DNA of 64,000 bases from Ylistrum balloti (GCF_031769215.1 NW_026782269.1:682001-746000), one strand, 5' to 3'; positions 1-64,000 are shown, numbered from the stretch's first letter. Translations and numbers: made by a program. The notes: generated from the sequence alone by a model not told the origin.

Positions 1-897
1 TGAAATATATATTTTAATAGCTATATTTTCGTTAATATGTATTGTATTATTGTACCTAGCATAAATAAGACATTGAACAATTATAGAATTATGTTTATCA
101 CATAACTACCCTATTATCGGTGTATTAACACCATATACATAAATATTTCTTATAAGACATTTATAAAATGGCCTAGTGAAGCGGTGATTGACTGGAACAT
201 AGCTTCCTGGGGTCATTTAAATAGTGGCATGACATAGAGTTAGAATGATAACATTTTAGTTTTTACATCAGTTTGATATAATGCTGTTCTCTCAACGTGT
301 TATAAATGTATCCAAGTTAAGTGATAAACAGAGTCTTGAATTTTGATTTTTATCTCGCTAAATGTTTTCATATTTTGACTGGTTTAACAAATTCATATGA
401 CTGGAAACCTGTACAAGATCCTCTATTTTTGTGAAGATTGCGTAAAAGACACGTAAAAGTCAAGCACTATCTAATGCAAATTTATTCAAAGTAAGTCAGA
501 GAAGAGCTTACTATAGAATAAATTACACCAAGAAACTGTTTCATCACTTCCCTTACTTACGAGTGATACTGAGGGCCTACATTTTGAAACCCGACATACG
601 GCTGAGGGATAACAAAAGTGATCAAATGTGAAAACCTAAAAATAGGAAGATGCATTTGCCCGTAAATACCATATATTTTGAAAATTGTGGAACAACGTCA
701 AATACACGTGTATATTGTGAACAGTGCCATTCCGCAAATGAATTATAACGCGGCATGCAGGTTACAGCAAACATTGCGGACTTAAAGTCCACTTGTAGTT
801 TGACAATTGCATAACCTGATAATGGAAACTATAATTTGAAAATTAATATAACCAAATTATTATGGAAAAAGGTATAATTTAATTTCATTTTTACCAG

Positions 898-1066
898 AAT
901 CTGTTGGATATGAAGAAAAGGACAAAACATCTGCTCGAGATGATTCTACAGCGACCATCGGCAGCTGAAAAGGTCTTGGTATGCTTAGACAAGTCAGGAA
1001 ATAGTCACATAGCAAAACAGATTCGACAGCTGATTCCGAAAAAATCCGGCAATACAGCTGCAGATG
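898..1066 (+). CDS. Copy A exon: C-terminal half of CARD-like domain (NLLDMKKRTKHLLEMILQRPSAAEKVLVCLDKSGNSHIAKQIRQL)
   Basis: ttaccag acceptor and G|gtaat donor. The pattern fits CARD helices 4-6 (R.K.LL-x-L, L-x-x-L-x-x-S-G-x-x-H-I-A). Confidence 0.75.
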
Positions 1067-4000
1067 GTAATGTTAAATACTGACACTGTATAAATATTTT
1101 ATTTCCCTATTAATATCAAGTCACACTATCAACGATCAGATTACGGCATTCCATTGTAGACATCTATAAAACCCAGTCAGGGGAAACACTCAAGAGAAGG
1201 TCGTTATCAGTGTTACTCTATTGATGTACAGCTTCTCGAAAGAAGGTCGTTATCCTTGTTACTCTATTGATGTACAGTTCCACTAGAGAAGGTCGTTATC
1301 CTTGTTACTCTATTGATGTACAGTTCCACTAGAGAAGGTCGTTATCCTTGTTACTCTATTGATGTACAGTTCCACGAGAGAAGGTCGTTATCCTTGTTAC
1401 TCTATTGATGTACAGTTCCACTAGATAAGGTCGTTATCGGTACAGCTACACAAGAGAAGGTCGTTATACTTGTTACTCTATTGATGTACAGTTCCACTAG
1501 AGAAGGTCGTTATCAGTGTTACTCTATTGATGTACAGTTCCACTAGAGAAGGTCGTTATCAGTGTTACTATATTAATGTACAGTTCCGCTGGAGGAGGTC
1601 CTATCCTTGTTACTCTATTGATGTACAGTTCCACTAGAGAAGGTCGTTATCCTTGTTACTCTATTGATGTACAGTTCCACTAGAGAAGGTCGTTATCCTT
1701 GTTACTCTATTGATGTACAGTTCCACTAGAGAAGGTCGTTATCCTTGTTACTCTATTGATGTACAGTTCCACTAGAGAAGGTCGTCGTTATCCTTGTTAC
1801 TCTATTGATGTACAGTTCCACTAGAGAAGGTCGTTATCCTTGTTACTCTATTGATGTACAGTTCCACTAGAGAAGGTCGTTATCCTTGTTACTCTATTGA
1901 TGTACAGTTCCACTAGAGAAGGTCGTTATCAGTGTTACTCTATTGATGTACAGTTCCACTAGAGAAGGTCGTTATCAGTGTTACTCTATTGATGAATAAC
2001 AACATTATTGTATTACAATGTTATATGTAAGAAATAACATAGATTGCGATGCTTCCTTGGATGCCTGAGGTACATGATGGAAGCTAACTAGCACTGAATC
2101 ACTACCTTAGACATAGATTGTACTTTCTCGTTGATGTTCCTGATATATACTCTAATTTCAAAGTAATTGTTCCGTATTATTTCTGATTAACTGATGTTTC
2201 AGTTTTACAATATATTTTACTATTGTTTGCTATAAACCCGTAAAATCGTATCTTGTTTATTGACTGGTATTGTATTAACAATTTCAACGTGGCTATGTCC
2301 ATTTGTACTTCAATAATACCATTATTAGAAAAATGGCGTTCAGTATTGGTTTTCCGCGGGGATGATGGAACGTGGAAAGTGCTTGATCCAAAAGTGGCTA
2401 AAAAGCTTCAGAGAGAGCTAGGATGTGCCTTACCGGCGGGTAACAGACGTTTTGAGTAGGTGTTTCTCCTATTTATTAAGGATTCATTGAAATATTTGTA
2501 TTAAACTTTATACTGTTATATTATCATTATTGATAAAAAATATGTCAGTCCTCCACTGTGCGTTTATGAGAACAATTGTGTTAGGTATATGAAGTTGTAT
2601 ATCTGGAGGATGTAGGATGTAATTTTTAATTTCCCAAGTTATTACAAACACTTGTCACAGACAAAACACCTGAATCATTTTAAAAGGAAATCCAAAGAAT
2701 ATACACTATCTACCAATGTCAAAGTTCCGGATTAATTGGTCTCTGCAATCTGTACAGGTTGATATCCCTGACTGTCTCTGATGACTCGACAGAGAAAGAT
2801 ATTGAAGAAATCGCCAATGAGTTCAGAAACCGGGAGATTGGTACGACCGTAACACTGGTCTGCAGGCATAAAGCAGACGACTATCAAGCCGAAAGCTTTG
2901 TGCACATCCTTTCATCAGAGGGAGCATCAAGGGAAATCACTCGACTGCAGGAACAAGGATACACCAGAGGCCCAATGGAATTGGCTGATTTTAATGTCAT
3001 GGACGGGGAAACCGTCGAGTTGTATATGTCTGGTAATATCGGACTGGAGGACAAAGGTAGAAGGTTACAACAAGGAAAGGTAACGGATTTACTATACAAA
3101 GCCCATAAAGACGTTTGCAAACTGAACTTTAATATATACGTCGTCGACAAAACATCTCCAGGTCAAATGGATGACGACAGGTATCGAGGACTGCTTCATT
3201 ACAGAGTCAGAGCTAGGGAACCTCTTAAGGAGAGGACTGACGCGGTCGAGGTAACCTGGGTAAAGGTGAGATTGTAAGGGGATTAAGAAAATGAGGTCGA
3301 AGTAATCATATCAGATGTGTGATGGTATGGCTGAATCAGCCGAGGTAATTATATCGGATGTATGATAAGGTTGAAGCAACCAAAGTTACCTTAGCAGGTG
3401 TGTGATGGTAGGACTGAGGCGACCGAGGTAACCGTAAGAGGTGTGCGTTGGTAGGGCTGAATCAGCAAAGGTAACCGTATCAGGTATGTATAACAGTGGT
3501 GACACAGTAGAAGTAACCTTTGAATGTTTATATAACAGTGGTGACACTGTAGAAATAACATTTAGATGTTTATATAACAGTGATGACACTGTACAAGTAA
3601 CCTTTGAATGTTAATATAACAGTGATGACATAGTAGAAGTAACCTTTGGATGATTATATAACAGTGATGACACTGTAGAAGTAACCTTTGGATGTTTATA
3701 TAACAGTGATGACACTGTAGAAGTAACCTTTGGATGTTTATATAACAGTGATGACACTGTAGAAGTAACCTTTGAATGTTTATATAACAGTGGAGACACA
3801 GTAGAAGTAACCTTTGGATGGTTATATCAGAGTGATGAAACATTAGAAGTAGATTAATATTCTGGATGAAGGTTACCTGTGATTAGTAAAATTGACAACA
3901 AAATCCTGATTCATGTATTGTTTTCTTATTTTCTTAATTTCTTAAACAAAGGTATGATATAAAAAAGCAATTAACAAATTTAATGTAAAAAATTGCTTTG

Positions 4001-5892
4001 TTACAAAATCCGATAAAATGGTTTGTTAAACGTGCATAATTGACCACAGAAAATCATGTTCACGTTTTCCCTATTATCATCAAATTTTATGATCTTAAAC
4101 TATTTTACCTAAAGGAAACTGAGGTTAAGAATAACAAAAAAAGTTAAGCTTCTGAAAATAAAAGACAATAATTCTAATAAAAATCGCAAAAACTTCAAAT
4201 TATATATGTCGTTGTTCTGGAAGATAAATCTAATATTCCCATATGTTTATTTTTAGGTGTCGAAGCGCTATTTAGCACACTTATCTATGAATGGAGACAG
4301 TAAGTATTTTTTTTCCAAATATCTTTCGAGAAATATTGAAATGTTGGGAAATAGTACTACAGTATTACTGTATATAGTGAGTATATGTTCCACCTTTTTT
4401 TCTTCTACATCACACATTGTGACCTGTGTAGATGTCTTATAGGTATTTACCTACTGTTATTTGTAAAAATTCTACAAAATAAGTTTTAGTTTTCGTGTAT
4501 TGTACAGTGCAAGCGCTGGGCAAATTCGTCAGTTCAAAGATGGCTAACGGGCAGGAAATGCACCGTGTGTTTGTTACCATGGACACGCCGAAAACAGTGA
4601 AAGAAATAGAAGACCGTGTTGAGAGACAATGCAAGAATGACACAGATATCATCAAATACGAGACAACGCTGTTCATATGGGCAAATCAAAACAAAGACGA
4701 AAAAGACATACAGGTGACATCTCCGTATTATCAACCACGCATAAATTAAAACTATATCAGCAATCATAAATTCAGGAAATGATCATGGAAAACTTCACAT
4801 TGGTACATTTAAATAAAACTCTGGAAGGGGAAGCAATCATCATGTTAATCCAGGTTCAACAATGTAATGTAAGGTTCTCAAAATTCAGATCGAGGTAATG
4901 AACAACTGAACAACCAGACACAGAAACAAACAGACCACAAACGTAATGAACAAGGAATCCGATTGTTTTTCAATGAGTTGATGGTGATCATAAAATTTCT
5001 CCTCTTGAAAGCAACATTATTCCTTTCAACTGTTGATATCATTCAGACCATCAAATATCAAAATACATTTCGACAAGTAAACACTTTAAACTTGGATGCA
5101 GGAATTTGCTATCTTAAACGAATATTAAAATATATAATAAAAATCCAATAATCACGTCTGTATTGACAACGTAACATTTATTTGTCTCTGGGAAGTAGTA
5201 ATAACTGATTGTTTTATAGATTGAGAAGATTCTACATGCTGTTAAAAGTTACTCATGGTGTGACGAAGCCCGTCGGTTTGTCAGATTCTACACGAAATCA
5301 GGTAACAATCAGTTTGTTTTCATTGAATCTGGTCCTTTAGAGCACAGGGATGGGGCTCAAAACAGAAATGGAGGAAACACCTCAAGTGTGAAGGTTATTT
5401 ATCGATATTTGTTCTTGTTTAATCCTGAGTGAATATGACTCAATGTTACATAACCGGAAGATCTGACCTCATCGGACAAACAAGGACACGTCCGACAAGT
5501 GAAATATAGATCTTTAAAATTCATTCATATTCTTCTGTTCAGAGGTGCGGGTGGGTTATGAGGGGTTGGCAATTGTGGGTAAATGCGTTCAATTCCATCT
5601 ATTTTTTGTAGGTCTGTTCTCGGAGATGTCACTTCTGGCAATGTCAAAGCTGTTGGGGCCGGAATGGAAGGATTTGGCGGTCCTTCTGAAAATACCACAG
5701 GTGCAGATCGATTATATCAAGACCATGCAGCTCAGTGAACAAGACGCGAAGGGGAAAATGCTTGATAAGTTCCGCCTGACACACTACGCCATCGGCTTCG
5801 GCGAAAAACTTCCGGATGTATTCTTAAAGTCCCTTCAGCAGTGCAAGTGCAGTGACGAACTTCTGGCGTACGTGAAGTCGAAACTGAACTGA
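898..5892 (+). CDS. Death-fold gene copy A, 3' part (C-half of CARD - partial ZU5/UPA - DD - DD). Exons 898-1066, 2329-2455, 2758-3265, 4257-4299, 4508-4713, 5220-5301, 5612-5892
   Basis: All seven exons have AG/GT boundaries with matching phases and total 1416 nt (472 codons) with no internal stop. Every exon is conserved at the same position in copy B, while the introns diverge. Position 1 aligns with copy B 28115, so the preceding CARD exon lies just off the left edge. The donor of exon 2758 could be at 3250 or 3265 (both phase 0). Confidence 0.85.
1193..1994 (+). repeat. 46-bp intronic minisatellite (~17 units)
   Basis: Unit AGAGAAGGTCGTTATCCTTGTTACTCTATTGATGTACAGTTCCACT; the same family occurs at 28851-29213. 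Confidence 0.95.
2758..3265 (+). CDS. Copy A exon: end of ZU5 plus UPA-like domain
   Basis: QGYTRGPMELADFNVMDGETVELYMSGNI...LNFNIYVVDK...RGLLHY aligns by eye with ankyrin UPA (QENF...[21 protein letters not shown]...RLPLFVKVRD...CGRLSF). Confidence 0.7.
3266..3850 (+). repeat. ~42-bp intronic minisatellite, degenerate near the exon and homogeneous at 3490-3850
   Basis: Distal unit GTAGAAGTAACCTTTGGATGTTTATATAACAGTGATGACACT; proximal units repeat the GAGGTAACC motif. Confidence 0.85.
4508..5301 (+). CDS. Copy A death domain 1, split over exons 4508-4713 and 5220-5301
   Basis: MQALGKFVSSKMANGQEMHRVFVTM...KYETTLFIWANQNKDEKDIQIEKILHAVKSY shows a DD-like helical pattern with the L-x-x-W motif. 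Confidence 0.6.
5612..5892 (+). CDS. Copy A terminal exon: death domain 2
   Basis: LLAMSKLLGPEWKDLAVLLKIPQVQIDYIK...KMLDKFR is a typical DD (LG-x-EW-x-x-LA-x-x-L...I-D-x-I). Stop at 5890-5892. Confidence 0.85.
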
Positions 5893-7479
5893 CTTTTTTT
5901 ACATATATTAAAAGACATTGCCCATTTTAATGATCTTGCTCTACTGAAAACGAGGGTTGTCATCGTCGGTGGAAAGATTACAAAACTGATTACGAAAATT
6001 AATTTAATTCACACAAACCCAGCCCCCCTCCCCCCTCCCCACACACACACACGTTCGGAGAAAGATTTCTAAATAAAGCATATAAAATACATTGAGTAAT
6101 ATTCATGTGTAAGAGATAGCATAAACATGCAATGCAAGCAATTTAACAAGAATACTTAATACATTTTAATATACTTTCGTCTAATTTCAATATATGATGG
6201 ACATTGTAAGATGAAATGGGACTCGTCTTCAGTTTCATTTCACTTCATATATTCTACGTGTCCTCTCAATGTTGTGATAGCGACCATTTTCAAATATTTA
6301 ACTGGTGTGAAAGCAATCTAATACTAACTATACATTTTACATACATCCTCAATAGGCTTCAGTAAGGAAAGTAATACGGCAGACAAAAATGGTCAATTAG
6401 ATGTTTATATAGGTCATCTGGAGCAGCATTAATATGCCTTGCTCTTATGCCTCAGTATAACAATATTTAAATATTTGTTCTATTATTCTGTACATATTAT
6501 TATTTATACATTTAATGTTCCAAATGTATGATGAACCTAATATATCAATTTCTTGTGTGATTTTGTATATCTACTTATATTTCATAGTAATCTATTTATA
6601 CACCGTCGCTGTCTACCAAGATCTTATTATTCAAAATCAGAACCTATATTATTTTGACACCAAGCAATCGTATACAAAACCCAGAATGAAGTTTCTCTAT
6701 ATCTGGTACGTTGTGAAAGCCCCATATCTCGTTTCCATATTCTAGTATGCTATTGACATATGTATCAAACACAATTAATTTACTTTTAATTGCGAATAAA
6801 AAGCGTGGATAGCAACATGTTTCTGAGTTACGTTGAATTAATTAACTATAGCGATTTATTGGTTGTCCACTTTTCTGCATCTCTTATATTCCCACTATTT
6901 CGAAAAATGATAATCTTAGTTTTGGAGGCATCAAATTTTAACTTCCATTCTAAGTTGTATACACACAATGAATATTTAAAGTTTCTGCAATGCTTCTGGT
7001 TTCTCTGCAACAAAAGTGTTTTCTTCAGTGTCCAGACTGCAGTTTATTGATATGTTTGAACAAAACAAAAACGGCCTTGTTAGGGTCACCAATGTTTCAA
7101 AAATGGTCCCTTTGACTCTAGAATTACGCTTACTTTCTCTCATCACTTTCTCAATGATAGTTTAAAAAAATCCTGATTAAAAAAAAGTTAAAAAAATTCT
7201 AAAAGACAATTTTATTTTTCCAAATTTTACACTACCATACCCTATTTATAACTGAAAACTTAATTCAATCAGATTTCTATTAAAATAATGTAATGTTGTG
7301 TAGCTGACAAATGATTATACGTGGTATTGCAATAAAATGAATTTTAAATTATTATATTTCTTTTTAAATATTGAATAGTGTTTTGTCATCATTCAACTTT
7401 CATATCAATATTGTTAATATCCATCCGGGCAACCGCTGTAAAATGAAGTTAGTTTCCCAACCGTAGCTAAGATGTAATG

Positions 7480-9192
7480 TGGTAAATAATGAACATGTAA
7501 ATATGAAATTAGGTTAAAAATTGCAAAGAATATCGGTCGTTTGAAATTAGTAGCATTCTAAATAGCATTTGGCTACCACTCGGTCAGTGTACAAATATTT
7601 CTTCGTTGGTACATACAAACCCCCATCCATGAATGACAATACTTTCTCAAACGATCTGACTACCGATAGTATTTTCATAAAATTCGTCAATGTTATGATT
7701 TTAGAAGATCTGAAATTTGACTGTCTTGATGAAAGTAACGGCAAACATCTTCTGGACCTCACTAGTAAAATTACGAAAGTTACTTGTTTTATGAAGGGTT
7801 GTGTCCCTTCTTTAGTTGATGTCATTCTCACTAACTGCCCTAGCCTTTGTTTAAACCAATACGTTTTAACTGTGGTCTAAGTGACTGTCACAACTTAATT
7901 GGAACTGTTATAAGAGGTCCAGCACCGTGTTTACCTCGAAGTAAGTGTAAGTTTAGAAGTTTTAGAAATTTTGAACCAGATGTTTTTAACTCAGAATTCT
8001 CTAAAGTTCCTTTCCATGTGTCTTACATTTTTGATGATACAGAGGATATCTACTGGGCTCATGATAAGTTAATGGGAGAAGTTGTTGATGCCCTTATACC
8101 TGTTAAGGAACGTAGACTAATCCAGAGAAATTTCAAACGATTTGTTTTGGTAAGAAGACAAGCAACTCTGTAAATTCTTTTGATATTGAAGGTTTGGAGA
8201 TATCATATCAAGAAAGTGTCAAATCATTAGGTATTGATATTGACTTTCTTCTTAAATTTGATATTCATGTTTCTCGCCTTTGCAGAAATGCTTCTAAACG
8301 ACTTGCCGTTTTAAAAATACTGGGAAATAATCTTACCAAGAAAGGAAAAGTTACTATTTTTAAGTCTTTTATATTGTCAATTTTTAATTATTGTCCCCTT
8401 GCCTTTCATTTTTGTACACTAACAAATACTAGGAAAATGGAGAAAGTGCAGGAACGTGCTCTTCGTTATATTGAAAATGACAATACATCTCCAGTTTCTG
8501 ATATTTTAAGAAAATTTAAACTTGATTTTTTATATGTGGTACGTATTAAGTGTATGGCCTCTGAGGTTTTTAAGATTTTAAGTGGCATGTCCCAAACCAT
8601 TTTAAAGGCCTTATTGAGAGGTATGAAGTATTTTATAATCTTAGGCAGGATAATCTGGTAAGGATTCCAAAGGTGAACAACTCCACGTATGGGAAGAGGT
8701 CTTTCCGGTTTACAGCTTCCTAGGTTTATAACAGCTTACCCAATCAGATGAGATTAGCCAAGAATTACGACTCTTTTCTGAGGCTGCTACACACCTGGGA
8801 TGCTGAGCTCTGTTCCTGTGCTTTCTGTACACATGCTACTGTGTAAGTTATTTCCCTTTTGAGTCCTTCACCAGCACTTGTTCATTTAACTAACATTGTA
8901 TATCATGTCAATTTTCATGTTTTGTTATGCTAGCATATATATGTAAATTACACTTGGATAGTGTGTTAACTTCAACATTTAGTGATCCTTGTGTGAGATA
9001 CAAGAATCCATTTTTAAACTGTTTCCTTTTAATTATTATATCTATGACTAAACTAACTGCGATATATTGATACTGATACTGCACTGTGATGTTGTTAATA
9101 TTTTACCTATGTTTGTCGCAAGAATAGCACTACAGTGCTAATGTTTGTCCTATTTGTAATATGTGACTTTAAATAAAACTTCTTGACTCTTG
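7480..9192 (+). mobile_element. Degenerate CR1/L2-like LINE with most of the RT core missing
   Basis: Broken ORFs give the APE endonuclease C-half (VGTYKPP, VMILEDL, LVDVILTN, GLSDCH) and the RT C-terminus (SVKSLGIDIDFLLKFDIHV...IFKSFILSIFNYCP). The 3' end is AATAAAACTTCTTGACTCTTG. The 5' boundary is approximate. Confidence 0.8.
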
Positions 9193-11344
9193 TGTTTCCA
9201 CTCAGTTCGCACTCACTTGTATGTGACTTTTTCGTCTTAAAGATACATAGGATGTTCCTGCATTTTACCAGAGATTAACCTGTTTTTCAAACAATTCATT
9301 TCTTCACATTTGGTGAAAACATTGAAATGATGTTGCTAAAAATGATAAATGTGTGAAATTTTAATAACGTGAATAATTAAATTAGGGGAAAAAATACATA
9401 TAAAAACTACAAACGAATATATCGGATATAATATACTTAGATATATTAAATAGTAAAGCAATAATTTTAATTTGTATTTAGAACAATCAACCATACGTTT
9501 ATAGTGTAAACTGACAAGTAGAATATTATCAAAATAAATCTGTCCTCATTGTGATACAAATGATACAGGTATGCCCAATAGATCAAGGTGAAATTAAAAG
9601 CTAATATCAGTCTACACCTGAACATAAGAAAATTCAAAATATCGTTACATCAGTCAAAATGCAATTTTGTTTAAAAAAACTTATGGATTCCAATCATAAC
9701 AGAATTTAAATACACCATGAATGTGTGAAAAGGTTTTAGTAATATTTGTCCTCCATGATACGATGTGATATAAAGTATGTAACGACAATATAACAACATA
9801 TAATATGATAAAACATGATATATAAAATGGTGTAAAAGGTTTACATGTATTCTATATGCTAATAGTATTAATTACTTTGTTTTACACATATATCACATAC
9901 TTATGTAAAGTAACTGAACTATTAGCATGCTATAATCTAGAATTCGAAAATTATTAATAATCAATTATTTGAAGTATGATAAATAACATAATATTTACAA
10001 AATCAATATATATTTTTTGACATTTATATCTTACAAAAAGTGTAATAAGTTTTCAAAATAGAAAATGAAAATGCTGAAAATATCAGTCACTGAGTACCAA
10101 CAGGTAAGTTTTTACAGGTAAATTTACCATTAAGAACTGACACTACTTTAAGGGAAAACTATATTTACTATCAAAACAAATTGTCCTGTAGGGATATTTA
10201 AAATATTGGTATTCAGAGATACACCAGAATAAATACTGAGATAGCAATAAAAGCCAAGTGGTCTGAATTGTAAACTCAAGCATTGTCGCGATACATGTAA
10301 TTAAAAATTTTAATAATCATTTCTTGATTATGATATCCATTTTATTCATTTATGCAATGATAAATATACAATGACATTGTTGTAATTTGAGAAGTCACTA
10401 TTGATACTAAAGGTCCTTGACGCATTAATATGTCCACGTGATGTAAGAGTGTATGTATTTTAAAACCTCCCTGGCCGAATTATTGAATTATGTACAGGCT
10501 TGCTTCGACCGAACCAGGAAGTTAGTAAACAAAGAATTCGTTTACAGAATCGACAGTTTAAACCGGTCTCCTTACAGCAATTTACCGTACGTCAGGCACG
10601 GATACCGTTCTTCGGCGATATCAGAAACATTGAAGGTAAGGCTCTTAGCATTTTTACATCATTTACAGTGAAATGAGAGAAATTTTTAAGGTTTGAACTA
10701 ATATATATAAAAATAATCCATTAAAATTACACAACACCAATATATATATATATAATCTTTAATTATGATGAAACAAACAAGGATGTTAACAAAAGTATTT
10801 TTTCTCAAACGAGTGACACACATACCACGTAACTGAAATAGATGTTAATTAAATTCTGTTTAATTCTGCAATCAATAGTCCAATCAGCGCGGTTATTAGC
10901 ATTAAACTTATTATCTATTAATCAGCGATATTGTGCCTATCAAAATCCAATATATAAACCACATGAGATACATCCTATATACCGGGATATAGACATACAT
11001 AGAATCGCCTTTTATAAATGCCATCCTTAAGTAGATAAGGGTGGGTTGATTTTTTTTCATACATACGCAAAATTGTATATGGCCTTCGGTACCTCGAACA
11101 CTTACAATCATCTTGTTTGATTTGAATTAATACATCAGAACTTGTTCAAAGCATACAGAGCAGACCAGGACATGCGTCTTTGTTCGGGTTCCTTCTTGCC
11201 CGGTATGAATCGCCTCAGCCCTAGCTTGTCCTCTCTAGAATGTAGTGATTCTAGGATATCCACTTCAGGACAGAGCATCCGAACCCTTTGAATATGAATC
11301 TCCACAGCCCTAGCTTGCCCTCTCTAGAATGTAATAAACCCATA

Positions 11345-12178
11345 CTGAGAGGAAAAAGAAACGCAATTAGGAATTTCCAGGTCAACTACGGGAAAAAGAA
11401 AAGGGTTTTAGAATGTAATTATGGTGTAACTGGAAGATAGTTGACCACTCTGTCATCTACGAGAATTTCATTCGTGTACGTTAAGTGAACCTTTCAAATT
11501 TGACGTTGATTCAAGAGTACCTCGGTCATTCGCTATCACGCAAGCATCTGCATAGCGCTCATGGGTACGTCTATAGACACGACGACGGCCGTCTGCCCGG
11601 TAAAGCGATAACCTGGACTCATCTGAGAACAGGATCCTTCTCCAACGTTGCCGCCAGAAAGCGTAGGTGCGAAAGTCCCATTGCCCTATCCTACCGACGC
11701 GTCGTTACATGAGGGCGACCGTTTCGAGGACGGTCTGCAACCCTTTCGGTGACATGTAGTCTTTGGATGAGACGGCAAATGTTCGATGGATGGACTACAA
11801 ATTGATTAGCGACCTGATTTTGCGGGGTACCTTGCATAAGAAGTGCAATGGCACGACCCCTTTCAACTTCGGACAACCGTGCATTTTTTACAGTGAACTG
11901 TTTATGCTTAAAATGTGGGAAATCAAGACGGATATGTTTGAAGATTCGCACACAAAGATTTTGAACCAATCCTTTATACTGGGTTCGAGATATCGTGCTT
12001 TCGTCTCTCATTCTTTTGTACAAGCGGCGTGCGCAGTTTAGTTCTGCATCAGTGATTTTAATACGGTACCATAGGGACATAACTCAAATGCACACATTTG
12101 TCAAGTTTCAAGGGTGTACGGCAAGGATTTAATTTACAATATTAACATTCTGCTAAGTGCGTTTCTTTTTCCCCTCAG
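11345..12178 (-). mobile_element. Internally deleted Tc1/mariner DNA transposon
   Basis: Imperfect ~26-bp TIRs (CTGAGAGGAAAAAGAAACGCAATTAG / CTAAGTGCGTTTCTTTTTCCCCTCAG) with TA on both sides. HTH peptide RLSEVERGRAIALLMQG...DRPRNGRPHVTT, an in-frame stop, then the remnant VYRRTHERYADACV. No intact DDE domain. Confidence 0.9.
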
Positions 12179-12399
12179 TATAGGATATCCACTTCAAATG
12201 CTGTCATTGTCTCACAGTAAGGCATAAAAATCCACGAACATGTAATACAGTGAGAATTTCCTTCCGTTGTAAAATATAAACCATTTGTATCGGGTTTACA
12301 AATTAATCTTATATAACAGTGATCACATGTAAATTTGAATGGCGTGTTCTGTACAAACCTAACTAACAAAAAACCTAAACAATGCAGAATGATACTGAA

Positions 12400-12960
12400 A
12401 CCAAACCAGGAAGTCAGAATGATAAATTTTGAGTTGATGATGTCTTCTTTCGGATTGGCGGTAAGATAATCTAACTTACTATTTGGAAAACGATGGAAAT
12501 AAACAACCTCTTTCTCTTGACCAGCTTTTCTCATACGAGGCTGAATTTGTCAGAGATCTTATCAAAATATGTCACATAGAGCTTATCAAGTCCTTTAATA
12601 TCACCTTTTAATTACAGAGACGATATATCAGCAATACTATTGTATATACCAACTTAAACAGGAAATCAATGACATGACAGACTCTTCTACATCAGCAATG
12701 TACAGCGATACCAACAGAACCAAAAGAATACTTGTGATAATTTAAATTACCCTTCTCCTTTCTAGATAGTTATATTCCTGTTTCCCGTATTTATGAAATT
12801 CACAAACGTGTTTCATATACCATAATTTCCTGCATGACATCGATAACTGACAGAAAAATAACTCACAAAAATAGGAAATCGAGAAATTCGGGTTGATGAA
12901 AATTATTAGACATTTTATGGTCGCTACAATGATCTCATTGAGAAACATTAATTTTACAAT
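12400..12960 (+). mobile_element. Penelope-like RT remnant
   Basis: Fragmented peptides YEAEFVRDLIK, SFNIT..RDDISA, TDSSTSAMY and FYGRYNDLIEK match Penelope RT motifs. Confidence 0.6.
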
Positions 12961-15391
12961 TGATGTGCAGTTTGACATTTTTAATGCTCGTCAGTAAGAC
13001 TTGTGTTAACCGTGTTTGAGTTTACTTTATATATAAATCAAGCAAATAGTTTAACGTGTTTTTGTGGTGATATCACAGTCAAAATCAATGGTCAATATAT
13101 GTTGAAAGTAAGTCTCGTATTCGTGTACGCATTTAGTCAGAATTTGTTGCGCCATATAAAAATCCAGTCTTATTTACATGATTTTCACGTCCCAAGTGTT
13201 ATCCATTGACTTCGTTGACAGGGAACTATTAACGTGTCTGTTAACACAATAATAATGGATCGCTCTATTCAATTGCATAATGTGTGTATATCAATCGTCT
13301 TTCCTCAAGAGAAGTTAATGCACACACATATATATATTGACGGCACATCAATGCACTTTATTTAAGAAAACATGTCAATGTACGACTTTACCTGATAGAA
13401 TATTTAGCAGATGTCTGCATTATTTTTTATGATTAAAACGAGCTCGAATTTTCTACTATTCAATAAAATGTCCAATATATTTCTGAAATACCACTTATAA
13501 TGACTTTATTGCAGCATATTATATTTCTTGTATATTTAGGAGGGTTTTTTTTTTAAAAATAATTATCTTCTGTTGGGTAATGTGTCCGATTTGTTTAACA
13601 CTCAACAGAGTGACTGAAATGTTTCCAAATTACCGTTCTACCAGTACAGTTTCGTATTTTGAAACTAATTCATTAATGTCTTGACATAAAGTCTAGTCTA
13701 AAAAAGGAACTTAAAACTGCATAAACCTCTATAACGCTTGCACTTTGTGAGAAAGCGGTGTCATACAGTAACATCATTTTGTGTGATCGGTACATTTTTC
13801 AGTTGAATAAATTTCGTAAATCGTAACAAAGAGTGCTAATCTTTTAAAAACAAAACACTGTAAAAGTGGATCTCCATCAATCTTGTATATATTGTCTATA
13901 GTTATTTCGTTATCGTTAAATTAGAGCGACCGATATTCTACAAATGCTGACACGATATGATCTCAAACTCGAAATCGAAGTCAAAACATAAACAAAACAA
14001 TGTTCTACATAAAGATCAATTAAAACGTACAAAGCTAACCAGACCAGGTGTTTCAAAATGGAAAAGCGTCTTCTTCTTCAACACGTGTAAATCTCATTCA
14101 CTTAAAAATTAATTTTGTGTTCTCAAATGAGAATGACGTTAACGAAATCATCCGATTATCGAACTTCATGTCGTACATGAAATAATCATATTGTGATTTG
14201 TCTGTCGGTTGTAGACATTACATAGAGTCATAGCATTTGGAAAAATCACCTGAATATCGAAAGAATCGCCACATGTGAACATGTTTAATTTATATTCACT
14301 AATGTCATATATTATACCTGATTAGATTTTGACGACGGTTTCAGAGCCGACACTTTACGTCTTTGGAAATAAAAGTTTGAGTAAAAAATGTCTCTTGAAC
14401 TATTATTGAAAAAAATTCCGTAGTCCATTAAGATAAATCGTTATATTACCACTACAGGTCTATGAACCCCTCAACAAAATTTATATTCACATCACATTAT
14501 CGGTGCAATTGTGGTGATCCAAAGTAGCAATTTTTAAGTTTTTAACGAGTAAACGTGAATGATTTCTGTTTAGTATCCTCGGAATCATAAAACGTAACGT
14601 TGACATTTCCACTCGTGCAATACAATATTGAGTAATTGACATGTCTATAGAAGCAATAAATCTTTTTATTTAAATCGATTAAACAAAGTTCTGTTTGCAC
14701 AGCCCGAAAAGATATATATGTTGTTGACAAAATATGTTTTTACAGAGGGCTATCCATTTTATTGCATTGGTACGCATGTTGTTAGTCGCGTAGATATTTA
14801 CTATAATGGGTCATAGTCTGCCACTTCATGAAGCGTAGTATATATATAGAAATATGTCAATGAACATGTTTAAATATCACATTTAATATAAGGTGCTCTG
14901 GTTTCCTCATACTTTTCCTGCTGACAAACCAAGATCATTGCCTGTAGAAATATGATAAAAATGTCCAAACCAGTTTACACATTATGCTGTTAAGACAAGG
15001 CACATTTCAAACATGCATTTTTTATAGGTTACGACTTTTCGGCGTTCAGAATCGAATCGAATATTCATTAACTGTTCACAGTATTTATTGCGTTCATTAA
15101 GAAAAAACTTTTGACCGTTGTTGTTTAATTACTGATTTTCGCAGGGCTTTTAGTATCATTGATTTCGTGGGAACTCATTACCAAAGAAAGTACAAGCAGT
15201 TAAGAGCATATTAATTCTGCACAAGCGATGTTGCAAGTTCCACCTGGAAACGAAATCAAATGTCATAGAAAATGCTTTCCATGGCAAACTACGAAATTTG
15301 CGATTCACGAAAATATAGGATAATTAGGTAACTGGGGAATCCTATATTTGAACAGCATGCAATATCATCGTTTTTTTGCAGTGAAGAGAAG

Positions 15392-15665
15392 ATGGGAACA
15401 CAACGTGACATTCCTGCCATAAAACTATTGACAGGATTATCCCGGGAATGGACCGGCATAACCAGTCCTACCAAATCTACAATAGAAGAGGCACAGCGGT
15501 ACCAGTCATGTGTTAATGATCTGACTGCGAAGACCTCGGACGGCATCACGAAGGTCAAAGGTTATGTTGAGGATGTGAACGAGGAAATAAGTGCAATAAG
15601 AGACAACGTGAAGAGGTCAATGATAGAGAGCGTGCAGATAATGTCGGATCTCGTCAAAAAATTAG
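15392..15665 (+). CDS. Copy B first visible coding exon, predicted helical
   Basis: ttttgcag acceptor at 15381. MGTQRDIPAIKLLTG...IMSDLVKKL. Donors at 15665 (phase 1) or 15669 (phase 2). Confidence 0.65.
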
Positions 15666-18600
15666 GTAGGTAAACCTCTCATCGATATCAGGGACACGGC
15701 TTATGAGTACGAATAAGTAATACCCTAAGATATAATAGGTACATATTATACAAACAGTTTTGTTTTCCTTCAAGGATTAACTCTATCATTTCCTTCTACA
15801 AAACCAACATAGACAGCTTTCCACCAAGCTGTATGATAAACGTGATGATTTCAATTTCCCTTTTGAAAATTTTCCATTTCTTGATAGCAGCATCTCTATA
15901 CCCCCAAACCTATGGTGTTTACATGATACAGTTGATTCGAAATTCAAGTGCCTTTTACCATTAGCACGATTTGCGTGCAAGTTGTTCAATATATGTATTC
16001 ATCTTATCAACTTGTAGAAGCACTTTGTAGGGAACTAGATGAGATGTGTCCTATTTCCAGTTAGGAGTCCTGTTAGTATTTGTATGAAGTCAAACGTAAG
16101 AAGTTCGACATTTGATAGCGCTATTTCAGATCAAGATAACGGTATTCATTACTAACAACATCAGGCTTTAAAGTCGATACTCAGTTAGATTTTTCAAATT
16201 TGTTTTAAATGAAACTTTTAGAATCAACTTCAGTAGGCGCATATTATACCCCTTATTTTATGTCATTGTTGATAAAGAGAGGTTAAGTAGATTTTATAGT
16301 GTGAGGAATATTGTCATATTGTCATGGTTATTATAATTGAAATTGAAATTCCACAGTCGTCAACTGAAGGACAAAATCGAAACAGGTTTTCAAACGATGC
16401 AGGTCGATACGAAATATGGGAAAGTTTTACCGTCGTCATAGTGATCTCATCGTAAAATATTCTATTTCTTTGTGCGATATGTAGTTGGATGTGTTTGGTA
16501 CTCCTTAGTTTGCCAGTTCGTTCCGTTGTTGTACGTCTTGTTCTCATTTGAAAATGTGACTTTTCTTACTTGGATTGATCACGATTTACATGGTAGGCGT
16601 TTTTAGTACAAACTAAACTAAAACAATATTTAAAAGTCCATGATTAGAAATGATAACATATTTAGGTAAATGACATCAGGTGAGCCATACACACTCATTA
16701 ACTGTAGTCTATTTTCCCTAACAGTCCCGACACCTAGTAGCCAACAGAAGCATGGTTATGGTCAAGTCAGAGACGATGGGAAATCGTAAGTACTTAAAGC
16801 TTGATTTTATACATAAACGTGAGAAATACAGATAAAATATTGAAACATTGAAGGCATAGGACATGGATATTTCTTAGAGGTGGCAACATAGCAACAAATT
16901 CTACAGTAAGAGCTATAGATTGATCCATGTATACGTGAATCAATAAGTGGGTCAATATTAGCACATATATCCAATGTTGATAATACTAGCACGGAAATAC
17001 TTTCTATGGTTAACTTAATTTCATGGAACGTTCATTAACTCCAGGTATTTATCCTTATCAGCATTGCCTCTAGAGTTTAACGATAGTAAATTAAAAGATA
17101 TCATATATTACATGAAGTAACATGACCACTGATTGAAAGTTTGTTTGCTGTTTATACATCAACGTTGGTATACCTGGTGCATCTATCCACTGCTTATACT
17201 GAAATACTAGGTCTGTTTGATTTAAATTCCATTGCATTTAAGAAAAATCCGTTTATGTCATGTCTATACACAACAAAATAATGTAAAAGAATTTATTATC
17301 GCTCGGCTAGAGCCAAACACACAGCATGTCAACAGGTCAATATAACGGTAATATTTCGTCAGGTGTGTGGGGTTCACTGTCATCATAGCTATCTCTAATA
17401 TGCAATGTGTTAAGGCAGTTGTCTGTGAAATGTCCCAGTCATGTGTAATTATTATTGTTGTTGTATGGCGTAACTGTTTTGTTTACAGCACAACTTTCTG
17501 GATTTCCCCCCGCATAGACCAAAACTGAAAATGACCGACTTTTTTTTTTACATTTTAGAATTAAGATCAGATATGTGATCCAGAAGTAAACAAGTTGCCA
17601 AATACCTACCAAGCCTCTTGTTTTGCATGTTGTTTAGAATCAGTATAATTGAAAAGATTTTATAAAAATATGATTTTGATTACAATTTTTAATCGTCCCT
17701 TTGATATTACAACATGACTTGCATCATTCTACGAAGTTGCGATGTCACAGCACGGATTAAGATATAGATGTATTTGAATCCGTGGTTACAGTGATAAAGT
17801 ATATGTCAGCGCCTATGTAAAGTATACAATTGCAATCTTGATGACCAAGACGCAATGGTAATAACCATATTGATCTTTGCCACAGACACACAGGGTTGGG
17901 ATATGACAGGGTTTTGTTATGCGATTTTTCACTGTGTATAGAACAAACCTGGAATGAGTTTGATTCTGTTTTAATAATGATGAAGTTTTCTAAGTATTTA
18001 TACATGTACAGCGTTGGTAAAGTTGGTACTTCCGTGGAGCGCATGCTAGGCGTGTCAGGGTAAATGTTTTTCGTATATTGATGTTCTTGTCCAAAACAAT
18101 CTTAAATTTACTGATAATCACATTGGGAGGTAAAACAAAACCACCAACAAATAAGTCCATTCCGTCTTGAATTCTTTATTATATCGAACTACTGATTGAA
18201 GACTAGCATATTGTTGATTAATCCTTAATTACTATTATTGATTTTTGGAAAATTTGTGCCGTTTGTATGCTTTTTATCGTCTTAATTAAGGTCTTTTTTT
18301 CTTGTGTAAGACCATTTAGTACAGATATTTTTTTCTCCAGTGGTTCATTTGGATATGGCGCTGCCAAGGAATCGTAAGTACTTTACAATTATCGACCTGT
18401 ATTGAAGTTATCAACCCCGAGGTTTATCAGGGATAGGGAAAACACAGTCATGCTAAAATAAAAAAAAAATAGGAAATTGATATGTTGTTGATCCGTGTAA
18501 TATCGATTCAGTAATATTAAATCGTACATTATTCTCATCAACTTATCGGAATATCTGCTTCATAATAACTTATTGTGATCCATCTACCTCGTAAATTTTG

Positions 18601-21600
18601 AGTGAATAAAATGGATTAAAACAATATACTCAAGCAAATCGTTTGAGCTGGCATGTAAACACACCACATTAAAGTAGTTTTAAATGTTTGATTTACAGTT
18701 AGTTGTGGAATAAAATATCTTGTTGTAAAACACTTGAAGCATTCTCTGTAACTAAAACGCGCAATAACTAGTTTCTCAATGGTTTTTGTAAACATTTGTT
18801 CTTTATCTTTTAAGTTATAAGTTGTAATAAGTTACAATGTCGCTATGTATTTATGAAATTGTTAGTTTTGCATATCAATTATCAGCGTTTCGCTAACTGC
18901 CATATCATCCCGCTCCAACTGATGACATAAACTTTATTTATTTTACAACCATTGCGAAACAAGCTTTAAGCTTATATTAATCACTATTCTTGGCCCTGAT
19001 GAAAGTGCGCGAGTGGTCTTACTATGGGTAGAAACCACCTAACCCGGAGAAATCCCACGTGATTCGGGCAGGTGACCTCATACCTTTCACGTCCGTTCCC
19101 GGAATTGAACCACAGACGCCTAGATGAAAGGCGTGTGTTACAACTGACTACCCGACCACCCGGTGGCGTTAACAAGACACATGTTGGTACAGAAGAGGTC
19201 GTTTAAATTTCAGATTAGCTCTTTCATTGTGGAGAAAACAGGTCACACAAACTTGCGGTCGTGGTATATTGAATTTCTTTCACTCTAGTTTTTTTTTCAA
19301 AAGTTTAAAAAAAAACCTAAATCTGATGTTTTTGTAATTTTTGGAACAAAATAAGTAACGAGAGTAAAAGAAATACCGCATACCAAAACCCGTTGTTTAG
19401 TAACCACTTCTAAGTTAAAGTATTTATGTAGGGAAACAGCCCGCAGAAGTAATGAAGAAATCGCAAAACAACTAGCGGAACTTGCGAAGTTCACTGAGCG
19501 ACAACAAAAACTGGTTTCTCTCACTGAAAACGTCAATTCTGCATGTGAAAAGGTTCAGTCACAGGAAGGAATAGATGACAATGATATCAGAGACTTACAA
19601 AGTGCAGTCGATGGGTATGGCAAGACATTAGAGAACGAAAAGGAACGGAAGGACAGACAGGAAAAGATGAAGAAACGAGAAGAGGAGGAAAAACGACGAA
19701 GAAATCCTGAAAACTGGAAACCTTTAGTGTAAGAATTCTTAATCAATTGTGATAAATCTATGATGGTGTTCTGAATTGTCTAAAAACAACAACGAAATAC
19801 CGACATTATGACATAATCTTAACTTAAACACAAAACTAGGAAACTATGACAGAATATTAACATAAATAAAAATAGACAGAGATTCCTGATACAGTTTAAG
19901 GAGAATAAGACCAAATGTTTCGAAAGAGCAAGCGTCTTCCGCGATGTTAATCTTTGTCAATCCGAGAAAATTATGCTATGTTCACAAATGATAACATTAT
20001 ATACAACAACGGAACAAATCGGCAATCTAATGGGCATCAAACACGTCAAGCTTTATGCCGCACCAACAAAAATTAGAATATTTCTCAATGCAATTATAAT
20101 GACTGTAAAACGTCCATATAGCCTTTATCAACCTTACTAATTCTCTATCTTACTTTTATGAGTACCATCGATATATAATATGCAAGAATTTACGATTGAA
20201 TTGAAACAAATTTATTGACATATCAATAAATATATATACATATTTGTATATATGACAAAGGGATTGGACTTCAGACATAGCCTATTTAAGCCCTCTCCCA
20301 CACTTAATCTTGATTAATCCTTAATTACTGTTATTGATTTTTGGAAAATTTGTGCCGTTTGTATGCTTTTTATCGTCTTAATTAAGGTCTTTTTTTCTTG
20401 TGTAAGACCATTTAGTACAGATATTTTTTTCTCCAGTGGTTCATTTGGATATGGCGCTGCCAAGGAATCGTAAGTACTTTACAATTATCGACCTGTATTG
20501 AAGTTATCAACCCCGAGGTTTATCAGGGATAGGGAAAACACAGTCATGCTAAAATAAAAAAAAATAGGAAATTGATATGTTGTTGATCCGTGTAATATGG
20601 ATTCAGTAATATTAAATCGTACATTATTCTCATCAACTTATCGGAATATCTGCTTCATAATAACTTATTGTGATCCATCTACCTCGTAAATTTTGAGTGA
20701 ATAAAATGGATTAAAACAATATACTCAAGCAAATCGTTTGAGCTGGCATGTAAACACACCACATTAAAGTAGTTTTAAATGTTTGATTTACAGTTAGTTG
20801 TGGAATAAAATATCTTGTTGTAAAACACTTGAAGCATTCTCTGTAACTAAAACGCGCAATAACTAGTTTCTCAATGGTTTTTGTAAACATTTGTTCTTTA
20901 TCTTTTAAGTTATAAGTTGTAATAAGTTACAATGTCGCTATGTATTTATGAAATTGTTAGTTTTGCATATCAATTATCAGCGTTTCGCTAACTGCCATAT
21001 CATCCCGCTCCAACTGATGACATAAACTTTATTTATTTTACAACCATTGCGAAACAAGCTTTAAGCTTATATTAATCACTATTCTTGGCCCTGATGAAAG
21101 TGCGCGAGTGGTCTTACTATGGGTAGAAACCACCTAACCCGGAGAAATCCCACGTGATTCGGGCAGGTGACCTCATACCTTTCACGTCCGTTCCCGGAAT
21201 TGAACCACAGACGCCTAGATGAAAGGCGTGTGTTACAACTGACTACCCGACCACCCGGTGGCGTTAACAAGACACATGTTGGTACAGAAGAGGTCGTTTA
21301 AATTTCAGATTAGCTCTTTCATTGTGGAGAAAACAGGTCACACAAACTTGCGGTCGTGGTATATTGAATTTCTTTCACTCTAGTTTTTTTTTCAAAAGTT
21401 TAAAAAAAAACCTAAATCTGATGTTTTTGTAATTTTTGGAACAAAATAAGTAACGAGAGTAAAAGAAATACCGCATACCAAAACCCGTTGTTTAGTAACC
21501 ACTTCTAAGTTAAAGTATTTATGTAGGGAAACAGCCCGCAGAAGTAATGAAGAAATCGCAAAACAACTAGCGGAACTTGCGAAGTTCACTGAGCGACAAC

Positions 21601-24600
21601 AAAAACTGGTTTCTCTCACTGAAAACGTCAATTCTGCATGTGAAAAGGTTCAGTCACAGGAAGGAATAGATGACAATGATATCAGAGACTTACAAAGTGC
21701 AGTCGATGGGTATGGCAAGACATTAGAGAACGAAAAGGAACGGAAGGACAGACAGGAAAAGATGAAGAAACGAGAAGAGGAGGAAAAACGACGAAGAAAT
21801 CCTGAAAACTGGAAACCTTTAGTGTAAGAATTCTTAATCAATTGTGATAAATCTATGATGGTGTTCTGAATTGTCTAAAAACAACAACGAAATACCGACA
21901 TTATGACATAATCTTAACTTAAACACAAAACTAGGAAACTATGACAGAATATTAACATAAATAAAAATAGACAGAGATTCCTGATACAGTTTAAGGAGAA
22001 TAAGACCAAATGTTTCGAAAGAGCAAGCGTCTTCCGCGATGTTAATCTTTGTCAATCCGAGAAAATTATGCTATGTTCACAAATGATAACATTATATACA
22101 ACAACGGAACAAATCGGCAATCTAATGGGCATCAAACACGTCAAGCTTTATGCCGCACCAACAAAAATTAGAATATTTCTCAATGCAATTATAATGACTG
22201 TAAAACGTCCATATAGCCTTTATCAACCTTACTAATTCTCTATCTTACTTTTATGAGTACCATCGATATATAATATGCAAGAATTTACGATTGAATTGAA
22301 ACAAATTTATTGACATATCAATAAATATATATACATATTTGTATATATGACAAAGGGATTGGACATCAGACATAGCCTATTTAAGCCCTCTCCCACACTT
22401 AATCTTGATTAATCCTTAATTACTATTATTGATTTTTGGAAAATTTGTGCCGTTTGTATGCTTTTTATCGTCTTAATTAAGGTCTTTTTTTCTTGTGTAA
22501 GACCATTTAGTACAGATATTTTTTTCTCCAGTGGTTCATTTGGATATGGCGCTGCCAAGGAATCGTAAGTACTTTACAATTATCGACCTGTATTGAAGTT
22601 ATCAACCCCGAGGTTTATCAGGGATAGGGAAAACACAGTCATGCTAAAATAAAAAAAAAATAGGAAATTGATATGTTGTTGATCCGTGTAATATCGATTC
22701 AGTAATATTAAATCGTACATTATTCTCATCAACTTATCGGAATATCTGCTTCATAATAACTTATTGTGATCCATCTACCTCGTAAATTTTGAGTGAATAA
22801 AATGGATTAAAACAATATACTCAAGCAAATCGTTTGAGCTGGCATGTAAACACACCACATTAAAGTAGTTTTAAATGTTTGATTTACAGTTAGTTGTGGA
22901 ATAAAATATCTTGTTGTAAAACACTTGAAGCATTCTCTGTAACTAAAACGCGCAATAACTAGTTTCTCAATGGTTTTTGTAAACATTTGTTCTTTATCTT
23001 TTAAGTTATAAGTTGTAATAAGTTACAATGTCGCTATGTATTTATGAAATTGTTAGTTTTGCATATCAATTATCAGCGTTTCGCTAACTGCCATATCATC
23101 CCGCTCCAACTGATGACATAAACTTTATTTATTTTACAACCATTGCGAAACAAGCTTTAAGCTTATATTAATCACTATTCTTGGCCCTGATGAAAGTGCG
23201 CGAGTGGTCTTACTATGGGTAGAAACCACCTAACCCGGAGAAATCCCACGTGATTCGGGCAGGTGACCTCATACCTTTCACGTCCGTTCCCGGAATTGAA
23301 CCACAGACGCCTAGATGAAAGGCGTGTGTTACAACTGACTACCCGACCACCCGGTGGCGTTAACAAGACACATGTTGGTACAGAAGAGGTCGTTTAAATT
23401 TCAGATTAGCTCTTTCATTGTGGAGAAAACAGGTCACACAAACTTGCGGTCGTGGTATATTGAATTTCTTTCACTCTAGTTTTTTTTTCAAAAGTTTAAA
23501 AAAAAACCTAAATCTGATGTTTTTGTAATTTTTGGAACAAAATAAGTAACGAGAGTAAAAGAAATACCGCATACCAAAACCCGTTGTTTAGTAACCACTT
23601 CTAAGTTAAAGTATTTATGTAGGGAAACAGCCCGCAGAAGTAATGAAGAAATCGCAAAACAACTAGCGGAACTTGCGAAGTTCACTGAGCGACAACAAAA
23701 ACTGGTTTCTCTCACTGAAAACGTCAATTCTGCATGTGAAAAGGTTCAGTCACAGGAAGGAATAGATGACAATGATATCAGAGACTTACAAAGTGCAGTC
23801 GATGGGTATGGCAAGACATTAGAGAACGAAAAGGAACGGAAGGACAGACAGGAAAAGATGAAGAAACGAGAAGAGGAGGAAAAACGACGAAGAAATCCTG
23901 AAAACTGGAAACCTTTAGTGTAAGAATTCTTAATCAATTGTGATAAATCTATGATGGTGTTCTGAATTGTCTAAAAACAACAACGAAATACCGACATTAT
24001 GACATAATCTTAACTTAAACACAAAACTAGGAAACTATGACAGAATATTAACATAAATAAAAATAGACAGAGATTCCTGATACAGTTTAAGGAGAATAAG
24101 ACCAAATGTTTCGAAAGAGCAAGCGTCTTCCGCGATGTTAATCTTTGTCAATCCGAGAAAATTATGCTATGTTCACAAATGATAACATTATATACAACAA
24201 CGGAACAAATCGGCAATCTAATGGGCATCAAACACGTCAAGCTTTATGCCGCACCAACAAAAATTAGAATATTTCTCAATGCAATTATAATGACTGTAAA
24301 ACGTCCATATAGCCTTTATCAACCTTACTAATTCTCTATCTTACTTTTATGAGTACCATCGATATATAATATGCAAGAATTTACGATTGAATTGAAACAA
24401 ATTTATTGACATATCAATATATATATATACATATTTGTATATATGACAAAGGGATTGGACATCAGACATAGCCTATTTAAGCCCTCTCCCACACTTAACA
24501 TCACAGTGGTACATGACAATATATATACACTTTAATCATTGCATACTAATAAAGCAGTATAACACAAGGAAAACACGCTTATCTACTGAAATATAATTTT

Positions 24601-27600
24601 ACCTAATCATAATTTTTCCGCTCTGAACCTTACTTGATTACAATATTTTTAATCTCTACTTAAATACACGGACATTTTAAAATGTATATTATTTTAATGT
24701 TGCAGGTTTATGGACAACGCACCTCAGGAAGACGCATTCACTAACACTGATATATTGTGTGTGATTTATGCCATGGACGGGAGCTTCCAGACCACCTCGC
24801 TCCAGTGCAATAACATGGAAAGCCGGATCACGATGTCAGATTGGTTGGATACACGATATGAAGAGCAAGCGTCAAGTCCGATTTTGATGAACGGTTATAG
24901 CAATGTGGCGGTAAATCTGGAGGTTCGTACTGATAAATCATCTATTGGTGACTATCGATGTACAGGTAGCATTTTAACAAAAAATTAACCGACAAAAGGT
25001 TTTTTTTTAAACATATTTAATTTTCACCTTTTGAGGACTAGCTTAAGAACGATTTAATTTTTGGTGTCGTTTTCTGTTTCAATTATTTTTCTTTAATGGT
25101 AGAATGTCTGATGTCTAATACAAGTCTCCTCACTAAGGTCTGTGAGACTTTCAACCTATGGATATTTCATTTGTTTTTGGAACTCAAGAACCGTTCGTGA
25201 CATTTCAACTAACACGAACGATACATTAAATACAATAATCTGAGAAATTTCAATAATGATTTTGTTTGTATGTGCTAACAAATAAGGAGCCGATGGAAGT
25301 GTACGTGCCATATTCGATCGATGGAATCAAGCACGAGCCAGAGGTCAAGATCTCAATCGACAATGGACCCTGGACGTCCCCGGATATACTCACCGAAAGG
25401 AAAGTTAAGGCCTTTCAGGTACGTTAACCTCTGTTTGTTATTAAACCTTCTGATACAGACATCCGTATTTAAATATCAGGTTGCATGTAGTGGTCCAGGC
25501 GATTTATGTTGTGACAACTAGCTTTTTTGGCATGTCGATATATTTACCTATTTACCTTTTTGTGTTTTATTGTCTCCTCTTAGACAACCATGTGTAAAGT
25601 AGTTACATTTTCTGTGGTAGTAATTATGAAAGGTAGTCATAGTGTCCTGGGGTAGTAATTATGAAAGGTGGTTATAGTTTCCAGAAGTTCTTATGAAGGG
25701 TGATTATACTTTCCTGGTGTAGCACTTATGAAAAGTAGTTACATTTTCCTGGGTAAGTAATTATAAAAGGTGATTATAGTTTACTGAGGTAGTAATTATA
25801 AAAGGTGCTTATAGTTTACTGAGGTAGTAATTATAAAAGGTGCTTATAGTTTACTGAGGTAGTAATTATAAAAGGTGCTTATAGTTTACTGAGGTAGTAA
25901 TTGTACAAGGTGGTTATAGTTTACCGAGGTAGTAATTATAAAAGGTGGTTATAGTTTCCAGAAGTTCTTATGATGGGTGATTATACTTTCCTGGTGTAGT
26001 CCTTATGAAAAGTAGTTACATTTTCCTGGGTAAGTAATTATAAAAGGTAGTTATAGTTTACTGAGGTAGTAATTATAAAAGGTGGTTACATTTTCCTTGG
26101 GTAGTACTTATTAAAGGTTACAATTCCTGGGTTAGTAATTATGAAAGGTGGTTACATTTTCCTGGGTTAGTAATTATGAAAGGTGGTTACAGTTTTCTGT
26201 TGTAGTGATAATGAAAAGTGGTTACAGTTCCTGAGGTAGTACTTATGAAAGGCGGTTACAGTTCCTGAGGTAGTACTTATGAAAGGCGGTTATAGTTCCT
26301 GAGTTAGTACTTATGAAAGGTGGTTATATTTTTCTGTGCTAGTGATAATGAAAAGTGATACTGTTTATAAATAGCAGCTCAGACATTAGGTGAATGTAAG
26401 ACATGGATCGTGGTAATTACTTTGTGAGTTGACTGGTATTAGGATTAGGATTAAGACGATGTGATGCATTATGACAATAAGCAAAAACGTTTTTGTCAGA
26501 TCGTGGTTTCATTACATAAGCGAAAACTCTTACGCAACACTTAATAGGATTCATTTATTTAATAAATTTAGAGAATTTAATGAATACATTATCAATGTTT
26601 AATCCAACTATGGTTGAATCCTTCATTTACAGAAAGGGGTCAAGTACATTGGGACTACAGTTGAAAGCTTCAGGTCAGTTAGAATAATAGTAGCCGCTGT
26701 AAACAAGGGAAAAAAGATAAAAGTCGACAAAAATGGTTCGACCTTCAAGGAAGACTGTATGCAGTTCCAGGTTCCTCCAGGGTGCGGGAATGACAATATC
26801 AAGATCAATGTAAGTTACACGTTAATTTGATTCGTTTTAACGGCCCATCCATAACTTCTAACATCAAAACAAAGAAGTCTTGTGTGTTGGTACGTATTAA
26901 TGTTATAAAGTAAACATGTATTTTGTCTACAGGTATCAACTGATAATGGAACAAATATGGCACGACAGAAGAAGTTTCTTGGCGCTCAGGTACGCGTAGA
27001 AGTCGACTGTGGGCAAAAAACAACGAAGGACATCAATGTCAAGATATCAGAGGATAAGAGTGAGTAAAAAAAACAAACAAAACAAAAACACAACACTTCT
27101 CATCAATCTAAAACATAACAAACAGTTATATAGTTATCCTTCAAAGGTACCAACGAAAACCTAGATCAAAATTTACATGGAGATCATTGGAAAATACATG
27201 ATGGAAGACCAGGTGATTTAGAAGGGTAAGTCTGTTTAACATAATGATGGCACGCCATGAAATGATAAATATGTAATACCATGTTCTCAAAATCAGAACG
27301 GGTTTAGTAACAGATAATAAAATCAGGCATTCTAATCATGATAACGACTAACATATTCCAATTCATATAGGCTTCAGCACCTCTTGGTTTTATGTGCTTT
27401 GGTCAGCACACGTCCTGAATCAAGGAAAACTTGAGAATGAACTACACTATTTATATCACAGGTTTAGGAAGCAAGGTTTTTGCTATCGAAAAATAAAAAA
27501 AATCATTACAGGTAATTAATAATCATTCAAATGCTTCGAAAACAGCCCCCTTGACTGCGTTGTAGGTTGATGGAAGTAGATTTAAAGGATTAAGCCCGGT

Positions 27601-30600
27601 CCTTTATTTCTAAATCTGGTCGGTAGAAATGATTAATATAAAAACTTATATTTAAAGATATCACTCATATACCTTAAAGTGAAACTTATTTAGTAGGGTG
27701 TTTATGATATATGTTTTGTAGTACATTTTTGCAATTGAATCCAGTAGAGTTGGAGGATAACGCAGATAATTGCTTTTTTTATAGTAAACAATAAGCATAT
27801 TACTGAAATGTTATTTCCTGCAGAACAACTGACTTCATCGTGTTTTTGTTACAGTGTCGTCTCACTGTAATGAAAGGAAAGCGGCTTGCAATATTTGAAT
27901 ATTTGAAGGAAATCAACCTGGTATTATCTACTGCTTTCATCTCATTTTTTTATAGTGTTGTCTCACTGTAAGGAACGGAAGGAGGCTTGCAATGCCCTGA
28001 ACGAACTGGTTACGTCTGGAAATGATCTTTCTAACATCAAACTGGATCCTTTACTTGAGCACTTACAGAGAGATGGCGTGATCAACACTAAGGAAGCAAA
28101 CGATAACAAAGTACTGAAATACATATTATAGTATCTATATATTCAGTGATATGTATATATTATTGTACCAAACATAAATAACACATTGAACAATTATATA
28201 AAGTAATGTTGTCATTCAAATAAGTATCAGTTATGACACATATGTAATATGACCTATCGCTGGTTTGATTGGCTCAGTTTTGATGAAGTGTTTCATGGCA
28301 TCTTATGCTGATTAAACAATGAGACATGGAGGGAGAAAATGGACATTTACGATTTTGGATTAGTTTAATTAGATGTTGTAGTCATGAATGTTTGCAAAAA
28401 AAAGTTATGTGATAAACAGAATCTTATGTTTGCTTCCGTCTCATATTAGATTAATAAAAGTCTTCGTGCAACTGTACTTCCATTATTTCACAACACGATT
28501 ATAAAAATTATAATTTCTAAATTTAGATGAAACACAAACGTTATTCAGAAAGGTGCCATTTATTATTTTTTTACTAGAATCTGATGGATATACAAAAAAG
28601 GACGAAACATCTGCTGGAGATGATTCTACAGCGACCATCGGCAGCTGAAAAGGTCCTGGTATGCTTGGACAAATCAGGAAATAGTCACATAGCAAAACAG
28701 ATTCGAGAGTTGATTCCGAAAAAGTCCGGCAATACAGCTGTATATGGTAATGTTGAATACTGACACTGTATAAATGGTCTATTGAGTCACACTATTAACA
28801 TTCAGAGTACCATTTTTTTTCAGGTACACATTTATATGTTCCATATGTTTGGAAAAGTCGTTATCCTTATTACTATATTGATGTACAGTTCCACTAGAGA
28901 AGGTCGTTATCCTTGTTACTCTATTGATGTACAGTTCCACTAGAGAAGGTCGTTATCCTTGTTACTCTGTTGATGTACAATTCCACTAGAGAAGGTCGTT
29001 ATCCTTGTTACTCTATTGATGTACAGTTCCACTAGAGAAGGTCGTTATCCTTGTTACTCTATTGATGTACAGTTCCACTAGAGAAGGTCGTTATCCTTGT
29101 TACTCTATTGATGTACAGTTACACTAGAGAAGGTCGTTATCCATGTTACTCTGTTGGTATACAATAACACTAGAGAAGGTCTTTATTATTGTAATCCTAT
29201 TGATGTACACTTACACGTTTATATAACTTCCAATATATCTTATCAATAACACCATACAGTAAACTCCAGGGACAAACTAATGAGCGCCAGATACACGTCG
29301 ATGATCCTGTATTATTTTTTTTATGTTACCAGTGTAATTTAGTGTAAAACTAAATCATATCTGAATTTACTTATCTAACTGCTACTGTATTCTAAATCCG
29401 TGTTTTTTCGTTTTCACTAAGATTTTTTTTTACATGGTTGATAACTGTTTCTTTGTGCTTTTTGCTCAGTTTCAATTGTGGTTATGTCAATTGGTCTTTT
29501 TAAATAACACTATAATAATATTATTCTTTTCACAGAAAAATGGCGTTCGGTATTAGTTTTCACTGGGGATGATGGAAAGTGGAAAGTGCTTGATCCAAAA
29601 GTCATAAAAAAGCTTTATAAAGAACTAGGATTTATCTTAGAGGCGGGGAACAGACGTTTTGAGTAAGTTTTTCTAAGGTTTATTCTCCTGGGTACATCAT
29701 CAGTGTTAAAAAAATATGTATGTTAATCTTAAAAATCGTGCATGTTTACCTTGCTCCCATTTTGGAAAGTGACATTCCTTACTTGGACATCAATATTTAA
29801 ATGGCGGGTGTTGTTGATGAAGCAGTAGACACTTATTCTTCCGGAACACCTGGTCCTATTATCCTTGTATTTTTCAGGAATCTCCGTGTAAATTTTTCTT
29901 TTGTTCATGTTTTGGATTAAGATTCTGTTTTTGTTGGTATTTTCTTTCTTGTTATATAAGGAGCTAAGCAGTTGTGATTTGTACAATCTTAAATATCACA
30001 ATGCCAGAATACACCAATCTAACCGGCTGGTTCAGTTCGTGTCATTTTGCGAGAGAAGGGTGTTTTCTGTCTTTAACAATGCCTGAGGTAAACAGCAAGA
30101 ACCAATCTTATGATGGAAAAACCGGATGAGTACCGACTGGAAAATGGAATAATGTTTCTACTTCTGATTTATGATAGATAGATGAATTTGTGTATCGGGA
30201 GGATGCAAGATGAAATTTTATTATATACAAGTTATCACAAATACTTATATGTATCTGCAATCTGTACAGGTTGATATCCCTGACCATCTCTGATGACACG
30301 TCTGAGAAAGATATTGGAGAAATCGCCAATGAGATTAGAAACCGGGAGATTGGTACGACCGTAACACTGGTCTGCAGGCATAAAACAGACGACTATCAAG
30401 CCGAAAGCTTTGTGCACGTCCTTTCATCGAAGCAAGCATCAAGGGAAATCATTCGACTGAAAGAACAAGGATACACCAGAGGCCCAATGGAGTTGGCAGA
30501 CTTTAATATCATGGACGGGGAAATCGTCGAGTTGTATATGTCTGGTAATATCGGACTGGAGTACAAAGGTAGAAGGTTACAACAAGGAACGGTAACGGGC

Positions 30601-33021
30601 TTACTATACAAAGCCCATAAAGACGTTTGCAAACTGAACTTTAATATATACGTCGTGAACAAGACATCTCCAGGTCAAATGGATGACGACAGGTATCGAG
30701 GACTGCTTCATTACAGAGTCAGAGCTAGAGCACCTCTTAAGGAGAGGACTGACGAGGTCGAGGTAACCTGGCTAAAGGTGAGATTGGAAATGAAGTAAGG
30801 GTATTCTGGCTAAAGGGGAGATATTATGACTAATGAAGTCGGGGTGATCTGACTAAAAGTAAAATTGTAGTCGAGGTCGAGGTATCTGACTAAAGTTGAG
30901 ATAGTAGAACTGTTGAATTCGAGGGGACCTGGACAAATTTGAGATAGTAGGACTGATGAAGGCGAAGTTACTTGGCTAAAGGTAAGGCTGCAATCGAGGT
31001 CGAGATAGCCTGGCTAACGGGTTTTGTAAGACTGACGAGGCCAAGGTAACCTGTCTTAAGGTGACTTTGCAGGACTAATGAGGTCAAGGTGGCCTAGCTA
31101 ATGGTGATACAGGAGGAATGAAATGGTCAGGGTAAACTAAATGAATGTGAAATTATAAACGAGCATCGAAGTCAAGATAACTTGATTGTTGCACGGTTGA
31201 GGTATCAAGACTAAAGGTGAAATCATAGAACTGTTAATGTAGAGGTAATCTTGCTTCAGGTCCGACAGAAGTATTGATGAAGTTGATGATTTCTTACCAG
31301 AGGTGAATATAATAATGTGATATAGTTATAAGGGAAACTGTAGGTAGAGTGTGCTCATCACCAATCCCTAAACCAGCATAGAAATACGAATGCGTTTTAT
31401 ATGTTTCCATTTTAGGTGTCGAAGCGCTATTTATCACACTTGTCCATGAATGGCGACAGTAAGTATTTATCAAGATTGTTTTAATAAAAACAATGATTCT
31501 TTAAAGTTGACCAATTTTTTTTCTGCAGTTCATTTCAAACCATTATATCCTTAGATACATCAGTGTTATTGTCACTTTACTTTGTAATTAAACTTGTTTT
31601 TACTTCACACATTGTCACATGTGTACGTGTCTCATATAATTATTTACTTGTTGTTATTTGTATAAATACTACAAATTATAATACGTTTGAGTTTTTAACA
31701 TATTTCGTGTATTGTACAGTGCAAGCGCTGGGCAAATTCGTCAGTTCAAAGATGGCTAACAGAGAAGAATATCATCAAATACGAGACAACGCTGTTCATA
31801 TGGGCAAATCAAAACAAAGACGAAAAAGACATACAGGTGAAAACTATGAGGTTGAAATATTCACTAAATACCGCCCATACAAGAAAACGTTATTCTAACC
31901 CGCTAACATCATAATAAGGAAATGATCAAGGCAGACTTCTCATTGGGGTCCTAAAACAATCACCATGTTAATACGAACTGTAATGTTACGTTCTCAAAAT
32001 GAGAAATTTGTAACCAATAACTAAATAACCATACCCCAAATGAATCAGATTAATTTCCAGCGAGATCCTGATCATAAAATTTCGTCTCTCAAAATCCTCT
32101 GTTGTCCACATTATCATTCAAACCATGAAATAGCAAAATCGATTATGCAATTCAAACAATGTAGTTATGGGAAGCAGGAGGTTACTATCTTAAAAAGTAA
32201 ATTCAAATATGAAAAAAACCAAATGATCACATCGGAATCGACAACGTAACATTTATTTGTCACTAAGAAGTAGTAATATCTGATTGTTTTGTAGATTGAG
32301 AAGATTCTACATGCAGTTAAAAGTTACTCGTGGTGTGACGAAGCTCGTCGGTTTGTCAGATTATACATGGAGTCAGGTAATCATTAGATTGTTTTCATTG
32401 AATCTGGTCCTTAAGGGCACAGGGATGGGGCTCAGAAGGGAACTAGATCAAAAGTTTTAATATCGTTCTCCTTTAGGGTCACTGAATACTTTACTTGTTT
32501 GCTCAGGAGAAATGAAGGGGACATAACCGGAAGGTCTCACCTCTTTAGAGGAAGGACACGTCCAACCAGGAAAATATCATTTTTGAAAATTAATATTTTT
32601 TTTCAGAGGGAATGAGTTAATCATGTTTCGTCTGAAACAATGATGATTAAAATGTTCTAAACTCGGTATGAACTTTGGGTCTGGTCTCCTGCGGTACATA
32701 GGGGCTCTCTGTAGGGGAATAGAGTGATGTCTTTCAGTCTACATCACATTATTATTGATTTCACGATTTGACAGGAACAGTTTAAATGAAGGAGAATTAG
32801 TTAAAATGGAGAATCTTTGGGTTTTTATTGTAGGTCTATCTATCTCCTATAAAAATCATTATCGGAGATCGTGTCCGATCTAGATCACGTCACATATCTA
32901 AATGTGTAAACATTTATCTAAAAGAGTCATACGGAATGGAAGTATGCATAGTGACAAAATGAAATGTTTTCTAGGATCGGACTGTTAAACAACTAGACGA
33001 GCAGCAGAAATATCTCAGTGG

Positions 33022-33056
<35 letters not shown>

Positions 33057-35460
33057 TGGTTGTATGGGTGTCTGTANNNNNNNNNNNNNNNNNNNNNNNN
33101 NNNNNNNNNNNNNNNNNNNNNNNNNNNNNNNNNNNNNNNNNNNNNNNNNNNNNNNNNNNNNNNNNNNNNNNNNNNNNNNNNNNNNNNNNNNNNNNNNNNN
33201 NNNNNNNNNNAAATGTGCCAATACAGTACATGTGTGTGTTAGGAGCTGTACATATACAGTACATGTGTGTGTTAGGAGCTGTACATATACAGTACATGTG
33301 TGTGTCTGTATGGAACTGTACCTATACAGTACATGTGTGTGTCTGTATGGAACTGTACCTATACACTACATGTGTGTGTCTGTATGGAACTGTACCTATA
33401 CAGTACAGGTGTGTGTCTGTATGGAACTGTACCTATACAGTACATGTTGGTGAGTCTGTATAGAACTGTACCTATACAGTACATGTGTGTGTGTCTGCAT
33501 GGAACTGTACCTATACTGTACATGTGTGTGTGTATCTGTATGGAACTGTACCTATACAGTACATGTTGGTGAGTCTGTATAGAACTGTACCTATACAGTA
33601 CATGTGTGTGTGTGTGTCTGTATGGAACTGTACCTATACAGTACATGTGTGTGTGTGTGTCTGTATGGAACTGTACCTATACTGTACATGTGTGTGTGAG
33701 TCTGTATAGAACTGTACCTATACAGTACATGTTGGTGAGTCTGTATAGAACTGTACCTATACAGTACATGTGTGTGTGTGTCTGTATAGAACTGTACCTA
33801 TACAGTACATGTGTGTGTGTGTCTGTATAGAACTGTACCTATACAGTTCATGTGTGTGTGTGTCTGTATAGAACTGTACCTATACAGTACATGTGTGTGT
33901 GTATAGAACTGTACCTATACAGTACATGTGTGTGTGTGTGTCTGTATGGAACTGTACCTATACTGTACATGTGTGTGTGTGCATCTGTATGGAACTGTAC
34001 CTATACAGTACATGTGTGTGTGTGTCTGTATAGAACTGTACCTATACAGTACATGTGTGTGTGTGTCTGTATAGAACTGTACCTATACAGTTCATGTGTG
34101 TGTGTGTCTGTATAGAACTGTACCTATACAGTACATGTGTGTGTGTGTGTATAGAACTGTACCTATACAGTACATGTGTGTGTGTGTCTGTATGGAACTG
34201 TACCTATACTGTACATGTGTGTGTGTGCATCTGTATGGAACTGTACCTATACAGTACATGTGTGTGTGTCTGTATAGAACTGTACCTATACAGTACATGT
34301 TGGTGTGTCTGTATGGAACTGTACCTATACAGTACATGTTGATGAGTCTATATAGAACTGTACCTATACTGTACATGTTGGTGAGTCTGTATAGAACTGT
34401 ACCTATACAGTACACGCGTGTGTCTGTATAGAACTGTACCTATACAGTACATGTGTGTGTGTGTGTCTGTATAGAACTGTACCTATACAGTACATGTGTG
34501 TGTGTGTGTGTCTGTATGGAACTGTACCTATACAGTACATGTGTGTGTGTGTCTGTATGGAACTGTACCTATACAGTACATGTGTGTGTGTGTCTGTATG
34601 GAACTGTATCTATACAGTACATGTGTGTGTGTGTCTGTATGGAACTGTACCTATACAGTACATGTGTGTGTGTCTCTCTGTATGGAAGTATTCACATACT
34701 GTGGATGTGTTGATATATGCGACAAAATCTACCCATTATTTATATAGATTTACCTGATATTCTGATTTTCTGTTACACATTTTTATATTTGACATGTTTA
34801 GTTAGTGTTTTCCGTCTTAAAAATATATGACGTCAAAGCCGGGTTGTAAGATTACTAATAGCTAAAAGATCACATAGTGGTCATGGGATCTAGTTTACAG
34901 TTTACAGACTAAATTTTCCAATTAATCAAGGGAGTTGAACTTACCTTTTATATGTGTTTCGTTTCAATGAATAAACAAACACATTTTTCAATGTATTACA
35001 AAATGTAGCATCAAGATTGTTGAACAACGAATATCGATAACGTAGGTCAATGACATCAATGACGAGTCTCAGATCGAAGAAAATTATAGTTTTATCATGT
35101 TGAATTTTTCTCTTATGTCTAAAGCTAAATCGATATCTGACAATACTGTCTGTTCCTCAATCCGATCGATCTTTTATAGGTCTGTTCTCGGAGCTGTCGC
35201 TTCTGGGAATGTCGAAGCTGTTGGGGCCGGAATGGAAAGACTTGGCGGTTGTCCTTAAACTACCACAAGTGCAGCTGGATTATATCGAGCATATGCAGCT
35301 CAGTGAACAAGACGCGAAGGGGAAAATGCTTGATAAGTTCCGCCTGTCACACTACGCTATCGGCTTCGGCGAGAAACTTTCGGAAGTATTCTTGGAGTCC
35401 CTTCAGCGGTGCAAGTGCAGTGACGAACTTCTGGCGTACGTGAAGTCGAAAATGAAGTGA
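15392..35460 (+). CDS. Death-fold gene copy B (helical/coiled-coil x3 - ZU5 - ZU5 - CARD - partial ZU5/UPA - frameshifted DD1 - DD2). Exons 15392-15665, 16725-16785, 18012-18059, [18341-18373, 19432-19728], [20437-20469, 21527-21823], [22532-22564, 23623-23919], 24706-24910, 25287-25418, 26633-26809, 26933-27059, 27147-27225, 27378-27511, 27956-28110, 28578-28746, 29536-29662, 30270-30777, 31416-31458, 31720-31836, 32295-32376, 35180-35460
   Basis: The phases chain consistently and stop-free from ATG 15392 to exon 31416-31458. Exons from 28578 onward are paralogous to copy A. The small upstream exons are less certain, and further 5' exons may exist (acceptor at 15381). An N gap lies in the last intron. 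Confidence 0.7.
18984..19167 (-). mobile_element. tRNA-derived SINE with a V-domain-like core (also 21079-21262 and 23175-23358)
   Basis: The reverse complement has an A-box-like head, a perfect anticodon-type stem CGCCT-TTCATCT-AGGCG and B box GTTCAATTCC. It then has GTGGGATTTCTCCGGGT..GGTTTC.ACCCA, resembling the V-SINE core. Confidence 0.75.
19432..19728 (+). CDS. Copy B 297-nt phase 2-2 coiled-coil exon (identical copies at 21527-21823 and 23623-23919)
   Basis: tatgtag|G...GT|gtaag. ETARRSNEEIAKQLAELAKFTERQQKL...EKERKDRQEKMKKREEEEKRRRN. The minus-strand ORFs in the track are its antisense shadows. Confidence 0.75.
24706..27511 (+). CDS. Copy B exons encoding two ZU5-like domains
   Basis: EEQASSPILM...EPMEVYVPY...EPEVKISIDNGPW...TVESFRSVRII and KIKVDKNGSTF...QFQVPPG...IKINV...TSWFYVLW resemble tandem ZU5 repeats of PIDD/ankyrin/DTHD1. 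Confidence 0.55.
25590..26357 (+). repeat. ~35-bp intronic minisatellite with an internal block duplication
   Basis: Unit GTAGTAATTATAAAAGGTGCTTATAGTTTACTGAG; the block at ~25681 is repeated at ~25959. Confidence 0.9.
27956..28746 (+). CDS. Copy B CARD-like domain (exons 27956-28110 and 28578-28746)
   Basis: LSNIKLDPLLEHLQRDGVINTKEANDNKNLMDIQKRTKHLLEMILQRPSAAEKVLVCLDKSGNSHIAKQIRE matches the CARD pattern (LD-x-LL-x-x-L-x-x-x-GVI...K-x-x-LL). Confidence 0.75.
28851..29213 (+). repeat. 46-bp minisatellite (~8 units), counterpart of 1193-1994
   Basis: Same unit in the equivalent intron. Confidence 0.93.
30270..30777 (+). CDS. Copy B ZU5-end/UPA exon
   Basis: Same 508-nt length as copy A 2758-3265, open frame, highly similar protein. 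Confidence 0.8.
30778..31310 (+). repeat. Degenerate ~41-43-bp repeat of the exon/intron junction motif
   Basis: Recurrent GAGGTCGAGGT(A/G)..CTGGCTAAAGGTGA...GGACTGA variants. Confidence 0.7.
31720..31836 (+). pseudogene. Copy B DD1 exon with a net 89-nt frameshifting deletion
   Basis: 117 nt versus 206 nt in copy A. The 97 nt at 4549-4645 are replaced by AGAGAAGA. Splicing to 32295 gives a stop at 32297-32299. Confidence 0.85.
33022..33056 (+). repeat. (GAT)n microsatellite
   Basis: Direct read; it produces the spurious poly-M/poly-H/poly-S ORFs. Confidence 0.95.
33077..33210. other. Assembly gap (N)
   Basis: Run of N. Confidence 1.
33211..34690 (+). repeat. Compound minisatellite: conserved core plus variable (TG)n
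   Basis: Unit GTCTGTAT(G/A)GAACTGTACCTATACAGTACAT(GT)n. Confidence 0.95.
35180..35460 (+). CDS. Copy B terminal exon: intact death domain 2
   Basis: Same 281-nt length as 5612-5892, open frame, mostly conservative substitutions. Confidence 0.8.
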
Positions 35461-36757
35461 CATTCTTGTCGTTGATCCTTTGTCTGTTGGCAATAATGAC
35501 ATTTTACTTGCATTACTGTTAGCTCGTTTCTCAAGTCAGCCGGTCACTCGGTTGATCAAAAATCAGTTTTAAAAAATCGATAATCGATTTACAAATCAGC
35601 TTTGAAAATCGATAATCGATTCATTTAGCATAAAATGATGATCAATTATAGTTTAGCGCTGATTAGCCTCAGATGAACACTTATCCGGAAAAAAGTTCAA
35701 GCCGTGAGTCTTGTCTTTTATATCGTTTTTGATCGACGGATCTGTTAAGATCAGATCTAACGCTTGGATATCATCAGGCATATTTCGAACAGCTTAGACT
35801 TACTTTAATGATAACGTGTTGACCCATGTCCTGATTACTTGGTTACATAATTTCCCGAGTAATCCGTTCTGATATTCAACCGTTTGACAATCTTTCTCGC
35901 AGCCAACTTTTGCTTTCTTACTTATGTAATTTTTGCTTTACAACAAGTTCGCTGCAATAGAAATTATACCATACACCAATATCGCAGTTTTTCATCTTAG
36001 CTGTTACAGTTCTCGGAAATATAACGCACGAGACAGAAAGCTGGTTTATTTTTCTTCTAATTTGTGATTTAAATTGAAATGTGTACCTGTCTTGGGAGAA
36101 TGATCGTTTTAATTTTATAGAACTTTGTCAGTGTCAATTTGTAGCAGAGGTACCAACATTAATCAGTGATGCTCAGTAAGGCACAAAGGTCACGAGGTCA
36201 GTGTTGTGGTATAATTAATGTGAAATGTATATGTGTACTTAGTAATACAAACACAGTGGTACTCTATGTATCATATTAGACTGGGAAAGGTTAATTGGGA
36301 TAAAGCAACGATTTCAAGTACGTAACAACATACTCAATCTTATAAAATGATGTACAACAGCGTTAATGTATATACAACATAACCAATCCACTGATGGCTT
36401 ATTCAGCTTACCTTAGTATGGAAAGCAACAGAACCAAACGGTCTGTATCCCTCGTACGGGTATGGGCTAAACAGTTGAATTTTGGTCCTCGTGTTAGTAA
36501 TACGAAAGGAAAAAAATATGATAGTTACACAGGAATGCTTAAACTACGAATATTCAATAGTTGAAAAAAAACTTGAACGAGATCCATGAAAACATGAATT
36601 TGTTGCTGCAAATGCTGGGTACTATTCTCTCTAGTGACACATGACCACATCTTCTGGTCCATTGAGCCAATCATCCGACTCTTAAACACCATTGTCTTTC
36701 GCCTGAAGAAGCTTATATACTGATATTTTACATAAAATACCTACACTTTCATTATTT

Positions 36758-38063
36758 TTAATAGGATGAGAATTGTTTTTCCTGTATTTTTTGTAGAAAT
36801 TCGACGTCATGAATATAAAGTTTTTTACAGTCCTCACTTGTGATGACGAATGGCGCGTTCCATGGACTACCTTCAAATGTCATTACGGCGTTCTTAAGAT
36901 CTTCAGACAACGAAGACAAGCAAAAGTCATCATACTTTGCTCTAGTTTTCCTGAAGTAAGCCACTTCGTCATTGAAATCAGGCAGCTGGCGTTTTATTTT
37001 TTCTTTCAACTTGTTCAGAAAGTAGTCGTACAGGCGATAGTCCAAATATCCACATCTTTTATACAACGTCTCTTCAGTAGTTCCAAACACCAATCGTGTG
37101 TCTTCCAGCTTATTAACGCGAAGTTTAGCGTACAAAACATGTCTGAGATCCCAGTTTAAGATCCGACGCATTAACACAATGGATTCGTCAAGGAACTCCA
37201 TCACCAGTATAATATCAAATTCCTTATCTAGTTGTAATAAATAATCGTCTATCAGATGATGATTCCTCGTCAAATACAATTCGTAGGGAAATCCAAAGTA
37301 CCAAGCCATTCCATTACAGTTGATAATATGCTCACCCGTTCTGGTCCTAAATTCTTTTTCTCGAGACAAATATTTCAAAACAGGGTCGTTTCCTGGGATA
37401 TCTAGAACGGATTTAGGACGAATAAATCTGACAAAGGATCGAAAACGGCTAAATGGTTCCCTCACTGTTCCTATGTAAGCGGTGTCGTCAGGAAGGACTC
37501 TATGAAATTGTTCTTTGTCATATCTGATATGTGTACAAGTGATATCAAAAAATTTCTTGTTCAACGGGGCATAGAAGTAACGAGCTGTTAGTGAATCGCC
37601 GCCCGCTGGACGGAGTTTTGGCAGAGCAAACTCCAGATCATTTTCATACCCGTAACGTAGAAATATGTTCTGAACCGTAGTACTTGCTGCCTTAGGCACC
37701 TTAATAAATGCTATATGATTGACAGGTTCACCTTTCTGAAGGTACTGGGTCTGATTGGTTGAAAGTTCTCTTTTGTGAGAAATCCATTTTGTTTTCCCAT
37801 CTTCAGCAGTAGGAGAGATGTAACAATTTATTGTGTACAGTGTCACAGGCACTAAGCACCCCAGCAACAATAATCTGCAATATAATGTATTTTATGTATG
37901 TAAACAATATACATAATTAATTACTTATAATACATGATAGGCTAGTTTTATGCTACAGAATAATATGATGATGAAACGCTGGTCTGACTCCAAATTCAGC
38001 TTTAAAATCGGTAGTGTGTTAGCTACATAATTTTACATACAGGCACGACAGACTCTTCTCCAT
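36758..38063 (-). CDS. GAL3ST: Galactose-3-O-sulfotransferase family protein 1, join(38063-38041, 37874-36758), 379 aa
   Basis: 5'-PSB HIAFIKVPKAASTTVQNIFLRYG, 3'-PB YIGTVREPFSRF and LDKEFDIILVMEFLDESIVLMRRILNW. Type II anchor MEKSLSCLLLLLGCLVPVTLY. Donor ct|gtatgt, acceptor ttgcag. The symbol is family-level only. Confidence 0.9.
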
Positions 38064-39237
38064 CAGCAGCCTACCTTTATCTTTACATATAAACACGACA
38101 CACTCTTCTCTATCGGCAGCCTACCTTTATCTTTACATATAAACACGACACACTCTTCTCCATCGGCAGCCTACCTTTATCTCTACATATAAACACGACA
38201 GACTCTTCTCCATCGGCAGCCTACCTTTATCTCTACATATAAACACGACACACTCTTCTCCATCGGCAGCCTACCTTTATCTCTACATATAAACACGACA
38301 CACTCTTCTCCATCGGCAGCCTACCTTCATCTTTACATATAAACACGACACACTCTTCTCCATCAGCCATCTACCTTTATCTTTACATATAAACACGACA
38401 GACTCTTCTCCATCGGCAGCCTACCTTTATCTTTACATATAAACACGACAGACACTTCTCTATCAGCAGCCTATCTTTATCTTTACATATAAACACGACA
38501 CACTCTTCTCCATCGGCAGCCTACCTTTATCTTTACATATAAACACGACAGACTCTTCTCCATCGGCAGCCTATCTTTATCTCTACATATAAACACGACA
38601 CACTCTTCTCCATCAGCAGCCTACCTTTATCTTTACATATAAACACGACAGACACTTCTCTATCAGCAGCCTATCTTTATCTTTACATATAAACACGACC
38701 GACTCTTCTCCATCAGCAGCCTATCTTTATCTTTACATATAAACACGACAGACACTTCTCTATCAGCAGCCTATCTTTATCTTTACATATAAACACGACA
38801 CACTCTTCTCCATCAGCAGCCTATCTTTATCTTTACATATAAACACGACAGACTCTTCTCCATCAGCCGTCTACCTTTATCTTTACATATAAACACGACA
38901 CACTCTTCTCTATCAGCCGTCTACCTTTATCTTTACATATAAACACTTCTCTATCAGCAGCCTATCTTTATCTTTACATATAAACACGACAGACTCTTCT
39001 CCATCGACAGCCTACCTTTATCTTTACATATAAACACGACAGACTCTTCTCCATCAGCAGCCTACCTTTATCTTTACATATAAACACGACACACTCTTCT
39101 CCATCAGCCGTCTACCTTCATCTTTACATATAAACACGACACACTCTTCTCTATCAGCCATCTACCTTTATCTTTACATATAAACACGACAGACTCTTCT
39201 CCATCAGCAGCCTACCTTTATCTTTACATATAAACAC
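38041..39237 (-). repeat. 24 x 50-bp tandem array made of the start-codon exon of GAL3ST gene 1
   Basis: Minus-strand unit GTGTTTATATGTAAAGATAAAGGTAGGCTGCTGATGGAGAAGAGTCTGTC. The array is bounded by a ttttcag acceptor (39238) and a gtatgt donor (38040). One unit is 41 bp. Confidence 0.93.
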
Positions 39238-40248
39238 CTGAAAAATGGACATTTTGTTATTTGGCCCGCCTGATCTCTCAGATTTTCTTTGCTAAGCTGA
39301 TATATATCTATCTTCATACATTTTAATGATCACTGATTGCATAGATCGACAGAAAAATCCTCCAAAATTCAATTAAATATGAGATATGATATGTTGACAT
39401 GGTATTAACAAATAAAGGAGCTGTGCTGCATATATACATACTACGGCACCTCCCCACTGGGGAGCCATTTTTATGTACTTGACGGTAAAATACGGTAGTC
39501 AACGACAGACAGAAAATTATTGAACAATGATAGTTAATTAATAAAAGTTTTTCTTTAGGTGTAAGTTTCACGCATAATGTCAGTTGTAATTGATTTTAAA
39601 TGGATACAAGTAAATAAAGTATGTTTGTGTTCTGAGGTGTCGTAGGAAATACATTGTAAACATGCGATAATTTCTTTTCAGACTATTATTCTTGCAAATA
39701 ATGGCAAATTTTGGAGAGGGAACGCGCAGGTTGGGACCCCCTCTGAATGCTCAGACTGACTATCATGTATTACGAATTATACGGAGAGCTGAGCACGGTC
39801 GATAACTCTTCTGTCCTTATACACTAAAAGAACAAAACACTAATAGAAATGTTACATCTCCCTACCAGGTTAATGATTTTACTAACCTGATTAAGCAATT
39901 ACAATTGTGAACCTGTAACAAATATGCATGATACTGTTCTTATGAAAAAAGGGAGTTTCGAAATTACCTCAGCCCCTGTTGTATATATAATTGGATTGTA
40001 TTTTAATATTAAAGCCTCTGGACTGAAATACTGTGAAGTGAACGATTTACAACTTAATGTATGAAACTGGTTTATGTACGTGTTTAACGTGTGACCCTCT
40101 GAGTCTACGTTTCATGACATGACACTTTTAAGACTAATTGACCTCCGACAAGTCACACTTAGTCTTGTCTAGGTGACCTCTTAATAAAATTTTCAACACT
40201 TCCGGCCTCAGTTTTGCTGAGGTAAAATTAGTGTAACCATGATAAATA

Positions 40249-41760
40249 CCAACATTAATATACCACTCGGCTATAGAGAAGTGTATCTTTGGTAAATATC
40301 AACATCAATATACCACTCGGCTATAGAGAAATGTAACCTTGGTAAATATCACAATAAATATACCACTCGGCTATAGAGAAATGTAACCTGGGTAAATATC
40401 ACAATAAATATACCACTCGGCTATAGAGAAATGTAACCTTGGTAAATATCACAATAAATATACCACTCGGCTATAGAGAAATGTAACCTTGGTAAATATC
40501 ACAATAAATATACCACTCGGCTTTAGAGAAGTGTTATACCACTCGGCTATAGAGAAGTGTAACCTTGGTAAATGTCACAATCAATATACCACTCGGCTAT
40601 AGAGAAGTGTAACTTTGTTAAATGTCACTATCAATATACCACTCGGCTATAGAGAAGTGTAACATTGGTTAATATCAACATCAATATACCACTCGGCTAT
40701 AGAGAAGTGTAACTTTGGTAAATATCAACATCAATATACCACTCGGCTATAGAGAAGTGTAACTTTGTTAAATATCACAATCAATATACCACTCGGCTAT
40801 AGAGAAGTGTAACATTGGTTAATATCAACATCAATATACCACTCGGCTATAGAGAAGTGTAACCTTGGTAAATATCACAATGAATATACCACTCGGCTAT
40901 AGAGAAGTGTAACTTTGGTAAATATCAACATCAATATACCACTCGGCTATAGAGAAGTGTAACCTTGGTTAATATCAATATACCACTCGGCTATAGAGAA
41001 GTGTAACAATCAATATACCACTCGGCTATAGAGAAGTGTAACCTTGGTTAATATCAACATCAATATACCACTCGGCTATAGAGAAATGTAACCTTGGTTA
41101 ATATCAATATACCACTCGGCTATAGAGAAGTGTAACCTTGGTTAATATCAATATACCACTCGGCTATAGAGAAGTGTAACTTTGTTAAATGTCACAATCA
41201 ATATACCACTCGGCTATAGAGAAGTGTAACTTTGTTAAATGTCACAATCAATATACCACTCGGCTATAGAGAAGTGTAACCTTGGTTAATATCAATATAC
41301 CACTCGGCTATAGAGAAGTGTAACCTTGGTAAATATCACAATAAATATACCACTCGGCTATAGAGAAATGTAACTTTGGTTAATATCAATATACCACTCG
41401 GCTATAGAGAAATGTAACCTTGGTTAATATCAATATACCTTGGTAAATACGCTATAGAGAATAATCTTGGTTAATATCAACATCAATATACCACTCGGCT
41501 ATAGAGAAATGTAACCTTGGTTAATATCAATATACCACTCGGCTATAGAGAAGCGTAATCTTGGTTAATATCAACATCAATATACCACTCGGCTATAGAG
41601 AAATGTAACCTTGGTTAATATCAATATACCACTCGGCTATAGAGAAGCGTAATCTTGGTTAATATCAACATCAATATACCACTCGGCTATAGAGAAGTAT
41701 AACCTTGGTTAATATCAATATACCACTCGGCTATAGAGAAATGTAACCTTGGTAAATACC
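40249..41760 (+). repeat. Variable-length (~30-51 bp) minisatellite
   Basis: Constant TATACCACTCGGCTATAGAGAA(G/A)TGTAAC plus related AT-rich linkers. Confidence 0.95.
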
Positions 41761-41879
41761 AGTATTAGTATATCAGCTAAAGAAAGGTGTAACAATGGTA
41801 AATATCAACATCAATATATTACTCGCCTATCGAGAAATTTAACCCTGATAAATACCAGCATCAATATCCCTCGAATTAA

Positions 41880-42310
41880 ATCGATATCGTCTTTAGCTCA
41901 CGGACGTTTTACACTGCATACCTCGATTAAAATATTGTTTGTACCCACATCCAAGATGTTTTATACTGCATATCTCGAATAAAATATTGTTTGTACCTAT
42001 CTCAAGAATGTTTTACACTGCATATCTCGAATAAATTTGGGTTGTACCTACCTCCAGGATGTTTTACACTGCATACCTCGAATAAATTCGGGTTGTACCT
42101 ACCTCCAGGATGTTTTACACTGCATACCTCGAATATATTTGGGTTGTACCTACCTCCAGGATGTTTTACACTGCATACCTCGAATAAATTCGGGTTGTAC
42201 CTACCTCCAGGATGTTTTACACTGCATACCTCGAATATATTTGGGTTGTACCTACCTCCAGGATGTTTTACACTGCAAACCTCGAATAAATTTGGGTTGT
42301 ATCAGCCTCC
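41880..42310 (+). repeat. 51-bp minisatellite
   Basis: Unit TTGTACCTACCTCCAGGATGTTTTACACTGCATACCTCGAATAAATTTGGG; it explains the 17-aa periodic ORFs. Confidence 0.92.
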
Positions 42311-43761
42311 AGTACTTCTTACATTCCATGGCGTTAATCCAAATAGGGACAGAGAAATTCATAATTATGAGGTTTGTTTTCTACCCTGAAAAGTGTCCGA
42401 TTGATGACATGACAACAAGGAGATAATGCTGTGTTTTTAACAATTACTGTTGTACCATTGAGGACTGCAAAACAAATGAAATGAATACAGGTACACATTA
42501 CTTAAACCAGGCTTTGTTCATGGGGTGTTATCATGCGTTAAAATTCTATTCAGAGGTTAATAAAGTGAGAGGTACATTATTGTGTGGTCCCCGACTGAGA
42601 TATATAGGTGTTTTCATCCAACCGTATTGTATGTCCTTTACAGTAATTAAAAGTACGTAGCAACATTACAAACGATTGTCATAAACACACAATAACGCCT
42701 ACGTCAGAACTACACATGAAGAAGGGGTCATCTTTCATTGATAAACAATCTTTCTTGGCGTCAATGTCACACTTGCATTAACTTTATCTGTTGTCTTTTG
42801 TACAATAATTAAAACTGACAACTGTCGTCCATATACCGCGATATTTCGGGGTAAATTACTTAGCGTTTCAATGGAAGATATCACTGCAAAAAGAAAAGAA
42901 AATATCTTAAGTATTCTCATTACGAATGAGGACCCCAATAACGAAGGAAGGAAAAAGAGAAAGGAGTAAATGAAACACTTGATCAGACCTTCGCCACTTC
43001 ATTATTAACAATATTTCATCCGCAAATGTGTTATAGATTCCATAATAGAAAATTTTAAAGTAAATATTGATTTATACGTATTGCATCAAAATTATTTGAT
43101 AGTTGCCGTAATATCTACTCGTTTGCATAATTGACCATATAAGATGTCTAAAATCGCCTTCATTTCAAAAGAGTTCTTATTCGTGATAACTTATATTTAT
43201 CTTCTATGGATGATAAGACTTATGATTAAAATGCAATTATTGGAAAAATAGATTTATCTGTGTAATTCATCCATCAAATTTTTATTAACCAACGGACGAA
43301 ACATTGAAATTTATAGGGGCAGCATTGCCCTGTGTTGGTAGAATCAAAGATCAATGAAATGGCTTAGCTGTAACCATTTAGGTTACGTTTATGTAGATTT
43401 GGGTACTCAGTAGATCAAATATTATCTGTGATGTCCTTTATTATAAGAAGCACATATACTAATTTTGCACTCCAGATTTATTTATTGTTGATTTAAGAAG
43501 ACGATTGAAATTTTACAAAAAAAAAAAAAAAAAAGAAAAACAAAACCAAAAAAGTCAGCAAACAGGGCACGGCTTGTCCCCTTATGAATATTTGTAAAAA
43601 CAATTTTGACCACACATGATAATTACGTTCTTCTAAAATTATTTAATATTTATGAAATCTACTGTATTATGAGGCTAGCAAACCTTTCTATATAGAATTT
43701 GACATTTATTCTGATCACTTTAATCCTCTGTCGCCTCTTATGTTTAAAATTTAGGCCCTTA

Positions 43762-43805
43762 GCATCTCTGACAAGTCCTAGAAGGACGAAATAGCTGTAT
43801 GATGC
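43762..43805 (+). ncRNA. Decayed Penelope-type minimal hammerhead ribozyme (best-preserved copy)
   Basis: GCAUC-U-CUGACAA-GUCC/UAGAA/GGAC-GAAA-U-AGCU-GUA-UGAUGC: stems I, II and III are recognisable, with G8 changed to A. Confidence 0.65.
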
Positions 43806-46648
43806 AGTTTAACTCATCGATTGGCACTACTGTAACTTATCATAATCAGTCAAAGATATTCACTTGTGTGTCTTTTATACAATCTTCACAATTCTTATAA
43901 ATCAATCTACCACTCGACTAACAAGTTTTAAAGGAACAGTTTTGTCAGTACATGCTTCTGTATGTTGCTTGTATCTGTTTATCAGAGGTAAAATCATGAC
44001 GTGAAGGGTTATTACTGTGTACTTGTTATGAACTGTAATTACAGGAAAACAATAGCCAATTTTTATTGTAGTAAGGCGACATTCAATACTGAAGAATGGC
44101 GACTACTTGAGTGCCTATTTCTGACTCGAATATTATGGCTATTTTGAGCCATGTAAACAAAACATGAGAATTACACAATTGATCCCATACAATACGTAAT
44201 TATCGACAATGCAGGACTTCGAAACACGGGACTTTGTGTAACGATAATGAGAAAACCTAATGTCAATCGAATACAATTTCAACCATTGTTCTTTAATATG
44301 TTCTAACCGATGGGCATGTGCACGCTGTTCACTGAAGCGTGACACTTTAACAATCCCACTAGATAACACTACAAAGCAGGAATCGATAGATGTAAAAAAA
44401 AAAAACCCTGATATCCATAACTTGTCAACAAAGGGTCATAATGAGCTGTATGAGGACCAATTTATATCAGGTTGTTATAGAAATAGAACTTCTCACATAT
44501 TGTTCAATAGTTACCTTTAAATCACACGTTGACGCTGTCCCTGGTAGCCAATAACTTGTCTTATTCACTAGTTGCACTAGTTTAACATAACAGAAATGCT
44601 GAATTTACAAAAAGATCAGATTAAAGACATGCCTGAGTAAGTCTTTCCAAAACAAGCTAAACAAGAAAGTTAAACACGTAGATACTGTAGATATTTTGAA
44701 ATAATGTAATAAAACAAGGAGGGAACTCACAATTGATATTTACTATGTTTACTACTAATAACTACTCACAACATAGGATATTATCTGTTATCTGCTTTAT
44801 CAATATATACTATTTATGATATATAAATATGTACCGTTACTATATTTAGTTTTGTAGTTTTTAGTATATAGATAATTGCACTACATGTATGATCACAAAT
44901 AACAGCTGATATATTGTTTAAGGGTTGCATGACTTAAGCGGAAATATATTAAACGTATTCATGTCGAATAGCTGTGGTATCTGTTGTTATATGTAAATAA
45001 TTGACTTCTCATTGCTAGAATTGCTGTTTCCGTATAACATAATTCATATTCCATACATCATACACAAGTATTTTGTAGCTTTATCTAAAAAGGGCGATAA
45101 GCAAAACAAATACCACTCCTCACGTGATTCGCATGCTGAAGATGGTACAGAAAACACACATGTTAATATAACTTTTCATTAACAATCAATGAATTAAACT
45201 GCACCATAAAACTGATTCGTGGACTATATTTGGGAACCTAAGGGCGACTCCGGAAACTCAAAATTAATCAAAAGAAATGTAAAAATCAGGATGGGGAGAC
45301 CAGCCCCATCTTTCAATAAAAATCGTAATTATCATCTACCTCATTATTTAAAAAAAAATTAAATACATGTGTATATTCTAAACCGTGCCACTGTTCGTAT
45401 GAATTATTATGTTCTTCTAAAGCCATCAAACTTATGACAGTTACAAAATTTAAATGATTGAAGGTTTACATAATTTGTATACCTGTTTATATGTATGTTA
45501 TCTGCTGTAGCACTATATACACGCTCATTGTTCTGGGAATAAATTGGGATCACTTTATTCATCAATTACTGTTTTTAGATTGACTTGAATTATCACGTTT
45601 TCCCCAAACATAGCTGCGTATTTTGTATTCCTCTTTCTTCTTTTGTATCTTGGGCAGGATACTATCAGAATATTTCATGTGAGAATTCCCTCTGACTATC
45701 CTCTAATAGTCCATAAAGAGAGTTATATACAACGCATCCAAAAGTAATATATCACATCTTTGTTGTAATCAACATTTATAACAAAATCAGCAAATGAAGG
45801 TTCAGGATTTAATTGTGTAGGTTTTGTACAATATTCAAGTATAGACTATAATTTGTGTCATACATTATCATAGGCTGCCAGTGAATGAACTATAGATTTC
45901 TAATACAGCGTTTTACAGTTGCACTTAGCTCAAAGAATTTCCAGATAAGACAGTCTAAGATATTTTAAAGTATGAAAAATAAATAATCTGATAAGCTAGA
46001 AATTACTGTTAATAAAATTAATAAGAACTTTGAGGAACACTTATTTAGATATGTTTCGTTCTTTATCCTAGGGTTCGATTGCCCATTCGTGTACGGCGAT
46101 CGACATATCCAGCGCACCTTGACGTCAATAAATCAATTTATATCTGTCGAAAGTGTCAAAACATATTGCAACAAATACATATAATAAAAATACAATAAAA
46201 TTTCTTCTTAAAAGTAAGACCTGTCCAACAAATTATGACTTGTTCCATCACTATTGTATACTAAGTAAAATATAGTCTAACATATTGTACATTAAAAGAT
46301 AATAAGGTAAAGCTAATCTTAAATGAATCTAAATATAAGACAACGAGTATACACTATCTGATACAGTCTCAGGACGAGGGTACTATGAAAGCTTTAATAA
46401 TCAATAACACTAGTGAGACAGATGGCGTGGATACAATGAGATAAAAAGGTAACAATAAAGTATATTAACAGAGTATGATGAGGACTTGTGTGTTAGACTG
46501 GCTAATGGATAAATATACAAATATCCTGGATATAAGCAAACCGGCATCTGTATATACGTCTTAACGCCTTTTAAATCAATACTTTGCATATCATTACTAC
46601 ACGGTATTCTTATAATGCCACCATCTACATACACATCTGTGTGTAACA

Positions 46649-49072
46649 TCATTCAATAGACGTAGCATTTTGTTTCTTCTTTAATATTTGTAGAAACACG
46701 ACGTCATGAATATAAAGTTTTTTACAGTCCTCACTTGTGATGACGAATGGCGCGTTCCATGGACTACCTTCAAATGTCATTACGGCGTCGTTAAGATCTT
46801 CAGACAATGAAGACAAGCAAAAGTCATCATATTTTGCTCTAGTTTTCCTGAAGTAAGCCACTTCGTCATCGAAATCAGGCAGCTGGCGTTTTATTTTTTC
46901 TTTCAACCTGTTCAGGAAGAAGTCGTACAAATAATAGTCTAGATATCCACAACGCTTATATAATTGTTCCACTTTTGGTCCAAACACCAATCGCGAATCG
47001 TCCAGCTTATTAACGCGAAGTTTAGCGTACAAAACATGTCTGAGATCCCAGTTTAAGATCCGACGCATTAACACAATGGATTCGTCAAGGAACTCCATCA
47101 CCAGTATAATATCAAATTCCTTATCTAGTTGTAATAAATAATTCTCTATCAGATGATGATTCTTTACTAAAAATAGATCACTTGGAAAAAGATAATAAGA
47201 AGCCATTGTATTGCATTTTGAATTACGGATGCCCGTGCTGTTTCTGTAAGCTTCATTGCGAGACAAAAATTGTAGAACTGGATATTTTCCTGGTATACCT
47301 AGCACAGACTCTGGGCGAAGAAATCTAACAAAGGATCTAAAGTGGCTGAACGGCTCCCTCACGATTCCAATGTATCTAGTATCATTAGGTAGAACACTAC
47401 TAAATTGCTGTCTATTATACCTAATGTGTGTACAAGCTATATCAAACATCCTTCCGTTCGGTGGGGGGTAGAAGTAGCGAGATGTCAAGAATTCACCACC
47501 CCCGCTTGGCTTTCTCGGTAGAGCAAAAGTGAGATTCTTTTCATCCCCGTAACGTAGAAATATATTCTGAACCGTTGTACTGGCTGCCTTAGGCACTTTT
47601 ATAAATGCTATATGATTGACAGGTTTACCTGTCTGGATGTATTGGGTCTGTCTGGAAGAGACTTCCCTCCTGTGTAATGTCCATGATGTTTTTCCAACTG
47701 TAAAATTGATGTTAGATTTAACACTGTACAACGTCACCAACACAGCACATCCTAGCAACAAAGACCTGCAACACATTAATTTCTTATAAAACAGTGACAA
47801 TAAAAATAATGAAATAATTATCAAATCCTGCAAAACCGGTCCTGCATTGAGATTAATCTCAGAAGAGGCTGTAGACAAGGCTAACGTCAGCATCAAAATG
47901 TTGAGATAAAGTGACTGCTGTCACATCTGTCCGATTACAACAGTGATATTTTTACTCGTAGCTTCTTTTGTGTGTTTCAAACTTCGTCCTCCAAAACAAA
48001 GAAAACAGTGGTGTAGCTCACCTATAAAGTCCTCAAAAGTTACAATATAAATCAACAATGTAGAAGTTTTATAATTGACAAAAACAACAATAAGAAATAA
48101 ACAATAATAAGTCCCGAATACATTTATAAGAACGTTTTAAAGCATTATTTACTTACAAACATGTACGTGAACGTGCGCCTTAGATTTCAATGTCTTATAA
48201 CAGAAGGTCAACAAAGACAACCCCGTCTGAGTTTCAATACAGACACAATAAATCACTATAAAAAAAACCAATATCATACAAACGTTTGTCGTTAACTGAG
48301 ATCTAATGATAACTGATGGCCAACAATTTAGAAAAGATCATCCTTTAATATCACGGTCATGTTTTAGTGTTTATATACTACTGACTAAGCGTCTTCTGGA
48401 CAATTACATTCATTAAAAAGGAGTTTCACCTTGAATCATATCTACTTCAGTGTAAGTTTAGATAACTTAGAAGCATTAGTAGAATGTCGAAATTATCCAT
48501 TGAAACTGGTTGGTATACCATGTAGTAATCGTGTTCGTCAACTATGTCATAATGTACTGCTAATGAATATCTCTATTTATTTCATTGTTTTACTACTCAA
48601 AGTTTAGTGAAAATGGGAGGTATGTTTGAGATTTTTACCAACCTGTATTAGGTAGAGTGAGCTACTTTCTTTAAAATATCATTAATCTAGTACTTAACAT
48701 CTATATTCCATACTTTCTTTACAATTTTATTACTACTATATTACTCTTGTATGTTTCAAATTGAAATCAAACCTGATTAATGTTTATAATGAGATACCAT
48801 TAAATATGATTATTCAAATGCTACAATGAATTTAACATATGTACCATTGTATCATAGCTCTATTACCGTGTCTGCCATGTTTATTGCTTTGTAAAGCTGA
48901 CCTCTTGTAACACACTTTAGTGTTACCAGTGAGAAATAAAAATCGGAAACTGAAGTCCTTCTTAAACGAACAGATAACTTTAAATAAAGCTTCGGCTGAC
49001 CTAATGATTACAGTGTACGAGTGTGTCCACAGTAGACAAAACAACTTACCTCCAACAAGCTATCCGATGCAT
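46649..49072 (-). CDS. GAL3ST: Galactose-3-O-sulfotransferase family protein 2, join(49072-49050, 47765-46649), 379 aa
   Basis: Same motifs as gene 1. The start exon 49081-49050 (gccATG, ag|gtaagt) gives MHRIACWRSLLLGCAVLVTLY, with the same 23-nt coding length and intron phase as gene 1. The track's 47896-47766 extension is probably intron. Confidence 0.9.
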
Positions 49073-49463
49073 GGCTTGAGTCTGAATGCTAGTGCTTCAT
49101 TGCCTCAATATAGAAAATGTGTGTCAACATTATCCAAAGAACACGGAGTATGTTTTTGTCCTTTACATAATTATTCAAGTTGTATAGTGCATAATGACAA
49201 ATCGTGTAGCGCCACACCAGGTGACACAATCGTCGCACTCGAAGAAGAATACTGTACACCTCGTTAAACATTCCTCTCCTTTATTTTATCGTTGTGTGAT
49301 CTTTAGAAACGAATGCTAAATTCCTATTGAAGTGAAAAAAATGGCGGAATAATGTTCGTCGTGAAGAAAATATTGTTAAATGCACATTATTGGTGTAAAT
49401 TCAATTCACTGTAAACCATGAGTTTAAAAGAAACGAAAATTCTATTGGGTCATTATCTATATT

Positions 49464-49468
<5 letters not shown>

Positions 49469-49499
<31 letters not shown>

Positions 49500-49500
49500 A
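49469..49500 (+). repeat. (GA)n microsatellite
   Basis: Direct read. Confidence 0.9.
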
Positions 49501-49719
49501 GAGAGCCGAGAGCCGAGAGCCTTCTTCCGTCACAAGCAATAAAGAAAATCGTCATTCAAACATAAATCCAATAAAACTAGTGCAAATTTATAGCAGAACG
49601 CGAGGACACTTGAAAAAGTACTGCTTCATTGACGACATCCGCCACAGGTCAATCCAAGTGTAAGTTTACGTTTCCAACTGAGAATACAGAAAACAACAGC
49701 AGGTGCACTTACGAGCACC

Positions 49720-50050
49720 AAACGTATCAGACTTCCTTTCTCATTAGGAAATAGAATTTTCCCGGTGAAATCATTATGGCGATGTCACTGCCATTTCCAA
49801 CCACCAATCTCTCTCGAAATACTATATTGTGACTTTCACTGTTACGTGTGACACGAAAATCGCGATTTTGAGAACAAGTCTTTGAATATCGAAACAATTG
49901 CGACATATAATTAACATAGAATGTTTCTCTCCAGAAATGATTTCGTTGTAGAAAAAGATCGAGACAATCGGCTGATGTAGAAGTGTCGGTCGTTTCCTTG
50001 ATTTCAAATTCAGGTGGGGTATATAGCGTGGGCATAGCCAATAAATGTTT
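49720..50050 (-). mobile_element. Penelope-like RT remnant
   Basis: YTPPEFEIKETTDTSTSADCLDL and YMSQLFRYSKTCSQ..DF. Confidence 0.65.
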
Positions 50051-53000
50051 TAATATATAAATAGAACACAATATCTACATATCTGTGATTGATATTGAAG
50101 GATATCTAGAGGTCTTTGTGACCAGTAATAATGAGCTATTTGATAAGTTCAGCCTCGTATGAAAGCAAAACCAAGAGAGGGAGCAGTTTGTTCCTAAATG
50201 TAATCCAATTATCTTTTAGAAGATCTCACCGCCAATCCCGATGAAACTATGGGGCTAGAGCACCTCCTCTCTAGATTGTGGTGACATGTTTTCGATAAAA
50301 TATGTTATTTCTCAGTACCCCATAGGTTTTTAGAAAAAAGGTCCTTATCGTCACTGACGAACCTTAGAAGGGCGAATTTAATGCACTGATCAAGGTGTAA
50401 AGATTTTGGCACAGCAAACCATATTTTAGTTTCACTTTGCGTAATCGAGACCCTGTCTTTCTTGGCACAAAAATGACTACGGATGCTTGAAGTTACCATG
50501 TCATGTTGTACTGGTACACTGAAAACGAGGCTTCTGAAAGCCGGGAGATCGTCATATCGTCTAAAAAGCTATTAAGATCAAACGTATTTACGACGTATAT
50601 TAAGTCCTATACTATTACGGCTGAAGACGACTATTACCGAGTTTTTATCTGGGGTATATTACGAGATATTCACTTCAACACTCTAGCTGACCGGATTCAC
50701 AGCATGTTTAACCTTTATTGATTCCTCATTCGAATCATTAACACAATGATTGGATGTAGGTATGTTAATGTTATTATTGGCGGCCCCAATAACACTGTCC
50801 AGATTTCACTCACTGTTCCAGGAAGAGTTGTCTTTCTTACTTCATGATTGACAAAGGTTCAGATTGTACGGTTTATAGTAATCAAGTACTTTGTAATTCG
50901 TTGTGACAAAAATACACCGAATGCTGAATAATATCCACTGAACATACAACGAAATGATTATACTAGAATAGCTGTAAGTGTTGAAGCCTGTTCTATTCTA
51001 TAGTTTTGCTTGATTTAACAGCAGTTTCCTTAACGGCTCACCTACTGTAACCTTTAACCTCGAGGTCACTTGAATTTATATCGTAATAAGATGGAGGCGT
51101 TCACACATGGTCACGAATAATAGTTTCTTATTAGTATTTTAATCACTGATAACACGGATACGTCCTATTTTAGGTAAATGATCTCAAAAGGACACACATC
51201 ATCAACATCATGTAGCCGTCATCAGAATGAATCATGGTGATTTTGCACGCATCCTTCAGAGTTTGACATTTCCTTCGATTAATTTTTTTTTTTTTCGAAG
51301 TCAAAGATTTTTTAAAAATTAAGTCCTAAGCACTGAAGGACGAAACAGCTGTATTATGCAGTTTATTTCGTTATTTGGCTTTACTCTGTTAAATTCTAAA
51401 TTTGTATTTATCTTGTGTATTTTTGTGCAATCTTATTTAACTTTCAAAAGCATTTTTTGAAATTTGGAACAAAATTGACCTCATGATATCTAAAAAGCAT
51501 TTTCGTAAAAGTATATCTCATAACCGCTGTTTTCCCCGTGTTTATAAACTTATTCGTGTTTGAATTAATATCAGCGCCATCGAAAATTGTTTTTTGGCCT
51601 GTTTGGATCCAGTCTTATAAAATACTATATTGAAATACATGTATACGAATAACTGAAAGATAACTATATATAAAATTATATTTATATATAAAACCACTAC
51701 TTAACTCATTTCAATAATTTTATTTTGTTCCAAAACATCTATCTCCTCTTCTCGCTGTACACTACATATATATCGGTGAGTACGATTTAAAAGTAACAAG
51801 AAAGTAATTCAAACTCAGATTCAATTAATCTAGGGAAGCTCCTGAAAATAAGAACCAGGTGAATAAGACCAGGTGTTCCTACAATTGAATAGTTTAAGCC
51901 CTTTATATTTATCTTTCAAATATGCAATATTTAAAGTCTTTAAATTTGATAATGCCAACAAGACTGCGACTGAAAATTGCCCGGAACGCTTTACTTTTAG
52001 ATAATACGTGTATCTTATTTTGACGTTACAACAAAATGTATTATGTACATAAAATGACATATTTCAAAGTCAGCCATCATTGTTGATGAACCCAATTATC
52101 TATATGTAGTTTCACCTATATCTTTGTCGTTAAACAATAAAATGCAGAGCATATTTTAAAATTCAATCCATTTTGTATCACATTGGTAAGGGCCGTAATG
52201 TCTTTTGTCTTGCAACTTAATCATAGTGTAAACTCGTTCTCCGTGCCACGAGGACCCTCATCACCAGGACCATGAACGCAGGAAACATTACGGCAAACAA
52301 TTAAACCACAGGCATATAGAGAGTTCTTGAAAGTGTCATCAATACTAACAAATATATTTTACAAATAAAAAAAAAATTGGACACACGAGTAAAATATATT
52401 TGTTATCACTGAAGACACTATTAAATTTTCTATCTATCATATTTTCACAAGCAAAATAGCCAAATTACTGGCATATTAAGTACAGATATAGACGAACGAA
52501 GCTGACTATGCTTTTCGTGGGCTCTACTCACTCATTGCACTTAATATAATCCCTTTTAAAAGATCATTTAATCATATATCATTTGATCATATATCAACAC
52601 AAAAATAATTTTCAATGTAAATTTATTCTTATACTCACATAGAAAAATATTGATTAATGTCTGGAACAGACAAAATATGCTATAACCTATGACAACTTAC
52701 TGCGCGCCTGAAAATATGGCGGCATACTAGCTGTCGCTGCCGTTTACAAGAATTCTCCTGAAATGTCTAGATCCATTTTCAAGACGTTCGGTTGGGGATT
52801 GCGTTTGACTTCAATGGAAATGAAAGTTAACCGTAGAAATGAAGGTCGTTTCTTTGGTTTTGTGTGGGATTTCGTTTGTATCTTCTTTGATAATTTGTCT
52901 ATTCTATAAGATAATTTGTGTTTTCTCTTTTCATTGAATTAATCTGCAAAAGTGTTATTTTCACTAGAACTTTGTATGATCTTCATTTGTGTGTCTCTTG

Positions 53001-53053
53001 TATAATCTTTGAGTTTTCCTCTGTCGTCTCCTAGTTTTATAATTTAGGTCCAT

Positions 53054-53098
53054 AACATCACTGACGAGTTCTAGAAGGACGATACAGCTGTATTATAC
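53054..53098 (+). ncRNA. Decayed hammerhead ribozyme copy
   Basis: ACAUCA-CUGACGA-GUUC/UAGAA/GGAC-GAUA-C-AGCU-GUA; GAAA is changed to GAUA. Confidence 0.55.
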
Positions 53099-53329
53099 AG
53101 GTTCATTCATTGTTCGGCTCTAACGTGTCTTATCTAAATCTGTGTTAAAAGATATATTTACGTGTGGTTCCTTTGTACACTATTATAATATCACGAAATT
53201 TTTTAATAGTGTTCATCGTAAACACCTAACGGGAAACAGGAATGAATATCAAGGACACTTTAGACTCTTTTTCTTCAGCCGCTTACGTCGACTATTTTTT
53301 ATAACGCAATCAAAATGCTGTATTTCCCA

Positions 53330-53530
53330 TTTCAAATAATAACTACCGGTTTCCCCAATGTATAGCCTTTACATGTCGCAATTGATTCGATATTCAAGGA
53401 CTTGTTCCCAATAGCACGACTTATATGTTAGATTTCGGCATCTGACTGAAAAACTCACAGCACAGGGTTTCGGGAGATGCTGGCTGGTGAAGGTTATGAG
53501 GAAGTTTTGTGGTCGTCATAGAGATTTAAA
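53330..53530 (+). mobile_element. Penelope-like RT C-terminal remnant
   Basis: YMSQLIRYSR, LTEKLTAQGF and RKFCGRHRDL. Confidence 0.65.
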
Positions 53531-54059
53531 AAATAAGTATTTTTTCTTTTATAATATCAATATTGATGTGTTCGATGCTCGTAAGAATGCTAAGTTTATT
53601 ATATTTCAGGGTGGAAGCCATATTTATGGGTTCAGGTATAAACATCAAGCGGTTGCCTATGGTATATCTGTTTTTCAAAAATTACAGAAAACACCAGCTT
53701 CGGCGAGTGAAATAAAAACACAAAAATGTCATCATAACCATTATCCAAACTCAAATTCAATATGACTACGGCAAGATATAAATCACAGGAAGATTTACAA
53801 GGAGACTACTCAAAACGTACAAAGATAATGAGATCAGGTGTTCCGGAAGAGTAAGTGTCTTCTGCTTCATCCACGACATCCGCCATGTAAAACTTGGTCA
53901 ATCCAAGTAAGTAATGTCTCGTTCTAAAACAGGAACAATGCATACCAAAAACGGAACCAACAGAAAAATCAATTAGCAACAAATGATATCACTCTAACAA
54001 CCGTAAAACTTTCCAATAATTTTCATTAACCTACATATTTAGAAACCCTGTGTTACTAG

Positions 54060-54270
54060 TTTGACCGTCAGTTGACGACTTCTTCTACGAGATCGTGATG
54101 ATGGGAACAGACCCTTAAATATCGAATCAACTGCGACATGTACTCACTATAGGTTGGAGATGCAGGGATGTTGCTGTCCAGAAATTGAAAATTCACAATG
54201 GGGAAATTGAAACCATTACCCTGATTACCTGACGTAGAAGAGTTTGTTTTGTCTTTGACTTCCAATTTTG
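54060..54270 (-). mobile_element. Penelope-like RT remnant
   Basis: FNFPIVNFQFLDSNIPASPTYSEYMSQLIRYLRVCS. Confidence 0.7.
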
Positions 54271-55899
54271 GTGGTCAATAAATGTCTTTATGATGATTTG
54301 TTATTTAAAGACAAAACGTCATCAACATACACATAAGTATTCCAATAGTCTGTCGGAAGATCTTACCACCAAACTAGACGAAGATGTTGTCAACCAGAAA
54401 CTCGATCAAGCTCGAGTTTGTACATTTATGACGTGTTTTTACCATCATAACAGAACTATTCTGTTGTATTTACTTGTTTTGTACCCGTGTGTGTTTACCG
54501 TATCAGCTGGGACATAATGGTATGATCTGAAATGAACGACGCTAATTGATATACGAAAAAGATAATTTCGGAAAATATCGAAATACAATGATTTGCCGAG
54601 TTGTTACATACAGTGCAATGAAATGTACTTCGGGGTACTTTTCTTAAGCACTTAATATGTATTTATTGAAATAAAATATTTACTAGAAATGTGACAGACG
54701 AATGCATCATGATTAACTAGTTTGAGTTGTGACCACAGATCAAATTCACCTTTGAATTTCGCATTATGTTACACGTCGTTAGTACATTGTAACGTAATAA
54801 AAATGCCCACATCACAATAAACAATGCTGTGATACACATTAAAATAGACTACAGCTGACTATCCTTTGCTTGTAAATCATTATCAGTGTCTTGGTGCTAC
54901 GTCCGAACGTTTTATAGGCGTGTATGTAATAGACTTTTGTAAGTATGTGTTTATAATTAGGAGATTTGTCATTATGATACTGTTCGTGTTTTCCTGTCGT
55001 TTCGGAACTACTTGATCTTATGTATGAGATGATAATAGATTTTAAGGTAGGTTGTGTGATAGTGTAGGGGTGTTAAGGGCCAGGCAGAGATGTCGGAACA
55101 GGTAACCAATCTCATCATTATCTATTTTATTACAACTAATATAGCACTTACTAACTGTGTCAGAAATAAAACCCCTTTTCATTTGTTTTCTTCTCCCATC
55201 TAAACACCATGTTATGTATCATCTAGCTAGTAATTACAGGGCGGGCACACTAATTTACAGACGGAGTAAGTTTACCGTATTAAGATACGATAGGACGATA
55301 ATCAACCTCCTGACCTCTACCTAAGGTCAAAGTGGATGTTTGATTGCTGAACCGCAAAAACATAAGGCTCTTCCGTGTATGGTGTTGAGGTATCATATAT
55401 CGGAGTCCACGCGCATCTGCCCCCTGCCGTCCAAGAGTCACTTGTAAACATACCTTTTTAAGGTTTTAAATCTGTAACTTTCGAAGTCTCTTATTGTCAG
55501 TATTTTCCGCACCTGGTAATTTTGATACCACAGGTAGAATGAAATATGTTAATGACTTTTTTCTGTAACCTGACTATATGGACAATGATAAGCACACATT
55601 AACATACGATTTTCGTATCCGTTACAGTCCATGTTAACCCACACACGGATTTTCCAAACCTATTCTCATAACTTTGTACATCTTTCCAATCAATCTACCA
55701 AGTATTATGTTTGAAATACGCAAGACACACGGTAATTAATTTACCCATGATATATTATAGCAATTTTTTTTATCAATTTCATAAAAATCTGTATCAGACA
55801 TACATACAGCTGGCGGTGTTTGTTGAGGTGACATTCGGTATTATTAGCTAAATTTCAAATAAACATACACAGATCTCAGATCAGATCAGATATACGAAA

Positions 55900-56065
55900 A
55901 CCAAGCTATATGTATAGCCAAGAAAACAAATAAAATTATTCCTTCTTTAACTATTGGCAGCAACGAAATTAAATGTGAAATTTCTGTTAAACTTCTGAGT
56001 GTTGACATCGGCTCTGATCTGAATTTTGATATACATATATCAACCATATACAGAAAACCCCCAGA
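55900..56065 (+). mobile_element. Short CR1/L2-like RT fragment
   Basis: EIKCEISVKLLSVDIGSDLNFDIHISTIYRK, the same RT segment as at ~8200. Confidence 0.55.
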
Positions 56066-59000
56066 CATTTTTGTATCCTAAAATGAATTAACTGTTACAT
56101 CACCAAGATGTGTAGCATCACTATTTTAAATTTTTTCCTTTTTTTCTCAAATTGTAACTACTAGTTTAGTACTTCTGTTGTATGAAAAACACTAGGAAAC
56201 TAGAAAAGACAGAGGAAAGGGCAGACAGATTTATAGGGAATGATTTTACTACTTCTCTACTTATAGTCTTTAAACAAGAAATAGTAGTTCTTTAATTCAT
56301 ATTAACCACCTAAGAAGTATAGATATGAACTTTGTTTTTAAAATTTTATGGTATCAGTAATCAATATATATCTAATTTATTGAATTTTTAAAAATTTCTA
56401 ATCACAATTTCAGGCGTGACCTCACTACTACCATACCACAGGTCAAAACAACTAGGTATGGTAGGAAATCACTTCGATTCGAGGCGACCCGGATGTTGTA
56501 TAGTCTTTTTTTAAGGATGTTTTATTCAGCGAAATGTGATGCATGATCACATTGTGATATTTTATTCAGCGAAATGTGATGCATGATTTCATTGTGATAT
56601 TTGTGGTATTGAGATATTTGTATGGTACATATACAATGATATAGCCTGGACGAAGTGGCCGGTTACGACTCAAGAGTCCGAAGCTCAGCTAGAACATTTT
56701 ACTATACATATATTTTCATTTTTTTCTCTCTCTCTCTCTTAATATTTTTTCTTAATGAACAGATGAGTACATGAAATTGTTTCCTAACACAAAGTTTTAA
56801 ATATATTTATTTTCTTGAAATGTTTAACCCCGAACACTGTATCATGTGTCACAGGACCGCAATAATATACTGTTTTATACAATTACTTATTTAAGTAACA
56901 CGAAAGTTCGGTACATTTCTTCAAAAATACATACAGTATAGTAGGAAAATCACATTTCTGTCCGTTATGACTTCGTAATTACAATCAATTAGACATACGA
57001 TTTCTTCAGCTAATAACTATAGGTGCCCGAATGACCTTTGATGTGTTGACGGGTCGTTAAGACTGTAATAACTATAGGTGAAAAGAAACTAAACTCGGAG
57101 AAAACCTGTATTGTTTATTAACAAATAAATAACCAGGAACAGCCAATGACATTTTGTGATTTTAACCTGACGAATATAATTATGATATGAAGAGGGACAG
57201 ATTTTTCTTCATCGAAAAGATTTGTAAGATTTTTTCTGTGCACCTGTTTTATGACAAACTAGCTACACACATCACTGACAACATATATCTTACACGTGAT
57301 ATTTATCTTCTTTATCCAATGACATTTTTTTCTATTTGATTATTCATCCTTTCGATAAATACAATCCGTATAAATTATATTTTATGAACACTTATCGAAA
57401 CTACAACGATTAAAAGAACTAGTGTCCATTGTGAGAGTTTCATATTCAAAGCAGACTTGAAGTAAATATGGTTAATTTACTTTATTTATAAAAGTCCATC
57501 GAAATTACCAATATACGTCAGACTGTGAAATGCGGCCTCGAAGAGTTCCAGTTTTTGTATATAAAATCTGACTTTGGTTTAATTTTATTGTCCGATATAT
57601 TCTGGTGGCCCACCATAATCAAATACAGTGGACTGACGGTAAGACTGTAGCGGATTTAGTCTGATTTCCCTTGCTCTTTGTTTATCAATATTTTACAATT
57701 CCGAAACAACGCCTTTCAAATTATCCGTGATTTATAAACCATTCCTCCACTCAAGCAGGCAGGAATTATTATAATGCAGAAAAAAAACAAAGAATATGAC
57801 TCGCCAGGGGATCAGGCAACAAGATTGGAACATATGTAGTTTGAAACCACTGTCACAAAACACCTCCCATCTGCCGGTAGTCTTCAGTATAAATACATTT
57901 ACGGTGCAGTTGTGGTTTCTACATAGACCAGCATCTTGTCGGCATTGATACTCACCACAATGGTATTTACAGTCCTCAAAAGTTTCAGATTTCTACAGAA
58001 AAGCACTTTACCTATCGAATAAAAAATATATCTCGGCGTGTTCCTTAGGCTTAACGTTTGTTGATAAAACTTTTTCCAAACATCAGTATAGACCATAACA
58101 CAACAGAGACGATGAGAGTTTGCAGGTACAAGATAAACAATACGATTACGGCACGGTCTCCTGGTGATAGAGTAGATGTATGGATACAGATACACGGGTC
58201 TGTAACGTTATTAAGCTGACTAGTCTGTATGTCTGGGTTCGGTAGTAATGTCATTGACGGCCCAAAATGTCCTACCCGGCATGACCACGCTTACGCTGCA
58301 CAGTTGGATCTAACGCCTCATTAAACACAAATAACATTAATGCTAAATTAATATGATATACTACTGTTTTTAATCCGGTAAATTGTTCTTTTACATTTAA
58401 GAGACGCGGATTGAAGCAAGCGGGGAATTGATGTGGATATGGCAAGTGGTTGGAACTCGGCGGCAATTGAATAAAAATTGAATAAATGCAATGGCGAGAG
58501 ATGGCGGTTATGTAGGTTCCTCCGCACCGTCATCCAATGCGAACGTTTGGTCCTTAAGGGGACAAGGAAGGCTCAGTATCAGCCCCGAAATTGCCATTTA
58601 GGTAATTGGCTAAGGATGAAATTTGATGTTTGGGTCTTCTGTGTCATATCTCAACCACAATTTTCATGTATTTACAATTCTCAGAGCAGCGCTTCTCTGA
58701 AGCCTGAGTGGCGAGTATTGATGGAAAAAGTCAATTCATATTCCGACAAATTAGATTGAAATAATGCATCTTGGGGTTCTTTGTTTTGTGTTAAATGTCA
58801 GAAATAACACTACTACGTTAGTGTTTCTACATTTACACGAGCGAATGGTGGAGAATTTCACATACTTTGTTTCTGTAGTGACTTTGGCATGGCGTTTCCT
58901 TCGGAGACTTTACTGAAGTTTGTTGTGTATTACCTAGAATACTTATCAGTAAGAGTATTTAGCATATGGTTTTTTGCCGAAATTGAATAAAAAAACTGCG

Positions 59001-59374
59001 TACTAGATAAATTTGTGTGAATTGATGGTAATCATTCATTTTCGAGAAGGAGGGGAGGAGGGTTTGGATTTTCGTTGATTCCGCAGGCAATATTAATCCT
59101 TAAATCCATAAGTCCACGAAATGTTAAAATTAGTTTGAGAAGTTCAATTGTGCTATATCTTTATCCACGAAATCAATCGTCCACGAAATAGCATTTTGTT
59201 ATTGAGAAGCCACGAAAATTGAGACCCACGAAATACATGGTTTTATAGAAATTGTTTATGATATGATGAATAACTTCATACAAATTGTTTATGACTTTAT
59301 CATCTATAAATGTGGAAATGCCATCGGGTCTACCTTAGGTAATTAAAACCAGATGTATCATTGTTGTATCTATG

Positions 59375-61535
59375 GAAATAGCTGTATTAAACAGTACTAC
59401 CCATTTACTTTACACCGAGTTAGTTAACCATAACGACAACTGTATTAAACAGTACTACACATTTACTTTATACCGGGTTAGTTATCCATAACAACAACTG
59501 TATTAAACAGTACTACACATTTACTTTACACCGCGTTAGTTATCCATAACAACAACTGTATTAAACAGTACTACACATTTACTTTACACCGCGTTAGTTA
59601 TCCACCAGAACAACTGTATTAAACAGTACTACACATTTACTTTACACCGCGTCAGTTATCCATAACAGCAACTGTATTAAACAGTACTACACATTTACTT
59701 TACACCGCGTTAGTTATCCACCAGAACAACTGTATTAAACAGTACTACACATTTACTTTACACCGCGTTAGTTATCCATAACAACAACTGTATTAAACAG
59801 TACTACACATTTACTTTACACCGCGTTAGTTATCCACCAGAACAACTGTATTAAACAGTACTACACATTTACTTTACACCGCGTTAGTTATCCATAACAA
59901 CAACTGTATTAAACAGTACTACACATTTACTTTACACCGCGTTAGTTATCCACCAGAACAACTGTATTAAACAGTACTACACATTTACTTTACACCGCGT
60001 TAGTTATCCATAACAACAACTGTATTAAACAGTACTACACATTTACTTTACACCGCGTTAGTTATCCACCAGAACAACTGTATTAAACAGTACTACACAT
60101 TTACTTTACACCGCGTTAGTTATCCATAACAACAACTGTATTAAACAGAACTACACATTTACTTTACACCGCGTTATTTATCCATAACAACAACTGTATT
60201 AAACAGTACTACACATTTACTTTACACCGCGTTAGTTATCCATAACAGCAACTGTATTAAACAGTACTTCACATTTACTTTACACCGCGTTAGTTATCCA
60301 TAACAACAACTGTATTAAACAGAACTACACATTTACTTTACACCGCGTTAGTTATCCATAACAACAACTGTATTAAACAGTACTACACATTTACTTTACA
60401 CCGCGTTAGTTATCCACCAGAACAACTGTATTAAACAGTACTACACATTTACTTTACACCGCGTTAGTTATCCATAACAACAACTGTATTAAACAGTACT
60501 ACACATTTACTTTACACCGCGTCAGTTATCCATAACAACAACTGTATTAAACAGAACTACACATTTACTTTACACCGCGTTAGTTATCCACCAGAACAAC
60601 TGTATTAAACAGTACTACACATTTACTTTACACCGCGTTAGTTATCCATAACAACAACTGTATTAAACAGTACTACACATTTACTTTACACATTTACTTT
60701 ACACATATCGCGTTAGTTATCCACCAGAACAACTGTATTAAACAGTACTACACACTTTACGTTTTACACCAGAACAACTGTATTAGTACTTATCCACCAG
60801 AACAACTGTATTAAACAGTACTACACATTTACTTTACTTTATACAGAACGGGTTAGTTATCCATAACAACAACTGATTATTAAACAGTACTACACATTTA
60901 CTTACTTTACACCGCGTTAGTTATCCATAAAACAACTGTATTACTACACATTTACTTTACACCGCGTTAGTTATCCATAACAACAACTGTATTAAACAGA
61001 ACTACACATTTACTTTATATCGCGTTAGTTATCCACCAGAACAACTGTATTAAACAGTACTACACATTTACTTTACACCGCGTTAGTTATCCACCAGAAC
61101 AACTGTATTAAACAGAACTACACATTTACTTTACACCGCGTTAGTTATCCACCAGAACAACTGTATTAAACAGTACTACACATTTACTTTACACCGCGTT
61201 AGTTATCCATAACAACAACTGTATTAAACAGAACTACACATTTACTTTATATCGCGTTAGTTATCCACCAGAACAACTGTATTAAACAGTACTACACATT
61301 TACTTTATACCGGGTTAGTTATCCATAACAACAACTGTATTAAACAGTACTACACATTTACTTTACACCGCGTTAGTTATCCATAACAACAACTGTATTA
61401 AACAGAACTACACATTTACTTTATATCGCGTTAGTTATCCACCAGAACAACTGTATTAAACAGTACTACACATTTACATTATACCGCGTTAGTTATCCAT
61501 AACAACAACAACTATATAAAACAGTACTACACAAG
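59375..61535 (+). repeat. 58-bp minisatellite (~35 units, two variants)
   Basis: Unit AACTGTATTAAACAGTACTACACATTTACTTTACACCGCGTTAGTTATCCA(TAACAAC/CCAGAAC). Confidence 0.97.
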
Positions 61536-63547
61536 TGAGACAAGTTATATATATTCACGGAAAATGTGAGATATGTTAAAACGTCACGGAGAAAGTAAGA
61601 CAAGTCAGGTAATCAAGGTAAACGTGAGACAAGTTATATTGTCACTTACAATGCAACGACAAAGGGCGGTTTTCTGTATTTCGTATGTATGGTAAACGTG
61701 ATTATTTCATTATTTGTGAATGAAATTTCCATTTTCTGATAGTAGTACCCAACTTTCTTAACTTGCAGTATCTCTGCTGATGCCATATTACAGAGCGTGT
61801 TCCCAACGCCGTTATTCTCCTATAACGATGTAGAGAGCTGATCGGGTTGAAAATCTTCCTTTCAGAATTTCTGAATATCTCAGAAAAAGGCGTACTAAAG
61901 GATAGAAAAGAAATATGAGTTTTGGCGAAACGTTCGATCGCGTTTGACAAAAGATTCTTAGTTAAATTATTATTTTTGGAAATTTTGTATTTTGACAACT
62001 ATTTTATGGTTGTAGTTCTCTACAAATATCTTTGTAAATGGAGATATGTTCTGTGGAGAGATATTTGATTTTAGATATAACAGTATTCTCGTATGCACAG
62101 TAACAGTAGATATACACACAATATGTATCTATAGTCAGTGTGAACATTTCTTAAGGACAGGACACGTCATTGATGGCGATGGCTCAATATCTCGCTACCA
62201 TTCCATTACTTTCAAAGCATTATATCATGGTGCGAACTAGAACTATATAACTATCAAGTACGAGGGAATGTTTTTGGGAAAAATAGCAGTAGTGTGATAC
62301 TTTTCCGCAAAACTGTCTCATCGACAAATAAAATCAGAACACAAATAGCAATTTTATAATTTTCTTTCAAGTTCTAATTAGAACCAACGATTCTTTGTTC
62401 TTGACATTTCAGTACCAAATCCACGGAGAGTGAGGTGTTGCTGTCTGTCCCTTTCCCGGAATGAGAAATATATTATAATATTCTAGAAGTCCAGAATGGT
62501 CCTGCCTCTTGGACCTGTATTTGAGCTCAGTCTCTTTGTCCTGTCACAGACCAGGTACATCTGATAGTAGTTAATCTACGGGGACCATTGATCCGTGTAT
62601 CTACTTGTCTCTCATCCATCACACCAGTCCATCAAGACACTTAATCTTTTATCAAATTTTACTTCATTTCGGAACACTCGCCAGACGGGAAATCGGTTGT
62701 TTATCATTTAACGAGGTTGTGTTTTCCGCTGTTACAATTGATGTCCCTCCTGTCTCGGTTTCACTTCATAAGGGTCATCCCCTTGTCGTTTGTAACGTTA
62801 TACGTCATTACAGACCATAACAACCTTTTTAGGGGATAAGGGACAAATCCTTAATGTCCGCGCTGATCGTCCACTCGTGTCTGACCACAGTGGTCAAGCT
62901 ATCAGTAATCTGCATGTAGGATCAGAGATAATGGGTATAACCATTCATCGAAAGTGAGATTAGACGCCGGACAGCCACAGGGACGCGCGGATGAATACAA
63001 ACATCTGTTCACTGTGTAAATAAGTCCACGCTAAGGGGCGCGTTCGATACAGGTTTAGGTGGTCAGCTTTATTATAAATGTATGAATGATACACCGATCT
63101 AGGGAACAACATGAGATAGGATCTGGACAATCGGTGCCCAAGTGTGTCCAGACACTCCAGATAGGTGTCAATGGTAGTTAGATTCATGAAAGACGACAAA
63201 TAAATCTTTCATGAATGAAATGACCGATTGTCCATAGTTTGGGTATGGATATCCGCTTTCATTTTATTTGAGTTTCAGTTAATAAAATCTGACTCCAACT
63301 AATCCCATATTCCATACATTTGTCCTCTTATTGAGCGGGTTGTTTTGTGTTTCTTTACATATGCACCTCAAAATTTCACTGTCTTCTATATTGCTTCTAA
63401 TTTCCCACTTCATACTTAGAGCAAAGCTTCTATTCAAATCTATCATGTTCGATACAACTTTGTGTCAATATCTTAATCATTATAGATCTTGTTCAACTTC
63501 AATAAAACATTGCAAACATCTTTTAATGAAAATATTTACAATTATAT

Positions 63548-63707
63548 NNNNNNNNNNNNNNNNNNNNNNNNNNNNNNNNNNNNNNNNNNNNNNNNNNNNN
63601 NNNNNNNNNNNNNNNNNNNNNNNNNNNNNNNNNNNNNNNNNNNNNNNNNNNNNNNNNNNNNNNNNNNNNNNNNNNNNNNNNNNNNNNNNNNNNNNNNNNN
63701 NNNNNNN
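63548..63707. other. Assembly gap (N)
   Basis: Run of N. Confidence 1.
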
Positions 63708-64000
63708 ACAGACAGGCGGTCAGTCGGACGGACATTCTTTATGTCCTCTTTTTACAAGAGAACGTGTATATGTATGTTAACATCTTAGCCTACAGGAAGA
63801 TATCGTTTATTAGTGGAATCCCACACATCATTCCTTTTAGATTTACTGTTTGATATCAAACGTTAATTTTTACAATCCGTTCTCCAGTTGTACATTCGAT
63901 CTCCTAATAAAGCTAACACTGTTCATCCATATTTCTATAGCACTCACAACACCATTCACTATTAGACCACAAAATTAAAACAATTTAGGGCAATTTAGCA

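Follow-up and report, generated by a model that had tools for sequence, protein, structure and literature searches.

A tandem scallop gene pair from a small bivalve family with a CARD predicted inside a ZU5 domain and a putative death-fold adaptor role

Copy B of a tandem gene pair in the scallop Ylistrum balloti probably belongs to a small bivalve family of cytosolic proteins of about 950 residues, arranged as coiled coil-ZU5N-ZU5C(CARD)-UPA-DD-DD (DD, death domain), for which we propose a role as death-fold adaptors. The analysis demonstrates how the exons are arranged, which folds they encode and in what order, and that the family is conserved across scallop genera.

Results

A tandem gene pair and its exon structure

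The window, the 64,000-nucleotide stretch of Y. balloti DNA analysed here, holds the whole of copy B and the 3' part of copy A, a tandem pair from one scaffold gene family with 77% identity overall. Copy A corresponds to RefSeq LOC132554269 (P0018), a model tagged 'LOW QUALITY PROTEIN' that maps exactly onto it, and extends from about -5817 to 5892 in window numbering. Copy B is a multi-exon gene on the + strand at 15392-35460. Its exons were mapped with the Pecten maximus ortholog P0001 (tblastn) and with the paralogous copy A (A/B alignment), frames being checked, and all junctions are drawn from homology and from other species' RefSeq models. Copy B comprises 14 exon types, or 16 exons when the copies of exon 2 are counted, all with GT-AG borders, and from exon 1 its reading frame stays open up to and including exon 12 (Table 1). 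The donor of exon 1 (AG/GTAAAC) is unique to copy B, the counterpart of the copy A donor having been lost (GG), and exon 2 has been triplicated in frame, as identical copies, by a 2.1-kb tandem triplication (18214-24498) whose units are 99.7-99.9% identical. Exons 7 and 8 together make up a CARD cassette of 324 nt between phase-1 introns.

Intron 13 (32377-35179) contains an assembly gap with no coding sequence beside it; a (GAT)n run borders it on one side and, on the other, an array of 41-bp tandem repeats (33231-34687). Both splice sites of this intron, donor 32376 and acceptor 35180, are in phase 1; the same holds in copy A, whose corresponding intron measures only 310 nt. The link between exons 13 and 14 across the gap is suggested by the collinear arrangement of copy A and the orthologs, not by spanning reads. 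An open stretch within intron 6 (27352-27516, + strand), which is not a high-copy repeat, was rejected as an exon, having no counterpart in copy A or any ortholog.

The + strand, multi-exon gene of the original prediction was thus recovered by mapping with the Pecten ortholog and copy A, and its junction 28746>29536 was confirmed in the same way. A second junction, 27511>27956, kept its acceptor but not its donor, the conserved junction being 27059>27956. The phase-consistent chain that had been proposed to run on into two death domains stands from exon 1 to exon 12, where a deletion shifts the frame and brings in a stop before DD2.

Table 1. Exons and related features of the tandem pair (window positions) and domains of the copy A model (residues)
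Feature	Position	Strand	Content and basis
Copy A 3' part	898..5892	+	homology to P0018; 5' exons upstream of the window
Copy A 3' exons	898-1066, 2329-2455, 2758-3265, 4257-4299, 4508-4713, 5220-5301, 5612-5892	+	
Copy B exon 1	15392..15669	+	start codon and first part of N-terminal coiled coil; tblastn with P0001, A/B alignment
Exon 2, first copy	19432..19728	+	297 nt, phase 2-2, coiled coil
Exon 2, second copy	21527..21823	+	in frame when spliced in
Exon 2, third copy	23623..23919	+	in frame when spliced in
Exon 3	24706..24922	+	ZU5N start; homology, model 205-347
Exon 4	25287..25418	+	ZU5N; homology and model
Exon 5	26633..26809	+	ZU5N end, ZU5C start; homology and model
Exon 6	26933..27059	+	ZU5C before the insertion; phase-1 intron after
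Exon 7	27956..28110	+	CARD N-terminal half; homology, model 432-524
Exon 8	28578..28746	+	CARD C-terminal half; homology and model
Exon 9	29536..29662	+	strands finishing ZU5C beyond the CARD; homology and model
Exon 10	30270..30777	+	final ZU5C strand and UPA; homology, model 600-746
Exon 11	31416..31458	+	UPA-DD1 linker; homology
Exon 12	31720..31836	+	DD1 remnant; A/B alignment
Exon 13	32295..32376	+	DD1 end, out of frame in copy B; carries premature stop
Assembly gap (N)	33077..33210	.	within intron 13
Exon 14	35180..35460	+	DD2 and stop codon; Pfam Death E 4e-6, model match to RAIDD/PIDD DD
Coiled coil	residues 1-200		long helices in model
ZU5N	residues 205-347		matches ankyrin ZU5N, VIA Z 6.9-7.0
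ZU5C	residues 348-421 and 536-588		split by the CARD
CARD	residues 432-524		Apaf-1 CARD, VIA Z 11.7
UPA	residues 600-746		CARD8/NLRP1 UPA, VIA Z 8.8-9.2, ~120 residues
DD1	residues 758-850		FADD DD, VIA Z 10.9
DD2	residues 856-948		RAIDD/PIDD DD (model 847-948), VIA Z 11.0; Pfam Death

Damage to copy B

Exon 12 of copy B measures 117 nt against 206 nt in copy A (4508-4713), where DD1 is intact, reflecting an 89-bp deletion that removes helices 2-3 of DD1 and shifts the frame. With conserved splice sites the stop falls in exon 13, ahead of DD2, and the intact open frame of exon 14 is reached in frame only if exons 12 and 13 are skipped. The homologs of these two exons add up to 288 nt in copy A (phase 1-1), such that skipping restores the frame to the copy B DD2 and would give a single-DD isoform. 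As assembled, copy B would encode a coiled-coil-ZU5-CARD-UPA protein that is truncated and lacks death domains, or else may be a young pseudogene. A DNA run of another individual (X1) shows SNPs and intronic indels over 27300-32600 and nothing restoring the 89 bp, a comparison that is not decisive given that contigs break nearby.

We give somewhat less than an even chance to the reading that copy B is a recently inactivated pseudogene, with the full protein made from copy A only or from neither, and with the architecture then belonging to the family as a whole, not to this locus. Besides the frameshifting deletion, its stop and the lack of a restoring indel in X1, this reading draws on the loss of the exon 1 donor homologous to that of copy A, on introns swollen with tandem arrays, on the triplicated exon 2, and on the lack of a copy B RefSeq protein among the homologous proteins retrieved. 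However, the GT-AG borders are kept in 16/16 exons with an open frame from exon 1 to exon 12, a substitute donor is present for exon 1, the intact DD2 comes back into frame upon skipping, and dN/dS between the copies is 0.31-0.51 in every domain (CARD 0.36, copy B DD2 0.31), which shows past purifying selection on both copies and implies constraint through most of the time since duplication. Copy A carries a lesion of its own, a frame-breaking 1-nt insertion in exon 3, so that as assembled both Ylistrum copies are disrupted (exon 3 in A, exon 12 in B); the family may be decaying in Y. balloti, or these may be assembly errors. Since copy B is the damaged member of the pair, functional work would be better begun with copy A or with the Pecten and Argopecten orthologs.

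Fold-level evidence for the domain architecture

An AlphaFold (AF2) model of copy A (P0018) was searched against the PDB with Foldseek and VIA, and the domains of copy B were assigned from this 77%-identical paralog. Built on a shallow alignment of 11 sequences, the model has a mean pLDDT of 69 (70-90 within domains) and a whole-model pTM of 0.42, so that the packing of domains against one another is not reliable. The best Foldseek match of the whole model was the ankyrin-B ZU5-ZU5-UPA-DD structure (4d8o, E 2.8e-11), and the top matches were ankyrin-B/G ZU5-ZU5-UPA(-DD) structures and UNC5b. VIA aligned 4d8o over 368 residues (Z 11.1), through residue 746 of the model, and ankyrin-R ZU5A-ZU5B with residues 205-601 (Z 9.3, 260 residues). 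Six helices lie between residues 423 and 522; CARDs filled 8 of the 10 best VIA rows, and Apaf-1 CARD chains took the first six (alignments of about 90 of 92 residues, Z 11.2-11.7), led by a match with Z 11.7, rmsd 2.6 Å, 91/92 residues and 20% identity. DD1 folded alone gave six helices (pLDDT 83), and in an exhaustive scan of the PDB death-fold chains made up nearly all of the 50 matches listed, with the FADD DD as the best named (Z 10.9); the RAIDD DD gave Z 9.2 and the AnkG DD Z 8.9. The tandem death-folds also matched the RIG-I 2CARD (VIA Z 7.9), and the ESM Atlas neighbours included ZU5/UPA/Death, DTHD1 and FIIND-CARD clusters.

The modelled folds support a family core of ZU5-ZU5-UPA with a true CARD and two C-terminal death domains. 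The two ZU5 domains, the UPA and the CARD of the original prediction are all upheld by these matches, and the two death domains hold for the family, by Pfam Death and by fold; in copy B itself DD1 is disrupted and DD2 untranslatable unless exons are skipped. What had been taken for an extra ZU5 C-half following the CARD is better explained otherwise: in the model the CARD is a domain insertion within ZU5C, and the strands of residues 536-588 complete the second ZU5. Exon shuffling is a plausible origin: the two CARD exons (324 nt) lie between phase-1 introns, and a 288-nt phase 1-1 cassette likewise encodes DD1.

Sequence-level searches

Sequence profiles recover much less of this architecture. 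The Pfam ZU5 (PF00791) and UPA (PF17217/PF17809) profiles gave no match at E up to 10 with P0018:205-350 and 534-750, and none at E up to 0.1 in 11/11 members; nor was there a Pfam LRR match in the 11 members. The CARD profile (PF00619) reached E <0.1 in 6/11 members, at best with 22.5 bits (E 1.2e-4, P0001) and in copy A with 18.5 bits (E 0.002), just under or below the gathering cut-off of 23.9 bits. Death (PF00531; gathering cut-off 22.6 bits) matched in 8/11, with 27.3 bits (E 4e-6) for copy B exon 14 and 26.8 bits for copy A, and the family profile recovered the RIPK1 DD. On single exons of both copies, Death was found in the last exon only, besides a weak Ig_TgrO1 match that was treated as noise; the UPA exon, searched by feature in the ESM Atlas, returned only low-score bacterial SRA-like clusters, which were rejected likewise. 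When the CARD and DD1 sub-alignments were run as sequence profiles against the PDB, no relevant match, and no CARD, came up. No sequence relation was detectable by hhalign between CARD and DD2 or between DD1 and DD2, for which reason the death-fold assignment of DD1 is a structural one. The domain searches proposed with the original prediction succeeded for Death in Pfam and for CARD, ZU5 and UPA by structure, and failed for the Pfam ZU5 and UPA profiles. Architecture searches of the CDART type would miss the family, since Death, and a CARD below threshold, are all that Pfam sees of it.

Motifs for self-cleavage were absent. The scallop ZU5C ends in RRFE-LIS or RHFD-LVS, with no F-S/T pair and thus no PIDD HFS motif, and the ZU5N/ZU5C border reads SFKSFR, with no Ser after the Phe (both by motif check only); the junction alignment between ZU5 and UPA shows no FIIND SF/S self-cleavage site. 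No signal or membrane segment was detected, the N-terminus being helical.

Family distribution

Members of the family were seen, by homology, only in scallops and, more distantly, in mussels. Orthologs of 905-981 aa with the same segment order occur in Pecten, Mizuhopecten and Argopecten, and distant relatives in Mytilus, where Mytilus edulis P0021 was the sole addition from further homolog searches. The genes form small, lineage-specific tandem clusters, with two in Ylistrum, two in Pecten and at least five in Argopecten. The proteins are already in RefSeq under the label 'uncharacterized', and we found no description in the literature of a layout with a CARD in ZU5C and two death domains.

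It is very improbable that the CARD within ZU5 is a gene-prediction artefact, produced by several RefSeq models merging the exons of a nested or alternative transcript. Such an artefact would accord with junctions known from homology and RefSeq models alone, with the skippable, in-frame nature of the cassette of exons 7 and 8, and with the Argopecten model P0019, from which the second half of the CARD is missing. However, the two Ylistrum copies share exon order, phases and lengths, and eight scallop models drawn from four genera keep the segments collinear. The CARD exons lack both a start codon and a promoter-proximal context that would be theirs alone, and their dN/dS is 0.36. In the Mytilus relatives this position is occupied by an insert of equal length that is likewise helical. 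As a CARD, that insert scored an hhalign probability <1%, with no CARD in Pfam and nothing in the Atlas.

Discussion

In PIDD1, NLRP1 and CARD8, ZU5-UPA modules act as gates on death-fold signalling; in ankyrins they serve to scaffold the cytoskeleton. We suggest that the scallop protein would act as an oligomerising death-fold adaptor, which the coiled coil of ~200 residues would assemble into multimers and the death domains would link to other DD proteins. Its CARD would recruit a CARD-bearing caspase, making the protein a one-chain analogue of PIDD plus RAIDD. The ZU5-UPA part probably keeps the death-fold domains closed, as in ankyrin-B and UNC5b, and would not be a self-cleaving switch. 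The self-contained PIDDosome-like function of the original prediction, caspase-2 recruitment included, would be a hypothesis by analogy; with the self-cleavage motifs absent, the mechanism by which the activation of PIDD, NLRP1 and CARD8 is best understood falls away.

The same architecture could instead serve a DTHD1- or ankyrin-like structural or cytoskeletal adaptor, with the CARD and death domains used for intramolecular packing or unrelated contacts and not as a caspase platform, a reading that we regard as unlikely. The nearest ESM Atlas structural clusters are 'death domain-containing protein 1' and ankyrin-3, DD1 has as its top VIA match a chain from the central apparatus of the mouse sperm axoneme, the self-cleavage motif is missing, and in ankyrin-B and UNC5b the ZU5-UPA-DD is closed up as a supramodule and sends no signal to caspases. 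Against this, the inserted domain comes closest to the apoptosome-type CARDs of Apaf-1 and CED-4 (19-20% identity to Apaf-1), death-fold domains work by homotypic assembly, and small lineage-specific tandem clusters are typical of bivalve immune and apoptosis genes.

Preferring the signalling adaptor, one may go further and imagine in pteriomorph bivalves a single-chain, coiled-coil-driven 'PIDDosome in cis', in which the embedded CARD recruits a caspase-2-like initiator, the tandem death domains take the upstream signal and the CARD is exposed by a conformational change of ZU5C in place of self-cleavage. This version is speculative and we think it rather improbable; if true, the exposure of the CARD would be a new way to gate a death-fold domain, and the protein would make up for the PIDD that a survey, searching by sequence, reported missing from lophotrochozoans (PMC11463336). 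The invisibility of the family to sequence profiles may partly explain the PIDD-like activator missing from that survey (PMC11463336). In any case the family offers a concrete candidate for a caspase-2/CRADD-type pathway in bivalves, and a clear case of domain insertion through phase 1-1 exon cassettes.

Among known systems, the best structural match overall is to ankyrin-B, -G and -R (4d8o, 6m3q, 3ud1), which have the ZU5N-ZU5C-UPA-DD order and folds in common with it at only 10-15% identity and with no match to Pfam ZU5/UPA; ankyrins, however, carry ankyrin repeats where the scallop protein has an N-terminal coiled coil, and have one death domain and no CARD insert where it has two death domains and a CARD inside ZU5C. 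PIDD1 shares the ZU5-ZU5-UPA-DD core, the scallop DD2 resembles the PIDD and RAIDD death domains (Z 11.0), and PIDD-like LRR+ZU5+Death clusters are among the nearest ESM Atlas structures, whereas the LRR and the HFS autoproteolysis motifs of PIDD1 are lacking and a CARD is present in cis. With CARD and DD in one chain, the protein also has the domain content of RAIDD/CRADD (CARD-DD).

To our knowledge, NLRP1 and CARD8 are the only well-studied proteins with ZU5, UPA and CARD in one chain, an arrangement shared by the scallop protein, whose UPA resembles theirs (7jn7_C Z 9.2, 7crw_A Z 9.0, 6x6a_G Z 8.8). In both, the CARD follows the UPA and is freed by SF/S self-cleavage (PMC3210808), whereas in the scallop protein it lies upstream of the UPA, in ZU5C, with no SF/S motif and with the death domains after the UPA. 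DTHD1, the nearest ESM Atlas structural cluster (TM 0.39, 372 residues over 205-916), is with so low a score a lead only, as is a mollusc 'DTHD1-like' cluster among the Atlas feature neighbours; the DTHD1 clusters have no CARD among the families listed. UNC5 (3g5b), a netrin receptor that spans the membrane, differs from the scallop protein in having one ZU5 and lacking a CARD, and has the ZU5-UPA-DD order in common with it (Foldseek E 9.8e-6, VIA Z 9.5).

Tandem paralogs, both frame-broken in this assembly

The window sequence is about 35% GC with short open stretches between repeats, as expected for an intron-bearing animal gene. In a self-comparison of the window, the candidate exons of the gene under study (copy B) recurred at 898-5889, and the remainder of this further copy (copy A) was found in the DNA upstream (L003-L005), which makes the locus a pair of tandem paralogs on the plus strand. 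A genome-wide search with the largest exon as query returned these two sites only in the 648-Mb assembly. Copy A is matched residue for residue by the RefSeq protein P0018, bar one base that P0018 skips in exon 3, indicating a 1-nt frameshift in copy A that RefSeq has corrected. This exon (L003:6944-7152, or window -3056..-2848, negative positions being upstream) carries an extra base at L003:7020, a frame-breaking insertion that reads GGGAAGC as against GGGAGC in copy B; after the frame correction, P0018 was flagged LOW QUALITY PROTEIN.

The junctions of copy B were carried over from copy A by alignment and cross-checked with the Pecten maximus ortholog (P0001), giving GT-AG borders and matching phases at every exon. 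Two items in the exon list of the original prediction were confirmed in this way, namely the acceptor at position 27956 and the splice 28746>29536; for the exon ending at 27511, neither copy A nor any ortholog offers an equivalent, and it is probably an open frame that arose by chance within intron 6. Exon 1 uses its own donor at 15669, the position homologous to the donor of copy A being GG. Exon 2 (297 nt, phase 2-2) is present in triplicate, as part of a repeated 2.1-kb unit; identity is 99.7-99.9% between the units and complete between the three exon copies, and the frame is kept through the tripling.

Copy B is a damaged paralog. Its exon 12 measures 117 nt versus 206 in copy A because of a clean 89-bp deletion, which shifts the frame and leads to a stop in exon 13, ahead of the second DD (DD2). 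No indel contradicting this deletion was seen in X1, one DNA sequencing run from another individual whose contigs break nearby. Since exons 12 and 13 of copy A together total 288 nt, a copy B transcript lacking both would place exon 14 directly after exon 11 with the frame preserved. Given the insertion in copy A and the lesion in copy B, both paralogs are frame-broken in this assembly.

Features of the locus (window positions) and of the P0018 structure model (residues; VIA-align rows name the best match in each range)
Feature	Reference	Position	Strand	Note	Z
Copy A	window	-5817..5889	+	tandem paralog of copy B
Copy B	window	15392-35460	+	stretch of the original prediction
(GAT)n microsatellite	window	33015-33056		gap flank
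41-bp tandem array, ~35 copies	window	33231-34687		gap flank
Galactose-3-O-sulfotransferase paralog, single-exon	window	36758-37870	-	Pfam PF06990, E ~1e-41
Galactose-3-O-sulfotransferase paralog, single-exon	window	46649-47896	-	Pfam PF06990, E ~1e-41
Long helices	P0018	8-200		model
Beta-rich part	P0018	205-421		model
Six helices	P0018	423-522		model
Strands	P0018	536-583		model
Mixed domain	P0018	588-744		model
Two six-helix bundles	P0018	758-850 and 860-947		model
Apaf-1 CARD	P0018	432-524		VIA-align, 91/92 residues, 20% identity	11.7
Ankyrin-B (4d8o)	P0018	205-746		VIA-align, 368 residues	11.1
Ankyrin-R ZU5A-ZU5B	P0018	205-601		VIA-align	9.3
Ankyrin ZU5N	P0018	205-347		VIA-align	~7
CARD8/NLRP1 UPA	P0018	600-746		VIA-align	8.8-9.2
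RAIDD and PIDD DD	P0018	847-948		VIA-align	11.0
RIG-I tandem CARDs	P0018	760-947		VIA-align	7.9

Domain architecture and relatives

The architecture, with a CARD inside a ZU5 domain and two DDs, is real and conserved in scallops. It is a variation on the ZU5-UPA-death-fold theme, and a description of the CARD-in-ZU5C, two-DD layout was not found in the literature. Sequence profiles reveal little of it: among 11 family members, Pfam Death was detected in eight (E 4e-6 in the last exon of copy B), CARD stayed below the cut-off in six (top score 22.5 bits versus 23.9), and neither ZU5 nor UPA was found. The domain ranges were read from an AlphaFold2 model of P0018, that is, of copy A, calculated from a shallow 11-sequence alignment (mean pLDDT 69, domains mostly 70-90) and unreliable as to domain packing (pTM 0.42). 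Foldseek against the PDB returned the ankyrin-B ZU5-ZU5-UPA-DD module first (E 2.8e-11), followed by AnkB/AnkG ZU5-ZU5-UPA, UNC5b ZU5-UPA-DD and ankyrin-R ZU5A-ZU5B. The original prediction had counted an extra ZU5 half-domain after the CARD, a count that needs correction: judging by the ranges of the VIA-align matches, the modelled strands at this position complete ZU5C, whose two parts (74 and 53 residues) have the size of one ZU5 domain.

The first DD (DD1), folded alone, reached a pLDDT of 83. When it was compared exhaustively with 48,161 chains, the matches listed were death-fold domains almost without exception, the best named ones being the FADD DD (Z 10.9), RAIDD DD (9.2) and AnkG DD (8.9). 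Neighbours in the ESM Atlas agree, comprising ZU5/UPA/Death, DTHD1, FIIND-CARD, PIDD-like LRR-ZU5-Death and ankyrin-3 clusters.

Exon 10 (175 residues) was searched exhaustively against 1.84 billion protein representatives, which gave three full-length relatives with strong matches, besides a few weak ones. A follow-up search showed the strong relatives to be "uncharacterized proteins" of Pecten maximus, Mizuhopecten yessoensis and Argopecten irradians, and also returned P0018 itself (LOC132554269, Ylistrum balloti); distant relatives came from Mytilus, at 22-24% identity, and hhalign, Pfam and the ESM Atlas gave no assignment for their insert at the CARD position. One Argopecten irradians model (P0019) is without the second CARD half and has a short unrelated stretch instead (residues ~545-568), which may be due to an alternative exon 8 or to a prediction error.

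Exon cassettes and history of the pair

Cumulative exon lengths in copy A place the CARD in exons 7 and 8 (324 nt) and DD1 in exons 12 and 13 (288 nt), each with phase-1 introns on both sides; the start of DD2 is likewise in phase 1. Modules flanked by phase-1 introns are a classic mark of exon shuffling, through which modules are moved or duplicated. The exon-shuffling origin proposed in the original prediction is supported by these flanks of the CARD and DD1, but the CARD was inserted into ZU5C and is not accompanied by an extra half.

In the family tree, copy A groups with copy B as its sister (support 100/99); the two are 77% identical. Their dN/dS lies between 0.31 and 0.51 in every domain (0.36 for the CARD, 0.31 for DD2 of copy B), and both copies were thus constrained for most of their history. 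Across 15392-30777, dS between the copies declines, being 0.82 for the coiled coil and 0.10 for the UPA exon, which suggests either that the 3' half underwent gene conversion or that the duplication is a mosaic in age.

Possible function

A recent survey reported that PIDD was not found in lophotrochozoans, and it put forward a caspase-2/CRADD pathway for molluscs (PMC11463336). The scallop family offers a candidate scaffold to fill this gap, one visible by structure comparison only. Such a protein would be an oligomeric adaptor, with the coiled coil driving oligomerisation, the DDs docking to DD partners and the CARD recruiting a CARD-caspase, while the ZU5-UPA module would hold a closed state on the model of ankyrin-B and UNC5b. 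The self-cleavage motifs "HFS" of PIDD and "SF/S" of FIIND (PMC3210808) are absent from both ZU5 ends in the alignment, so that, as far as sequence can tell, a self-cleaving switch is unlikely. Apart from the adaptor scheme, UPA-assisted clustering of the CARD is a possibility, by analogy with CARD8 and NLRP1 (PMC7794386).

Repeats, gaps and neighbouring genes

An assembly gap (33077-33210) lies within intron 13 and touches no coding sequence; the (GAT)n run and 41-bp array flanking it probably caused it. Each of the splice sites around the gap is in phase 1, which is also true of copy A (intron length there, 310 nt), and we infer from collinearity only that exon 14 is linked to the rest of copy B. 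A second gap (63548-63707) lies near the window end, outside copy B. Intron 4 of copy B is filled by a 35-bp/172-bp tandem array (25608-26357), and this and other arrays account for the 20-kb span of copy B, versus 11.7 kb in copy A. Intron 8 of both copies contains a 46-bp tandem repeat (28857-29216 and 1186-2007), longer in copy A, at which the read depth of X1 rises to several hundred, indicating a genome-wide satellite-like element. One X1 contig omits 234 bp within intron 11 (31468-31703), likely an indel polymorphism of the intron rather than a splicing event. Downstream, the sulfotransferase pair lies on the strand opposite to the death-fold genes and is unrelated to them.
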